DNA of 64,000 nucleotides, from assembly GCA_965248195.1 (NCBI GenBank), contig CBDFIQ010000002.1, forward strand, positions 1,056,001 through 1,120,000, read 5' to 3'. A program made the position numbers and the translations under genes. Below are positions 1 through 64,000 of this stretch, piece by piece. This stretch comes from Longimicrobiales bacterium (GTDB lineage Bacteria; Gemmatimonadota; Gemmatimonadetes; Longimicrobiales; Gaopeijiaceae). The notes below the pieces were generated by a model. It saw nothing but the letters and a program-made list of their open reading frames with translations, did not search any database and had not been told where the DNA came from. Every line of letters begins with the position of its first letter. The first letter of the stretch is position 1.

Positions 1-1
1 C

Positions 2-592
2 GAGGAGCGGCGCGTGGAGGTCGAGCTCAAGTTGATCGCCGACGTAGGACTCGTCGGGGAGCCCAACGCGGGCAAGTCGACGTTTCTGGCGGCCGTGTCG
101 AAGGCGCGGCCGAAGGTGGCGGACTACCCGTTCACGACGCTGGCTCCAAACCTGGGAATCGTGGAGTTGCCCGATTTCCGGAGCTTCGCCCTGGCGGACA
201 TCCCGGGCATCGTAGAGGGCGCTCATGAGGGAAAGGGGCTGGGCCTCCAGTTTCTCCGCCATATCGAGCGGACCCGCACGCTGGCGCTGTTGGTTCCGGT
301 CGACGCGCCGGATCCCGCTCAGGTGTATCGGGAGTTGCGGGAAGAGCTCTCGTCCTACTCAGAGGAGCTGGGTGCGAGGCCGCACTGTGTGATTCTGACC
401 AAGACCGACCTCCTCGGGCCGGGGGACGATGCTCCGCCGTTGGACGCTCCGGAGGCATGGGGGGTCTTTGAGGTGTCCTCGGTGGCGCGGACAGGGCTCT
501 CGGACCTCCTGGAGGCGCTGTGGGTGAGGCTCCGAGAGGTCATCGACGGAGAGACCGCGGGTAAGGGAGACGACGATTGGGATACTCCCTGA
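2..592 (+). CDS. obgE: GTPase ObgE/CgtA, 5'-truncated by window edge
   Basis: [48 protein letters not shown] motifs. Confidence 0.95.
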
Positions 593-1728
593 GTGTGAGC
601 TCTTCGGAGCGGGTTCGTGAGATCCAGGCGGTCCTGCGACTCAGCTCAGTGCCGGGCGTGGGCACGCGGGGGCTTTGGCGGATCCTCAAGCGATTCGGAT
701 CTGGCCAACGAGCTCTCGATGCCCGCCCGGAGGATCTCGACGCGGCGGCGCGAAAGGAGTGCGGTGGTGCGCTCGCATCCCCCGGTCTCGACCGCCGGGT
801 GCGCGATGCCTTGGGCCGATGTCGCACGCCCGAAATCGAGATTCTCCTGTGGTCGGATGAGGGGTACCCGGAGAGGCTGGGCCATCTGGTCGACCCGCCG
901 CCCGTTTTGTTCGCCCGAGGGCGGCTCGAGTTGCTGGGGAGACCGTCGGTGACCATCGTCGGATCCCGCCGCTCCACGGCGTATGGACGCCGAAGTGCGG
1001 AGGCCTTGGCGGCGCAGATGGCGCTTCGGAGGATCACCGTCGTGAGTGGCTTGGCGCTCGGCATCGACGGCGCATCGCACCGGGGTGCCCTAGAGGTGGG
1101 TGGAGACACGATTGCGGTGCTCGGCTCCGGCATCGACTTGATCCAGCCGGCCTCCCATCGTCGCCTCGGCGAGCGCATTGCCCGTGAGGGGCTTCTCCTC
1201 TCGGAGTTCCTGCCCGGAGAACCGGCCCGAGCGCATCACTTTCCTAGAAGGAACAGGATTCTGGCCGCGTTGAGCAGCGCGGTCGTGGTGGTCGAAGCGG
1301 CCGAGAAGAGTGGAGCCCTGATTACGGTCGAGCATGCGCTCGATCTGGGGCGGGATGTGTATGCCGTGCCGGGCGCACTCGACGCTCCGCAGAGTCGGGG
1401 GTGCAACGTGTTGATCCGCCAAGGAGCACAGGTGATCACCTCGCCCGAGGAGTTCGGGCGGGACCTGGGCTTGGTTTGCGGCTCATCGGCGGACTTCCGG
1501 GCAGAGTCCGGGTCTTCCTCCGCGGCTCGGGAGGTGGTGCCGGCCGGCCTCGATGACGAGGCGCGGCGTGTGTGGCTCGCCTTGAGCGAGCGGTCGCTCG
1601 GGATCGATGACGTCGCGTCCGGCGCGGATCTGCAGTCCGCCCGTGTCCTCGCGGCGCTCACAATCCTTCAAGTTGGAGGACTCGTGGTGCAGGAGTCCGG
1701 CATGCGATTTCGCCGGGCGTCTCGATGA
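577..1728 (+). CDS. dprA: DNA-processing protein DprA
   Basis: [36 protein letters not shown] motifs; start uncertain. Confidence 0.93.
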
Positions 1729-2909
1729 AGCAGTCGGCATCGCAGGCGGTCCGGGTCCTCGACCACCCTCCGAACCCCGGCGCCATCCGATCCGTTTATG
1801 TGCATGCTCCGTTCTGTGCTCGCCGGTGCTTCTACTGTGATTTCGCCGTGAGGGTCGCGACGGCGGATCGTGCTGGGTGGCTGGGCGCTCTGACTGCGGA
1901 GATCCGCGCCTTGGAGAGAGAGGGAGCGTTCGTCTTGGACGACAGGCTCGATACCCTGTACGTCGGCGGCGGGACGCCTTCGCTTCTCGGCGCGCAGGCG
2001 ATGCAGGGCCTCCTGACCGTAATCGGGGAGGAGCGCCTCCGGCGGCCCGAGCTAGAGTGGACCGCAGAGGCGAACCCGGAGAGCTTCTCGCAGGAGGTAG
2101 CGAAAGGCTGGCGAAGCACCGGTGTCAACCGGATCAGCCTTGGGATTCAGAGCTTTCACGCGCCATCACTCCGGTGGATGGGACGGTTGCACGGAGCCGA
2201 CGGAGCGCGGTCGGCGGTCCAGATCGCAAGAGCGGAGGGTTTCACCAACCTCAGTGTCGATCTGATCTTCGGCCTACCGGGCCATCTGGAGCGGGACTGG
2301 GAGCGCGACCTGGACGAGACGCTCTCCCTCCAACCCGATCATGTCAGCCTTTATGGCCTGAGCGCCGAGTCGGCCACGCCCTTGGGTCGTGCGGTGGCCG
2401 AGGGTAGTGAGTTCCTTCCCTCCGAGGAGCGGTACGAGCAGGAGTATTTCTTGGCCGTGGACCGCCTGGCGGAGGCGGGGTATGGGGCGTATGAGGTGTC
2501 CAACTTCGCTCGCCCGGGATTCGCCTCGCGGCACAACTCGGTGTACTGGTCGGGAGAACCGTACATCGGGTTGGGAAATGGGGCGCACAGCTACCGGCAT
2601 CCGGTCCGCAGATGGAACATACGAGATTGGGACGCCTACCGCGCTGGCACCGACGGCCCGGGCCCGCCGGTGGACGACGAAGAGGAACTCGATGTGGGCA
2701 AAGTCCGGCTCGAGCGGATTTGGCTTGGACTCAGAACGAGGCGGGGGATCTCCTTGCGGGACTTACCCTCCTCGGCCAGGGACCGGGCGGCTCGTTGGGT
2801 GGAGAGTGCCTTAGCGGTGGCGGAAGGGAATGTCCTGCGACTGACACCAAGGGGCTGGCTGGTCATGGACCGCCTCACCCTCGAAATGGAGGCGGATCTC
2901 GAAGGGTGA
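1725..2909 (+). CDS. hemW: Radical SAM heme chaperone HemW
   Basis: YVHAPFCARRCFYCDF (CxxxCxxC), GGGTPS, YEVSNFA, HNSVYW. Confidence 0.9.
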   Translation: MKQSASQAVRVLDHPPNPGAIRSVYVHAPFCARRCFYCDFAVRVATADRAGWLGALTAEIRALEREGAFVLDDRLDTLYVGGGTPSLLGAQAMQGLLTVIGEERLRRPELEWTAEANPESFSQEVAKGWRSTGVNRISLGIQSFHAPSLRWMGRLHGADGARSAVQIARAEGFTNLSVDLIFGLPGHLERDWERDLDETLSLQPDHVSLYGLSAESATPLGRAVAEGSEFLPSEERYEQEYFLAVDRLAEAGYGAYEVSNFARPGFASRHNSVYWSGEPYIGLGNGAHSYRHPVRRWNIRDWDAYRAGTDGPGPPVDDEEELDVGKVRLERIWLGLRTRRGISLRDLPSSARDRAARWVESALAVAEGNVLRLTPRGWLVMDRLTLEMEADLEG

Positions 2910-2943
2910 TCGCCACTGACGCCGTTTCTCGATATTTTTAAGC

Positions 2944-4017
2944 ATGAGTCCCGAAACCCCCCAATCGATTGGTCAGGATCTCTCGGAGCGCGAGCGCCAA
3001 GTGCTCCAGGCCGTGGTCCGTACGTACGTAGATTCCGCGGAGCCGGCTGGGAGTCGAACGTTGGCGAAGAGGTTCGATCTCGGTGTTTCGCCGGCCACCG
3101 TGCGGAATACGATGAGCGACCTCGAGTCCAAGGGATATCTCTTCCATCGCCATACCTCCGCCGGACGCATCCCGACGGATCATGCGTACCGATTTTATGT
3201 CGACCGGATCATGCGGCCGCGGCCGCTGACGGAGGTCGAGCGTGAACGCCTTGCCCAGGAAATCGAGATCGGAGGATCCTCGGCGGTCGAGCGACTCGTA
3301 CAGCGTGCGATCCGGGCCCTCAGCCTCCTTTCGGGAGAGTTGGGTGTGGCTGTCGCTCCGAGTCTGGAGGATGCGATCCTCGAGCGACTGGAGCTGATCC
3401 AGGTTTCGAGTGCGAAGATCTTGATGGTGATGTCCATCAAAAGTGGGCTTGTCCACACCGTTTACGTCGATCTACCCGGCGAGGTTCAGTCCGACGTCCT
3501 GGCGAGCGTGACACAGGTCCTCAATGAGCGGCTCGCGGGCCTCACCCTCCATGCGATAAGGGAAACCCTGCTCGACCGACTGAGGGATACGGGAATCGGC
3601 CACGGCGGAGGGGCCGACGAGCTCCTCAATATCTTCATTCAGTCGAGTTCCGAGCTGTTCGATTGGACGCCGCTCGAAGGGGGCCAGGTCCATCTGGGCC
3701 AGACGAGCGTCCTGGCTGCTCAGCCGGAATTCAACACCGGAGAGCGGCTCAAGGGGCTCATCGAACTAACGGAGCAAAGGACCCTGCTCGCGGACGTTCT
3801 AGGGAACAGGGAGCACCAGGGCGGACTAAAGATCACCATTGGTAGCGAAAACCCGGAGGAGGCTCTGTCCGATTTCACGCTGGTTACGGCGGAATACCGG
3901 GTCGGACAACTCAAAGGTGTGATCGGCGTGATCGGTCCCACTCGGATGCCGTACGAAAAGGTGATCGCGATTGTCGACTATACGTCGACGCTGGTCAACA
4001 GCGTTCTCGGTGTCTAG
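2944..4017 (+). CDS. hrcA: Heat-inducible transcription repressor HrcA
   Basis: SPATVRNTMSDLE, HTSAGRIPT, GVIGPTRMPY. Confidence 0.95.
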   Translation: MSPETPQSIGQDLSERERQVLQAVVRTYVDSAEPAGSRTLAKRFDLGVSPATVRNTMSDLESKGYLFHRHTSAGRIPTDHAYRFYVDRIMRPRPLTEVERERLAQEIEIGGSSAVERLVQRAIRALSLLSGELGVAVAPSLEDAILERLELIQVSSAKILMVMSIKSGLVHTVYVDLPGEVQSDVLASVTQVLNERLAGLTLHAIRETLLDRLRDTGIGHGGGADELLNIFIQSSSELFDWTPLEGGQVHLGQTSVLAAQPEFNTGERLKGLIELTEQRTLLADVLGNREHQGGLKITIGSENPEEALSDFTLVTAEYRVGQLKGVIGVIGPTRMPYEKVIAIVDYTSTLVNSVLGV

Positions 4018-4039
4018 AAGGGGATTCCCACGGAGGTAA

Positions 4040-5200
4040 ATGGCCGACTACTATGAGTTGCTGGGCGTCTCGAAGGGCGCTAGCACGGACGATATCAAGA
4101 AAGCGTACCGTAAGCTCGCCCTGAAATACCATCCCGATCGGAACCAAGGATCGAAGGAGACCGAGGACCGGTTCAAGCAAGTGACCGAGGCCTACGAGAT
4201 TCTCCGTGATTCCGAGAAGCGCTCGGTCTACGACCAATACGGAGAGCAGGGGCTGAGTCGCGCTGCGGGTGGGCCAGGCGGATTCGGAGGCTTCGACTTC
4301 TCGGACGCGCTCGAGGTCTTCATGAGGGATTTCGGAGGGTTCGGGGGGCTCGAGGACCTCTTCGGCGGAAGACAGCAGCGAGGCGGATCTCGATCGGCGC
4401 CCCAAGGCCAGACGATCAAGATCAAGGTGCGCATCTCCCTCCCGGAGGTGGCCACGGGCGTTTTGAAGACGCTGACGGTGGCGATCCTGGACACCTGCGA
4501 ACGCTGTTCGGGAAGCGGGAGTGCCGACGGAGCTGCCCCGGTGCCCTGCGGGACCTGTGGGGGGTCGGGAGAGACGCGTCAGGCACAGCGAACGGTGTTC
4601 GGGCAGTTCATCAGCGTGGTTCCGTGCCGTACCTGCCGGGGTGAGGGGCGTGTCATCAAAGAGCCGTGCCCCATTTGTCACGGTGAAGGACGGGCCCGCT
4701 CCGAGCGGCCCATCAAGGTCGACATCCCCCCCGGCGTGACGTCTGAGAACTTCATTACGATGCGTGCTGAGGGCAACGTAGGGCCGCGGGGGGGTCCGCG
4801 TGGCGATGTCCTGGTGCTGATCGAGGTCGAGGAGGACGCCCGCTTCGTACGAGACGGGCCGCACCTGCGATACGAGCTGCCCATCACATTCTCGCAGGCG
4901 GCCTTGGGGGATGAGGCCGAGGTGCCGACCGTGGACGGGACGGTCAGACTGACCATCCCGAAGGGTATCCAAAGCGGGGAGGTTTTGCGTCTCAGAGGCC
5001 AGGGGCTCCCGGAGCTTCACGGCAGCGGTAGGGGGGACCAACTCGTACGGGTCGCGGTGTGGACGCCGGAACGGTTGACGCCCGAACAGGAGGAAACCAT
5101 TCGTACGCTTCGTGACATGGAGGACCCGGCGCCCGAGAAGCTCCGTGATTCGGGCAGGAGCATCTGGTCCCGAGTCAAAGAGGCGTTCACCCAGGCGTGA
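4040..5200 (+). CDS. dnaJ: Chaperone DnaJ
   Basis: J domain with HPD, G/F-rich region, four CxxCxGxG repeats. Confidence 0.97.
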   Translation: MADYYELLGVSKGASTDDIKKAYRKLALKYHPDRNQGSKETEDRFKQVTEAYEILRDSEKRSVYDQYGEQGLSRAAGGPGGFGGFDFSDALEVFMRDFGGFGGLEDLFGGRQQRGGSRSAPQGQTIKIKVRISLPEVATGVLKTLTVAILDTCERCSGSGSADGAAPVPCGTCGGSGETRQAQRTVFGQFISVVPCRTCRGEGRVIKEPCPICHGEGRARSERPIKVDIPPGVTSENFITMRAEGNVGPRGGPRGDVLVLIEVEEDARFVRDGPHLRYELPITFSQAALGDEAEVPTVDGTVRLTIPKGIQSGEVLRLRGQGLPELHGSGRGDQLVRVAVWTPERLTPEQEETIRTLRDMEDPAPEKLRDSGRSIWSRVKEAFTQA

Positions 5201-5672
5201 TCGACGCTTCGGAAACCTCCGACGCCACACCCGACCGCTGGTTGGCTCTTTCGGTTGATTCGTACGCTCCCATGGCGTCGGAACTGCCCCGCTCAATCAG
5301 TAGAAGCCAACGCGCCACTGCTGTTGCCGAATTCTCGTCGACCCTCCTTCCCAGACACCGGAGACTTTCCGCGGTGCGGGCCGAAACTGGTGAACTCGCT
5401 CGGGTGTTGGGGTCGAGGCCGAGAACCCAAGTCTCGGGGCTCCACGGCGGGGCCTCGCCTGGCTTCGCTGTTGAACGGCGCCAAGGTCCGATCATGGGGT
5501 CGAGAACGCGAAAAAGGTCGGGCCGCGACCGAATTTCTGTTAGGATCCGCTCGGGACTGACGACGTAACCGGGGGTCTCCTCTTCGATCGCCTCCAGGAG
5601 GCGAGCGAGTGGAAGCGCCGGAGCGGGAGAACGGCTCAGGATCTCCCTCGCAAAATCTGGTATGGTCTTCAT
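5187..5672 (-). CDS. Hypothetical protein
   Basis: Protein-like ORF MKTIPDFAREILSRSPAPALPL filling the dnaJ-yqeY gap; ATG at 5672 chosen over the upstream ORF start. Confidence 0.6.
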   Translation of the reverse strand: MKTIPDFAREILSRSPAPALPLARLLEAIEEETPGYVVSPERILTEIRSRPDLFRVLDPMIGPWRRSTAKPGEAPPWSPETWVLGLDPNTRASSPVSARTAESLRCLGRRVDENSATAVARWLLLIERGSSDAMGAYESTERANQRSGVASEVSEASITPG

Positions 5673-5791
5673 GATCCCCTCGTGGGTCGTGGAAAAGATG
5701 GCATCGGTCGCTCCCCACTCGCCCCGAGAATAGGCGTAGAGAGGTGGCGGCCCCATGGCTGGATGGGACCTTCTTGGGTAGCTTCCCAGCC

Positions 5792-6229
5792 ATGTCGGAA
5801 GATCTGAAAGCGAGGCTCCGAGATGACCTCGTCGTGGTCCGCAAGGCGCGAAATCGGTTGGGCACGGTGGTCCTCACCACGCTCCTTTCGGAGGTGCGAA
5901 ATCGGGAGATCGAGGTCGGTGAAGCGTTGGATGACGAGGGGATTCAGGCCGTCGTCGCGAAGGGGATCAAACAGCGGCGTGACGCGGCGGAGCAGATGCT
6001 GGAGGCCGGACGTCCGGAGTTGGCCGAGAAGGAATCCGAGGAGGCCACCATACTCCAGGCGTACCTACCGCCCGCTCTCTCCGAGTCCGACGTGCACGCC
6101 ATGGTCCGGGAGGCGATCGATGCCGGCGCCACCGAAATGGGTGCCGTGATGGGCCGAATCATGCCGAAGATCCGAGGACGCTTCGATGGAAAAGAAGCGA
6201 ACCGGATCGTGCGGGAAGAACTCGCGTGA
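5792..6229 (+). CDS. GatB/YqeY domain protein
   Basis: LKARLRDDL, IKQRRDA, YLPPALSE, MGAVMG, GRFDGK pattern. Confidence 0.9.
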   Translation: MSEDLKARLRDDLVVVRKARNRLGTVVLTTLLSEVRNREIEVGEALDDEGIQAVVAKGIKQRRDAAEQMLEAGRPELAEKESEEATILQAYLPPALSESDVHAMVREAIDAGATEMGAVMGRIMPKIRGRFDGKEANRIVREELA

Positions 6230-6248
6230 GTGAAGAACTCGCGTGAGT
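6215..6248. repeat. 17-bp perfect tandem duplication GAAGAACTCGCGTGAGT x2
   Basis: Copies at 6215-6231 and 6232-6248 spanning the yqeY stop. Confidence 0.9.
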
Positions 6249-6277
6249 ATGGAACGGCTCTCCCGCGCTTCCGTGGG

Positions 6278-8686
6278 ATGAGCGAACACGCCCTCACCGT
6301 TCTGGAGTTCCATCGAGCCCTTGAACAGGTGGCGGGGCGCGCCACGAGCGAAGCTGGACGGGCGGCCGTTCTCTCGTTACGGCCGCATTCGGATCGCGAG
6401 TGGGTGGAGCGTGAGCTCACGCGAGTCTCCGAGACGGAGGCCTTTCTGGAGGCACGCTCAACGTGGGCACCCCCCGAAATCCCTGACTGTTTGCCGATTT
6501 TTGGGCGCCTGGAGGTCGACGGTAGCGTCTTGGAGGGGACGGAGCTGCACGCTGTGGGTGTCTCGCTCGCCTCTGGGGGGCAGTTGGCTGAGGCGCTGGA
6601 CGCGGATCTTTCGCAGGAGAAATCGTCGGGAGGAAAGGGGCCAGGTCAGGAAGTGGAGCGCTTTGCGGCCCTCGCGTTCATCCGAGACCGGTTACACACC
6701 GAACCGGATCTCAAGATTCGTATCGCCAAAACCACGGACGCATCGGGGGAGATTCTAGACTCGGCCAGCGCCGATCTCCGGCGAATCCGTAAGCAACTTC
6801 GCGGCTCGCGAAACAAGATCGTGCGGAAGCTGGAAGCGTTCGTGGCGGATCTGCCGGAGCGGGTCAGGGTCGCGGACGCGTCCGTCGGCATTCGCGACGG
6901 GCGCTACGTGGTGCCGGTTCGCCGAGAGGGAAAGAGGGACGTGGGCGGAATCGTTCACGATGAATCCCATACGGGTGCGACGCTCTTCGTAGAGCCGCCC
7001 ATGGCCATCGAGCTCACGAACGAGTTGCGGGGGCTCGAGCGAGAAGAAACGAGGGAGATTCATCACATCCTTTCCGAGATCACGCAGACACTACGGCCCC
7101 GGCATCCGTCACTGCGCGCCAGTTGGGAGGCGCTCGTCGAGTTCGACTCGCTCGCCGCTCGGGCTCGAACCGCGAGCGACTGGGGCGCCATTCGCCCCGC
7201 CCTTTCAGGCGAATCGGAGGGCTGGGCCATCGTGCGGGGCCGCCACCCGCTGCTGCTGGCGAATTCCGATGACTCCGTTGTGCCGTTCGACCTGAGCTTG
7301 GAGCCCAATGAGCGGATCGTGGTGGTCTCCGGTCCCAACACCGGCGGTAAGAGTGTGTTTCTGAAGGCGGTGGGGCTGATCGCGTCCCTGACCCAAAGTG
7401 GAGTCGTCCCACCGGTCGGGGAGGGGACCCGACTTCCGGTCTTCGATTCGATCTTCGCCGATATCGGAGACGAGCAGTCCATAGCAGAAAATCTCTCGAC
7501 GTTTTCCGCCCACTTGACGATCTGGAAAGAGGTCGTCGAGCGCGCTGGGAATGGGTCGTTGGTTCTTCTCGATGAGATGGGAACGGGCACGGATCCCGCC
7601 GAGGGTGCCGCACTTTCCCGGGCTCTGATCGAGCACCTCTCTGAAAGGGGTGCCACCGCCGTGGTCACCTCCCACCTTGGAGCCTTGAAGCGCCTCGACA
7701 GCGACGGCAGTGGCGTGGTCAACGCGTCACTCCAGTTCGACCCTGATGGGATGAAGCCTACCTACGAGCTCGTAAAGGGGAGGCCCGGGCGCAGCTATGG
7801 TCTGGCGACCGCCCAACGGCTAGGACTTCCTGACCACGTGCTCGGGCGGGCGGAGGCCTACATCGAGGGTGGTGACGCCTCGATGGAGGATCTCCTCGAG
7901 CGGCTCGAGAAAAAAGAGAAGGAGGCTCGCGAACTGGTCGAAACCCTGAGTCGTGAGCGGGAAGAGACCGCAGGCCTCCGCGCAGAAGTGGAGGCTCGTG
8001 AGGCGGATCTCCGCAGGGAAGAGCGCGAAGCGGAAGGGAGGACCCGTGAGGAGGCACGGCGCATCCTGATGGAGGCCCGGCAGGAGGTCGAGGAGGCCAT
8101 CCGCGAGGTTCGGGAGGCGTCGTCCGCACAGGACCTGGAGGGCGCCGCCCGCCGTGCCCGCCGCAGGGTGGAGGACGCGGCCCGCCGTCAAGAAGAGCTC
8201 CCGCCAGGTGCGTCGAGGGAGTCGGGGTCTATGACCCTCACGCCGGGTGACCGGGTGCGACTTGTCGACGGAGGCCTGAAGGGCGTGGTGGCCGAGGTGC
8301 GAGACGGCCGCGTGGTTATCGATGCGTCCGGGATCCGCATGAAGGTGCACGTGGCGGATCTGGAGTTGGTGACCCCAGGCGATGGGGCTCGGGACACGGA
8401 GCGTGGGTCGGTCTCATGGAAGGCACCCGAGGGACCGGTCTGCACGGAGGTCGACCTCCGGGGCCTTCGAGTGGACGAGGTCGACCAAGCGTTGTTGCGT
8501 TCTATCGATGAGGCGATCCTTTCCGATCTCACGGAGTTGAGGATCATCCACGGAAAAGGGACCGGCGCAGTGCGAGCACGTGTGAGGGCGCTCCTGCAAG
8601 ACGATGGCCGGGTGTCCGCGTTCCGGGTCGGCGGGCGTGCCGAGGGTGGAGCCGGCGTTACGGTGGCGAGCTTAGAAGGCTGTTGA
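6278..8686 (+). CDS. mutS2: Endonuclease MutS2 with Smr domain
   Basis: SGPNTGGKS Walker A, DIGDEQSI, LSTFSAH, DEMGTGTDP, C-terminal Smr IIHGKGTG. Confidence 0.95.
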   Translation: MSEHALTVLEFHRALEQVAGRATSEAGRAAVLSLRPHSDREWVERELTRVSETEAFLEARSTWAPPEIPDCLPIFGRLEVDGSVLEGTELHAVGVSLASGGQLAEALDADLSQEKSSGGKGPGQEVERFAALAFIRDRLHTEPDLKIRIAKTTDASGEILDSASADLRRIRKQLRGSRNKIVRKLEAFVADLPERVRVADASVGIRDGRYVVPVRREGKRDVGGIVHDESHTGATLFVEPPMAIELTNELRGLEREETREIHHILSEITQTLRPRHPSLRASWEALVEFDSLAARARTASDWGAIRPALSGESEGWAIVRGRHPLLLANSDDSVVPFDLSLEPNERIVVVSGPNTGGKSVFLKAVGLIASLTQSGVVPPVGEGTRLPVFDSIFADIGDEQSIAENLSTFSAHLTIWKEVVERAGNGSLVLLDEMGTGTDPAEGAALSRALIEHLSERGATAVVTSHLGALKRLDSDGSGVVNASLQFDPDGMKPTYELVKGRPGRSYGLATAQRLGLPDHVLGRAEAYIEGGDASMEDLLERLEKKEKEARELVETLSREREETAGLRAEVEAREADLRREEREAEGRTREEARRILMEARQEVEEAIREVREASSAQDLEGAARRARRRVEDAARRQEELPPGASRESGSMTLTPGDRVRLVDGGLKGVVAEVRDGRVVIDASGIRMKVHVADLELVTPGDGARDTERGSVSWKAPEGPVCTEVDLRGLRVDEVDQALLRSIDEAILSDLTELRIIHGKGTGAVRARVRALLQDDGRVSAFRVGGRAEGGAGVTVASLEGC

Positions 8687-8995
8687 AGGAGTACAGCGGG
8701 TCGCGCACAGGGCGCTTGTGCGCGTTCAGACAAGGAACGACGAGGAGTCGTAGTCATTCTACGGCGACGAGGAGAGACGCAGGATCAACCGCACAACCGC
8801 CCTGTGCCCACGAACAGGAATGGCATGACCTTACACGTTGAAGGGTTGCGGTGGCACGGCCCCGACCACGCTTCGCGCGGTGCCCCCGTTGTTGGAGCTC
8901 CTAGCCATAGCTACGGCTATGGCGTCGTCGCTCCGCCTAGGAGCTGGGACCGTGGCATCCGCAACGCGGCCCACTGTACTCCTTCAACAGCCTTC
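8675..8995. mobile_element. MITE-like non-autonomous element, 321 bp, flanked by TA
   Basis: Inverted repeats 8673-8705 and 8965-8997 (31/33 identical including the flanking TA; outer 24 bp perfect, TAGAAGGCTGTTGAAGGAGTACAG); internal hairpins; no transposase. Confidence 0.85.
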
Positions 8996-8999
8996 TAGG

Positions 9000-10802
9000 A
9001 TGATCCCCGACGATCAGGTCGAGGAAGTTCGCTCGCGCGCCGACATCGTTCGGGTGATCGGCGACATCGTACCCTTGAGGAAGTCCGGCAAGGACTACAA
9101 GGCCTGTTGCCCATTCCACGATGAAAAGACGCCGAGCTTTTATGTGGTCCCGGCCAAGGGATTCTACAAGTGCTTCGGGTGTGGGGAGTCCGGTGACGTT
9201 TTCGCGTTCCTCATGAAGCATCTCGGTCTCAGCTTCGTGGATGCCGTCAAGCACGTGGCGGCCAGCAGCGGAGTGGAGATCAGAGAGGTGAGCCGGGGCC
9301 AGAGCGGAGAAGATCCGTTTCGTCACCTCTACGAGGCCAACGGCTTCGCTCGCATGTTTTTTCAGAACTCGCTCTGGGACGAGACGCGCGGCCGCGCGGC
9401 CACTGCTTACTTAGAGGAGCGGGGTATCGGCCGAGAAACGGCCGAGCGTTTCGGGCTCGGCTACGCTCCCGACGAGTGGCGTGGGCTTCACGAGGCGGCG
9501 TCGCACCACGGAATCGGGGAAGAGGTCCTGATCGAAGTGGGCCTCGTTACCCGCAGTGAAAAGCAAAAGGATCCCTACGACCGATTCCGCGGCCGGCTCA
9601 TCTTTCCGATCGAGAGTCTTTCAGGGAAGGTGGTGGGTTTCGGGGGCCGGGTGTTGGGTGCCGGAAGGGAGGGATCGCCCAAATACGTCAACTCCCCCGA
9701 GTCTCCGATTTACCACAAGGGGGAAGTCCTTTATGGGTTGAGCTGGGCGAAGAACGCGATCCGCAGGCGGGAGACGGCTCTCGTGGTGGAGGGCTACATG
9801 GACGTCGTGTCCCTCGCGGCGGCCGGATTCGAGAATACGATTGCCCCGCTCGGAACGGCGGTCACTCCAGACCAGGTGGCGGTTCTCCGCGGCTATACGC
9901 GGAGGGCACACCTCCTGTTCGATAGTGACGCGGCCGGGCTCAAGGCGACGTTCCGAGCCGCGGATCTGTTCCTGGCGGGAGGCGTGCACCCGTGTGTCGT
10001 CACACTCCCGCCGGGAGAGGATCCGGACACTGTCGTTCACTCCGAGGGGGCCGAGGCGCTCCAAAGGCACATCGACGGGGCCATCGACGTTCTCGACCGG
10101 AAGCTCCAGATCCTGGAAAAGCGCGATCATTTCAGGAGCATCGAGCACACACGGGCCGCCATCGACCGGCTGCTACCGACATTGCGTGCGGTCCAGGATC
10201 CCGCGTTGCGTGACATCTACATTGCGAAGGTCTCGGAGCGCACCGGGGTGCGTCGAGACACGTTGGAGGCCGAGTTGGCGCGGTTCGCCGGCCCGCCCGT
10301 GCCGCAACGGGTGGTGAGGCGTCGGGATCACCGCCGCCCCTCCGTAGCCTCCGTGCCTGAAATGGGCCCTGAGCGTGAGTTGCTCCTTCTCATGACCAAG
10401 GACCGCGATTGGATCGAGCGTGTTGGCGAGCGCCTCGGGCCCCAGGACTTCGTGGACGCCAGGTATCGTGCCGTCTTCGAGTCCCTCTTGGCCGACCATG
10501 ATTTGACGCATCCGCCGGGGAAAATGGTTCCCGAGGCCGCGCAAGTGCTGGAGGAGCTGCTAGCCGATCCGACGGAACTCGGCCGAGCGCACCGGGTTTT
10601 CGAGGAATCGTTGAGCAAGATCCTCAGTACTTTGTTGCAGGAGAGGCTCGACGCAGTGGACCATCTCCTACAGAATACCTTGGACGAGCAGCAAGAGACC
10701 CAGCTCCTCGTCGAGAAAGCTCGGCTCAGCAAAGAGCGCCGGGACTTGGGGCAGGACTGGTCGCCGACCGTACGCAGAGCACTTAAGAACAATCACCTAT
10801 AG
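9000..10802 (+). CDS. dnaG: DNA primase
   Basis: CPFHDEKTPSF..YKCFGC zinc finger, YDRFRGRLIFPI, KYVNSPE, VEGYMD, FDSDAAG Toprim; ATG at 9000 (the longer ORF start lies in the MITE). Confidence 0.96.
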   Translation: MIPDDQVEEVRSRADIVRVIGDIVPLRKSGKDYKACCPFHDEKTPSFYVVPAKGFYKCFGCGESGDVFAFLMKHLGLSFVDAVKHVAASSGVEIREVSRGQSGEDPFRHLYEANGFARMFFQNSLWDETRGRAATAYLEERGIGRETAERFGLGYAPDEWRGLHEAASHHGIGEEVLIEVGLVTRSEKQKDPYDRFRGRLIFPIESLSGKVVGFGGRVLGAGREGSPKYVNSPESPIYHKGEVLYGLSWAKNAIRRRETALVVEGYMDVVSLAAAGFENTIAPLGTAVTPDQVAVLRGYTRRAHLLFDSDAAGLKATFRAADLFLAGGVHPCVVTLPPGEDPDTVVHSEGAEALQRHIDGAIDVLDRKLQILEKRDHFRSIEHTRAAIDRLLPTLRAVQDPALRDIYIAKVSERTGVRRDTLEAELARFAGPPVPQRVVRRRDHRRPSVASVPEMGPERELLLLMTKDRDWIERVGERLGPQDFVDARYRAVFESLLADHDLTHPPGKMVPEAAQVLEELLADPTELGRAHRVFEESLSKILSTLLQERLDAVDHLLQNTLDEQQETQLLVEKARLSKERRDLGQDWSPTVRRALKNNHL

Positions 10803-10837
10803 GGCCGTTTTAGAGCCATTCGAGCAAAGAGCGTTTC

Positions 10838-12124
10838 ATGACACCACAGACACGGACATCCCTGAAGGAGCTGCAGAACCTAGACCAGGAGATCGCGGCC
10901 GTTCGGTCGGTGACCCAGAGCTTCGATCCCCTCCTGGAGGAAGTCGATGCCCCGGTGCTCCGGCTGGAGCAGGAGGTACAGGCTCTCGAAAAGCGACTCA
11001 CCGAGATCAGGCTCGAGGAGAACCGAATCGAGCTGACGATCGAAGAGAGGAGGGTCCGTGCGGCCAAGCTCCAAGAACGCATGGAGGCGGTCCGAAACGT
11101 GCGAGAAGAGGCAGCCGTCCATGCCGAACTGGAGATGGTCAGGCGGGCCCTCGAGAGCGAGGAACAGGAGGCCCTGAGTCTCCTGGACCAGATCAAACGT
11201 TTAGAGGAGCGATACGAGGAGCAGGAAGGGGCGTACCGGGAGGCGCTAGCCGAAGTCGAGCCCCGCCGGGAGGAGCTGGTGCAGGAGCAACAGGCGACGG
11301 AAAGCAAGCTCGAGGCGCTTCAGGCCGACCGAGACGCGTTCGCGGAAGGGATCGATCCGAGCGATCGGCAGATCTACGACAGCATCATGGCCGGAGCCAG
11401 AGATGTGGCCCTCGCTGAACTCACTCAGGACGGCGCTTGCGGCAACTGCTACAACATGGTCCCGCTCCAGATTCAGAACCAGATACGTCATACCGATGCG
11501 ATGATCCGGTGTGAGGGTTGTGGCGTGATCCTCACGCCCGAATCCCCGGAGGGGCTCGCTCGGGCGCAGGAAGAGGGAGAAAGGATCGAGCGAGCTCTCA
11601 AGGCCTCGACGGAGCAACGAGACGAGGAGCGGGCTGCCGTGTCCGAGGCCCTAGCCCTTGAAGAGGTGGGGGAGGGAGTGGCTGAAGAGGTGGCGGCCGC
11701 TGCGCTCGCTACCGAGGAAGCCGCTGTCGAGGAGGCCGCTGTCGAGGAGGCCGCTGTCGAGGAGGCTGCCGTCGAGGAGGTCCACACTGGGGAGGTCCCT
11801 GCCGAGGCGTTGGCAGTCGAGGATGTCGCCTCCGACGATGTTCCTGCCGATGAGGTGGCGGTCGAGGATGTGGCCTCCGACGCTGTTCCTGCCGATGAAG
11901 TGGCGGTCGAGGATGTCGCCTCTGACGATCTTCCTGCCGACGAGGCGGCGGTCGAGGATGTGGACTCCGACGAGTTCGATGCCGAGGCGCCGTCAGGCGA
12001 GGAGACCGATCCCAGGGAGGGCGCCGACGCTAACGCCGTCGCCGATGCTGTGGCCGACGCGCTCGGTGATGAGGAGCTCGGTGCTGAGGAGGCTGAGCCG
12101 CCAGAACCGACCGCAGACGCTTAG
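10838..12124 (+). CDS. C4-type zinc-ribbon coiled-coil protein (CT398/HP0958-like) with long acidic repeat tail
   Basis: LKELQNLD start, long coiled coil, CGNC..CEGCGVIL, then E/D/A/V repeats. Confidence 0.85.
   Translation: MTPQTRTSLKELQNLDQEIAAVRSVTQSFDPLLEEVDAPVLRLEQEVQALEKRLTEIRLEENRIELTIEERRVRAAKLQERMEAVRNVREEAAVHAELEMVRRALESEEQEALSLLDQIKRLEERYEEQEGAYREALAEVEPRREELVQEQQATESKLEALQADRDAFAEGIDPSDRQIYDSIMAGARDVALAELTQDGACGNCYNMVPLQIQNQIRHTDAMIRCEGCGVILTPESPEGLARAQEEGERIERALKASTEQRDEERAAVSEALALEEVGEGVAEEVAAAALATEEAAVEEAAVEEAAVEEAAVEEVHTGEVPAEALAVEDVASDDVPADEVAVEDVASDAVPADEVAVEDVASDDLPADEAAVEDVDSDEFDAEAPSGEETDPREGADANAVADAVADALGDEELGAEEAEPPEPTADA
11714..11972 (+). repeat. Coding tandem repeats: 15-bp (EEAAV) x4 and 45-bp (VEDVASDDVPADEVA-like) x about 3.5
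   Basis: GAGGAGGCCGCTGTC-type units from 11714; GTCGAGGATGT(C/G)GCCTC units from 11816. Confidence 0.9.
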
Positions 12125-12143
12125 GCCTTCGTGAGCCGCTGAC

Positions 12144-13940
12144 GTGGAAGGAGGGGGTCTGACTCCTGCATCGGCGATCCCTGTGGTCGAGCCCCGATGG
12201 GAGGAACCCGTCGAGGCACCTCCCGATGCCGTGCGGTCACTCCAGAAGGCACTCTCCCTTCCCGAGGTACTCTGCGCCCTGTTGGTGAAGCGGGATCTGG
12301 CGGACCCGGATCGTGCCAAGGCCTTCCTCAGGCCCCTCCTGTCCGAACTCGACGGCCCCGATGCCCTCGCGGGCATGGCTCCGGCTACGCAAAGGGTCCT
12401 CGACGCGATTCAAGGGGGAGAAACCATTCTCGTTCACGGCGATTACGACGTGGATGGGATCGCAGGCGCCACCCTCTTGACCAGGTGGATCCGCAGGATC
12501 GGAGGGACCGCGATCCCCTTCGTGCCCCACCGGTTGCGGGACGGATATGACCTCGGGGCCGCCGGGATCAGCGCGGCGAGGGAAGCGGGAGCGGCCTTGA
12601 TCCTCACGGTCGACTCCGGGATTCGGGCCCATGACGCCGTGGTGGACGCGAACGCGTCCGGGCTCGACGTAATTATCACGGATCACCATACGCCAGCGGA
12701 GACGTTGCCTCCGGCGCTCGCGGTCCTCAATCCAAATCGTGTCGACTGCGATTATCCGAACAAGGGCCTCTGTGGCACGGGTGTGGCCTATCGGCTGTGC
12801 GAATCTCTGCTGAGAGAGAAAAAAATCGACCCGGAGGAGTTGTATGCGTCCCTCGATCTTGTGGCGCTGGCCACGATTGCCGACGTGGTGCCTCTGAATC
12901 AAGAAAACCGCACGTTGGTTCGGTACGGGCTAAGAGCGTTGGCTCAGACGAAGCTGCCCGGCTTGAGGGCGCTCATGGTGCGAGCCGGGCTCGGCGACGG
13001 ACCGATCGACGCAGGGCAGGTCGCATTCCGTGTCGCGCCGCGCATCAACGCTGCCGGGAGGATGGCGGAGGCGATGACCGCCGTCGAGTTACTGATGTCG
13101 GACGATGTGGCGCACACCTCGGCTTTGGCCGACCGTCTCGAGGACGCGAACGACCTGAGGCGTGAGGAAGAAGCGCGGACGTTGGAAGAGGCTCTCGAGC
13201 AGCTCGACGGCTCGTTCGACCCCGCCCAAGATTTCGGCGTCGTGCTCGAGGGCGAGGGTTGGCACCCGGGTGTGATCGGCATCGTCGCCTCGAGGATCGT
13301 CGAGCGGATCCATCGTCCTACCGTCTTGGTCGCCGTCTCCGACGGGCAGGGGAGGGGCAGTGCACGGTCGATTCCCGGGTTTGATCTCTTCAGCGCCGTC
13401 CATGCCTGCCGGAAGCACCTGGGTCGCTTTGGCGGACACCGTGCGGCGGCGGGCATGGATATCGCAGCCGCTCGCGTCGGAGGCTTTCGAGACGCGTTCA
13501 ACGCCGAGGTGCGAGAGCGCCTGCGAGGGGAGCAGCCCCACCCGGTCCTCAGACCACAACTCCAGATCCCTCTCGCGGCCATGACGGAGCGACTCGCGCA
13601 CATGCTCTCATACCTCGGGCCGTTCGGCATGGGTAATCCCACACCGGTGTTCTTGGCCCGCCAGGTGGATCTGACGCGCCCCGCCCGGGAGGTGGGTAAG
13701 GGCCACCTAAAGCTCCAGATCACCGAGTCCGATCACACCGTCGACGCCATCGGCTTCGGCCTTGTCGACCGCGTCGCTCCCGAGAGCCTTGGAACCGGTC
13801 CGGTGGACATCGTGTTCAAGCTGAAACTTGGCGTTTTCCGAGGGCGCCGGCAGGTTGAGGCTCACCTCCTCGACGTGCGGCGCTCGGAACCGAAGGGATC
13901 GCCCGAGAATCGTCCCCTTGCGACGGAGGCGCCGGGATGA
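12144..13940 (+). CDS. recJ: ssDNA exonuclease RecJ
   Basis: GDYDVDG, TDHH, ATIADVVPL, PRINAAGR, GSARS, FGGH motifs. Confidence 0.96.
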   Translation: MEGGGLTPASAIPVVEPRWEEPVEAPPDAVRSLQKALSLPEVLCALLVKRDLADPDRAKAFLRPLLSELDGPDALAGMAPATQRVLDAIQGGETILVHGDYDVDGIAGATLLTRWIRRIGGTAIPFVPHRLRDGYDLGAAGISAAREAGAALILTVDSGIRAHDAVVDANASGLDVIITDHHTPAETLPPALAVLNPNRVDCDYPNKGLCGTGVAYRLCESLLREKKIDPEELYASLDLVALATIADVVPLNQENRTLVRYGLRALAQTKLPGLRALMVRAGLGDGPIDAGQVAFRVAPRINAAGRMAEAMTAVELLMSDDVAHTSALADRLEDANDLRREEEARTLEEALEQLDGSFDPAQDFGVVLEGEGWHPGVIGIVASRIVERIHRPTVLVAVSDGQGRGSARSIPGFDLFSAVHACRKHLGRFGGHRAAAGMDIAAARVGGFRDAFNAEVRERLRGEQPHPVLRPQLQIPLAAMTERLAHMLSYLGPFGMGNPTPVFLARQVDLTRPAREVGKGHLKLQITESDHTVDAIGFGLVDRVAPESLGTGPVDIVFKLKLGVFRGRRQVEAHLLDVRRSEPKGSPENRPLATEAPG

Positions 13941-14464
13941 GGATCATCGCGGGTCGGTGGCGGGGACGTCGTCTCAAGGCGCTCCGGGGGCGGGACGTGC
14001 GGCCCACGTCCGATCGCGTCAGGGAATCGTGGATGGCTGCGCTGGGTCCACACCTGGAGGGGGCCACGGTGTTGGACCTCTTTGCGGGCTCCGGGGCGTT
14101 GGGCTTCGAGGCGTTGAGCCGGGGAGCCGAGCGGGTCGTGTTCGTGGAACGGGCTCGGGGCGCTTTGACGGCGATACGAGACAACGCGGACCTGCTCGGT
14201 GCTGCGTCCGAGGTGGAGATCTGGAGTGGAGATGCCATGGAGTACGTGAACCGCTTGAAGGCTGGATCCTTCGACATCGCCCTTGCCGATCCGCCGTACG
14301 GGAAGGGGCTCGCGGCGCGTTTGGTGGAGGCCTTCGGGGTGGCTCCGTTCGCATCCCAACTTTGGGTTGAGCATCGTAAAACCGATGCGACCCCCGACCT
14401 TCCGGGACTCCGTCAGCGGCGGTACGGAGACACGCTCATTTCCATCGTCGAGGCGAAATCATGA
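13937..14464 (+). CDS. rsmD: 16S rRNA m2G966 methyltransferase
   Basis: MRIIAG, RPTSDRVRE, LDLFAGSGALG, DPPY. Confidence 0.95.
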   Translation: MRIIAGRWRGRRLKALRGRDVRPTSDRVRESWMAALGPHLEGATVLDLFAGSGALGFEALSRGAERVVFVERARGALTAIRDNADLLGAASEVEIWSGDAMEYVNRLKAGSFDIALADPPYGKGLAARLVEAFGVAPFASQLWVEHRKTDATPDLPGLRQRRYGDTLISIVEAKS

Positions 14465-14961
14465 CACGAGTTCAGCCGGTGGTCGCCATCTATCCGGGCT
14501 CGTTCGATCCGATCACCAAGGGGCATGAGGACGTGGCCCGCCGGTCACTGCGCATCGCGGATCGGGTAGTCGTCGCGGTCGCTCAAACCGCCTCCGAGGC
14601 GAAGGGCAGTCTCTTCAGCGTCGAGGAGCGGCTGGAAATGGTCCAGGAGGTCTTTCAGGACGATGACCGGATCGAGGCGTGTCAGTTCGAAGGCCTCCTT
14701 GTTGATTTCGCCCAGGAGATCGGGGCCCAGTTCGTGATACGGGGCGTACGGGCCGTGTCTGATTTCGAATACGAATTTGAGATGGCCCAGATGAACCGGG
14801 AGTTGTGGAGCGGGGCCGAAACCGTATTCCTCACTCCCAATCAGAAGTATTCTTTTCTTTCCGCCTCCCTCGTCCGGCAGGTCTCCCGTCTCGGGGGCGA
14901 CGTGTCCCGCTTCGTTTCCGAACCGGTTTTGCGGCGCCTACAACGGCCTTCGGTGGAGTAA
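14461..14961 (+). CDS. coaD: Phosphopantetheine adenylyltransferase
   Basis: AIYPGSFDPITKGH, IRGVRAVSDFEYE. Confidence 0.96.
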   Translation: MTRVQPVVAIYPGSFDPITKGHEDVARRSLRIADRVVVAVAQTASEAKGSLFSVEERLEMVQEVFQDDDRIEACQFEGLLVDFAQEIGAQFVIRGVRAVSDFEYEFEMAQMNRELWSGAETVFLTPNQKYSFLSASLVRQVSRLGGDVSRFVSEPVLRRLQRPSVE

Positions 14962-15134
14962 GGCCTCCGAGCCCGAAAGCCGTGGAGCTCGGCCCCCGAA
15001 ATCCTGCCGGCAGGACGAGAAAATGTGAAGACGCCAAATCGTGAGTATTGCCCCGACGGGTCGGTTTCTCTTATCGTTTTTACCCGTTCGGCGCGCACGG
15101 CCACCGTGCGGGGCCAAACCTAAGCGGAGGACCC

Positions 15135-15467
15135 ATGGGATTTCAGGTGAGCAAGTCGGGCGACGTGATGGTCATCGATGTTGAAGGGCAGCTCATCGTT
15201 GGAAATCGCCAAGAGCTGAAACAGAAAGTTCTCGATGAGCTTGAGAAGGGCGAACGCAGGTTCGTCGTAAACTTTTCTGAGACCGGCTACATAGACTCCT
15301 CCGGTTTGGGTGTGCTTGTTTCCCTCTCCAAGAAAATTCGAGAGCAGGAGGGTGAGCTCCGACTGGCAAGCCTCAACGAGGACCTGAGAACCTTGTTCGA
15401 GCTCACGAAGCTGGACACGCTCTTCACGATCGCCGATTCGCGGGAAGAGGCGCTGGAGGGGCTCTAG
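15135..15467 (+). CDS. STAS-domain anti-sigma factor antagonist (RsbV/SpoIIAA-like)
   Basis: YIDSSGLGVLV phospho-Ser motif; GGAGG RBS before ATG 15135. Confidence 0.92.
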   Translation: MGFQVSKSGDVMVIDVEGQLIVGNRQELKQKVLDELEKGERRFVVNFSETGYIDSSGLGVLVSLSKKIREQEGELRLASLNEDLRTLFELTKLDTLFTIADSREEALEGL

Positions 15468-15498
15468 AAGGCTGTACGGGTCCAGCGGAGGATATTAG

Positions 15499-15921
15499 GT
15501 GGATCAGGAACTCATTCTCGAGTTGCCGAACGACATTCGTTCGATCGAAAACGCCGTCGAGTATGTCATGCAGCACTGTTCCACTTGCTGTGATTACGCC
15601 CGCCGTTTCAATCTCAACTTCCGGGTCGGGCTCACCGAGGCTCTCTCCAACGCCATGCTTTATGGCAACGCCAGCGACCCCAAGAAGCGTGTTCGTGTTG
15701 AAGTCACGGTAAGGGTGGAAGAGGTCGCCGTGCGAGTCACGGACCAGGGCGTGGGTTTCGATCCCACGACCGTCCCCGACCCAACCCTCCCAGACAACAT
15801 CTCCAAGACCGGCGGCCGTGGGATCTTCTTGATGAAGTCTCTGATGGATGAAGTGCGGTTCAATGAACAAGGAAATTCAGTGACCCTGGTCCTGCGTCTC
15901 GAGGGAGAGGCCGGGGAATGA
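15499..15921 (+). CDS. Anti-sigma factor / Ser kinase (RsbW-like HATPase)
   Basis: EALSNAMLYGN, DQGVGFD, GGRGIFLM. Confidence 0.9.
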   Translation: MDQELILELPNDIRSIENAVEYVMQHCSTCCDYARRFNLNFRVGLTEALSNAMLYGNASDPKKRVRVEVTVRVEEVAVRVTDQGVGFDPTTVPDPTLPDNISKTGGRGIFLMKSLMDEVRFNEQGNSVTLVLRLEGEAGE

Positions 15922-17495
15922 ACCAGGAAGGCGGGCCGCTCCCTGTCCTTCCGGTTCCGGTTCGCGAGACCCTCGACGAATTCAGCTCTCAGCTCCGGCT
16001 AGATCTCCACGTATGGAGCCTTGGGGAGGATGGCAGCCGGACGGCCCAGCTCTATCCGGGTCTGGAGAACGGCGGCCCCGCCGGAATCCGGGAGCCTTCG
16101 CCGGACGGCGTGCTCCGCCGTCTGTCCCCGAGGGATGGTCCTGCTTTGCAGCTCGAGATTTGCTCCTCCGACGGATTGGCGGTGGAAGGCGTCGCTTCTC
16201 TCCTTCAGTCGGAGCTGGAGCGGGCGCTCGACTTCGCGCAGGAGGTTCGATTTTTCACCTACGAGCTGTCGGTGCGGTATGAGGAGATCAACCTGCTGTA
16301 TTCGATTAGCGAGACGCTCGGTTCGATACTCATTCTGGAAGAAGCCACCGACGAAATCCTGAGGGACCTCTGTGAGGTGCTCGGTGCCGAGAGGGGGTCT
16401 CTCTGGGTCCATGACCGTCGCCAAGGTCGGCTTCGTCTCACCGCGTCCGTCGGGCGGGAGTCTAGCGCCTCCCTCGATTCCCAAACGCCGGACCCCGTCA
16501 CGTCAGGAGTCTTCGAGGAGGGGCGTTCGCGGATCGGTGGCCGCGAGGATTTTGAAAAGCCTGGGTCGGACGGTGCCACGACGGACATTTCGGTGCCGAT
16601 CAGCTACAGCCGGCGTTCGGGCGAAACGAGGATCGTAGGCGTTATCGACCTCTTTGGGCGCGTGCGTGGCGAACCCTTCACAACGAGCGACCAGAAGCTT
16701 CTTTCGGCGATCGCGACTCAGGTGGGTGCGGCGCTCGAGAACAACCGGCTCATTCAGGAAAGCCTCCAGCAGGAGAGGATGAGTCACGAGATGGAGTTGG
16801 CGCACAATCTCCAGATGAAGCTACTGACATCACCGGAGGCATTCGAGCGGGCGGATGTAGCAGCCCGTGTGGCTTCCGCGGAACAGGTCGGCGGAGACTT
16901 TTTCCATCTCTTCAAGCTACCGTCGGGAAAGATCGGCGTGATGATCGGGGATGTCTCGTCTCATGGGTTCCCAGCTGCGCTGATCATGGCGCTTTGTTTG
17001 AGTGCTGCGAGCATCTACGCCCAGGAGTCGCCCGATCCGGCGGAGGTGCTACGGAAGCTCGACGATGCGCTACGCGGCGAGCTCGAGACTACCGAGATGT
17101 TCGTGAGCCTCTGTTATGTGGTAATCGATCCGGCGGCGGGGGAGCTTAGGTACTCGAATGCCGGTCATCCACACGCGTGGGTGTTCCGATCCGATGGCGA
17201 TTCGGAGCGGCTCGTTGCCACCGACCCACCCGTGGGATTCGCCGGTCCCGAGTCGTACGCTGAGGCGCGGGTGCCCTGGGAGAATGGAGACCTCCTCGTC
17301 CTCTTCACCGATGGCCTGTCCGACTCGCTCGCAACGCCCGAGCCGGGGAGCGGCGAGGCCGCGGTCCTCGATGTGGTGAGGAGAGAGCGAGAGACGGATC
17401 CCACTCACATCGTCGAGGTCCTGTTCGACCTGGCTGAAGCTGCCACCCCCTACATTCCGGCAGACGACGTAACGGCGGTGGTTCTCCGAACCTGA
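15918..17495 (+). CDS. GAF + PP2C SpoIIE-family phosphatase (RsbU-like)
   Basis: VGGDFF, IGDVSSHG, NAGHP, FTDGL, DDVT; GAF region upstream. Confidence 0.92.
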   Translation: MNQEGGPLPVLPVPVRETLDEFSSQLRLDLHVWSLGEDGSRTAQLYPGLENGGPAGIREPSPDGVLRRLSPRDGPALQLEICSSDGLAVEGVASLLQSELERALDFAQEVRFFTYELSVRYEEINLLYSISETLGSILILEEATDEILRDLCEVLGAERGSLWVHDRRQGRLRLTASVGRESSASLDSQTPDPVTSGVFEEGRSRIGGREDFEKPGSDGATTDISVPISYSRRSGETRIVGVIDLFGRVRGEPFTTSDQKLLSAIATQVGAALENNRLIQESLQQERMSHEMELAHNLQMKLLTSPEAFERADVAARVASAEQVGGDFFHLFKLPSGKIGVMIGDVSSHGFPAALIMALCLSAASIYAQESPDPAEVLRKLDDALRGELETTEMFVSLCYVVIDPAAGELRYSNAGHPHAWVFRSDGDSERLVATDPPVGFAGPESYAEARVPWENGDLLVLFTDGLSDSLATPEPGSGEAAVLDVVRRERETDPTHIVEVLFDLAEAATPYIPADDVTAVVLRT

Positions 17496-17518
17496 TCGGA
17501 GGACGGCGGCGTTAGCTG

Positions 17519-18319
17519 ATGCGAGCGAAGAAATCTCTCGGGCAAAATTTTCTCGTGGACGTCGGGCTTCAGCAGGAGATCGTTGAGGCCCTCGGGTGTT
17601 CGACGTCGGACACCGTGTTGGAGATCGGGTCGGGCCGCGGGGCGCTCACTCGGCACCTGGTGGGCCGGGCGGGGCATCTGGTGTTGGTGGAGTTGGACGA
17701 CCGGCTTGCGGAGGCGCTCCGGGATGAGTGGGGGAGCCGCCCCGATGTGGACATAGTCCATCAGGATTTCCTGGAATTGGATTGGTCCTCGGTGGCCCCG
17801 GACCCGACGGACCTGCTCGTCGTGGGAAACATCCCGTACAACATCACGGCGCCGATCGTCTTCAAGGTGCTCGAACGCCCTCGCCCCCGCGACATCATTC
17901 TGATGGTTCAGCGCGAGGTAGCCGACCGGCTTACCGCTGAGCCTGGCACTGGCGAATACGGGGCTCTGACTGTCGGCGTTCGTTGTGTCGCATCGGTGGA
18001 GCGAGTTCTTCGTGTGCCGCGGACTGCGTTCCGGCCTGTACCCGGGGTGGACTCGGCCGTCGTGCGAATCACTCCGTTCGCACCTCCGCCTCTTTCCGCC
18101 GATGATGAACGCTCACTCAGAGCGCTCACGCGGGCAGCCTTCGCGTGGCGGCGAAAGCAGTTACAGAAGATTCTCCGCGACCACGAGGCGCTGGGAGTCT
18201 CTAGGGATCGCCTGGACGACCTCTCCCGAGAAACAGGATGGGACCTTACACGCAGACCCGAGACGCTGTCTCCGGAAGACTTCGTGCGCCTGTCCGAATT
18301 CCTCACGAGGACGGCTTAG
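17519..18319 (+). CDS. rsmA: 16S rRNA dimethyltransferase RsmA/KsgA
   Basis: KKSLGQNFL, EIGSGRGALT, GNIPYNIT. Confidence 0.96.
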   Translation: MRAKKSLGQNFLVDVGLQQEIVEALGCSTSDTVLEIGSGRGALTRHLVGRAGHLVLVELDDRLAEALRDEWGSRPDVDIVHQDFLELDWSSVAPDPTDLLVVGNIPYNITAPIVFKVLERPRPRDIILMVQREVADRLTAEPGTGEYGALTVGVRCVASVERVLRVPRTAFRPVPGVDSAVVRITPFAPPPLSADDERSLRALTRAAFAWRRKQLQKILRDHEALGVSRDRLDDLSRETGWDLTRRPETLSPEDFVRLSEFLTRTA

Positions 18320-18411
18320 TGTGCTGAGTCAGAAGTTCGCCGGACTAGCCTGGGTGCGCCGGCCACCCGTCGACTCCAACAATTGGCGCACACGCCTCAC
18401 TCCCCCTAATA

Positions 18412-18429
18412 TTGTGAAGATTTTCACAA
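18412..18429. promoter_or_regulatory. Rex operator TTGTGAA-GATT-TTCACAA
   Basis: Perfect match to the Rex consensus TTGTGAA-N4-TTCACAA, 32 bp upstream of rex; abuts a possible -10 TAATAT (18407-18412). Confidence 0.9.
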
Positions 18430-18461
18430 GGCTGCGTGTGGTTGGGAAAACGGGGTCATAG

Positions 18462-19103
18462 TTGTCAAACTCACGGAAAATTTCGGAATCGGCGGTCCAC
18501 CGGCTGTCCCTCTACCTTCGGATTCTGGAGGATCTCGAGCGTGAGGATCGAGAGACGGTGTCCAGCGAAGAGATGTCGGGCCGGAGCGCGACCACGGCGG
18601 CCCAGGTCCGGAAGGATCTCTCGCTGTTCGGGTCGTTTGGAAAGCGTGGACTCGGCTACGACGTCGCCGAACTCGCCGTGCGGCTCAGAAAAATTCTGGG
18701 CCTCGACCGGCGGTGGCGTGTCGCTCTCGTGGGAGCCGGCCGCATTGGGTCGGCGCTCGTGGAGTACGGTGGGTTCGCCGAGCGCAGTTATGATGTGGTG
18801 GCTATCTTCGACTCCGACCCATCCAAGGTCGGTCAGACATGGGGTGGGCTGCGCGTGCGGGATATCAGCGAGTTCGTATCCGTCGCTAACGACGAGGGTG
18901 TCGAGATCGTGATTCTAGCGATTCCGGCGGAGGCCGTACCCTCCGTCGTCGAGCAAGTTGAGGAGGCGGGTGTTAGGGGCATTCTGAATTTCGCGCCCAC
19001 CAAGCTGAAGGTCCCTGAGGGAGTTGCCGTGAAGGACGTGAACATGGTCATGGAGCTCGAAGCCTTGTCCTTCGCCTTGAGCCAGGAAGACGCAGAGGGG
19101 TGA
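18462..19103 (+). CDS. rex: Redox-sensing transcriptional repressor Rex
   Basis: RLSLYLR, QVRKDLS.FGSFGKRGLGY, VGAGRIG, ILNFAP. Confidence 0.96.
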   Translation: MSNSRKISESAVHRLSLYLRILEDLEREDRETVSSEEMSGRSATTAAQVRKDLSLFGSFGKRGLGYDVAELAVRLRKILGLDRRWRVALVGAGRIGSALVEYGGFAERSYDVVAIFDSDPSKVGQTWGGLRVRDISEFVSVANDEGVEIVILAIPAEAVPSVVEQVEEAGVRGILNFAPTKLKVPEGVAVKDVNMVMELEALSFALSQEDAEG

Positions 19104-19945
19104 GCGCAGACCGGGCTCTGGTTCACCGAGTGGCTTCTGTTCTAGAGAAGGGGCCCATGCATACGGTGGCTCTCGCCCATGAGGCTCTGGGGCTTACCGG
19201 AAATCCTGGGGCCGCATCCGCCGCGGTGTTTACGCTCTTGGGGCCCGACCCACGGTTCCAGGTGGATGGCGAAGGCGTCTGGTCGATGGCGGGTCCGGGT
19301 CCGGGTACTCCGCTCTCTGAGTTGTGCTATGCGGTTGTGGACATCGAGACGACAGGTGGGAGCTACGGTCGCGGGCACCGTCTGACCGACATCGCCATCT
19401 ACGAAGTGCGTGGCGGTGTGGTGGAGGATGAGTTTCGGTCGCTGGTAAATCCGGGGCGGACGATCCCTTTCAACATCGAAGTACTGACCGGTATCAGCAA
19501 TGTCATGGTCTCGTCTGCGCCCTTCTTCGACCACATCGCAGTTGATGTCGCGGAGCGACTCGAGGGCCGGATTTTTGTGGCGCACAATGCGCGCTTTGAC
19601 TGGGGCTTCCTCAGTCGACAGCTTGTCGAAGCCATCGGTGAAGCTCCCGTCGTCGAGCGCTTATGCACGGTCCAGATGGCACGCCGCCTTATCCCTCGGT
19701 TGCGGCGCCGCAACCTCGACGCGGTTACGCGGCACTTCGGGATCGACGTCACGGATCGCCACCGGGCTCACGGAGACGCCTTGGCCACGGCGTGCGTTCT
19801 GATCCGGCTCCTGGATGAGGCGAGCCGGCAGGGACTCTCAGACCTCCACGCCCTCAGATCCTTTCTCCGGAAACGTGGGCGGCGTTCGCGACCGCGGCAG
19901 GGCCAGCAGCTGTCCTTCTTGGGTGCCACTTCCGACAACGACTAG
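19100..19945 (+). CDS. DEDDh 3'-5' exonuclease (DnaQ/PolIII epsilon-like) with extra N-terminal region
   Basis: VVDIETTG, VAHNARFD, HRAHGDA. Confidence 0.88.
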   Translation: MSADRALVHRVASVLEKGPMHTVALAHEALGLTGNPGAASAAVFTLLGPDPRFQVDGEGVWSMAGPGPGTPLSELCYAVVDIETTGGSYGRGHRLTDIAIYEVRGGVVEDEFRSLVNPGRTIPFNIEVLTGISNVMVSSAPFFDHIAVDVAERLEGRIFVAHNARFDWGFLSRQLVEAIGEAPVVERLCTVQMARRLIPRLRRRNLDAVTRHFGIDVTDRHRAHGDALATACVLIRLLDEASRQGLSDLHALRSFLRKRGRRSRPRQGQQLSFLGATSDND

Positions 19946-20000
19946 ATTACTTCGCAGTCTCCGCCGGTCGGGGTGAGCCTCCACGAGCAAACCATGGGTC

Positions 20001-21212
20001 ATGGGTAAAAAGGCGAGAACCCCAGTAATCCTCGCAGGAGGCCGTACTGCGATCGGCCGCTTTCGCGGCGGTCTTTCCCCTCTGGCCGCCCCCGAGCTAG
20101 GCGGGATAACGATCCGGGCGGCGTTAGAGCGATCCGGGGTCGATCCGGCGAGTGTCGACGAGGTCATCATGGGAAACGTCGTTGTGGCAGGTGAGGGCCA
20201 GGCCCCGGCCCGGCAAGCAGCGATCTCGGGTGGCGTTCCCGCAACAGTCCCGGCCCTCACGGTCAACAAGGTCTGCGGATCGGGGCTGAAGGCCGTGATG
20301 CTAGCGGCTCAGGCGGTACGAGCTGGGGACGCCCAGGTGGTCGTGGCCGGGGGGATGGAGTCGATGTCGAACGTACCCTACTACGTCCGCGGGCTTCGAT
20401 CCGGTGTAAAGTTCGGCGATCAAACGCTCGAGGACGGCTTGGTGTTGGATGGTCTGTGGTGCGCGTTCGGCAATTGCCATATGGGCGGTCACGCCGAGTA
20501 TACGGCTGCGAAGGCGGGGATTTCGAGGGCCGACGCAGACGAGTTCTCACTTCGCTCTCACCGTCTGGCGGTCGCCGCCATGGACGGGGGTAAGTTCGAG
20601 CAGGAAATCGTCGCGGTGTCGATCGACACATGTCGGGGGACCACCGTGTTCGATTCCGATGAAGGCCCCCGGCGCGACACCTCGCTGGAGGCACTCGCGA
20701 AGCTGCGGCCCGCTTTTGGGGCAGACGCCCCGGACGATATCGAAGAGCTGGTCGTGACCGCGGGAAACGCCCCAGGGCTCAACGATGGAGCGGCGGCAGT
20801 CGTGGTTACCTCGCTCGAATTTGCTCAGGCGCAGGGAATACCTGTCCGCGCGGAGATTTCCGCATATGCCGCCGCCGGAGCCGACCCCCAAGATCTGTTC
20901 TTCGCGCCGATCGCCGCGGTGAAAAACCTGATGGAAAAGGAGCACACGGGCATCGGGGACTATGGTCTGGTCGAATTGAATGAAGCGTTCGCGGTGCAGG
21001 CATTGGCGGACATGAGGGAGCTCGAGATGGATCCGGAGCGGGTGAACGTCCATGGTGGCGCGGTGGCCCTCGGACATCCGATCGGTGCCTCCGGGACACG
21101 CATCTTGGTGACCCTACTCGGAGCCATGGAGGATCGGGATGTAGAGACCGGCTTGGCGACCCTCTGTCTCGGCGGGGGCAACGCTGTGGCACTCTCCGTC
21201 CGCCGCACGTGA
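20001..21212 (+). CDS. Acetyl-CoA C-acetyltransferase (thiolase)
   Basis: [25 protein letters not shown]. Confidence 0.95.
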
Positions 21213-22090
21213 GTACGGATTCCTCGGACATCACGGGCATCCACATCGTGACGGTGGTGGGTGGCGGGACCATGGGAAACGGGATCGCGCACGTCTGTGC
21301 GCTGGGTGGGCGGGAGGTGCGGATCACGGACGTGTCACTAGAGGTTCTGGACCAGGCTCTCGCGACGATCGCAAAGAATCTGGACCGGCAGGTGAAGAAG
21401 GAGATCATCTCCGAGGCCGGGCGAGACGAGGCGCTCGAGCGGATCCGGCCAATGACCGATCTGGAAGCTGCCACCGCCGGCACGCAGCTCATCATCGAGG
21501 CCGTCCCCGAAAAGGCGGACATCAAGTACGATCTCTTTCGGCGACTCGACCAGATCACCTCTGCCGAAGCGATTCTGGCCAGCAACACGTCTTCCATCTC
21601 GATCACCGCGATTGCGGCGGAGACGGCGCGTCCCGACCGGGTGATCGGCATGCACTTCATGAATCCCGTTCCGGTGATGACGCTGGTCGAGGTGATCCGT
21701 GGACTGGCCACGAGTGACGCCACCACCGCGTCCGTCATGAACTTTTCCACGGAACTGGGGAAGACCCCCGTGGAGGTCAACGACTTCCCGGGTTTCGTCT
21801 CGAATCGAATTCTGGGACCCATGATCAACGAGGCGGTCTTCGCGTTGATGGAGGGTGTGGCCGACGTGGAGGCGATCGACTCAGTCATGAAGCTCGGCAT
21901 GAATCACCCGATGGGGCCGCTGGCGTTGGCCGATCTGATCGGGTTGGACACCTGCCTCAGCATCATGGAGGTCCTGCATCGGGAGTTGGGGGACGACCGC
22001 TATCGGCCCTGTCCGCTCCTCCGAAAATACGTCGCCGCGGATTGGCTGGGACGCAAGACGGGGCGCGGTTTCTACACGTACACGGACTGA
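21209..22090 (+). CDS. hbd: 3-hydroxybutyryl-CoA dehydrogenase
   Basis: [27 protein letters not shown]. Confidence 0.92.
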
Positions 22091-22133
22091 TCCGGAAGGG
22101 GAAGACCACACTTAGACCGAGGTCGGGAGGCCC

Positions 22134-23183
22134 GTGGAAATCTTCGAGGCGATGGCTGAAAAGGAGCACGACCAGCTCGTGTTCTGGAGTGATGTGGCCA
22201 GCGGATATCGTGGGCTGATCGCGATCCACGACACCACATTGGGCCCGGCGCTTGGCGGCACACGGTTTTGGAATTACACGTCGGAGGCCGAGGCGATCAC
22301 CGATGTGCTTCGTCTCGCGCGAAGCATGACCTACAAAGCCGCCATTACCGGCCTCGAGCTCGGGGGTGGAAAATCCGTCATCGTCGGGGACAACCACACG
22401 ACGGAGCGTGAGGCGATTTTCCGGGCCCATGGACGAGCCATCGAGTCGCTCGGAGGCCGGTACATCACGGCCGAGGACGTCGGGACGTCTGTCGACGACA
22501 TGGAGTACGTCCGCAAGGAGACCCAGTGGGTGACGGGCCTAAAGGGACGGTCCGGCGATCCCTCACCGATTACCGCCTTCGGCGTATATCAGGGTGTCAA
22601 GGCGGCCGCTCGATTCCGCTACGGCCACGAATCTCTCGAGGGCCGTCACGTCGTGGTTCAGGGGTTGGGACATGTGGGATATCACCTTTGCAAGCACCTA
22701 GCCACGGAGGGGGCTCGCTTGAGCGTAACCGATATCGAGGACGAGCGGGTCCGGAAGGCAATAGATGATTTCGGTGCGGCGGCAGTGGCGCCCGACGACG
22801 TGTACGGGACCCGTGCCGACATCTTCTCCCCGTGTGCCCTGGGCGCTGTGATCAACGATGACACGCTCGCCGCGCTGAAGGTCGACATCGTCGCGGGTTC
22901 AGCCAACAACCAGTTGGCCGAAACGCGCCACGGCAAGGCGCTTCACGAGCGGGACATCGTGTATGCTCCGGACTACGTGATCAACGCGGGCGGCATGTGT
23001 AACGTTTATGGGGAACTCAAGGGCTGGACGGCCGAGCAGAGCATGGAAAAGGCCGGAGGAATCTACGAGTGCCTCCTCCAGGTTTTCGGGCACGCTTTGG
23101 TAGAAGATATCCCGACCAGCCAGGCTGCGGACAGCATGGCTCGCCGGCGCATCGCCGAGGTGCGACGGCTGCGCGATGCGTAG
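22134..23183 (+). CDS. Glu/Leu/Phe/Val dehydrogenase (leucine dehydrogenase-like)
   Basis: [37 protein letters not shown]. Confidence 0.92.
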
Positions 23184-23269
23184 CTGACGCGGCCCTTTTT
23201 CCTCAGGTTAACGCGGATCCGATATTTGCTCATAGCCCGAACAAGTCTCCCACTGTAGGTTCGCCCCCC

Positions 23270-24529
23270 ATGGATCACTTGCGAAGCACCGACCCCGATA
23301 TTTTTGAGGCAATCCGCCGCGAAGCGGCACGCCAAGGTTCCCAGCTCGAACTCATCGCCAGCGAGAATTTCGTTTCCCGGGCGGTCCTCGAAGCCATGGG
23401 GTCGGTCATGACCAACAAGTACGCAGAGGGACTTCCTGGGAAGCGTTATTACGGTGGTTGTGAGTTCGTGGACGAGGGGGAGGAACTGGCCCGCAGTCGG
23501 GCCACGCAGCTCTTCTCGGCGGACCATGCCAACGTTCAGCCACACTCCGGCGCCCAGGCCAACATGGCCGCTTACTTCGCCTTGCTCTCACCCGGTGACA
23601 CGATCCTCGGAATGGACTTGAGTCACGGTGGCCATCTGACCCACGGGTCGCCCGTGAACTTCAGTGGCCAACTCTACGATGTAGTGTCGTACGGAGTGCG
23701 GGAGTCGGATGCTCGCATCGACTACGACCTTCTTCGCGAGAAGGCGTTGAAGGCCCGACCCAAGATGATCGTGGCCGGAGCCAGCGCCTATCCTCGCATC
23801 ATCGATTTCGAAGCGTTCGGCGACATCGCCCAGGAGGCCGGCGCCTATCTTATGGTCGACATGGCGCACATCGCAGGCCTCGTCGCCGTCGGGCTTCATC
23901 CCAGCCCGGTCCCCCACGCCGACATCGTCACGACGACGACGCATAAGACCCTCCGGGGTCCGAGAGGCGGCATGATCCTGTGTAAGGAGGAGCATGCGAA
24001 AGCGGTGGACAAGGCCGTCTTCCCGGGCATGCAGGGGGGGCCTTTGATGCACATCATCGCGGCCAAGGCCGTCTCGTTCAAAGAGGCTCTTCAGGCCGAT
24101 TTCAAGATTTACCAGAGCCAGACCATTAACAACGCTAAGGCGCTCGCGGCCCGGTTGGTCGAGCACGGGGTTGCGGTGGTCAGTGGGGGTACGGACAACC
24201 ACTTGCTCATGGTCGACCTTCGTGAGAGCCACCCGGAGCTCACGGGGAAAGAGGCGGAGCACACGCTCGAACGCGCCGGAATGACGGTCAACAAGAACAC
24301 CGTTCCGCGGGAGACCCGGTCGCCCTTCGTCACCTCGGGGCTCCGGATCGGCACCCCGGCTGTGACCACGAGGGGCCTCCGGGAGCCCGACATGCACCAG
24401 ATCGCGGATTGGATCGCTGCCGTGCTGACGGATGCGTCGGATGAGGCGGTGATATCAAAAACGCGTGCCGAAGTCGAGACGTTGTGCGCGTCGCTTCCAC
24501 TATATGAGGAATTGGCTGGACGTGTGTAG
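23270..24529 (+). CDS. glyA: Serine hydroxymethyltransferase
   Basis: [32 protein letters not shown]. Confidence 0.97.
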
Positions 24530-24565
24530 CCTGGCGCGAGGATCACCAGCGGGTGAGATTGCCGT

Positions 24566-24946
24566 ATGACGGAACTTCAGTTTGCCGAAGACGTTCTGGA
24601 TCAACTCCAGGAAAAACACCCGCGGTTTCACGGGAAGGCCTACCTTTTTTTGCTTTCAGCCCTGCAAGAGGTCATGCAAGGGCTGGAGGAGCCACGACAC
24701 ATCACCGGGCAGGAATTGGCGGACGGTGTGCGCCGCCTCGCGTTAGGCCGCTTCGGACCCTTGTCCAGGACAGTGCTTCAACATTGGGGGATCCACTCGA
24801 CGGAGGACCTGGGCGACATCGTTTTCGCTCTGGTAGAGTGCGGTGTCCTTGTCCGGCAGGAGGGGGATTCCCGAGAAGATTTTCGGGACGTCTTTGATTT
24901 CGAAGAGGCGTTTGAGCAAGATTATCCATGGAGTCCAGGGATCTGA
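24566..24946 (+). CDS. Minf_1886-family protein (unknown function)
   Basis: AYLFLL..RHITGQEL..FGPLSRTVLQHWGIHSTEDLGDIVFALV..DSREDF pattern. Confidence 0.75.
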   Translation: MTELQFAEDVLDQLQEKHPRFHGKAYLFLLSALQEVMQGLEEPRHITGQELADGVRRLALGRFGPLSRTVLQHWGIHSTEDLGDIVFALVECGVLVRQEGDSREDFRDVFDFEEAFEQDYPWSPGI

Positions 24947-24993
24947 CGTCTTTGGAATAGACAAAACGTCCGGCAGGGGGGAGGGGCTGAGAC

Positions 24994-25188
24994 ATGGACG
25001 AATCTGGATTTCCTCGGTGTCTGAAGTGCGATACGGGGATCTTGCTTCCTCTTTCCGACTACGGCCGCGATGGCGCCGCCATCCGCTATAAGGCCTGGGT
25101 GTGCTCCAACCCTGAGTGTGGGTTCAACATCCGGATCGACAATGGGGAGATTTCGCTCGGTCGCAGTATCGGCGAAAGCTACAAGTAG
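24994..25188 (+). CDS. Small putative zinc-ribbon protein
   Basis: CLKC and CSNPEC cysteine pairs; GGAGG upstream. Confidence 0.75.
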   Translation: MDESGFPRCLKCDTGILLPLSDYGRDGAAIRYKAWVCSNPECGFNIRIDNGEISLGRSIGESYK

Positions 25189-25203
25189 GCCGGCTCTTCC
25201 GGA

Positions 25204-26796
25204 GTGGACCCCGGCATGAGTCCCACGCCGCTCCGGCCCTTCGCGCGTTCCCGAGTTTGGGCGCCCACCGCCACCGAAGCCGCCGCCTTCGACCGCGCCG
25301 CGATCGAACGCCAGGGGGTCCCGCAGGCTGCCCTCATGGAGTCCGCGGGGCGGTCCGCCGCAGAAATCCTCGACCGGCTTTTTCCCCAGGGAGAGGTCCT
25401 CGCACTCATCGGCGCTGGAAACAATGGTGGAGATGGCCTCGTGATGCTTCGAACCCTGCAGGCGTGGGGGCGCCCGGTCAGAGCCGTTCTCGTGGCCGAC
25501 CGGGACCAGGAGGATCTTCTACGTGGCTGGCAGATCCCGTTCGATAAGGACGACGGACTCGGACAGGATTCGGGACCTCTGGACACGGTGGTGCGTGCCG
25601 CGTCCGTCATCGTGGACGGTATGCTCGGCACCGGCATCCGCGGGGCGCCCCGGGACCGCCAAGCCCGAGCGATCCGGGCACTCAACCGATCCGAGCGGCC
25701 CGTGTTCGCGCTGGATACACCGTCGGGAGTAAACGGCGACACGGGCCAGATCGCTGGAGAAGCGGTCGACGCTGATGTCACCGTCGCCTTCGGATGGCCC
25801 AAGCTCGGCACCCTGCTTCAACCGGGCCGGTCGAGAGTCGGACGTTTGATTGCGGTAGAGATCGGCTTTCCGCCCGTGCCGGACCAGGGCTTCGGTGCCG
25901 CCGCCGCCACGCCGGCGTGGGCCGCCGAGACCTGGCCGAGACGTGAATCCGACGCGCACAAGAACAGCGTGGGTGCGCTTCTCCTTGTGGCGGGCCGGCC
26001 GGGGATGGCGGGAGCTGCCGTCATGGCCGCCCGAGCCGCCCTGCGCTCCGGCGTGGGTCTGCTTCGGGTCGTTTCGTCGTCGGAAAACCGCTCGATCATT
26101 CAAGAGTCCGTTCCGGAGGCGATCTTTGTCCCCGCTGAGGACGTCGACGCCGTGCACGAGGCGGCCGCCGCGTCTCAGGCCATGGGTGTGGGTCCGGGGC
26201 TTGGGAACGGGGCTGAGGCGGGGGAGCTTCTGGCGGCCGTGCTCGAAGTGTCGGAAGGCCTTCCAACGGTCCTCGATGCCGACGCGCTCAACCTGGCGTC
26301 GTCGGGGAAGGGGCCCGGCGTGGCGGAGTGGGCTGCCGACCGGCCCGTCCTCGTGACGCCGCATCTGGGCGAGATGAAGCGGCTATCTGGACTCGAGGGA
26401 GAGGCGATCGAGGAAGACCGGGTAGGCGCTGCCCGAGATCTGGCCAAGACGACTGGAGCGGCGGTCCTGCTCAAAGGCCTCCCGTCGATCGTGATCCCGC
26501 CCGAGGGCACCTGTCTCGTGGATACCGTGGCCTCGTCCGATTTGGCGGCCGGGGGTATGGGTGACGTGCTTACAGGCGTGGCCGCCTCCCTTTTGGCGCA
26601 GGGTGCGCCTCCGGATGAGGCGGGCGCGCTGGCCCTGTACGGGACGGGCCGCGCCGCGGCATGCGCCGCGTTGGGTCCGAGTCTGACTCCCTCCGACGTG
26701 ATCGAGCAGCTTGTGTTGGTGGGGACCGAAGAAGGGCCCGGAGAAAGCGACCTCGATTGTCCATTCGTGATCTTCGACCAGGATCCGGCGAGATGA
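25204..26796 (+). CDS. nnr: Bifunctional NAD(P)H-hydrate epimerase/dehydratase
   Basis: LMESAG, GAGNNGGDG, DTPSG, DADAL, TPHLGEM, GGMGDVLTG. Confidence 0.93.
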   Translation: MDPGMSPTPLRPFARSRVWAPTATEAAAFDRAAIERQGVPQAALMESAGRSAAEILDRLFPQGEVLALIGAGNNGGDGLVMLRTLQAWGRPVRAVLVADRDQEDLLRGWQIPFDKDDGLGQDSGPLDTVVRAASVIVDGMLGTGIRGAPRDRQARAIRALNRSERPVFALDTPSGVNGDTGQIAGEAVDADVTVAFGWPKLGTLLQPGRSRVGRLIAVEIGFPPVPDQGFGAAAATPAWAAETWPRRESDAHKNSVGALLLVAGRPGMAGAAVMAARAALRSGVGLLRVVSSSENRSIIQESVPEAIFVPAEDVDAVHEAAAASQAMGVGPGLGNGAEAGELLAAVLEVSEGLPTVLDADALNLASSGKGPGVAEWAADRPVLVTPHLGEMKRLSGLEGEAIEEDRVGAARDLAKTTGAAVLLKGLPSIVIPPEGTCLVDTVASSDLAAGGMGDVLTGVAASLLAQGAPPDEAGALALYGTGRAAACAALGPSLTPSDVIEQLVLVGTEEGPGESDLDCPFVIFDQDPAR

Positions 26797-27800
26797 CCCT
26801 CGTCGGGGAATTCGATCTGATACGCGACCTCTTGAAAAAGGTGAACCCGGCGGTCCCCGCCGGCGCCGACGCCGGGACCAAGGTTCCCGAGGGGGGTGGG
26901 GTGTGGTTGGGTGCCGGCGACGACGCGGCGGTCGTCGATGCGGGGCGGTTGGTGGTGAGCACAGATCTGACCGTCGAGGACGTACATTTTCGCCGGAGCT
27001 GGGTGACGTTTGCCGAGGCCGGCGCGCGCGCCGTCACGGCCGCAGCGAGCGATCTGGCGGCCATGGCGGCCACCCCCGTTGCAGTGCTGATCTCGTTGGC
27101 CGTCGCTCCCGACGAGGCTCAGGCCGTTCTGTCCGAGCTCGGTGACGGGATCAAGGCGGCCCTGAAGGAACTTGCTGTGCCCTTGGTGGGCGGCGACCTG
27201 GCCGCGTCTCCCGGACCGGTCGTCATCGACGTGACGGTCGTAGGGAAGGCCAAGGAGCCCGTCACGCGAAGCGGGGCGCACGCCGGCGACGAGCTTTGGG
27301 TCACGGGCGTGCTCGGGGGGAGCGCCGGAGCGGTACGCGCTTGGCGGGACGGGGCCGAGCCCGCTCCGAGCCTTCGGGCGTCCTTCGTCCGGCCTACGGC
27401 CCGGATCAAAGAGGCGCGGTGGCTGCTCGACCGGGTTCAAGTACGGGCTATGATCGACCTATCGGACGGGCTGGCGGGCGACGCTCAACACCTGGCCGCG
27501 GCGTCCGGTGTGCGCATCGTACTCGACCTGCGACTCGTCCCGGTCCACCCCGATCTCCCCCTGGAGGACGCGCCGTCCCTGGCGATGTCGGGAGGGGAGG
27601 ATTACGAACTCTGCTTCGTCGCACCGCCGGGCGTGACCGGCCCGTGGACGGACGAGTTTCAAGAGCAATTCGGGATCGGACTGACGTGCGTGGGCCACGT
27701 GGAGGAGGGCACAGGGGTCGAGGTCGTCGGCACGACCGATGGGCAGGACCCTCTCACCGGGGGCTTCGACCACTTTTCCGCCCGTGAGGGACCGTTCTGA
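26793..27800 (+). CDS. thiL: Thiamine-monophosphate kinase
   Basis: GEFDLI, GDDAA, SDLAAM, DLSDGL, GGEDYEL; ATGA overlap with nnr. Confidence 0.93.
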   Translation: MTLVGEFDLIRDLLKKVNPAVPAGADAGTKVPEGGGVWLGAGDDAAVVDAGRLVVSTDLTVEDVHFRRSWVTFAEAGARAVTAAASDLAAMAATPVAVLISLAVAPDEAQAVLSELGDGIKAALKELAVPLVGGDLAASPGPVVIDVTVVGKAKEPVTRSGAHAGDELWVTGVLGGSAGAVRAWRDGAEPAPSLRASFVRPTARIKEARWLLDRVQVRAMIDLSDGLAGDAQHLAAASGVRIVLDLRLVPVHPDLPLEDAPSLAMSGGEDYELCFVAPPGVTGPWTDEFQEQFGIGLTCVGHVEEGTGVEVVGTTDGQDPLTGGFDHFSAREGPF

Positions 27801-27988
27801 CGGGCTTCGCGATGCGCTCGGTGACGCTCTCGCCTACGGGGCGGCGAGGGACGGACCTCGCGCCTACCGGGAGAACCGCCTTTGGACGATGTTCCGGAGC
27901 CATTGAGGTCGAGTTCCGACCCATCCTGAGCCAGGAACTGACCGTCCCGCGGACCGAGCGGTGGATCAGTCACAAGAAGAGCGAGTAA

Positions 27989-29272
<1,284 letters not shown>

Positions 29273-29308
29273 GCCGGCGGATCTCGTGAGGCGACGAAGG
29301 CGACGGCC

Positions 29309-29614
29309 GTGAAGCGGCTCATCCTCCCTGCGCTGATCGGGCTGTCCGTCTACTTCGCGTTGTTCGGGGGAGAATACTCTGTATTCGAGGTCAGACGTGT
29401 TCGAGCCGAGAGAGTCGAGCTGGAGGAGGCGCTCGTGGCTTTGGAGCAAACCAACGACTGTCTGCGGGCGTGGGCGGAGGCCTTGCAGTCGGACTCAGCG
29501 ACCATCGAACGTTTGGCGCGAGAGCGCTACGGGATGATTCGAGCGGGAGAGGTCCTTTACCGCTTCACCGAAACTGCCGACTCCGTCCAGAATCAAGATT
29601 CGGACTGTCGCTGA
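29309..29614 (+). CDS. ftsB: Septum formation initiator FtsB/DivIC
   Basis: N-terminal TM, coiled coil, IERLARERYGMIRAGE; follows eno. Confidence 0.8.
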   Translation: MKRLILPALIGLSVYFALFGGEYSVFEVRRVRAERVELEEALVALEQTNDCLRAWAEALQSDSATIERLARERYGMIRAGEVLYRFTETADSVQNQDSDCR

Positions 29615-29615
29615 C

Positions 29616-30578
29616 CTAGTCCTCGTCCACGTCGCTCTGTTCAGCACCCTCAGTCGTGGGAACGGCTTGTTCACCCGGTGAGGACGCGCCGCTGCCAATT
29701 CCCAAAAGGGCTTTGGCCGCATCGGTGAGCATCGCCGCGTCGGCACCGGCGGGTAGCGCGTCATCCGCCGCTTCCGCTCCGAGTGTCTTCGAGCCAACTC
29801 CCCCTCCCCCCAACGCCTTGTACCGCTCACCAGCTTCCACGATCGGCTTGAAGAGGTCCATGGGGATCGGGAACACGGTGGTCGAATTGTTTTCGGCGGC
29901 GATCTCCACCACGGTTTGGAGAAATCGCAACTGGATGGCTACCGGGTAATCCTGGATCAACTTGGCGGCCTCGGCGAGCTTTATCGCCGCTTGCGCCTCG
30001 CCGGCAGCGGCGATGACCTTCCCCCGTCGTTCCCGTTCCGCTTCGGCCTGCCTCGCCATCGCTCGCTTCATCTCCTGGGGGAGATCGATGTCCTTGACCT
30101 CTACGGCCGTGACCTCGATGCCCCACGCATCGGTGCCCTCGTCGATGATGTCGCGGACCACCCGGTTGATCTGTTCGCGTTCCACGAGGATTTCGTCCAG
30201 CTCCGACTGCCCGATGACACTGCGCAAAGTGGTTTGCGCAAGCTGGCTGGTCGCGAAGTAGTAGTCTTCGATCTCTACCACCGCCTTGGCCGGGTCGGTG
30301 ACACGGAAATACACGACCGCGTTGACCTTCACGCTGACGTTGTCCTTCGTGATCGTATCCTGTGGAGCGATGTCGAGCGCCACGATCCGAAGGTCCATCT
30401 TTTTCATGCGCTCGATCCCGAACGGGACCAAAAAGATGAGTCCGGGTCCCTTGGCCCACGTGAGCCTTCCGAGCCTGAATACGACGCCACGCTGATACTC
30501 GAACAGGATGCGCAGGCTCGTGAGCAGAGCCACTCCTCCGACGATGGCGGCCACGCCGAGCAGGGAACCGAAGTCCAT
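29616..30578 (-). CDS. SPFH/stomatin-like (slipin) protein
   Basis: [43 protein letters not shown]. Confidence 0.93.
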
Positions 30579-30716
30579 GATGCACCACCTCCGAAGGCAG
30601 AGTGATCAGTGGCTGACGCGCGCCTGATGCGCCCCTCCCGTCTACCCCCGGAAGGCAAGGATGGCTCCATTGACACCCCCTGATACTCGTTTGAGCTTTG
30701 AAGGCTTGAGCAGCAA

Positions 30717-30790
30717 GGCGGAGTAGCTCAGCTGGTTAGAGCAGCGGAATCATAATCCGCGTGTCGGGGGTTCGAGTCCCTCCTCCGCTA
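30717..30790 (+). tRNA. tRNA-Met(CAT), probably elongator; CCA not encoded
   Basis: Cloverleaf GGCGGAG/CTCCGCT acceptor stem, CAT anticodon loop, GGTTCGAGTCC T-arm; TTGACA upstream at 30670. Confidence 0.93.
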
Positions 30791-30793
30791 TCG

Positions 30794-30821
30794 AAGGCCC
30801 GGGCCGATGGCCTGGGTTTTT
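30794..30821 (+). terminator. Probable intrinsic terminator after tRNA-Met
   Basis: GC-rich hairpin CCCGGGCC-GAT-GGCCTGGG followed by a T run. Confidence 0.6.
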
Positions 30822-30936
30822 CACTTGCTCCCCCTCCCGGTAGCGGGCGGGGCACAAACATCGGTAAGTTTCTTCTTTGAATGGGGAAGCGGATCATCGC
30901 ACACACGTGTAGTCGAGTCATCCAGGAGTTCGGGAC

Positions 30937-31452
30937 ATGAGCGATCGGGCAACGACCCTACTCACAGGGCGAAGAGAAAAGCTCGAGCACGCTTTGGGCC
31001 GCCCCCTCGCTCTTCCGGAGCCCGCCCGCGGGGCCGACCTGTCGGAGTCCGAGCGGGAGCACCTACGCGACGCGGCAACCGACCTTTATCTCAATGAGCT
31101 CGCCTGGGAAAACATCACCGATGAAGAACAGGTCGAGGGCGAACCTCTCGCGGAGCTCGCCTTCCCAGGACTTCTCGCCTTCATCCAGGGTCTTCTTCTG
31201 GAGCAGGTCATGCCGGACTCTCTCGCACCTGCAAATCCGAGGCCGGAGATCGTGGAGGATGTCGTGAGGTTCTTGGCCGAGCGGGTCGTGGCCCTTCAGG
31301 ACGAGATGGGGGGACCCGGTGAGGGGGAGGCCGAGCAGCAGGCACGTGACCTCGCCTTGACGGATCGCCTCCTCGACCTCGTGCTGTTCCGGCTGCACGG
31401 CGTGGATCCGGCGGATGCCGAGGGCTTCAGGGACGCGGCGCAGGCGTCCTGA
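30937..31452 (+). CDS. Hypothetical protein
   Basis: 171-aa acidic, helical-looking ORF with normal composition; no motif recognised. Confidence 0.7.
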   Translation: MSDRATTLLTGRREKLEHALGRPLALPEPARGADLSESEREHLRDAATDLYLNELAWENITDEEQVEGEPLAELAFPGLLAFIQGLLLEQVMPDSLAPANPRPEIVEDVVRFLAERVVALQDEMGGPGEGEAEQQARDLALTDRLLDLVLFRLHGVDPADAEGFRDAAQAS

Positions 31453-31464
31453 ACGCCGTGCCCG

Positions 31465-32310
31465 GTGACGCACCCTCGTTGGCCCCGCCCCGGTTGCCCG
31501 TACCTGGAGGGTAGCCCGCTCTTCATCGCGCACCGCGGAGGCGGAAAGGTTGCCCCTGAGAACACGATGGAGGCCTTCCGACTTGCAGTGGAGACGTGGG
31601 GAGCGGACATATTGGAGACCGACGTGCGCCTCACTTCCGATGGTGAAGTCGTCTTGATCCACGATGCGACCGTGTGCCGTACCTGCGACGGTGAGGGGAC
31701 GGTCGCGGAAATGCCGTGGAATCGGTTGAGGGCGTTGGATGCGGGATACCATTTCCGGGACCTCGCCGGTGAGACGTCTTTCCGGGGAAACGGTGTGTCC
31801 ATTCCCCGATTCGAGGAGGTTCTCGAGGCGTTTCCGGATACGCGGCTGAACGTCGAGACCAAGTGTAGGGAAGTGGCGCAGCCGCTCGTGGAGATCATCC
31901 GGCGGCACCGTGCTCAGGATCGGGTCCTGATCGCAGCTGAAGTGGAAGCGCACCGTAGCGAAGTGCGCGGGTACGGAGGGCCCTGGGGGGCGTCCCGCAG
32001 AGACATCGCCCTCTTCTGGGGTGCTGGATACCTCCGTCTTTCGGCGTGGTTCCGGCCTCGCTTCGACGTTCTACAAGTACCGGAGGTGTGGTACGGAATC
32101 AGGGTCGTTACGCCACGCTTCGTGTCCGAAGCCCATCGGCTGAATCTAGCCGTCCACGTCTGGGTTGTGGACAACGAGCGGGACATGAGCCGGCTCCTCG
32201 CGTGGGGAGTGAACGGCATCCAGACGGATCGGCCGGATGTACTCTCGTGCGTTCTAGCGCAGGAGGCAGGTCGCGCGCTATCCCCTGAATCACCCGGGCC
32301 AGACCGTTGA
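31465..32310 (+). CDS. Glycerophosphodiester phosphodiesterase family
   Basis: IAHRGG, PENTMEAF, ETDV, IHD, GIQTDRP. Confidence 0.92.
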   Translation: MTHPRWPRPGCPYLEGSPLFIAHRGGGKVAPENTMEAFRLAVETWGADILETDVRLTSDGEVVLIHDATVCRTCDGEGTVAEMPWNRLRALDAGYHFRDLAGETSFRGNGVSIPRFEEVLEAFPDTRLNVETKCREVAQPLVEIIRRHRAQDRVLIAAEVEAHRSEVRGYGGPWGASRRDIALFWGAGYLRLSAWFRPRFDVLQVPEVWYGIRVVTPRFVSEAHRLNLAVHVWVVDNERDMSRLLAWGVNGIQTDRPDVLSCVLAQEAGRALSPESPGPDR

Positions 32311-33704
32311 ACGCGTACCTCGGGCTCGCGCACGACTTCACGGGCCACGTCGTGCGGCGTGGGTTCTTTACGGAGGGCGACCGAATCTTGGTTGGCGTTT
32401 CCGGGGGAATGGATTCCTTGTCTCTGCTCCATCTTCTGAGGTTCTCCCCAAGGCTGCCCGCCACCGAACTGGTGGTGTGCCATCTCGACCATCGAATGCG
32501 CCCCGAGAGCGATGCCGATGCTCTCTGGGTTCGCGGCTGGGCCACGGCGTGGGGCCTCGAGTGCCGACTCGGACGGGCCGAGAGCCGTTTGTCGAGCGAG
32601 GAGGAGGCGCGCCAGGCCCGCTACGCGTTTTTCGAGCGGGAGCGGCAGGCGCTAGGAGCAAAATGGGTTCTTACCGCACACCATGCCGACGATCAAGCCG
32701 AGACGATCTTGTTTCGTATCGTACGGGGGACCGGGCTGCACGGTCTCGGGGGTATTCCCGAGAAGAGGGCCCCGGGCATCCTTCGCCCGCTCCTTCCGTT
32801 CACGCAGGATCGTTTGTCCGAGTACGCGGATGCCGCGGGTATTCGCCCACGGGTAGATACCTCCAACGATGATCCGCGCTTCGCCCGCAACGTGATCCGA
32901 AACGAAATCTTGCCTCGTCTCGAATCGGCGGTCGCTCCCGCCGCGCGGCGATCCCTTCTGCGCTTGGGGCGTATCGCGCGTGGAGAGGAGGCCGCGTGGA
33001 GTTCCATTCTCGAAGATTTGATGCGAGGCCTGGTGACCGAGGAGAACGATGTCCGCATCGAAATCGACCGAGTGGCGTTTCTGGGCCACGATGAGGTAGT
33101 GCGGGCTCGAATTATCCGGGAGCTGGCGGGCCGACTGGGCGCCACGCTGGGTGAAGCCGGGACCCGGTCCGCGTTGGCGTTTACGAGCGTCGGTGCCAGC
33201 GGCCACGGGCTCCCGATTTCCGGTACGGTACAGCTGATCCGGTCCTTCGACCGATTGGTCCTCTGCCACACCTCCGAGCCGGGCCTGGACAGGAGCTTCG
33301 ATATCGAGCGTCCTGGGAAGGGGCAGGGGGTCGTCTTGATCGGGGGCCGCGACTGGTCGGTTGTGTGGTCCCTTGAAAGGGGTCCCGTGAGTCCGTGGGT
33401 CGAGAGGTTCTCCGTCTCGGGGCTCGAGTTTCCGGTAACCCTGCGTGGGTGGAGCTCGGGAGATCGCATGAAGCACTCGTATGGATCGAAGAAACTGAAG
33501 AAGATCTTCGGAGAGAAGCGCGTAGCTCTGGAGGAGCGCTCCCGGGTCCCGGTTGTCGTTGACGGCAAAGAAAGGATACTCTGGATCCCGGGCGTGTCCC
33601 GTTCCTCGCTTCTCTTGCCCGGGGCGGAGGATGACGCGCTGATGCTGTCCGTTTCGTCTCCCGTGGTCGAGCCCAACGGTGAGGGCGCGGCGGGCCTTCG
33701 GTGA
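32307..33704 (+). CDS. tilS: tRNA(Ile)-lysidine synthetase
   Basis: VSGGMDS, TAHHADDQAET, RPLL, RNVIR. Confidence 0.93.
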   Translation: MNAYLGLAHDFTGHVVRRGFFTEGDRILVGVSGGMDSLSLLHLLRFSPRLPATELVVCHLDHRMRPESDADALWVRGWATAWGLECRLGRAESRLSSEEEARQARYAFFERERQALGAKWVLTAHHADDQAETILFRIVRGTGLHGLGGIPEKRAPGILRPLLPFTQDRLSEYADAAGIRPRVDTSNDDPRFARNVIRNEILPRLESAVAPAARRSLLRLGRIARGEEAAWSSILEDLMRGLVTEENDVRIEIDRVAFLGHDEVVRARIIRELAGRLGATLGEAGTRSALAFTSVGASGHGLPISGTVQLIRSFDRLVLCHTSEPGLDRSFDIERPGKGQGVVLIGGRDWSVVWSLERGPVSPWVERFSVSGLEFPVTLRGWSSGDRMKHSYGSKKLKKIFGEKRVALEERSRVPVVVDGKERILWIPGVSRSSLLLPGAEDDALMLSVSSPVVEPNGEGAAGLR

Positions 33705-33785
33705 AACCTTCAGCCGCGTGCATTATATTAAGACCATTGTTAACGTCGGGGAGAACTCCGACGCCGCTTGAGGTGTTATCCAAAT

Positions 33786-35933
33786 ATGGCTGAACAAGAC
33801 CCGCTTCGAACGCCGGACGACGGCTCCAAGATGACTCGTGTCTCCAGGACCGGGGCTTTCTGGCTGCTACTCGTTCTCTTGGCGGCTCTCCTTGTCCAAT
33901 TGACGCGAGGGCAGGAGGACGCCGCAATCGAGTTCACCTATACCGAGTTCAGGACGCAACTCGACGGCGACAATATTCTGGAGGTTACGGTCGTCGAGAG
34001 CAGGCGAATCGAGGGCGAGCTCAGGGCCCCCCGCATGGAGGAGGGCCGCGAATTCCAGCAATTCACGACGATGCTCCCGGGTGAGATCAGCGCTGAGCTT
34101 CTCGCCGACCTGGAGCAGCACGATGTCGAAATCTCAGGTCAGCTGGAGACGCGGGGATGGGGTACGCTCCTCGTGGGATTCCTGCCCTGGGTATTGTTCA
34201 TCGCATTCTGGATCTGGATTTTTCGGACCATGCAGGGTGGGGGCAATCGCGCGTTTCAGTTCGGACGTTCCAAGGCGAAGATGATTTCCCCCGAAGCGCC
34301 CAAGGTGACGTTCGCGGACATTGCCGGCGCGGAGGAGGCCAAGAATGAGCTCGAGGAGGTCATCGATTTCCTCAAGGACCCCCAGCGGTTTTCGCGGCTC
34401 GGGGGCCGTCTGCCCAAGGGTGTTCTCTTGGTGGGCCCTCCCGGAACGGGCAAGACGCTCCTCGCACGGGCTGTCGCCGGAGAGGCGGCCAGGCCGTTCT
34501 TCCAGATGTCGGGTTCGGACTTCGTCGAGATGTTCGTCGGGGTGGGCGCCTCCCGGGTCCGGGACCTCTTCGAGCAAGGGAAGGCGCACGCCCCCTGCAT
34601 CATCTTCATCGACGAGATCGATGCCGTAGGCCGCCACCGCGGAGCGGGCCTGGGTGGCGGGCACGACGAGCGGGAACAGACGCTGAACGCCCTCCTGGTC
34701 GAGATGGACGGCTTCGAGACGAACGAGGGGGTGATTCTACTGGCGGCCACCAACCGGCCGGATGTGCTCGATCCCGCCCTTCTGAGACCGGGCCGCTTCG
34801 ATCGTCAGGTGATCGTGGATTTCCCCGACATTCGGGGGCGGGAAGGGATTCTCCGGGTGCACGCCAAGAAGCTACCCCTCGCTGCGGATGTGGAACTGAA
34901 GGTCGTGGCCAAGGGCACGCCCGGGCTCAGCGGCGCGGATCTCGCGAATATCTGTAACGAAGCCGCTCTCCTGGCGGCTCGGGACGACAGCGCCAAGGTC
35001 GACATGTCTCATTTCGAGGCCGCGAAGGACAAGGTTATGCTCGGCGCTGAGCGGCGGAGCCTGGTTCTGACCGATTCGGAACGCAAGCTAACGGCGTATC
35101 ACGAGGCTGGGCATGCCGTCATCGGGCTGAGGCTGCCGGGGCTCGACCCGCTGCACAAGGTTACGATCGTGCCCAGGGGCAGTGCGCTCGGACTCACGGC
35201 CAGCCTACCACAGGAGGATCGGCACTCGTATACGAAGGAGTGGCTTGAAGGACAACTCGGCATGCTGTTCGGGGGGCGCGTCGCGGAGGAGTTGATCTTC
35301 GGACGCGAGAAGATCACCACGGGGGCGGGGAACGACATCGAGAGGGCGACGGCCATGGCGAGGCAGATGGTGACTCGCTTCGGTATGTCGGACGTGATCG
35401 GACTCATGGCGATCGGACAGGCCGACCAGGAGGTCTTCCTGGGCCGGGAGTTGGTTCAGCGCCGGGAGATCTCGGAGCACACTGCCCAACAGGTGGATCA
35501 GGAAATCAAACGTGTGTTGGATGAGGCCGAGGAGCGCGCTCGCTTGATCGTCACGGAGAACACGGATCTCCTCGAACGCATCGCACAAGGGCTCCTCGAA
35601 CGGGAAACCCTGGACGCTATCGACATCGGCCTCCTGGACGCAGGCGAGGAGCTTCCGCCCCTCCCGACCGAGGACGATGAAGCCGAGGACGGCTCGGAGG
35701 AGTCGGAAGGAGGTCCGGCGGACGGCGGGGAGCTGGAGGCGAACGCAGCGGGCACGGATCTGGACGAGCTGGACGCCGCATCAGTGGATGAGGTGGAAAC
35801 GGAAACGAAAGTACCCACGGCGGTGAAGCTTGGTGACGAGCCGTCCGGTGACGAAGAGACGAGCTCCGGTAAGGCGCGCACTCCCGCAGTGCGACTCAGC
35901 GCCGAGGACCCGGAGGCCGACGCCTCAGGCTAG
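33786..35933 (+). CDS. ftsH: ATP-dependent zinc metalloprotease FtsH with acidic C-terminal tail
   Basis: Two TMs, [29 protein letters not shown]. Confidence 0.97.
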
Positions 35934-35939
35934 TCCACC

Positions 35940-36740
35940 GTGTCTCAAATCTGGTCCCAGCTCCAGTTCTTAGTGCCCTCATGGCTGGACTTCCTTCAGA
36001 TCGCCTTCGTGGCCTTCCTGCTATTCCGAATCCTACTCATCATTCAACGGACCCGGGCCATGCAGATTCTGCTCGGGGTCCTCGTCATCGCGGCCGCCTA
36101 TTTGATGTCTCAGGTGCTGAGACTGACGCTCATCGAAACGCTGCTCGAATACCTACTGCAATACGGCGCGTTCGCGGCGCTCGTGGTGTTCCAGCCAGAG
36201 CTCCGGACGGCGCTCAGCCGTCTGGGTCAGACCCGACTCCTGCGCATGGTGAGCCCGATGCCGGAGAACCAGCTCATCGACGAGATCGTGCACGCCGTGG
36301 CAGAGCTCGCCCGAAAGAAGACTGGCGCGATCATCGCCCTGGAGCAGGAGGTAGGCCTCGATGAGTACGCGCAGACGGGTAGCCGGGAGCGGGTCGGCGT
36401 TTCGGCGGCGATGCTCCAGACGATCTTTACGCCCGGGACGCCGTTGCACGATGGCGCGGTGATCATCGTGGGGGCCGAAATTCGAGCCGCGGGCGCGATT
36501 CTACCGTTGACGCAGTATGCCGTCTCCGACAAGACGTTGGGCACACGACATCGCGCCGCGATCGGCCTCAGCGAGGAGACCGACGCCCTCGTCATCGTGG
36601 TCAGTGAAGAGTCGGCAAAGATCTCGGTTGCGTTGCAGGGACGCCTCGAGCGGGATGTCGACGTGGCTCGCCTGCGGGAGATTCTCGGTGGAACCCTGCC
36701 CGAGCGCTCCCCCGCTCTTGCGTCGCCCACCCTCGCTTGA
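35940..36740 (+). CDS. cdaA: Diadenylate cyclase CdaA/DacA
   Basis: Three N-terminal TMs, FQPELR, PLHDGA, LGTRHRAA. Confidence 0.93.
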   Translation: MSQIWSQLQFLVPSWLDFLQIAFVAFLLFRILLIIQRTRAMQILLGVLVIAAAYLMSQVLRLTLIETLLEYLLQYGAFAALVVFQPELRTALSRLGQTRLLRMVSPMPENQLIDEIVHAVAELARKKTGAIIALEQEVGLDEYAQTGSRERVGVSAAMLQTIFTPGTPLHDGAVIIVGAEIRAAGAILPLTQYAVSDKTLGTRHRAAIGLSEETDALVIVVSEESAKISVALQGRLERDVDVARLREILGGTLPERSPALASPTLA

Positions 36741-36900
36741 TGTTGCCCCTCACTCGCTAGATAGCGTAGTGGGGATTTTCGCACTTCTGTTCGCCCCCTA
36801 CTAGGAATTTTGGGGCCGCGACCGTACATTTCCGCCAACTCAATTCTATGGGTCGTCGAAGCATCGGCGATCAGCGGACTGTTTTACGAAGGAGCGGCGC

Positions 36901-37629
36901 TTGGACGCAAGCCAATATCACCTACTGTCGTTGTTCTCCGATGGCGGGTTCATGATGTATCCGCTCGTGCTTTGTTCGCTTATAGCGCTGGGCGTGATCA
37001 TTGCCAAGTCGTGGACGCTATACGTTGCGCATGCGAGCACTCAGGTCGTGCTCGCCGAGGTCGAGGAGGCCGCTTCCGAGGGCCGCATAGCCGACGCTGC
37101 CGAGCTCGCGGCGGCCCGTCCCGGCCCGGCGGCCGCGATTCTTGTGGCTGGGCTGCGCCGCATCGCATCAGGCGAAAAAGGCGAGAAGGAGTTGGCTACG
37201 GCCATTCGCACCACGGGGACGATCGAGCTCGGATTCCTTGAGCGGGGCCTCGTCATTTTGGCCACCGTGGCCAACGTTGCGCCGCTCATGGGCTTCCTGG
37301 GCACCGTTGTCGGAATGATTCTCGCGTTCGCCGCCATCGAGGCCGCCGGCGATGTCGACCCGACGCTCGTGGCCGGTGGGATCAAGGTGGCATTGCTGAC
37401 GACGGCGACTGGGCTTTTGATCGCGATTCCCGTCAATATTGGGTACAACTTCTTCGTTACACGCATCGACGCCCTGATCCTCGACATGGAGCAAGGCGCG
37501 CAGAAGGTCCTCGACCTTGCCTATGGCCGGGGGATTGACCGAACGTTGGCCTCGACCGGGGCTGGCGGTGCGGCGCCATCGGTGAATATTCCGGCCGGAG
37601 ACTCGGGCTCCGGCGAGGCGACAACGTAA
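36901..37629 (+). CDS. MotA/TolQ/ExbB proton channel
   Basis: APLMGFLGTVVGMI, ALLTTATGL. Confidence 0.92.
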   Translation: MDASQYHLLSLFSDGGFMMYPLVLCSLIALGVIIAKSWTLYVAHASTQVVLAEVEEAASEGRIADAAELAAARPGPAAAILVAGLRRIASGEKGEKELATAIRTTGTIELGFLERGLVILATVANVAPLMGFLGTVVGMILAFAAIEAAGDVDPTLVAGGIKVALLTTATGLLIAIPVNIGYNFFVTRIDALILDMEQGAQKVLDLAYGRGIDRTLASTGAGGAAPSVNIPAGDSGSGEATT

Positions 37630-37692
37630 CGCGATTCGAGGAACCTTTCCGGCGGGCAGCCGGTACCTGGGCACTTATGCGAGGGCTACAGA

Positions 37693-38118
37693 ATGGCCGT
37701 ACTGGATAAGAAAAAATCGAAGGTCAGCGACGAGGTCCCGTCCGCGTCGATGGCGGACATCGCGTTCCTGCTTCTGATCTTCTTCCTGGTGACCACGACG
37801 TTCCCGAAGGACAGGGGGCTCGCGATCGTCCTTCCCGAGGAGGGAGGCGAGGTCCAGATCAGTGCGCAGAACATCCTTCACATCATCATTCAGCCCAATG
37901 GGATCGTCGAAGTGAAGCGTGGTGAGAGCCAGCAGGTGCAGAGGGTACCGGCCAACGACATCGAGGCGATTTGGCGACAGGATGTGGCTGCCAACGAGAA
38001 CCTGATCGCCGCGGTGAAGACGCATCCCGATGCGTCCTACAAGTTCATGGTAGACGTGTTGGATGCGCTTCACACAGCCGGTGCTGAGCGTATTTCCTTG
38101 CAACTCTTCGAGGGTTAG
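37693..38118 (+). CDS. ExbD/TolR biopolymer transporter
   Basis: SMADIAFLLLIFFLV. Confidence 0.9.
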   Translation: MAVLDKKKSKVSDEVPSASMADIAFLLLIFFLVTTTFPKDRGLAIVLPEEGGEVQISAQNILHIIIQPNGIVEVKRGESQQVQRVPANDIEAIWRQDVAANENLIAAVKTHPDASYKFMVDVLDALHTAGAERISLQLFEG

Positions 38119-38123
38119 AGGCC

Positions 38124-38573
38124 ATGCCGATCAAAGGGGGAGGATTCTCGCGGAAGTCCCAGGCGTCTTCAGACGTGCCGAACTCCTCGATGGCCGATAT
38201 CGCTTTCTTACTTCTCATCTTCTTCATGGTGACCACCGTTTTCCAGAAGGACCGGAACCGGCCTATCGTATGGCCGCAGGCGGAGGCCACACAGAAAATC
38301 GATGAGAAACTGAAGAACATTCTCAACGTTTGGGTGCAGCGAGACGGGGACATCTTCATCAACGACCGGCCCTATACACTGGGAGAGGTTTCCAGTGTGG
38401 TAGCCCCGCTCTACGCCGCGTCCGATCGGGCGCTGGTGATCTCGATCCGAGGGGATCGGGAGGTACCGTACAACACGATCGACTTGCTTCAGAAGCAGTT
38501 GGTGGCGGCCGGAGTCGTTCGCGTCGTGTTCGCCACCGAGTTGGAGCAACGCATGACACGGGAGAGACGATGA
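38124..38573 (+). CDS. ExbD/TolR biopolymer transporter (second copy)
   Basis: SMADIAFLLLIFFMV, IRGDREVPY. Confidence 0.9.
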   Translation: MPIKGGGFSRKSQASSDVPNSSMADIAFLLLIFFMVTTVFQKDRNRPIVWPQAEATQKIDEKLKNILNVWVQRDGDIFINDRPYTLGEVSSVVAPLYAASDRALVISIRGDREVPYNTIDLLQKQLVAAGVVRVVFATELEQRMTRERR

Positions 38574-39259
38574 ACGCGCAAGCCATCCCCGCCGAGGCGG
38601 CGACCGACAAATTCGAGACGGAAAACGACCGATTCAAGCGGTCGTTCGGATCATGGTTTTGGGGCTCGATGATCGCAGCGACGGTCGTCCACTTCATGCT
38701 TTTTCAGTTCTGGCCGACTCAAACGGCGGAGGACGTGTCGTTCACCGCCGAGGAGTTGGAGATGATCGAGCTTCCGCCGGAAATTGAGATCCCGCCGCCG
38801 CCCGACGCGATCTCGCGGCCCGCGACGCCCGTGATGGCTACCGCGGACATCGATGATGATATCACGATTGCCCCGACTACGTTCGCGGACAATCCAGTTG
38901 AAGACCTCCCGCCGCCACCCACCGACGATGGGGTGTCGGATATCTCCGCGGCTCCGGTGTTCACGCCGATGACGGTCCGGCCGGAGATCAGGAACCGGCC
39001 CGAGGTTCAGGCAGCCCTGATGAGGGAGTATCCTCCCATTCTTCGGGATTCCGGAATCGGCGGGACGGTGGTCGTTTGGTTTTTCATTACGGAAGACGGC
39101 ATAGTTCAGGACAAGAGAGTGTCTCAGGGTTCAGGTCAGGCGCAGTTCGACGAGGCGGCCCTCAAGGTCGCGGACGTCTTCAGGTTTACGCCAGCTCTGA
39201 ACCGGGACCAGAGGGTCCAGGTTTGGATTGAGGTGCCGATTACTTTCCAGGTCCTATAG
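38570..39259 (+). CDS. Energy transducer TonB
   Basis: TM with conserved His, Pro-rich linker, YP..GIGGTV..FTPA C-terminal domain; ATGA overlap. Confidence 0.9.
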   Translation: MNAQAIPAEAATDKFETENDRFKRSFGSWFWGSMIAATVVHFMLFQFWPTQTAEDVSFTAEELEMIELPPEIEIPPPPDAISRPATPVMATADIDDDITIAPTTFADNPVEDLPPPPTDDGVSDISAAPVFTPMTVRPEIRNRPEVQAALMREYPPILRDSGIGGTVVVWFFITEDGIVQDKRVSQGSGQAQFDEAALKVADVFRFTPALNRDQRVQVWIEVPITFQVL

Positions 39260-39285
39260 CGGCTGGGCCCGACGGTTCTTCGGAG

Positions 39286-39322
39286 ACGACCCCGCCGGCG
39301 TGGCCGGTGGGGTCGTTTTTTT
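39286..39322 (+). terminator. Intrinsic terminator after tonB
   Basis: ACGACCCCGCCGGC-GTG-GCCGGTGGGGTCGT followed by a T run. Confidence 0.85.
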
Positions 39323-39355
39323 CGATCCGTACCCCTGCCCGCGCGATGCGATAGA

Positions 39356-40069
39356 ATGATCACCTCCACCTACGATGAGCGGGTCACGGCGTCGCTGCCG
39401 GAGATCCGGGACCGGATCTCCAGCGCGGCGCGGCGTAGCGGGCGTAGCTCGGACGAAGTCACGTTGGTGGCGGTGAGCAAAGCGCATCCCATCGAGGCCG
39501 TTCATGCGGCACTTTCGCATGGTCTGTTCGATTTGGGGGAGAATAGGACGGAGGAGCTCGAATGGAAGCGCGCGGCAGTGGAAGACGGGCGGGCTCAGTG
39601 GCATATGATTGGCCATGTCCAGCGGAGGAAAGCGCCGCGGCTCGTCGGGGTGGCCGATCTGGTCCATTCGATCGATTCCGTCCGGCTTGCCGAGCGGCTC
39701 TCGAACGCGGCCGTCGAGGCGCACAAGGTCGTTTCCGTGCTGGTGCAGGTGAACACATCGGGAGAGGAAAGCAAAGCCGGCTTTCGGGGCGGCGGCCTCA
39801 AGGACGAAATTCTGAAGGTTCTCACTTTACCGGGCGTGGAAGTTCGCGGACTCATGACCATGGCTCCGTTCACGGATGACGAGGCACTGCTTCGGCGAAC
39901 CTTCGAGGGTGTCCGGATCCTCCATGAGGAGCTTCGGGCGGTCGAGGGGTATTGTGGGGACCATCTTTCAATGGGTATGACGAACGATTTCGAGATTGCT
40001 ATCGAGGAGGGCAGCACAATGATTCGGATCGGCACCGCTCTTTTCGGGACACGAATGCTCCATGATTGA
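39356..40069 (+). CDS. yggS: PLP homeostasis protein YggS
   Basis: VAVSK, WHMIG, GLMTM, LSMGMTND, RIGTALFG. Confidence 0.94.
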   Translation: MITSTYDERVTASLPEIRDRISSAARRSGRSSDEVTLVAVSKAHPIEAVHAALSHGLFDLGENRTEELEWKRAAVEDGRAQWHMIGHVQRRKAPRLVGVADLVHSIDSVRLAERLSNAAVEAHKVVSVLVQVNTSGEESKAGFRGGGLKDEILKVLTLPGVEVRGLMTMAPFTDDEALLRRTFEGVRILHEELRAVEGYCGDHLSMGMTNDFEIAIEEGSTMIRIGTALFGTRMLHD

Positions 40070-40898
40070 CCTCACGCCGTTGGACGTGCGGAAGAAGCGG
40101 GGAGATTTCGGCAAGGGCCTTCGGGGTTACGACCCGCCGGAGGTCGACGGATTCCTCGAGTTGGTCGCTGAGCGGATGGAGGAGTTGGTGAAAGAAAACC
40201 TCACTTTCCGAAAAAAAATAGAACAGTTGGGAGAACAGGTCGTCGTACAGGAGGGGCGTGAACAGGCGGTTCGGGAGGCATTGGTGACCGCGCAGGAGCT
40301 CCGCCAGGATGTGGAAAAGCAGGCCCGCCGAGAAGCGAAGCTCCTAGAACGGGAAGCACGAGGGCGTATTGAGGGAATGATCCTGAAATCCGAGAAACTC
40401 CTCACGGAGCACCGCGCCGCTCTGCAGGAGTCGGAGCGCCAACGCGAGCGTTTCTTGAAGTCTTTTCGGATCTTCCTGGAGCGTGAACTGGACACGATCG
40501 AGGTTGAGCTTGGCAGAGCCCCGCTCGAAGATGTCACGCTTGAGTTCGAACTCGGAAAAGCGAGCTGGTCGATCGGGGAAGACGACCAAGAAGAAGAAGA
40601 CGACGACGCGGGCGGAGTTGAGGACGTGTCTGCGTCGGAATCGCCGGAGACCGCGGAGGGTGCGGAGACCGCGCAGGGGGCGGAGACCGCGGGGGGGGCG
40701 GAGACCGCGCAGGGGGCGGTCGTCGCTGACGACCTGCCAGTCGCCGGATCGGCTTTCCCGCAGGAGGAGGATGGGGCGACGGAGGCTGAAGGGCAGCGAC
40801 TCCCCGAAGGGCAGGAGGGTGCGGACTCGCTGTGGCTATCTTCCATAATGAGAGATCAGGAGGAGGAGGAGGAGGAGGAGGAGGAGGACGCCAAGTGA
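40062..40898 (+). CDS. DivIVA domain protein with acidic repeat tail
   Basis: LTPLDV..LRGYD..EVDGFL; tail with (AETAxG) x4 and nine consecutive Glu. Confidence 0.88.
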   Translation: MIDLTPLDVRKKRGDFGKGLRGYDPPEVDGFLELVAERMEELVKENLTFRKKIEQLGEQVVVQEGREQAVREALVTAQELRQDVEKQARREAKLLEREARGRIEGMILKSEKLLTEHRAALQESERQRERFLKSFRIFLERELDTIEVELGRAPLEDVTLEFELGKASWSIGEDDQEEEDDDAGGVEDVSASESPETAEGAETAQGAETAGGAETAQGAVVADDLPVAGSAFPQEEDGATEAEGQRLPEGQEGADSLWLSSIMRDQEEEEEEEEEDAK

Positions 40899-40908
40899 CG
40901 GCCGTGAC

Positions 40909-43900
40909 TTGATGCCATATCCGGAAATCCCCGACAAACTGATCACACTCGAGGAAGAGACGCTGGCCCGCTGGCGGGACGAAGACCTCTTTCGCCAGAC
41001 ACTGGAGGCCACGGAAGCCGGCGAGCCGTTCGTCTTTTTCGAGGGTCCCCCTACTGCCAACGGCCGCCCGGGACTTCACCATATCATCAGCCGGACGATC
41101 AAGGATCTGGTTTGCCGGCTCCGGACGATGGAGGGGCGGAGCGTTACGCGCATCGCCGGGTGGGACACCCATGGGTTGCCCGTCGAGATCGAGGCCGAGA
41201 AGAGACTGGGCATTTCCGGCAAGCCCGAAATCGAGGCGCTCGGCATCGCGGAGTTCAATGCGGCCTGCCGCGACTCGGTTTTCACGTACAAGCAAGAGTG
41301 GGAAGCTCTTTCCGAACGTATCGGCTATTGGCTGGACTACACGCGACCGTATGCCACCCTCGACCTCGACTACATAGAAAGCGTATGGTGGATTCTCAAG
41401 CAACTCGCGGATCGGAGTCTGTTGTACCGAGGGTACAAGAGCGTCCCGTACTGTCCACGGTGCGGGACCGGGCTCAGCTCCCACGAGGTCGCGCTCGGGT
41501 ACCGCGACATCGAGGACTCATCTCTGCACTTCTTGTGCCCCTGGCTGACGACCGAAGGCGGCCCGGACGCCGAAGGGCGAGCGTTCTTGGTCTGGACGAC
41601 GACGCCGTGGACGGTCCCCTCCAACACGGCCCTGGCCGTAAACCCGGAACTCACGTACGTGGACGTCCAGCACGAAGGACGGCGTCTGGTATTGGCCGAG
41701 GAGCGCCTCGAAGCCGTCCTGGCTGAGGGAGTCGAGGTCCTTCAACGGTTCAAAGGGATGGAGCTAGTGGGAACCCGTTATGCCCGGCCGCTCGAGGTCG
41801 TCCCCACGCCAGATGATCACGGCAACGGCTGGACCGTGATCGCAGAAGACTTCGTCAGCTCCGAAGACGGTACCGGCATCGTTCACATCGCACCCGCCTT
41901 CGGCTCGGACGACTACGCTGCCGGACAGCGGCACGATTTGCCCGTGCTCCGGCCGGTCGACGATGCAGGATTGTTCGTCGAGGGGACGGAGTTGGTGGCT
42001 GGCGTGTTCGTGAAGGACGCCGATCCGGTGTTGGTGGAGGAGCTCGAATCGCGGGGGAATCTCTTCCGGTTTGGCACCGCCGTGCACTCCTATCCGCACT
42101 GCTGGCGCTGTGAGTCGCCGCTCATCTACATCGCAAGGGATTCGTGGTTCGCCGCCACCTCGACGGTGAAGGAGCAAATGTTGGCCCACAATCGGGCTGC
42201 AAATTGGTTTCCGCCGGACATCGGAGAAGGCCGAATGGGCGAGTGGCTCAAGGGAAACGTGGATTGGGCGCTTTCTCGAGACCGGTATTGGGGTACGCCG
42301 CTCCCGGTGTGGGTGTGCGATCAAGAGTCGGACCACCTGGAGTGGATCGGGAGTTACGAGGAGCTAGCAGCACGTGCCGGCCCTCTGGGGAACGACTTCG
42401 ACCCTCACCGCCCCTACATCGATGAGCACACGTGGAACTGTGGAGAGTGTGGCGGAACTATGGCGCGAACGCCCGAGGTCCTCGACGCCTGGTTCGACTC
42501 GGGTGCGATGCCGTACGCACAGTGGCACTACCCCTTCGAGGGTCGGGACGAATTCGAGCGGCACTTCCCGGCCGACTTCATCTGTGAAGGCCTCGATCAG
42601 ACGCGGGGATGGTTTTACTCTCTCCTGGCCATCTCCACGATGCTGGAAAAGGGCCCACCGTTCCGAAACGTGGTGGTGAACAATCTGATCCTCGATGCCG
42701 AGGGCCAGAAGATGTCGAAATCGAGTGGGAATACTGTGGATCCGTGGGATGCGATCGCTGACCATGGAACCGACGCTATCCGCTGGTATCTGATCACGTC
42801 GAGCAACCCGTGGGTCGCAAAACGGTATGATCCCGCATCCGTCCAGGAAGCATCACGGAAATTCCTGGATACGCTCTTCAACACCTACCGCTTCTTCACG
42901 CTCTACGCCAACACCGAGGACTGGGCGCCCTCCGACAAGGATCCGGCGCCCCAGGACCGAAACCTGCTCGACCGCTGGCTGATTTCCAGGCTGAGTGCAG
43001 TGGTGACGGAGGTGCGCTCGGAGCTGAACGCCTATCAGCTAACGCGAGCCTACCGAACTCTGGGCGATTTCCTCAGTGAGGAGCTGTCCAATTGGTATGT
43101 GCGGCGGTCCAGGCCCAGGTTCTGGGGGAACACGGACGGAGGTGACGCTCGTGCGGCGTTTCGGACACTCTGGGAGGCGCTGCGCACCGTTTGTCTGCTC
43201 TCGGCTCCGGTGACGCCCTTCGTTTCCGACTGGATCCACCGCGGACTCACCGGGAAGAGCGTGCATCTCGAAGCCTTTCCGGGCGACGGCTCCGCGCAGG
43301 AGCTGGGGACTCGTGATGAACCACTCGAAGGGGAAATGGAAGCAGTGAGGACACTGGTAACCCTTGGCCGAGCGGCCCGAGAGGCGGTCAAGATTCGGGT
43401 CCGTCAGCCGCTCAAAAGCCTGTTCGCCATCGTTCCCGAGGGATTGCAGATTCGGAGTGAGATCCTTGATCTCCTCCAGGACGAACTCAACGTCAAGTCT
43501 GTGGAGTTCTTGGCTTCGGCAGAGGGCCTGATTACGCTAGTCGCGAAGCCGAATTACAAGGCTCTGGGCCCGAGATTCGGGAAAGAAACAGAACTTGCCG
43601 CCACAGCGATTCGGGAACTTTCCGAAGCGCAGCTACAGGCCCATAACGCGGGTGATCCGGTGTCGATCGAGGTCGCGGGCCGCACCGCCGTGGTCGATCC
43701 CGAAGATCTGACGGTCGAAGAGGAGTCCACGGAGGGGTTGGTGGTGCGATCCGAGAGCGGGTACAGCGCTGCTCTCGACCCGACCCTGGATGAGGCATTG
43801 AAGGCCGAGGGGAGTGCGCGAGAGTTGGTCAACCGCATTCAACGGCTGCGCAAGGAGTCCGGCTTTGCCATTACGGACCGGATTCGGCTGGGAGTGTACG

Positions 43901-44121
43901 GTCCGGCCCATATCAGGGCGGCGGCGGGTGACCATCATGATTTCATTTGTGGTGAAACTCTGGCGGTGCAACTCGAGATCGATGCCAGTCAGGACACCGT
44001 CGCTGGCTACGAAGCCGTCCAGAGCGTCAAGATCGATGACATGGACGTCGTGATCGCGCTCAACCGGGGAGTAGAAAGCCATCCGTCGGGGGGTCGGGCA
44101 GGTGCGGGAGCTCAGGATTGA
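40909..44121 (+). CDS. ileS: Isoleucyl-tRNA synthetase (type 2-like)
   Basis: EGPPTANG, GWDTHGLP, WTTTPWT, EGLDQTRGWF, KMSKS. Confidence 0.96.
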   Translation: MMPYPEIPDKLITLEEETLARWRDEDLFRQTLEATEAGEPFVFFEGPPTANGRPGLHHIISRTIKDLVCRLRTMEGRSVTRIAGWDTHGLPVEIEAEKRLGISGKPEIEALGIAEFNAACRDSVFTYKQEWEALSERIGYWLDYTRPYATLDLDYIESVWWILKQLADRSLLYRGYKSVPYCPRCGTGLSSHEVALGYRDIEDSSLHFLCPWLTTEGGPDAEGRAFLVWTTTPWTVPSNTALAVNPELTYVDVQHEGRRLVLAEERLEAVLAEGVEVLQRFKGMELVGTRYARPLEVVPTPDDHGNGWTVIAEDFVSSEDGTGIVHIAPAFGSDDYAAGQRHDLPVLRPVDDAGLFVEGTELVAGVFVKDADPVLVEELESRGNLFRFGTAVHSYPHCWRCESPLIYIARDSWFAATSTVKEQMLAHNRAANWFPPDIGEGRMGEWLKGNVDWALSRDRYWGTPLPVWVCDQESDHLEWIGSYEELAARAGPLGNDFDPHRPYIDEHTWNCGECGGTMARTPEVLDAWFDSGAMPYAQWHYPFEGRDEFERHFPADFICEGLDQTRGWFYSLLAISTMLEKGPPFRNVVVNNLILDAEGQKMSKSSGNTVDPWDAIADHGTDAIRWYLITSSNPWVAKRYDPASVQEASRKFLDTLFNTYRFFTLYANTEDWAPSDKDPAPQDRNLLDRWLISRLSAVVTEVRSELNAYQLTRAYRTLGDFLSEELSNWYVRRSRPRFWGNTDGGDARAAFRTLWEALRTVCLLSAPVTPFVSDWIHRGLTGKSVHLEAFPGDGSAQELGTRDEPLEGEMEAVRTLVTLGRAAREAVKIRVRQPLKSLFAIVPEGLQIRSEILDLLQDELNVKSVEFLASAEGLITLVAKPNYKALGPRFGKETELAATAIRELSEAQLQAHNAGDPVSIEVAGRTAVVDPEDLTVEEESTEGLVVRSESGYSAALDPTLDEALKAEGSARELVNRIQRLRKESGFAITDRIRLGVYGPAHIRAAAGDHHDFICGETLAVQLEIDASQDTVAGYEAVQSVKIDDMDVVIALNRGVESHPSGGRAGAGAQD

Positions 44122-45086
44122 AGGTGACCGAGGATAGGGTGGAGATCTTCACGGTCGGTGGAGGCGGGGATCGGCTCGACAGATACGTGGCGGGCCATTC
44201 GGACCTTTCCCGGGCTCGGGTGCAGGCACTGGTCGCGGAGGGGAGGGTACGGGTCGATGGCCACGTTGCCCGAAAGGCCGAGCGGCTCGAGGCCGGGCAG
44301 GAGATCGAGGTGCGGATTCCTCCGCCGGAGGCGCTGGAGGCCCAGCCCGAGGATATCGCGTTGGACGTGCTGTTCGAGGATCCTTCGCTTCTCGTCTTGA
44401 ACAAACCCTCGGGCATGGTGACTCACCCGGCGCCCGGGCATCCCACGGGAACCTTGGTTAATGCCCTGCTTGCCCATACCGGCGACCTGTCGGGTATTGG
44501 AGGCAAGCTGCGCCCCGGAATCGTGCAGCGTTTGGACCGCTATACGTCGGGGCTCATGGTGGTGGCCAAGAGCGATAAGGCACACCACGCCCTTTCCGAA
44601 GCGCTTCAACGGCGTGAAATTAAGCGTCTGTATATTGCCGCATCGTGGGGTCACCTTTCCGAATCACCTCTTGAGGTTACTGCTCCCATCGGGCGGGATC
44701 CGGTGGAGCGAAAGCGTATGGCGGTAGTAGAGAAGGGGCGTTACGCCGTGACGCGCTTTCACGTCGTGGAACGTTGGCTCGGCGCTGAGTTGTTGCGGGT
44801 AGCGCTGGGCACGGGGCGGACTCATCAGATTCGGGTTCATCTGGCGCATATTGGACACCCCGTGGTTGGGGATACCTTGTATGGTGTGGGATGGGAGCGC
44901 GGGATGGGTGGCAAAGCTCGGCAATGGGCGAAAACGCTGAGCCAAAGGGTGGAGCGGCAGTTCCTCCACTCTTGGCGGCTTTCCTTCGAGCATCCGATGA
45001 GTGGAGAGGCGATGCGATTCGAGCTACCTCTCCCAGCGGATTTACAAACGTGTGCCGACTGGGCACGAAACGACGGCGCGACGTGA
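44118..45086 (+). CDS. rluD: RluA/RluD-family pseudouridine synthase with S4 domain
   Basis: NKPSGM, RPGIVQRLDRYTSG, TGRTHQIRVH, GDTLYG. Confidence 0.88.
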   Translation: MKVTEDRVEIFTVGGGGDRLDRYVAGHSDLSRARVQALVAEGRVRVDGHVARKAERLEAGQEIEVRIPPPEALEAQPEDIALDVLFEDPSLLVLNKPSGMVTHPAPGHPTGTLVNALLAHTGDLSGIGGKLRPGIVQRLDRYTSGLMVVAKSDKAHHALSEALQRREIKRLYIAASWGHLSESPLEVTAPIGRDPVERKRMAVVEKGRYAVTRFHVVERWLGAELLRVALGTGRTHQIRVHLAHIGHPVVGDTLYGVGWERGMGGKARQWAKTLSQRVERQFLHSWRLSFEHPMSGEAMRFELPLPADLQTCADWARNDGAT

Positions 45087-45111
45087 CGGAGATTGGTTTA
45101 GAACTGTGGTA

Positions 45112-47049
45112 GTGACGGATCTGGATCCGAGATTTACCTTCGATAGCTTTATCGTGGGACCGGCGAACCGTCTCGCGTCGGCGGCGGCGCGGCGTGTGGC
45201 CGATGCGCCCGGCACGTCCTATAACCCTCTTTTCATCTATTCCTCATCGGGTCTGGGGAAGTCTCACATCCTCAATGCTATAGCGCATTATGCCGCCCGA
45301 GTACATCCCGGTTTCGGGGTCGTGTACGTGACAGTCGAGAGCTTCCTCAACGAACTCACGAGTGCCATCCAGGCAGGGGCGGAGAAAGAACTTCGAGAAC
45401 GGTACGAGGAACTCCACATCCTTCTCCTCGACGACGTCCAGTTCTTTACCGGGCAAAATGAAGCTCAGGAGATCTTGCTCAGGCTTCTGGACGGAATGAA
45501 CAAATCCGGGGGTCAGGTCGTCCTTGCCAGTGATCGCCCGCCTGCCGAGATCAACGCGCTCGACGAGCGTCTGCTCACTCGGTTCTCGGGTGGGTTGATC
45601 GTCGACATCGCCGTGCCGGAGTACGAGACCAAGGTCGCCATCCTCCGTAAGAAGGCTGAGGAGCGGGACCAGACGTTCCAAACGGGCGTGGCCGAGGCGC
45701 TTGCGAAGTACGGCTTCAGCAGTGTCCGCGCACTAGGGGGGGCGCTGAACAAGATTCTCGCCATCCAGGAGCTGGAGGAGCGCCAGGTGGAAGCGAACGA
45801 GGTCGAGGCTGTGGCGGGGCTCCAGGAAGAGGCGCCGAGCGAAGCCGGCTCGTTCGTGCAGGAGGTTTCGGCGGCGGAGAGGGACGAGGAGCCATGGAAG
45901 AGGCTGCTCCGGGAAACGGTGGAGATCTTCGAGAAGGGCGGGTACTCAGGCACGCGCCTACGCCGACTACTCGAATCCCAGGAGCCTCCACCGGACCCCC
46001 AAGCGGTGGCCGACCAATTTCGCAGGGATATTGCCCAACTCCGTGAGGTTGAGAAATCCCTCGCCACCGCCGGCAATCCCTGGCCGGAGGCCGCCGTCGG
46101 TGTGTTCAAGGATCCCGAGCGTCTGGATGAGGCAAACTCACTGCTCGCCTCGGCCCTGGAGCGAGTCAGGCCCTTCCTTCGCGTGGGGGAAGGTCCGTCG
46201 TTGGCCGACCTCACGTTGAACTACGAACCGGTCGTGATCAAGGCGGCCGCACAGCTCGTCTCCGAGGAGCGTCCGGAGTACAACCCCCTCTACATATGGA
46301 GTGAGACCCGTGCCGGTCCATTGGCGTTGCTTGCGGCGACGGCACGAACGTTCCGCGAAAAGCATCAGCTTTCGAACATCGCCATCGTTTCCGCTGCAGA
46401 ATTCGCAGAGGACTACATTCGGGCCTTGTCGGAGGGTGTGGCCGGGGCATGGCGGGAACGCTGGTGGGATGTGGACCTCCTACTCCTTTACGACGCTGAG
46501 CTGATTTCGGGGACAGAGCGCGCCAAGGACGAGTTCTTCCATCTCTTCGAGGCCTCGAAGCGCACAGGCACCAAGATGATGATCGCGGCGGACCGGGCCC
46601 CCTCCGGAATCGACGACATAGACCAGAGGTTGCGGACTCGCTTCGAAATGGGCCTCGTGATGGAGACCCCGGGCAAGAGCCTACCGCAGGGTGCCGGAGA
46701 GCTGAGTCTGGAAGAGGCGCCACCCGAGTTCATGGAAGATGAGGACCTCTGGGGCGGATTCATGCGGCCCTCGGTGGCCGGCAATGTTCTCCCCGAGGTC
46801 GAGGATTTCGAGCTCCGCGAGTCCGCTGGCCTCACGCCCGCAGTGGACGCGGCCGAACCCCAGCCTGCCTCTGCTGTAGAGCCGGCCAGGAAAGCAGTGC
46901 CCGCAGTGGCAGCGGAAATGGCGGATGCAGCGGGAGCGGGGGGAGCGGCGGAACCGGCTGGGCCGGGCTCGGTTTGGAAGCCGTCCAGGGAAAACGTGGT
47001 GTGGGACTGGCAGGCAGTCGAAGAACGCATTGTCGAATTGACGGAGTAG
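45112..47049 (+). CDS. DnaA/Hda-like protein with two tandem AAA+ modules and no DNA-binding domain IV
   Basis: FTFDSFIVGPANRLA, YNPLFIY..GLGKSH, LLLDDVQF, SDRPP; second YNPLYIW..DLLLLYD..EFFHLF..ADRAP..RLRTRF; start 45106 or 45112. Confidence 0.85.
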   Translation: MTDLDPRFTFDSFIVGPANRLASAAARRVADAPGTSYNPLFIYSSSGLGKSHILNAIAHYAARVHPGFGVVYVTVESFLNELTSAIQAGAEKELRERYEELHILLLDDVQFFTGQNEAQEILLRLLDGMNKSGGQVVLASDRPPAEINALDERLLTRFSGGLIVDIAVPEYETKVAILRKKAEERDQTFQTGVAEALAKYGFSSVRALGGALNKILAIQELEERQVEANEVEAVAGLQEEAPSEAGSFVQEVSAAERDEEPWKRLLRETVEIFEKGGYSGTRLRRLLESQEPPPDPQAVADQFRRDIAQLREVEKSLATAGNPWPEAAVGVFKDPERLDEANSLLASALERVRPFLRVGEGPSLADLTLNYEPVVIKAAAQLVSEERPEYNPLYIWSETRAGPLALLAATARTFREKHQLSNIAIVSAAEFAEDYIRALSEGVAGAWRERWWDVDLLLLYDAELISGTERAKDEFFHLFEASKRTGTKMMIAADRAPSGIDDIDQRLRTRFEMGLVMETPGKSLPQGAGELSLEEAPPEFMEDEDLWGGFMRPSVAGNVLPEVEDFELRESAGLTPAVDAAEPQPASAVEPARKAVPAVAAEMADAAGAGGAAEPAGPGSVWKPSRENVVWDWQAVEERIVELTE

Positions 47050-47061
47050 AAATAGCACTGT

Positions 47062-48681
47062 ATGGGAATCAAAGGAGCACTCACCGACGTCAGTCTGGCC
47101 GATATCTCCCAGCTGCTCGGCATGGGCGGAAAGACCGGGTGCCTTACCCTCACGCACAAAGAGAACCACGGGTACGTCTACTTCGAGGGAGGGCGCGTGA
47201 TCGGCGCCTCCGTCCGGGACCGGCCGGACCGAATCGGAGAACTTCTCGTCGCCCGCGAAGTTATCAGCCGGGATCAACTCTCGGCGGCGATGGCGCATCA
47301 GGTGGGGGGCACCGGACGGAGATTATTGGGGGCGGTGCTCGTTGAACTAGGCAGCCTGACCCAGGAGAAGCTGGAGGAATACCTCTCCGTGCAGATGGAG
47401 GAGGCGGTCTACCTGATTTTTCAGTGGAGTGAAGGGACCTTCGAGTTCGAGCCGGACGTCATGCCGGACGAAGGCCTATTTCGCATTTCGATCAGCATCG
47501 ATGCCCTCCTCATGGAAGGGGCGCGCCGAGTGGACGAGTGGAGCGTGGTCGAGAAGAAGATCACGTCCATGGATCTCATCTTCTCATTGGAACGTAACCC
47601 CCTGGAGGATGAGGGCCTCGACCTCACGGACGACCAGAAGAGCATCATCCCACTGACAGACGGCCAGCGCACGGTCACGGATCTGGTTGAGGATTCCGGA
47701 CTCACCGAGTTCGACACTGGAAAGGCGCTGTACGGCTTGATCCAAGCCGGGTTTGCCGTCCAGGTCGGAAGGCGCGTGGCAGAGGACAAGGCTGAGGGAT
47801 CGCTGGAGGAGCACTTGGGGGCCGGGCTGGCCGCGTATAAGTCGGGGTCGATGGACGACGCGACCCGTGAGCTCCGAAAGGCCCTCGAGGTTGATCCGAC
47901 GCACCCTCAGGCCCGGGCTCACCTGGCGCTGATCAGCCTGAGACAGGGCAAGGCACAGGAGGCCATCGTTCACTTCGACGGGATGGGCGAGGACACGAAG
48001 CCCAGCTACGCCCTACTCCGGAATCGTTCTTTGGCGTACGAGCGGCTGGGCAGGTACGACGAGGCGCTCTCGACCCTAGATGCGGCCGAGAGGCTCGACG
48101 CGGACGATGCGGGTCTCGCCCTTGCCCGAGGCATCGTCCAGATGAAATCGGGGGACGGCGCCGCCGCGATGGGCTCACTAAAGGTCTACCAGGGCAAGCT
48201 CGGTTCGGAGACGCCGCCGCCCATGTTCTACGCGTTTTCCATTTTGGCTGCGGGACTCACGGGGGACATGGTCGGCGCTTTGGAGATCGGCGAAGAAGGC
48301 CTCAAGCGATATCCGGAAGAGGGGGCGATTCTCGTAAATGCCGGTGCCGTCCTGGAGCATCGGGGGGACGGCGAGGCTGCGACCGCCTATTACGAGAGAG
48401 CCATCAAGGGTGACTCTCCTCCGCCGCAGGCCTTCAAGGCCCTCGGGGATCAAGCCCTCGGCCAGGGAGCCAAGGCTCAGGCCAAACAACACTTCGAGTC
48501 GGCCCTTAAGGAGGCTCCCAGCCTCGGGGAGGATGTCTTGATCAAGCTCGGCGCCATCGAAGTCGAGAACTCCAACACCGAGGAGGCCGCCGCGCTGTGG
48601 CGTCGAGCCTTGGCGTTGAACCCTGACAATTCGTCTCTCCGGACTAAGATCGACCAGCTCAGAGCCACGGCGGCGACGTGA
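47062..48681 (+). CDS. DUF4388 + GSPII-N-like + TPR repeat protein
   Basis: IKGALTDVSLADISQLL..KTGCL, RIGELLV, WSEGTFEF, LLMEGARRVDEW; multiple TPR-like repeats. Confidence 0.85.
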   Translation: MGIKGALTDVSLADISQLLGMGGKTGCLTLTHKENHGYVYFEGGRVIGASVRDRPDRIGELLVAREVISRDQLSAAMAHQVGGTGRRLLGAVLVELGSLTQEKLEEYLSVQMEEAVYLIFQWSEGTFEFEPDVMPDEGLFRISISIDALLMEGARRVDEWSVVEKKITSMDLIFSLERNPLEDEGLDLTDDQKSIIPLTDGQRTVTDLVEDSGLTEFDTGKALYGLIQAGFAVQVGRRVAEDKAEGSLEEHLGAGLAAYKSGSMDDATRELRKALEVDPTHPQARAHLALISLRQGKAQEAIVHFDGMGEDTKPSYALLRNRSLAYERLGRYDEALSTLDAAERLDADDAGLALARGIVQMKSGDGAAAMGSLKVYQGKLGSETPPPMFYAFSILAAGLTGDMVGALEIGEEGLKRYPEEGAILVNAGAVLEHRGDGEAATAYYERAIKGDSPPPQAFKALGDQALGQGAKAQAKQHFESALKEAPSLGEDVLIKLGAIEVENSNTEEAAALWRRALALNPDNSSLRTKIDQLRATAAT

Positions 48682-49790
48682 TTCCAGCCGTCCTGGCCCT
48701 GATTCTCACGATCGGGCAGGACACGGTCGGACAGGACGCGCGTGGGCAGAACCCGGCCGGGCAGGACGCGATCGGGCGGGTAGCGGCCGGGCAGGTAGCG
48801 GCCGGGCAGGTAGCGGCCGAGCAGGTAGCGGCCGAGCAGGTAGAGGGTGCTCCGGGTGCGCCCTGGCAAGATGCCGTCGGGCTGAAGCTCACGGACGGAC
48901 GGTATCTCGTCGGCGTGCGAGCCACCGTTTCCTTCGTTTCCGCTGATTCGATCAAGGCCGCGCGAGTGCTGAGCGATCTGGAGGGTGCAATCCCACTACC
49001 GGGCCTGCCCCCGGGGGTACCGAGCGGCGTGCTCCTGGTCCTGGCGCCGGACGAAGCCCAGTTCGTGCGCCTTACCGGGGGAGCCGCTCCGGACTGGGGT
49101 GCCGGCGTGGCGTTTCCGGCGCAGTCGGCGATTGTCGTTCCGGCGTTTACGTCGGAGCGGGGCACCGGCTGGAATGATGCACGTGTCCTGCGCCATGAGT
49201 GGGCGCACGTCGGCCTTCATCAGCATCTCGAGGGACTTCGAGTGCCCCGTTGGTTCTCCGAGGGATACGCGCAGTGGGCGAGCGGGGGTTGGGATTGGAG
49301 CGAGGGTTGGAAGCTTCGGATCGCGTTGGCTCGGGGGGGGAGCCCGCTCGACTCTCTTGCCCTTGCGTGGCCGCGGAATGAGGCTAGGGCTCGCACCGCG
49401 TATCTTCTCTCGGCGACCACCGTGGAATATCTGGTCGTGGAGGGTGGCCCGAGGGCACTCGAGGTGCTGCTCCGCCGTTGGAAGGAGCTGGGGAACTTCG
49501 AGCGGGCGTTTCGGGCGACGTTTGGGGCCACGACCGCCCAGTTCGAGGAGGAGTGGCGGCGCTACGTCGAAGAACGCTACGGTTGGCTATTCGTGCTCTC
49601 ACATTCGGCGGTTTTTTGGATGTTGATGAGCCTGGTGCTCGTCGCCATGGCCGGGGTCCGGAGGGGGGCACGGCGGGAGCGGATGGCTCGCCTCAGAGCG
49701 GAGGACATCCCGGATCGGCCCAGCTTCTGGCTGACCCCCGATCGTTTACAAGAAGGTGATTCTGGACCCGACCCGGACGGATCGGAGTAA
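48678..49790 (+). CDS. Peptidase MA-like (gluzincin) metallopeptidase with signal-like N-terminus and C-terminal TM
   Basis: RHEWAH (HExxH), PRWFSEGYA; hydrophobic segments at both ends. Confidence 0.78.
   Translation: MIPAVLALILTIGQDTVGQDARGQNPAGQDAIGRVAAGQVAAGQVAAEQVAAEQVEGAPGAPWQDAVGLKLTDGRYLVGVRATVSFVSADSIKAARVLSDLEGAIPLPGLPPGVPSGVLLVLAPDEAQFVRLTGGAAPDWGAGVAFPAQSAIVVPAFTSERGTGWNDARVLRHEWAHVGLHQHLEGLRVPRWFSEGYAQWASGGWDWSEGWKLRIALARGGSPLDSLALAWPRNEARARTAYLLSATTVEYLVVEGGPRALEVLLRRWKELGNFERAFRATFGATTAQFEEEWRRYVEERYGWLFVLSHSAVFWMLMSLVLVAMAGVRRGARRERMARLRAEDIPDRPSFWLTPDRLQEGDSGPDPDGSE
48713..48843 (+). repeat. 15-bp coding tandem repeat (GQxxx / G(E)QVAA units)
   Basis: CAGGTAGCGGCCG(G/A)G units repeated, preceded by degenerate GGGCAGGAC units. 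Confidence 0.8.
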
Positions 49791-49837
49791 GAGTTGACAG
49801 GGCGCTTCTAAAATCGCGCGTCTAAAAAGGACCCAAC

Positions 49838-51226
49838 GTGTCTCGCATCCTTCTGGTCGACGACGACGCAGACCTCCGATTCGTTTTTCGAGAGAAGCTC
49901 GAATATTCGGGTCATGAAGTAGACGAAGCAGACAGCGCGGAGGTCGCGTTGGCCAAGGTCAGCTCGTTCGATCCGGCTCTGGTCGTCACCGATGTACGTA
50001 TGGATGGCATGACCGGGCTGGAGCTCCTGAGCCGGATCCGGGAGTCCATGGAGCACGTCGACGTGATTGTAATGACGGGACACGACACCATGACCTCCGC
50101 CGTGGAGGCCATGAAGTCCGGGGCGTTCGACTACCTCGTCAAACCGGTGGGGCTCAAGGAACTCGTGGCCGTTGTGGATCGTTGTCTGAGCGACCAGGAG
50201 ATCAACCGAGCCGCGGCCGAGCAGCCGGAGGCCGACGGCGGAGATGCCGACCGCGACGAGTCGGAGGGCGCCGAATCCGACGCGCGAGCCCGGAAAGTGA
50301 TTGGCCGAGATCCAAGGATGATCGAGATCTATAAGATGATTGGGGTTCTTTCGCGGAATCGTGCAACCGTCTTGGTGAGAGGAGACACAGGGACAGGGAA
50401 GGAGATGGTCGCACGGGCCGTGCACGACCACTCGATCCATTCGGACGAGCCGTTTATCGCGGTCAACTGTACCGCGCTTACCGATACGCTGTTGGAATCG
50501 GAGCTTTTCGGGCATGTGCGAGGGGCGTTCACCGGAGCGGTGGGCGGGAAAAAGGGGTACTTCGAGCTCGCGGGGCGGGGCACCATCTTCCTCGACGAGA
50601 TCGGGGACACCTCCCCCGACTTTCAGTCCAAGCTTCTTCGAGTGCTTCAGGAGCGGCAATACTATCCGGTCGGGGGCGAACAGCCCAAGACCACCGAGGC
50701 GCGCGTTGTGGCCGCGACGCATCAACCCATGGAAGAGTTGGTGTCCGAGGGTGGCTTCCGGGAGGATCTCTACTTTCGTCTACAGGTCGTCGAGATCCAC
50801 GTCCCCAGCCTGCGTGAAAGAAGGGAGGACATCCCCCTGCTCGCCCAGCATCTTCTTGGGCGTATCCGGCGCGAGACGGGCGCCACAGTGCGGGGGATCT
50901 CCGAGGACGCGATGGCTCGTATTCAGGAGTACGATTGGCCCGGCAACGTGCGTGAACTCGAGAACGCGTTGACCCGTGCAGCCATCGTGGCGCGGGGACC
51001 GTTGGTAGGTCCCGACCATCTTACACTCGGAACCCATGCCGATGTGAGTCCGTCCCGCGAAGCGTCGGGTGGGGTGCCTGAGGGTGATCTGACGCTGGAC
51101 GGAGCGATCGAGTGTCAGATCCGGCGTGTTCTGGAGCAGACGGAAGGAAACAAGACGGAAGCCGCCTCGCTTCTCGCGATCTCTCGCTCCCGGCTCACCC
51201 GGTACGTGGAGCGACTCGGCCTGTGA
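49838..51226 (+). CDS. Sigma-54-dependent response regulator (NtrC/AtoC family)
   Basis: REC domain, GDTGTGKE, ESELFGH, GAFTGA, WPGNVREL, Fis-type HTH. Confidence 0.95.
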   Translation: MSRILLVDDDADLRFVFREKLEYSGHEVDEADSAEVALAKVSSFDPALVVTDVRMDGMTGLELLSRIRESMEHVDVIVMTGHDTMTSAVEAMKSGAFDYLVKPVGLKELVAVVDRCLSDQEINRAAAEQPEADGGDADRDESEGAESDARARKVIGRDPRMIEIYKMIGVLSRNRATVLVRGDTGTGKEMVARAVHDHSIHSDEPFIAVNCTALTDTLLESELFGHVRGAFTGAVGGKKGYFELAGRGTIFLDEIGDTSPDFQSKLLRVLQERQYYPVGGEQPKTTEARVVAATHQPMEELVSEGGFREDLYFRLQVVEIHVPSLRERREDIPLLAQHLLGRIRRETGATVRGISEDAMARIQEYDWPGNVRELENALTRAAIVARGPLVGPDHLTLGTHADVSPSREASGGVPEGDLTLDGAIECQIRRVLEQTEGNKTEAASLLAISRSRLTRYVERLGL

Positions 51227-51280
51227 AGGCTGAGCTCGGTCGGTTGACCCGGGTGGGTCCTTGGAAATAGGATCCGGGCT

Positions 51281-51487
51281 ATGAATAAGAAAGACGAACT
51301 CGGCGGTGCAGGGGCGGCACGCAAGGCATCCCTACAGTTCTCCAGGATAAATCTTGCCTTCGCTGCCGGAGCCCTCGTCACGATCACGCTCGGCTATTGG
51401 CTCCTCTCCATAGGCTCGATAACGTGGGCCCCGATCCTACTCGTCGTGGGTTACGTGTTCCTGGTGCCACTGGCCATCATCCTGTAG
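51281..51487 (+). CDS. Small two-TM membrane protein (DUF3098-like)
   Basis: N..LGYWLL..SITWAPILLVVGY pattern. Confidence 0.65.
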   Translation: MNKKDELGGAGAARKASLQFSRINLAFAAGALVTITLGYWLLSIGSITWAPILLVVGYVFLVPLAIIL

Positions 51488-51514
51488 GGCCTTGGGTTTG
51501 GGGTTGTTGGACGT

Positions 51515-52870
51515 TTAGACGGGCTTGGTGACGACCCGCGTTTGCGCAAACTGGCGGTGGCCGTCCCGAGATTTGTGGAATCCGAACCCACTCTGGCGTG
51601 CGCCCACCCAAGGCGTGCCCGGCGTGCCCCCCGCGGCTTTGTTGATTCCGATCATCCCTGCCGTGAGTTGACGCGCGACCCGAGCTGTCCGTTCGTCATC
51701 CTCCCCGAAGACCACCGCGCCGAGTCCGAAGGGGGTGGCATTGGCCTTCCAGATGGCCTCGTCTTCCGACTCGACCCGTGTCACGCAAGCCACGGGCCCG
51801 AAGGTCTCCTCGGTCGCGATGGACATCTCCTCGGTGACGCCCGTGAGGACAGTCGGAGTGATGAAGTTGTCGTGATGTCCCGATCCGCCCGCCAGGACCT
51901 CGGCGCCCTCCGAGACCGCCGCCTCTAGCTGGACCAAGACGTGACTTCGCTGATGAGCGTTGACCATGGGGCCGACCTTGACGCCTTCGTCCAGGCCGTC
52001 CCCTTGCTTCATCGACACCGTGGCCTTTACCAGGAGGGCCTCGAAGCGGTCGGCGATCACTTCCGGGACGAAGATCCGCTCGGTACTCACGCAGACCTGG
52101 CCAGCGTTACGAAAGCTGTTGAATGCGGCGAACTGTGCCGCCTTCTCGAGGTCGGCGCTCTCCAGCACGATCAGCGGATCCTTGCCGCCGAGCTCCAATA
52201 TGACGCGCTTGAGCTCCCCACTGGCGGCACGGAGGATGTGCTTTCCCGTCTCACGCGAGCCCGTGAATGCGATGAGGTCCACCTCGCTATCGACGAGCCG
52301 TTTGCCCTGATCGTCGGCTCCCTGCACCACGATGAGTACGTCGGAAGGCAGCTTTTCGTTGAGGACGTCGGCATACGCCTGCCCGGAAAGCGGCGTTTCT
52401 TCCGAGGGCTTGAGGACAACCGTATTCCCCGCCGCAAGCGCCGGCACCACCAACCAGGCCGGCATGGACATTGGGAAGTTCCACGGCGTGATCGCCGCGC
52501 ACACCCCCAGTGGATCGTGATAGACGGTCGAACGATTACGTCCGTCGTCAAAAGTTTCGGGAGCGAGCGCCTCCCCGATCTCCTCGAGCTCGCGCTGCAC
52601 GTGCGCCAACGACTTCGCCTCTACGATCCCCTCCGCGAGGGGTTTGCCCATCTCCTGCGTAATGAGACGCCCGAGCTCGTCGGCCCGGGTGAGAAACGAC
52701 TCGGCAGCTTCCGTCAACAAGCAGGCGCGCCCGTCGTGGCCCAGCGCCTCCCAAGCCGGTTGTGCCGCCCGCGAGCGTTCGACGATGGCGGGAATGTTAT
52801 CGGTTGGCGTGACAAGAACCTCTCCTAAGAGATCGCCGGTCGCGGGGTTATAGGACTTGAGTGGCTTCAT
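51515..52870 (-). CDS. Aldehyde dehydrogenase family protein
   Basis: ITPWNFP, KPSEETP, FTGS, LELGGK, NAGQVC, EETFGPV. Confidence 0.95.
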
Positions 52871-53009
52871 GGGGCTCAGTGGCTTGAAAGGATCTCCGAG
52901 TGTGGCATCGCGAGAGTGCTCACCCCAAGGTAGGACAAATTCCGCGGGAGTCGATCCGGTGTCGGGCGAAGATGCAGATGAGAACGAAGGGGATCCAATC
53001 CAAAGGCAC

Positions 53010-53672
53010 CTATCGCTTCCGGGCCAGCGTCAACCCATCCCCCACGGGCAGTAAGCTCTGCGTCACGCGCTCGTCTCCAGCTAGCTTCGTGTTGATGGCA
53101 CGAATGGCTCCGGTGTCCACGTCCGTAGCCGCAGAATCCACCACCTTCCCTTCCCACAGCGTGTTGTCGAGCACGATGAGGCCACCTGTGCGCATGAGCT
53201 CCAGAGCCCGTTCGTAGTAGGCGTCGTAACCCTCTTTGTCGGCATCGATGAAGGCAAAGTCGAAGGTCTCGGCGCACCCCTCCGCCAAGAGAGCGTCGAG
53301 CGTCTCCAAGGCGGGAGCCAATCGCAGGTCGATCTTGTGGGCTACCCCGGCCTCTTTCCAATACCGTCGTCCGATGGCTGTCCACTGCTCGCTGACGTCG
53401 CACGCCACCAGACGGCCGTTCTCCGGCAGAGCCAGGGCCACCGCGAGGGCGCTGTAACCCGTGAACGTGCCCACTTCCAAAGCGTTCCGAGCCCCGATGA
53501 GTTCCACCAGAAGGGCCATGAATTGCCCCTGCTCAGGGCTGATTTGCATGTTGGCCTTCTCCAAGGAAGCCGTCTCTTCTCTGAGTTGCCTCATGACGGG
53601 CGGCTCGCGGAGGGACACGTCCAGAAGATAGGCGTACAGCTCCGGGGGAAGGTGGTTGGTGCGTCGGGTCAC
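53010..53672 (-). CDS. SAM-dependent O-methyltransferase (caffeoyl-CoA OMT-like)
   Basis: [37 protein letters not shown] start at 53672 assumed. Confidence 0.92.
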
Positions 53673-53682
53673 GGTTCGGTAC

Positions 53683-53780
53683 TCATGGCATTTCCATCTC
53701 GAGGGCACGCCACATATACCAGGTAGCGGCGATCCGCCACGGGCGGTAGGGCTCGCCTAGCGGCATCAGAATACGCTCGC
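53683..53780 (-). pseudogene. 3' remnant of a DNA-3-methyladenine glycosylase (AlkA-like)
   Basis: Minus strand encodes [21 protein letters not shown], resembling the AlkA/MagII C-terminal signature; no upstream homologous sequence. Confidence 0.6.
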
Positions 53781-53804
53781 CGTCGGCGAATACAAGCGTC
53801 CTGG

Positions 53805-54300
53805 CTCTGCTTGCGCCTACCGGCCCGCTCTCGGATGTTGATCTTGGTCTGATCCCGGAGGGCACATGGACCTGCAAACCTGGGGAATCCTTCTCTTTTT
53901 CTTTGGACCCCTTTACATCATCTGGATCTCGGCGCAGTTCAAGGGGGAATCCCCTGGAAATGCTCTTGGAATCGTCATTCTCGTATTGGTGGCGAACGTC
54001 GCGGTCCCCATCGCCCTTGCGGCCCTTGTGCATTGGTTTTTGGGGTTGGCAGTTTTTCTACTAGGACTGCTCTTCATCGGGTTCATGCGAGACCGTGACG
54101 CTCGGACCCAGGGACCGCTGTCGCCCCCGAAGTAGCCCAAGCACCCGTGTTGCTCTAGACTCGAAGATCAGCACCCCATAACCGCCCTCTAAGCCACGAC
54201 GACCCTCCACCCTATCAGCGAGATACCGAATAAATACCGCATACGCCTAGAACGTAATTCTGGGCTTGTGACGGGCCTCTGCTTGCGCCTACCGGCCCGC
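53805..54300 (+). repeat. 24-bp perfect direct repeat CTCTGCTTGCGCCTACCGGCCCGC
   Basis: Copies at 53805-53828 and 54277-54300. Confidence 0.9.
53866..54135 (+). CDS. Small hypothetical membrane protein (about 3 TM)
   Basis: Highly hydrophobic 89-aa ORF with GGAGG RBS. Confidence 0.7.
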   Translation: MDLQTWGILLFFFGPLYIIWISAQFKGESPGNALGIVILVLVANVAVPIALAALVHWFLGLAVFLLGLLFIGFMRDRDARTQGPLSPPK

Positions 54301-54477
54301 CGGCGTGACAGTTGACTGCAACCTATGGAACCGGCGGACCCAAAGGCCCTTCTAGGCAGGATGGAACGCTAGAATCGTCCCTGATTGGGCGTCGGCAACT
54401 TGAGCCGCTCGAAGAGCCTCCATACTCCGCCCTATTAGATCGTTAGCCGTGAGTGAGCCCCCCGCTCCATCGAGAGC

Positions 54478-55854
54478 GGTAGTGTCCCTAGATTTGTGTA
54501 AAAGCGGATAAGCTGGACAGGAGGGAAAGAAAAACGGAAGCTCCTCTGTTGTTGTTCACTGTCACATGAACCCGGGAGTCCGGGTCTGCAGAGCAGGCTC
54601 GGAACCGGAGAGGAGCTTCCGATGCAAGAGATTGTGGAGATCGGTCGGGCCACGCAAGACGAGCTACGCGATGATTTGCGCGAGCTGTTTCAAGGCGCGA
54701 TCCGGCTGACGCTCGAGATGGTGCTGGAAGAGGAGCTGAAGGCCATGGTAGGTGCACGCCGCTTCGAGCGGGTGGGAAGCCGGAAGGACCATAGGAACGG
54801 CACATACCTGAGGCGGCTGCTGACGAGCCTGGGGCAGATCGAGGTCGCCATGCCCCGGAGCCGGGACAACGGTTCGCCGGCCGACGTGATCGGCCGCTAC
54901 CAGCGCAGGAGCCCCGAGCTCGACGAGATGATGGTCGAGGCGTATGTGAGCGGCGTGTCACAGCGCAAGATGGGCGACGTCACCGAGGCGCTGATGGGCG
55001 AGCGTGTTGGGCGCTCGACGGTGAGTCGTGTGGCAAAACGGCTCGACGAGGCCGTGGAAGGGCTGCGCCGTGCGCCGATCGAGGGGCCTCACCCCTATCT
55101 GTACCTGGACGCCACGTTCTTGGACGCCCGCTGGGCCCGCAAAGTCGAGAACGTGAGTGCGCTCGTGGCGTATGCAGTGGGCCCTGAGGGTCACCGACGG
55201 CTCCTGGCCGTCACGCTGGGCGCTGAGGAGTCGCAGCAGAGCTGGTCGGAGCTCCTCGAGCAACTCCAGGACCGCGGCCTCGGCGGTGTCGAGCTCGTGA
55301 TCGCCGATGAGCACGCAGGCCTGGCAGCTGCGGTCCGCCGCTTCCTGCCCGAGGCACGCCGTCAGAGGTGTACGGTCCATCTGCAGCGTAATGTGGGGGC
55401 GAGGGTCCCCCACCGCCTACGCAAGCGCGTGGCGCGTGAGGTCTCGGTGATCTTCCAGACATCCGGACTCGCCGAGGCGAAGAAGCTCCTGGGCGAGTTC
55501 GGCGCACGCTGGAAGAAGGAGCTGCCCGAGGCCGTGGAGGTCCTGGAGCGGGGCTTCGGGGCAGCGACGCAGTTCTACGCGTTCCCCGAGGCGCACTGGC
55601 CCCGGCTGCGTACCACCAACAGCCTCGAGCGGCTGCACGGCGAGATCAAACGCAGGATCAAGGCCGCCGGCGCCTTCCCGGACCGGGCCAGCGCCCTCAG
55701 GCTCATCACGGCCGTCGCACTCAGGACCACACACGTCTGGGGCGACCGGCGTTACCTCGACCTCTCACTCCTCCAGAAACAGGAGGTCGCCCAAGCAGCC
55801 TAGCCGAAGGCGAGGAGCTTCCTCCGCTTTTACACACAAATCGGGACTTGACCC
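54478..55854 (+). mobile_element. IS256-family insertion sequence
   Basis: Imperfect terminal IRs (GGT...GTCCC...TGTGTAAAAGCGGA); 8-bp target duplication TCGAGAGC at 54470-54477 and 55855-55862. Confidence 0.92.
54622..55803 (+). CDS. IS256 (Mutator) family transposase
   Basis: RNGTYLR, YLDAT, IADEH, QRCTVH, TTNSLER DDE motifs. Confidence 0.96.
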   Translation: MQEIVEIGRATQDELRDDLRELFQGAIRLTLEMVLEEELKAMVGARRFERVGSRKDHRNGTYLRRLLTSLGQIEVAMPRSRDNGSPADVIGRYQRRSPELDEMMVEAYVSGVSQRKMGDVTEALMGERVGRSTVSRVAKRLDEAVEGLRRAPIEGPHPYLYLDATFLDARWARKVENVSALVAYAVGPEGHRRLLAVTLGAEESQQSWSELLEQLQDRGLGGVELVIADEHAGLAAAVRRFLPEARRQRCTVHLQRNVGARVPHRLRKRVAREVSVIFQTSGLAEAKKLLGEFGARWKKELPEAVEVLERGFGAATQFYAFPEAHWPRLRTTNSLERLHGEIKRRIKAAGAFPDRASALRLITAVALRTTHVWGDRRYLDLSLLQKQEVAQAA

Positions 55855-56854
55855 TCGAGAGCGGCATAATACCCTGCCGAGAACCGCAGCTCGGACCGCC
55901 GGCGCTCCTTGAGGATGGCTTGGTCGTTGAGGGCCTCGACGAGTCGCGTCGCGAGCGTCGCCGCACCTTCCTCATCCGTTCCAGGGGCTAAGACGAGGAA
56001 GTCGTTCGTGTCCAGGATACCCGTAGAGTCCGAGTCCCGGGTTGCCTCGAAAAGAGCTGTCGCAATGCGGTCGAGAAGCCGGGGAGACCCCGGATCGCTC
56101 AGGGAAATCCGGAGGACCTTATCGGAAGAACCCTCCACAAGCCCTTCAGAGGAAACGACCGTCTGGCCCTCCCTTGGCCCCAGAGCCACACACGCGGTCC
56201 ACCGGCGGTTCCGTTGTGCGTCCGCAACCAACTCCACCGCCCTCGCGAACAACCCGTTCCAGTTATAGAGGCCGGTTGCCGGATCCTTGTGGGTGGACTC
56301 CAAAGCATGCTCGACCTGTCTACGGGCACTGAGGAATGCCTCCAGCTTACCGACAAGCTCGACCGGATCGAACGGTGAAGAAAAGATATCCCAAATACCC
56401 GCTCTAAAGCACTCGTGGCGCTCCTTCCTGTTGAGACTGTCGGTCGTGGTGATGACGAAGGGGGTAGTATCGTCCACCGTCGGCAGTTCTCTCATCGCAC
56501 GGCAAGCGTCCAAACCCATAATGTCGGTCAGTTTGCAGTCCACGATGACGAGGTCGGGCCGGAGCCTGACGGCCAATTCGATCGCTTGCCGACCGGTATA
56601 GGCCTTGACAACCGTAAATCCCGCCAGCTGGAGGACGCTCTCCAACGACCGCGCGGTCCACTCGTGGCTGTTGACGAGAAGTACGATTACGATTTTCTCC
56701 GGGCCAGCGAGATGTGTTCCCTAAGGGTTCGCGTAAGCCCTGGGGGAGGGGGCTCAGCAAGAGGGGGTTTTCAGTTATCCGCCCGTCCCCTAGCGTAATA
56801 GATCAAAAATGGGACGTGGCCTTACGCGAATACAAGGAAATTAATGCAAGAAGC

Positions 56855-56985
56855 GCTCACCCCCCTCGAGTTCCTCGAGCGACTCGCCCAACTCATTCAC
56901 CCGCCACGCATCCACCGTCACCGCTACCACGGGTGCTGGCTCCCAATGCCAAGCTCAGGGATCAGGTCATCGCGCTCGGGCGTGC
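56855..56985 (+). pseudogene. IS91-family (Y2) transposase C-terminal fragment, frameshifted
   Basis: LTPLEFLERLAQLIHPPRIHRHRYHG continues as VLAPNAKLRDQV in another frame (one G missing at about 56931-56933). Confidence 0.75.
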
Positions 56986-57040
56986 GCAGGGTAGTGTGGA
57001 GGGCTCGCCCTCAGGACCGTTCGACGCTCGGTCCGTCGCT

Positions 57041-57131
57041 TACACTCAGGAAGGTCTACCAGCAGTCCGATGCCGAGACTATGCTACAGGTCGTTCTCGA
57101 TGGTGGTGAGCTAGGGGAGCGCAAAGCATGA
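57041..57131 (+). pseudogene. 3' remnant of a tyrosine integrase related to 57407-58642
   Basis: TLRKVYQQSDAETMLQVVLDGGELGERKA* vs TLRLVYQQSDADAMLRVVLERGELREAK*; 20 bp identical (57054-57073 vs reverse complement of 57462-57481). Confidence 0.88.
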
Positions 57132-57144
57132 GGCAGGTCGTTCT

Positions 57145-57164
57145 TGCACAAAACATTGCACACC
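57145..57164 (+). promoter_or_regulatory. Putative integrase arm-type sites TGCACAAAACATTGCACACC
   Basis: Tandem TGCACA motif just after the integrase remnant; mirrored at 57360-57379. Confidence 0.55.
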
Positions 57165-57226
57165 GTTCGATCACGGTGAGGGCTCTTGTGCGAGAAAACG
57201 GCTTCAACAAGCCAAGAAGTACCCCA

Positions 57227-57301
57227 GGGCGGTTAGCTCAGTTGGTTCAGAGCGCCTGGTTTACACCCAGGAGGTCACAGGTTCGAATCCTGTACCGCCC
57301 A
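57227..57301 (+). tRNA. tRNA-Val(TAC); CCA not encoded; probable integration target
   Basis: GGGCGGT/ACCGCCC acceptor stem, CCTGG-TTTACAC-CCAGG anticodon arm, GGTTCGAATCC. Confidence 0.95.
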
Positions 57302-57359
57302 CTTGGAAAGGTAGGAAACAAGCGGCTTTTCAGGTTTTCGCCCTGGGAGGCCGTTTGTT

Positions 57360-57379
57360 GGTGTGCATGTTCGTGTGCA
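57360..57379 (-). promoter_or_regulatory. Putative integrase arm-type sites TGCACACGAACATGCACACC
   Basis: Tandem TGCACAC between the integrase stop and the tRNA 3' end. Confidence 0.55.
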
Positions 57380-57406
57380 CGTTGTGGTCGTTTGGAAGCC
57401 ATGTTC

Positions 57407-58642
57407 TTACTTCGCTTCCCTGAGTTCGCCGCGCTCGAGCACGACCCGGAGCATGGCATCAGCATCGGACTGCTGGTAGACGAGGCGCAGGGTGTTGGGA
57501 TTCGTCCAGCCGCCGGCACGCGCAACGTCGATGTCCGGTAGATGCTTCCGCTCGGTTGCCCATTTGCGCCTGTATGCGTGCCAGAGGCTTCCGTCGAGTT
57601 TCTCTAGTCCTGCGAGTTTCTCGGCCTCCCGAAGCCATTTGGCTGCGAGATGTCGGCTCACGGGCTTGGTTAGGTTGCGCGGGGCAGGGAAGAGGTACGC
57701 CTTCCCGATGCCGGGTCGCTCATGGAGCACACGGTCGATGGCTGCTCTTACGTCGGGGCCGATAGGGACGGTAGTCTCCCGGCCTGTCTTGTCCGTCTCT
57801 GCTGGCCACCGGATCGCTCCGTGGGGACCATCCGACAGTTGGAGGTCTTCGTACTGAAGCTGAAGGACCGCCGAGAGCCGGCGTCCGGTGCCGCTGACGA
57901 TGTCGAGAATCTCAGAGAGGTATGCGCGAACGATCTTCGACTTGCCCTGCCCGCGGATCTCCATGGTGACGTTGTCGGTTTTCGCCCGAGTCGCTTGATA
58001 ACGGTCCTCGGTAGCAGCGGGCCGTCTCGGGTTTTTCTCAGTCGGCACATCGTAGCCCCGCACTGCGTTCTCACGTAGTAAGTACTGGCCCCGTGGTGTT
58101 CTCCATTTCGAGGCCCAGTTGAAGAGCCAGTTCAGCCACTGCAAGTCCTGACTGATCGCCCGAGTGCGTACGGCCCGGCGGTCTTCGACTGGAACTGGCT
58201 TGGCCCGAGAGTCGATCGCGCCCGACTCCCTCAGGTCGATGAATCGTTCCCATTGGGCGAGCGCGATAGTGTGTGGGTCGGTGTCACCTCCGAGGAAGCG
58301 CTTCCATAGTTCCCCACGACGCTTATCCGCTTCCTGCTCCTTCTCTCCCTTCCGTGGACTACGATGCAGCAGGTAGAGGTCGATCACCTGAGAGAGCTTC
58401 ACAACGCCGGCGGTGATCTCGGCTGTGCCTTTCCGGAGCTTCGCTGCCTGCTCGAGGGCGTAGCTCTTCGCGGCTTCCTTGTCACGATGCTTCAGCGACC
58501 GTCTAACCCAATTGCCCAGCCCCCCACGTTTGGTTGGATCCCACGCCCGAGCACGTAGTATCCCGCCAGGCTCCCGCTCTTCAACCACGACGGTAAATGG
58601 TTTCGAGCCGGCTGAAAAACTCCACTTCTTGCGCTTCGCCAT
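57407..58642 (-). CDS. Tyrosine recombinase/integrase
   Basis: Catalytic R (TGRR), K (TDK), HxxR (HAYR), W (GGW), Y (VYQQ); transcribed toward tRNA-Val. Confidence 0.93.
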   Translation of the reverse strand: MAKRKKWSFSAGSKPFTVVVEEREPGGILRARAWDPTKRGGLGNWVRRSLKHRDKEAAKSYALEQAAKLRKGTAEITAGVVKLSQVIDLYLLHRSPRKGEKEQEADKRRGELWKRFLGGDTDPHTIALAQWERFIDLRESGAIDSRAKPVPVEDRRAVRTRAISQDLQWLNWLFNWASKWRTPRGQYLLRENAVRGYDVPTEKNPRRPAATEDRYQATRAKTDNVTMEIRGQGKSKIVRAYLSEILDIVSGTGRRLSAVLQLQYEDLQLSDGPHGAIRWPAETDKTGRETTVPIGPDVRAAIDRVLHERPGIGKAYLFPAPRNLTKPVSRHLAAKWLREAEKLAGLEKLDGSLWHAYRRKWATERKHLPDIDVARAGGWTNPNTLRLVYQQSDADAMLRVVLERGELREAK

Positions 58643-58644
58643 GC

Positions 58645-58878
58645 TCACACCTCCTCCTCTTCCAGGGCCGCTTCCATGCGATCGGCTGCGGCAGTGAATG
58701 ACGTGGATTTGGATCGGAGATACACGATGAGTTCTCGGACTGCTGCGTCGGTGACCCGACGTTCGCCACGCACATAGGCGTGCAACATGCGATGGCTTCG
58801 ACCCGTTTCCCGAGCCAATTCAGCCAGGTTCAAGCCGCCGAGAGTCTCCTTGTACCACTTCGCCAATTCCGTACTCAT
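58645..58878 (-). CDS. Small HTH DNA-binding protein
   Basis: LNLAELARETGRSHRMLHAYVRGERR XRE-like HTH; ATG 58878. Confidence 0.7.
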   Translation of the reverse strand: MSTELAKWYKETLGGLNLAELARETGRSHRMLHAYVRGERRVTDAAVRELIVYLRSKSTSFTAAADRMEAALEEEEV

Positions 58879-58919
58879 GCTCAAGATATATTGCTCAAGC
58901 ACAGGAGGGACAAGGGGCG

Positions 58920-59267
58920 TCATTCGCCGGCAAGTTTGGAAGTGAGGATCTCGTCGGCAATCTCGGGTGCGAGTTGCGGGCCGAAGCGTCGGGCCTTGCG
59001 TGGTAAGTCGCACCGTCTAATGCGTGGACTTCCACTGGAGCCGACGTTGAGATTCTTCATTTGCTGGAGCCGGCTGTAACTGAAGCCGCTTTCTTCACTG
59101 GCCTGACGGAGCGTCAACTCCTCGGTGTGCCAGTCGTTCAGGACTCGCTCGTGGTCGGCCGCGCATGAGTCGAGCGCCTCGGCTTGAGCCGTCGCGCCTC
59201 GCTTCCTGAGCACCGCCGCATCCGCTCTCCATCCGTCGGCAAGCTCACGGAGTAGGTCGATGTTCAC
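58920..59267 (-). CDS. Putative excisionase-like HTH protein
   Basis: LTLRQASEESGFSYSRLQQ..PRIRRCDL MerR/Xis-like motif; GTG start overlaps the upstream stop. Confidence 0.6.
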   Translation of the reverse strand: MNIDLLRELADGWRADAAVLRKRGATAQAEALDSCAADHERVLNDWHTEELTLRQASEESGFSYSRLQQMKNLNVGSSGSPRIRRCDLPRKARRFGPQLAPEIADEILTSKLAGE

Positions 59268-59530
59268 GATGCTCGCTCGGCGCTGTACTCGCTCGCGGCC
59301 ACGCGCCACGCTTCGATTACGGATTGGTAAGTATCGGTCACCCGCTGCATCGTGAAGTTCGATGGGTCGATTTCCCAAGCACTCAGCGCGTCCATGAAAG
59401 CTGCCGAAGGTGCGTCCGCAATCGGGGGCCAATGGCCGAGGGGTACGGTGGCAGCAACCTCGCCAATTCTCTCCATGAGTTTCAGGCAGACCTGCGTGCC
59501 CTTTTGTTGCCGCTGGTCGAAGCTCGTCAC
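59264..59530 (-). CDS. Hypothetical protein
   Basis: 88-aa ORF coupled by 4-bp overlaps to both neighbours. Confidence 0.65.
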   Translation of the reverse strand: MTSFDQRQQKGTQVCLKLMERIGEVAATVPLGHWPPIADAPSAAFMDALSAWEIDPSNFTMQRVTDTYQSVIEAWRVAASEYSAERAS

Positions 59531-60783
59531 GGAGTCACCTCCGCAAGCAAGCCCTCAACGTCTCCGGCAGCTACCGCACCTTGCTGCGGGCCTTCTAAAG
59601 AAGGCCCCTCTTGCATGCAGTGAGTTGCGTCGCTGCGTGCAGTATCCGATGCAGTGACTTGCAGCTTTGCAGCTAGCGCCTTCTCACCTTTGCTCGTCAG
59701 CGTGTACCTGGCTCCGCGTCCCACCTTGTCGGCGGTCACAAAACCCTTGTCGTGCAAGGCTTTTCGGGCTTGCCAGAACGTCCTCTCCTTCTGTTCGGAC
59801 ACGGCCAACCACTTCGACGCAGACAGCCCACCTGGCTCCAACCCACTATGCAGTGACTCAAGTGCCTGAAGCTGTTTCGACGTGAGTTCTTCGGCACTCA
59901 CTGCATAGCCAATTCGTGCAGTGACCAGACCCGATTCGAGGTGCGGAAGGAACCGTATCGGGATGTCTGAAAAGTGAGGCGCGTCCTTCTGTTTTTCGCA
60001 TCGGAGCACCAGGTTGCCCACGTCACCGACTACCTGGAGCATGGTGTCACATGCCCCTCTTAATGCACTACTGCCCCGCTCGACTTCGCCCCCCTTGGTC
60101 GTATGGTGAATGAGCAGGACGGTCGCTCCTGTGGCGTCCCTCACCCGGTCGATATTCGCTATGACGACGCCCATGTCACGGGTGAAGTTCTCGTCACCTC
60201 CAACCATGCAGCGGGCCAGCGTGTCGAAGACGATGAGGGCGGGCTCTTCGGTGGTCCGTCGAATTTGGGCTACGAACGCCGCGGTGGCTTCGTCGTCCAT
60301 GAGCGGCATCGGCTCGATGAGATAGAGCCCCTGTGCGTCAGTTCCGTGGTAGTCGGCCCAGGCCGTCACGCGCTTCGACAGTCCACGATCTCCTTCGGCA
60401 TAGACGTAAATGGACCGCCCTCTCTGCGTCTCGAAGGAGTTGAGCCACCGGCCAGACCCAGTGTCCGTAGTCTCATGGAGGTCGAGGGCGATGAAGGTCT
60501 TGAATCGCTCCGGAGCCCCCACCAACACGACGAAGCCACCTCGTGGAATGATGCCATCTACCAACCACTCGTGTGGCGGAAGGGTGCTGAGGTCAGCCGC
60601 GCTCAGGAACCGAAAGCGCTCACGGCGAGCGTCGTCCTCTGGATGCGTGCCGTTTTCAATAGCTGCGACGAGGTCCACAGGATCGAGGCGACTGAGTTCA
60701 CGGGCAACGCTCCCAACGGTCTCCTCACTCCAGCCAGCGTTCTTCAGTAGTGCCACCAGGGCAGGGTTCACGGTGCTGCTCAT
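59527..60783 (-). CDS. RepA/AAA_25-type (RSF1010 RepA-like) helicase with C-terminal wHTH
   Basis: WLVDGIIP, GAPERFKT Walker A, IYVYAEG, IVFDTL, IHHTTK, RGSSAL. Confidence 0.88.
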   Translation of the reverse strand: MSSTVNPALVALLKNAGWSEETVGSVARELSRLDPVDLVAAIENGTHPEDDARRERFRFLSAADLSTLPPHEWLVDGIIPRGGFVVLVGAPERFKTFIALDLHETTDTGSGRWLNSFETQRGRSIYVYAEGDRGLSKRVTAWADYHGTDAQGLYLIEPMPLMDDEATAAFVAQIRRTTEEPALIVFDTLARCMVGGDENFTRDMGVVIANIDRVRDATGATVLLIHHTTKGGEVERGSSALRGACDTMLQVVGDVGNLVLRCEKQKDAPHFSDIPIRFLPHLESGLVTARIGYAVSAEELTSKQLQALESLHSGLEPGGLSASKWLAVSEQKERTFWQARKALHDKGFVTADKVGRGARYTLTSKGEKALAAKLQVTASDTARSDATHCMQEGPSLEGPQQGAVAAGDVEGLLAEVTP

Positions 60784-60871
60784 AGAGATGCCTGGATAGC
60801 TTCGAGCCTCGGATCATCCCTCAGGTTCAGAATCCCCGACTCCTTCAGCTTGTTGGTTAGCGTTCCGTCGC

Positions 60872-61081
60872 TCATGCTTTCCTTCTCTGCCTTTCTCCCC
60901 TAGTCCTCGGGCCACCTTCGTTCAGCTCGCGGAGCACCCTTTCACGCGCCACAGGTAGGACAGTCCGATGCAGATACTCCGAAACTGAAATACCTGCACT
61001 CGCCGCTGCCGCTCGCACGATTGCCTGCTCCGTGTCGGTTACCCTTGCACCAATGCTGCGCAGGCGCTGTCGGTTCGGCAT
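60872..61081 (-). CDS. Ribbon-helix-helix protein (DUF1778/MobC-like)
   Basis: IGARVTDTEQAIVRAAAASAGISVSEYL. Confidence 0.7.
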   Translation of the reverse strand: MPNRQRLRSIGARVTDTEQAIVRAAAASAGISVSEYLHRTVLPVARERVLRELNEGGPRTRGERQRRKA

Positions 61082-61216
61082 CGTCTCTCTAACCGCCTTC
61101 CTCAAGACTTCTTTTCACCCCAGGGAGGGGCTCTCGGTTAACAATAGGTATGGACATATAAACGAGCAAAGTACATATTCACTGCACATCATCATCGAGA
61201 ACCCTGGAGGCCAACT

Positions 61217-61960
61217 ATGCCGAAACGGTCCCCCCCCTACGCGGGCAGACTAAAGAAGGCGATGGATCGACTGGATGTGAGCACGCACGGGCTTCACCAG
61301 CGCGTGGCGGGCCTTACAGATGGAGCCCGTGGAAGCTCGTATTCCGCTTTCCGGCAGTACGTGTCGGGACAAATCCGGCGGCCCCGAGACGAGATCCTCA
61401 AGGTGGCCGCCGGATGTCTTCGGGTTAGGGCAGATTGGTTGATCCACGGGAATGAGCCGATGACGCTTGCTGAGGAGGCGCTCAAGGAAGAACAGCTCCG
61501 AGCACGGATCGCGGCGGAGGCTGCGAAGGGGCCAACGAGGGCGGCCTTAGCCCGAGCCCGGACAATCGAAAAGGTCGACGAGGTGATGGCACACAACCGG
61601 GAGCACGGAGGAACTTTCGCAAATGTTGCCAAGCTCGAAACCTGGGCGCGGCAGGGGATTCGACAGAACGTGGCGAACCTCCCGCTCCTGATCGAGATGG
61701 CGATCACAGAGTTCGTTTCCACCGTCTACACCACTGTTGGCCCCGTTGCGTTCAATGGGTCAGCGGAGGATCATTGGAGCGCGGAGGATGCACGAAGTGA
61801 TCTGAGGGTCTCGGAGAGTGACGTAACAGCTTACGCTTCTACCCTCACTCAGCCTCTCGCTAAGCTTGCGGAGACGGCACCGGCATGGGAGAAGGCAGCA
61901 GCCGTCCACTCCCTCTTAGCTTCCCTCTACATCTGTGAGGTTGGGGGTGCTCGCACATGA
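61217..61960 (+). CDS. Putative HTH repressor, divergent from the replication operon
   Basis: RLKKAM..SYSAFRQYVSG..PRDEILK.AA.CLRVRADWLIHG XRE-like N-terminus; GGAGG RBS. Confidence 0.7.
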   Translation: MPKRSPPYAGRLKKAMDRLDVSTHGLHQRVAGLTDGARGSSYSAFRQYVSGQIRRPRDEILKVAAGCLRVRADWLIHGNEPMTLAEEALKEEQLRARIAAEAAKGPTRAALARARTIEKVDEVMAHNREHGGTFANVAKLETWARQGIRQNVANLPLLIEMAITEFVSTVYTTVGPVAFNGSAEDHWSAEDARSDLRVSESDVTAYASTLTQPLAKLAETAPAWEKAAAVHSLLASLYICEVGGART

Positions 61961-62021
61961 GCGAGCCCGCCGTTGTCCATGCGATACGTTCCATTATTGT
62001 ATGATGAAGGCTCGCTGACGA

Positions 62022-62666
62022 ATGACTGAAAGAGTGATGACCGACGTTGCGATCCAGCCGAGGGCAAAGCCGCTCGACAACAAGAGACACGAGAGATTTG
62101 CGTGTGAATACGTCGTTGACTTCAATGCCGCCCAGGCATACATCCGCGCCGGCTACTCTCCAAAGGGCGCTCGAACTTCGGCCTCTCACCTACTTGCAGA
62201 TCCCAACATTATCGCCAGGGTTCAGTACCTCGTAGACACGAGGGCAGAGAAGCTCAACTTCGAGGGCGAGCGGGTGATGATGGAAACCGCCCGGCTCGCG
62301 ATGTCCGACATCACCGATGTGCTGGAGGTCACCGACACCGATGGGGTGATCATCTTCCCCTCGGAGACATGGAGTGACCACGCGAAGAGAGCGGTGGAGT
62401 CGGTGAAGCAGACGGAGACGTTCAACAAGGACGGCGACCTCACCTCACGCCGCGTCGAGCTGAAGATGCACCCGAAGCAGGCGGCGCTCTCGCTGCTCAG
62501 TCACCAGATCGGCATCATCGGGAAGGGCGCAAAGAACAAGCCACTGCGCCCCGAGGAGTTGGGCGTGGTCATCCTACCAAGGCTCGACGATGAACCGGAC
62601 TGGGATGCCATCGAGGATGGCGACCCGCGCTACTCGCTGGCGCAGCCGCCGCAGGAAAGGGGCTAG
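62022..62666 (+). CDS. Phage terminase small subunit
   Basis: RHERFACEYVVDFNAAQAYIRAGYS..ASHLL..LKMHPKQAAL, the Terminase_2 pattern. Confidence 0.9.
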   Translation: MTERVMTDVAIQPRAKPLDNKRHERFACEYVVDFNAAQAYIRAGYSPKGARTSASHLLADPNIIARVQYLVDTRAEKLNFEGERVMMETARLAMSDITDVLEVTDTDGVIIFPSETWSDHAKRAVESVKQTETFNKDGDLTSRRVELKMHPKQAALSLLSHQIGIIGKGAKNKPLRPEELGVVILPRLDDEPDWDAIEDGDPRYSLAQPPQERG

Positions 62667-62703
62667 AGACGGTTAGTACGGTGAGGTGCTGAGCAACCCG
62701 TCT

Positions 62704-63081
62704 CTAGCCGTGCCCTTCGAGTTGCGACCGAAGCTGCTTGATCCAACCCGGCGACTTCCCGGTTCTGCTCTCTTCCACGCCGTCCATGATTCGCTGCATG
62801 GCCCGGATCCTCTCAGCAGGAGGTAGATCCTGCACGAGGACTTCTAGGGCGGCAAGCGCGGAGTGAACATCAGGCGTAGATCCGCGTCGAACGTACCAAC
62901 GCTCGAGCTTCCTACGGGTCGCTGAGTAGGGACTCGCACCTGACAAGAACTTCCGAAGCCCGGTTGGGCTCATTCCCACCTCACGGGCTACCCCGCGAAG
63001 CGATGTCGCTGAGACGCCGCCAGCCACCGCCCGTTTCAGAGTGCCAACTGACACCCTCCCCTCACCGGCAGGCAATGGCAC
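62704..63081 (-). CDS. HTH-containing hypothetical protein
   Basis: SLRGVAREVGMSPTGLRKFL; start uncertain. Confidence 0.65.
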   Translation of the reverse strand: MPLPAGEGRVSVGTLKRAVAGGVSATSLRGVAREVGMSPTGLRKFLSGASPYSATRRKLERWYVRRGSTPDVHSALAALEVLVQDLPPAERIRAMQRIMDGVEESRTGKSPGWIKQLRSQLEGHG

Positions 63082-63099
63082 ACCTGCGGAAGTCCTTGT

Positions 63100-63393
63100 T
63101 CACTGCATTGTAATAGCCAACCCATACATCACCGCTCTTTCCATAACCTCGATCAGTGAGGACAGAAACTGTATTCTCTTCTCCTCGTTGCCCTTCCAAT
63201 CAGAAAACTCTCCCCTGGAATGCGCGAACTTCTTCATATGTAAGTGAGACACGCCAAATGTACCCAAGACCCTGTTCCATCCCCGCTCGAACTCGTACCA
63301 GCCCTCTTGGGTTGAAACGATCGCGGCAACAACAAGCGGATCTGGCTCGACCGTCTCTTGGGAAGAAGCGTCATAAAACAAATTGAAGACCAT
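63100..63393 (-). pseudogene. Truncated DUF3800-like protein
   Basis: FYDASS..LVVAAIV..W..FERGW..VL..HLHMK.F; early stop, with YNAVNKDFR following in another frame. Confidence 0.55.
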
Positions 63394-63426
63394 GAAGTAC
63401 CTGTCCTCTATAGGAATGCCGGCGCA

Positions 63427-63584
63427 CACTCCGTGCAGTTGGAAGTACCTCTTCGAGATATCGATGCCGATGATGCTGACCACCTTGCCCATGGATCCCC
63501 CCCTCTCGTGTCCCGAACGCACCCCGTGTGCGTTCTCCTCACCCAGCGCACGTTGGTGCCCGGTGTAGGGGGCGTCCACTCCAT
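63427..63584 (-). mobile_element. IS110/IS1111-family left end and first 22 codons of the transposase
   Basis: ATGGAGTGGACGCCCC end motif, then MGKVVSIIGIDISKRYFQLHGV (DEDD transposase N-terminus). Confidence 0.75.
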
Positions 63585-64000
63585 CGTGGAATCAGCAACC
63601 ATTTGCTAGAATGCCCTTTAGTTGGGCGTGGTCATCCTACCAAGGCTCGACGATGAACCGGACTGGGATGCCATCGAGGATGGCGACCCGCGCTACTCGC
63701 TGGCGCAGCCGCCGCAGGAAAGGGGCTAGAGACGGTTAGTACGGTGAGGTGCTGAGCACAAGCGGATCTGGCTCGACCGTCTCTTGGGAAGAAGCGTCAT
63801 AAAACAAATTGAAGACCATGAAGTACCTGTCCTCTATAGGAATGCCGGCGCACACTCCGTGCAGTTGGAAGTACCTCTTCGAGATATCGATGCCGATGAT
63901 GCTGACCACCTTGCCCATGGATCCCCCCCTCTCGTGTCCCGAACGCACCCCGTGTGCGTTCTCCTCACCCAGCGCACGTTGGTGCCCGGTGTAGGGGGCG

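What the first reader, a model, noticed from the sequence alone, without database searches (positions are those of the whole stretch)
57041..57500. tRNA-Val bracketed in mirror image by two related integrase ends and arm-site pairs
Seen: left side, integrase 3' remnant (+), then TGCACAAAACATTGCACACC, 62 bp, then GGGCGGT (tRNA 5' end). Right side on the minus strand, intact integrase 3' end, then TGCACACGAACATGCACACC, 59 bp, then GGGCGGT (tRNA 3' acceptor strand). The two integrase tails are diverged at synonymous and non-synonymous sites, so this is not an assembly duplicate. Established: tRNA-targeting elements usually restore the 3' part of the gene and sit downstream. Inference: this integrase family can occupy both sides of one tRNA in opposite orientations, perhaps by exploiting acceptor-stem or anticodon symmetry; the upstream element would replace the tRNA 5' leader, and the arrangement might allow inversion of the tRNA.
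Basis: partly seen in the sequence, partly recalled or inferred. Interest (0 to 1): 0.75.

Follow-up and report, generated by a model that had tools for sequence, protein, structure and literature searches.

The report
tRNA-Val hit from both sides
Two related mobile DNA elements appear to have inserted into the middle of the same valine tRNA gene, one from each side, each supplying half of the gene; both ways of inserting are known, but here close relatives of one integrase use either orientation with the same docking-site layout.

Summary
The mirror is real. Best reading: two islands of one Gemmatimonadota tyrosine-integrase clade entered the anticodon loop of the only tRNA-Val(UAC) gene in opposite orientations. 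The right one is a complete 24-kb 3'-fragment island. The left is a relic whose far end was not found. Its relatives are clear 5'-fragment islands, with the displaced 5' half 6-47 kb upstream, and relatives without an insertion show the empty site. Shared sequence stops at the anticodon loop, not the acceptor stem. Arm repeats lie about 101 bp and 115 bp from the loop in both orientations. Seven tRNAs are bracketed this way, and orientation switched at least twice. tRNA inversion is unsupported. 5'-fragment islands are known (159 of 3919 in Islander), and this scan found several on other DNA. Not found in my searches: one clade using both orientations with a fixed attP layout.

The parts
51281..51487 (+). 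Small membrane-protein host gene; the native upstream neighbour of tRNA-Val(TAC)
   Evidence: In L149 its orthologue ends 13 bp before the tRNA (tblastx to 51311-51487); L162 matches 51395-51496. L154 and L157 end in a similar reading frame, judged by eye.
51488..57226 (.). 5.7-kb interval inserted upstream of the tRNA: decayed remains of one or more 5'-side islands (aldehyde dehydrogenase, O-methyltransferase, IS256, receiver-GGDEF gene, IS91-type remnant)
   Evidence: Absent at empty sites; Pfam. No displaced tRNA 5' half is left in it. GC 0.623, like the host.
54622..55803 (+). IS256-family (Mutator) transposase, one of about 100 near-identical copies in the genome
   Evidence: PF00872; blastn of a second copy lists over 100 matches
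56844..56945 (+). IS91-type (Y2) transposase remnant just before the point where the left integrase is cut off
   Evidence: PF04986, E 1.6e-5, residues 3-33
57042..57131 (+). Last 28-29 codons of a tyrosine integrase (left element), including the catalytic Tyr motif
   Evidence: tblastn 71% to residues 386-413 of the right integrase; profile E 3.9e-5
57145..57164 (+). Left arm-type direct-repeat pair (integrase-proximal arm of the 5'-type element); binding inferred
   Evidence: Sequence; same pair at the same distance from the loop in relatives
57165..57226 (+). Element-derived spacer that now forms the tRNA's 5' leader
   Evidence: Closest to the spacers of 5'-type Val(TAC) junctions L039 and L148 (65 and 63 of 85 nt). 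No sigma-70 consensus promoter found.
57227..57302 (+). tRNA-Val(TAC), the only one with this anticodon in the assembly; 5' half inferred to come from the left element, 3' half from the right
   Evidence: ARAGORN
57260..57266 (+). Anticodon loop TTTACAC, the inferred 7-bp crossover, flanked by the stem inverted repeat CCTGG/CCAGG
   Evidence: The right element's displaced fragment begins exactly at 57260 (tRNA position 34). 5' fragments of relatives end at or just after the loop.
57303..57359 (+). Element-derived trailer with a terminator-like hairpin
   Evidence: Hairpin 57333-57352; first 60 nt of this side fold at -27.4 kcal/mol against -10.4 for the left spacer
57360..57379 (-). Right arm-type direct-repeat pair (integrase-proximal arm of the 3'-type element)
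   Evidence: Sequence; a matching pair lies on the same strand at the far end, G000:C2:1137168-1137186
57407..58648 (-). Intact 413-aa lambda-like tyrosine integrase of a 24.0-kb island that ends at a 42-bp tRNA 3' fragment outside the window (G000:C2:1137297-1137338)
   Evidence: PF00589; invariant R257, K287, H357, R360, W381, Y391; predicted fold closest to lambda integrase 1z1b, with an N-terminal beta-sheet plus helix
58645..62666 (.). Backbone genes of the right island: small HTH (excisionase-like, inferred), AAA_25 helicase-like, NikA-like, terminase small subunit; looks like a phage satellite
   Evidence: Pfam; the satellite reading is inference

Best explanation
Two separate islands carrying related lambda-type tyrosine integrases recombined at the same 7-bp site, the anticodon loop of tRNA-Val(TAC), in opposite orientations. 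Both attP types have one layout, read in the integrase's direction: integrase stop, arm pair, about 101 bp to the loop centre, then about 115 bp to a second arm pair. They differ in which tRNA half they carry in front of the loop. A 5'-type attP carries the 5' half, lands upstream and pushes the host promoter and 5' half away. A 3'-type attP carries the 3' half, reversed, with a terminator hairpin, and lands downstream. The anticodon stem reads CCTGG on both strands, so the core half-sites next to the crossover look alike either way. The loop itself matches its reverse at only 2 of 7 positions, so each attP is fixed to one orientation. The left island arrived first or independently and has decayed to its tail. 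The right island is complete. The mirror is a by-product of two equal arm-to-core distances. Shown: positions, fragments, empty sites, distances, tree placement. Inferred: crossover position, arm binding, that the left relic was itself a 5'-fragment island, order of events.
For: Right island: 42-bp 3' fragment (tRNA 34-75, 100%) 24.0 kb downstream, with an arm pair 115 bp inside. 5'-type relatives with the displaced 5' half upstream in the right orientation: G042 47.0 kb and G041 17.7 kb (positions 1-42; 2 of 5 genomes searched had it on the same contig, 1 on other contigs, 2 had none), L051 9.4 kb and L099 6.2 kb, G007 7.1 kb. Empty sites place tRNA-Val directly behind the gene at 51281-51487. 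Arm end to loop centre has median 101 in both classes (34 of 43 5' and 5 of 16 3' junctions at >=50% identity gave a measurable pair). Distal arm at 115 in this island and in L112 and L118, 113 in L204, 118 in L051; not detected in 3 of 8. The left spacer is closest to 5'-type Val junctions. The same genome repeats the bracket at tRNA-Ala(TGC) and has 5'-facing tails at Asn and Ile. The integrase keeps all six catalytic positions and a lambda-like fold.
Against: The left element's far end was not found: no 5' tRNA half in the genome or in 40000-57200 (best local score 18, below shuffles), so its type rests on homology. No promoter consensus was found in the left spacer, so how the tRNA is now transcribed is open. 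Six of 34 measured 5' junctions have much shorter spacing (57 or 36 bp) and three have 92. No 5' fragment was found for 2 of 5 Val genomes or for L074's genome. No recombination or binding was tested.
Confidence: 0.88

Rival explanations
1. The locus is an invertible switch: the integrase flips the tRNA between the mirrored arms, using the acceptor-stem repeat as core.
For: Inverted arm pairs at near-equal distance and a 7-bp inverted repeat (acceptor stem) flank the gene. One low-depth opposite-strand joint each in runs X1 and X8.
Against: Shared blocks end at the loop in both classes, not at the acceptor stem. Inversion needs two inverted cores (PMC8371274, passage) and the locus has one. 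The tRNA has the same orientation to the host gene as at empty sites. The two joints (57214-57465, 57045-57543; depth 2-3, laid at 85% likeness) are not at the acceptor-stem ends and fit related elements. Contigs drop rare variants, so this is not proof of absence.
Confidence: 0.03
2. The left tail is debris of an ordinary 3'-type element, moved in front of the tRNA by IS-driven rearrangement.
For: The genome has over 100 IS256 copies; an IS91-type remnant abuts the cut end; no far end was found.
Against: The same tail, arm pair and spacing precede 12 tRNA types in 51 junctions, 11 of them with near-full-length integrases. The left spacer lacks the strong hairpin of 3' types and resembles 5'-type Val spacers.
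Confidence: 0.04
3. The left element brought a whole tRNA gene of its own, and the host copy was lost later.
For: Only the integrase-proximal copy remains. Two relatives hold a second, 93-95% similar tRNA of the same type (G045, G007).
Against: Where both ends survive, the far copy is a half that stops at the loop and runs into element DNA. The tRNA still lies at the host's native locus.
Confidence: 0.05

Closest known systems
Islander tDNA islands with a displaced 5' fragment (Hudson, Lau, Williams; PMC4383910, read parts 1-2 of 3)
   Same: Tyrosine integrase, anticodon-centred site, target gene restored, 5' fragment displaced upstream; 159 of 3919 islands.
   Different: There a 4% minority. 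Here 5'-facing tails were found at 8 of 28 family tRNA-Val(TAC) loci against 2 of 27 3'-facing. The parts read do not describe both types on one tRNA or orientation switching within a clade.
[quoted passage not shown]
   Same: Bacterial element that recombines with the 5' part of a tRNA gene.
   Different: A single element by its title; I could not read it, so whether it discusses double occupancy or switching is unknown to me.
pTN3-like archaeal integrases (PMC8371274, passages)
   Same: attB is the 5' half of a tRNA; crossover near the anticodon loop; the rebuilt tRNA is expressed from the element.
   Different: There att lies inside the integrase gene, which is split on integration. Here att lies about 100 bp behind the stop codon and arm-type repeats are present.
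Phage lambda integrase and attP (PDB 1z1b)
   Same: Three-domain fold, R-K-H-R-W-Y residues, 7-bp overlap between inverted core sites with arm repeats on both sides (lambda's layout recalled, not from a call).
   Different: 18% identity; target is a tRNA loop; one simple arm pair per side; accessory factors unknown.

Membership tests
tRNA-targeting island with 3' fragment (right element) | Tyrosine integrase gene inside the island | tested here: met
   PF00589, six catalytic residues invariant, lambda-like fold
tRNA-targeting island with 3' fragment (right element) | Intact tRNA plus a 3' end fragment downstream, same orientation, 2-200 kb apart | tested here: met
   42 bp, 100%, 24.0 kb downstream
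tRNA-targeting island with 3' fragment (right element) | Excision and integration at the predicted att sites | not testable with these tools
   Only contigs were available and the far end lay outside the laid stretch
tRNA-targeting island with 5' fragment (left element) | Displaced 5' tRNA fragment upstream | tested here: not met
   None in this genome. So the left relic is not filed as a complete member; it works like one. Met in relatives G041, G042, G007, L051, L099.
tRNA-targeting island with 5' fragment (left element) | Intact integrase gene | tested here: not met
   Only the last 28-29 codons remain; near-full-length in 11 of 51 5'-facing junctions
tRNA-targeting island with 5' fragment (left element) | Foreign DNA between the native upstream gene and an intact tRNA | tested here: met
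   5.7 kb absent at empty sites L149 and L162 by tblastx, L154 and L157 by eye
tRNA-targeting island with 5' fragment (left element) | Element supplies a promoter for the rebuilt tRNA | tested here: inconclusive
   No sigma-70 consensus in 56600-57500; no RNA reads to test
Lambda-type integrase with arm sites | N-terminal arm-binding domain that binds the repeats | tested here: inconclusive
   Model shows strands 10-51 and helix 57-72; best match is full-length lambda Int; no Pfam arm-domain hit; binding untested
DNA inversion switch | Two inverted crossover sites around the invertible segment | tested here: not met
   One core at the locus; no second loop-plus-stem copy except the direct-oriented far end
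DNA inversion switch | Both orientations present in the population | tested here: inconclusive
   No fitting joint in 4 runs' contigs; contigs cannot show absence

The most novel reading that the evidence does not exclude
These integrases are blind to target orientation: any anticodon stem gives them the same core half-sites, and orientation is set only by which tRNA half and which strand of the loop the attP carries. Orientation would then flip repeatedly by swapping that cassette inside a fixed arm scaffold, perhaps at doubly occupied tRNAs like this one, where both cassettes lie side by side. The left tails would persist because, once the host promoter is lost, the old attP has become the tRNA's permanent leader and promoter (31 of 51 5'-facing junctions are tail-only against 12 of 43 3'-facing, in a search-biased sample).
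Probability: 0.3. Interest if true: 0.62.

Novelty: new variant of a known kind. Interest (0 to 1): 0.4.

Why it matters
It turns an odd mirror into a natural experiment. Integrases about 60% identical, on the same tRNA, with the same arm spacing, integrate in opposite directions. That makes it directly testable what sets orientation and how tRNA-targeting integrases change targets. It also suggests that in this family many tRNA genes have element-made 5' halves and leaders, and that island finders which need the displaced fragment miss these relics. The two insertion modes themselves are known, and no new biochemistry is shown.

Tried and rejected
Acceptor-stem crossover: rejected, shared blocks end at the loop. 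The bracketed tRNA as a ready-made attP: rejected, because in a true attP the two arm pairs are in direct orientation and here they are inverted. One attP serving both orientations through a symmetric loop: unlikely, TTTACAC matches its reverse at 2 of 7 positions. Search for the left island's 5' fragment: nothing. The claim that this integrase reverted from a 5'-type ancestor: not shown; holding all 5' types together without L074 was not rejected (AU p 0.063 on C-terminal parts; 0.30 on long sequences). The tree is the quick one; the careful search did not finish. Rows left out: six long or gappy rows; L074, L012, L015 and rows without a tRNA. My first arm pattern missed most pairs and was replaced. 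Promoter scan: none. Public runs: no RNA holder listed; low-share runs say nothing on habitat. phmmer against PDB: no match; the profile found only Xer proteins. Literature: seven searches listed no paper on double occupancy or within-clade switching. The recalled labels 'class IB' and 'Oi108' gave nothing useful. Zhao and Williams 2002 is not held, and Williams 2002 was seen only as cited. Passages of the tycheposon preprint and PMC12884075 did not address orientation. No supplements were read; Islander's island lists may hold doubly occupied tRNAs.

Full report
Observation. The tails differ at 11 synonymous and 8 non-synonymous codons of 28. The repeat pattern occurs only 8 times in the 4.86-Mb genome. 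Measured from the anticodon loop (57260-57266), the arm pairs end 99 and 97 bp away, so the loop is the axis of the mirror.

Host. The window lies in a two-contig genome. Nearly all homologous loci that carry names are Gemmatimonadota, many Longimicrobiales, so the host probably is too. This is its only tRNA-Val(TAC).

Right element. A 42-bp exact copy of tRNA positions 34-75 lies 24.0 kb downstream. It begins at the first base of the loop. An arm pair lies 115 bp inside it, on the same strand as the integrase-proximal pair. The integrase has Pfam PF00589, invariant R257, K287, H357, R360, W381 and Y391 in 30 aligned homologues, and a confident model (pLDDT 86.6) whose best match is full-length lambda integrase. 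The island also holds an HTH gene, an AAA_25 protein, a small terminase, insertion sequences, a second unrelated integrase and metabolic genes. Another tail of the same family follows the far fragment, so this side is a tandem array. This is an ordinary 3'-fragment island.

Left element. Among 30 fetched family loci (of 40 matches), tRNA-Val(TAC) follows a small membrane gene directly in L149 and L162 (tblastx) and, by eye, in L154 and L157. That gene ends at 51487 here, so 5.7 kb have been inserted upstream of an intact tRNA. The displaced 5' half was not found, and the integrase is cut to its last codons beside an IS91-type remnant. The left element therefore fails two membership tests and is a relic. 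Its type is inferred from relatives.

Relatives. Of 115 integrase 3' ends in the first 105 loci, 43 faced a tRNA 5' end, 36 a 3' end and 36 had no tRNA within 300 bp (some places were fetched twice). After more loci and de-duplication there were 94 junctions, 51 5'-facing on 12 tRNA types and 43 3'-facing on 16. Complete 5'-type islands exist: the displaced half (positions 1-42) lies 47.0 kb upstream in G042 and 17.7 kb in G041; G045 has such halves on other contigs; G043 and G044 have none. L051 (9.4 kb), L099 (6.2 kb) and G007 (7.1 kb) are further cases. In each the half stops at or just after the loop and runs into element DNA. In a survey picked by tRNA, not by integrase, 8 of 28 scorable Val(TAC) loci had a 5'-facing tail, this one included, and 2 of 27 a 3'-facing one; these were the best-scoring tRNAs, with 1.5 kb of flank. 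Seven tRNAs are bracketed on both sides: this one, tRNA-Ala(TGC) of the same genome, and L039, L057, L098, L134, L182.

One layout, two orientations. Among junctions at least 50% identical to this integrase, the arm pair ended a median 101 bp from the loop centre in both classes (34 of 43 and 5 of 16 measurable). Twenty-five of the 34 lie at 98-104; five Ile junctions have 57, three Pro have 92 and one has 36. The distal pair began at 115 here and at 115, 115, 113 and 118 in four 5'-type islands, and was not detected in three. The 3'-type spacers fold more strongly (median -21.7 against -12.7 kcal/mol), as a terminator would.

Trees. This 3'-type integrase falls in a well-supported clade (99) with 16 5'-type proteins. 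A 5'-type pair on tRNA-Thr(CGT) falls among 3'-type Pro(GGG) integrases; one of the two genomes holds the displaced 5' half. Holding all 5' types together is rejected (AU p 7e-51), so orientation switched at least twice. The C-terminal tree needs 5 changes, 3 forced by strong branches. Whether this integrase reverted from a 5'-type ancestor or branches at the base is not settled (p 0.063 and 0.30). These are quick trees.

Mechanism. Shown: the anatomy above. Inferred from it and from tyrosine-recombinase chemistry: exchange across the 7-nt loop between the two stem halves, which read the same on either strand. The loop matches its reverse at only 2 of 7 positions, so each attP is fixed to one orientation. 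The tRNA is thus probably element-made in both halves. How it is transcribed is open, as no promoter consensus was found.

Inversion. Not supported. It needs two inverted cores; the locus has one. The tRNA keeps the host orientation. In contigs of four runs, two low-depth opposite-strand joints were listed, neither at the acceptor-stem ends; contigs cannot show absence.

Known work. Islander counts 159 of 3919 islands with a 5' fragment (PMC4383910, parts 1-2 read). PMC6563490' recombination considerably less frequent and cites Zhao and Williams 2002 (passage), which I could not read. PMC8371274 describes pTN3-like integrases that use the 5' half and says this is seldom met in bacteria (passages). 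Seven searches listed nothing on both modes at one tRNA or on switching within a clade; the library lacks most subscription papers, including the two key Williams papers. Earlier notes of this scan report 5'-side islands in at least 8 other genomes; none matched this integrase by sequence.

Verdict. A real feature, explained by two known insertion modes meeting at one tRNA. What may be new is the clade: 5' orientation common, repeated switches, fixed attP layout. Interest 0.4.

Noticed in passing
G000:C2:2518343-2519224: tRNA-Ala(TGC) is bracketed in the same way by two integrase remnants (70% and 65% to this integrase); a partial 3' fragment lies about 5.8 kb downstream.
   Followed up: partly
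G000:C2:300067-300527 and 419164-419415: 5'-facing integrase tails with arm pairs before tRNA-Asn(GTT) and tRNA-Ile(GAT); the Ile spacer is 44 bp shorter than usual, about four helical turns, and this short form recurs in four other junctions.
   Followed up: partly
G000:C2:419342-464773: At least five 3' halves of tRNA-Ile(GAT) follow the gene within 46 kb, a long tandem island array.
   Followed up: no
window 54622-55803: IS256-family element with over 100 near-identical copies in the genome, a large recent expansion.
   Followed up: partly
window 62557-64000: Exact direct repeats of 139 bp and about 290 bp inside the right island (62557-62695 = 63620-63758; 63332 onward = 63758 onward), a very recent duplication or an assembly fault.
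   Followed up: no
G000:C2:1725114-1725523: Three short anticodon-arm pieces (two of tRNA-Ile, one Pro-like) within 400 bp, probably stacked att scars.
   Followed up: no
window 51515-52870; L016, L151, L152: The aldehyde dehydrogenase gene also lies just upstream of tRNA-Val in three relatives, two with an integrase tail between, so part of the left interval is an old insertion.
   Followed up: partly
G000:C2:412812, 2029796, 1968387: Lone arm-like TGCACA pairs without an integrase tail, near other island ends.
   Followed up: no
G000:C1:1071378-1073597: A dense cluster of 17 tRNA genes in 2.2 kb.
   Followed up: no
L007, L010, L026, L027 and others: A more distant branch of the integrase (33-36%), present in many copies in G011, G014 and G016; the four loci checked have no tRNA beside it, so it may behave like an insertion sequence.
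   Followed up: no
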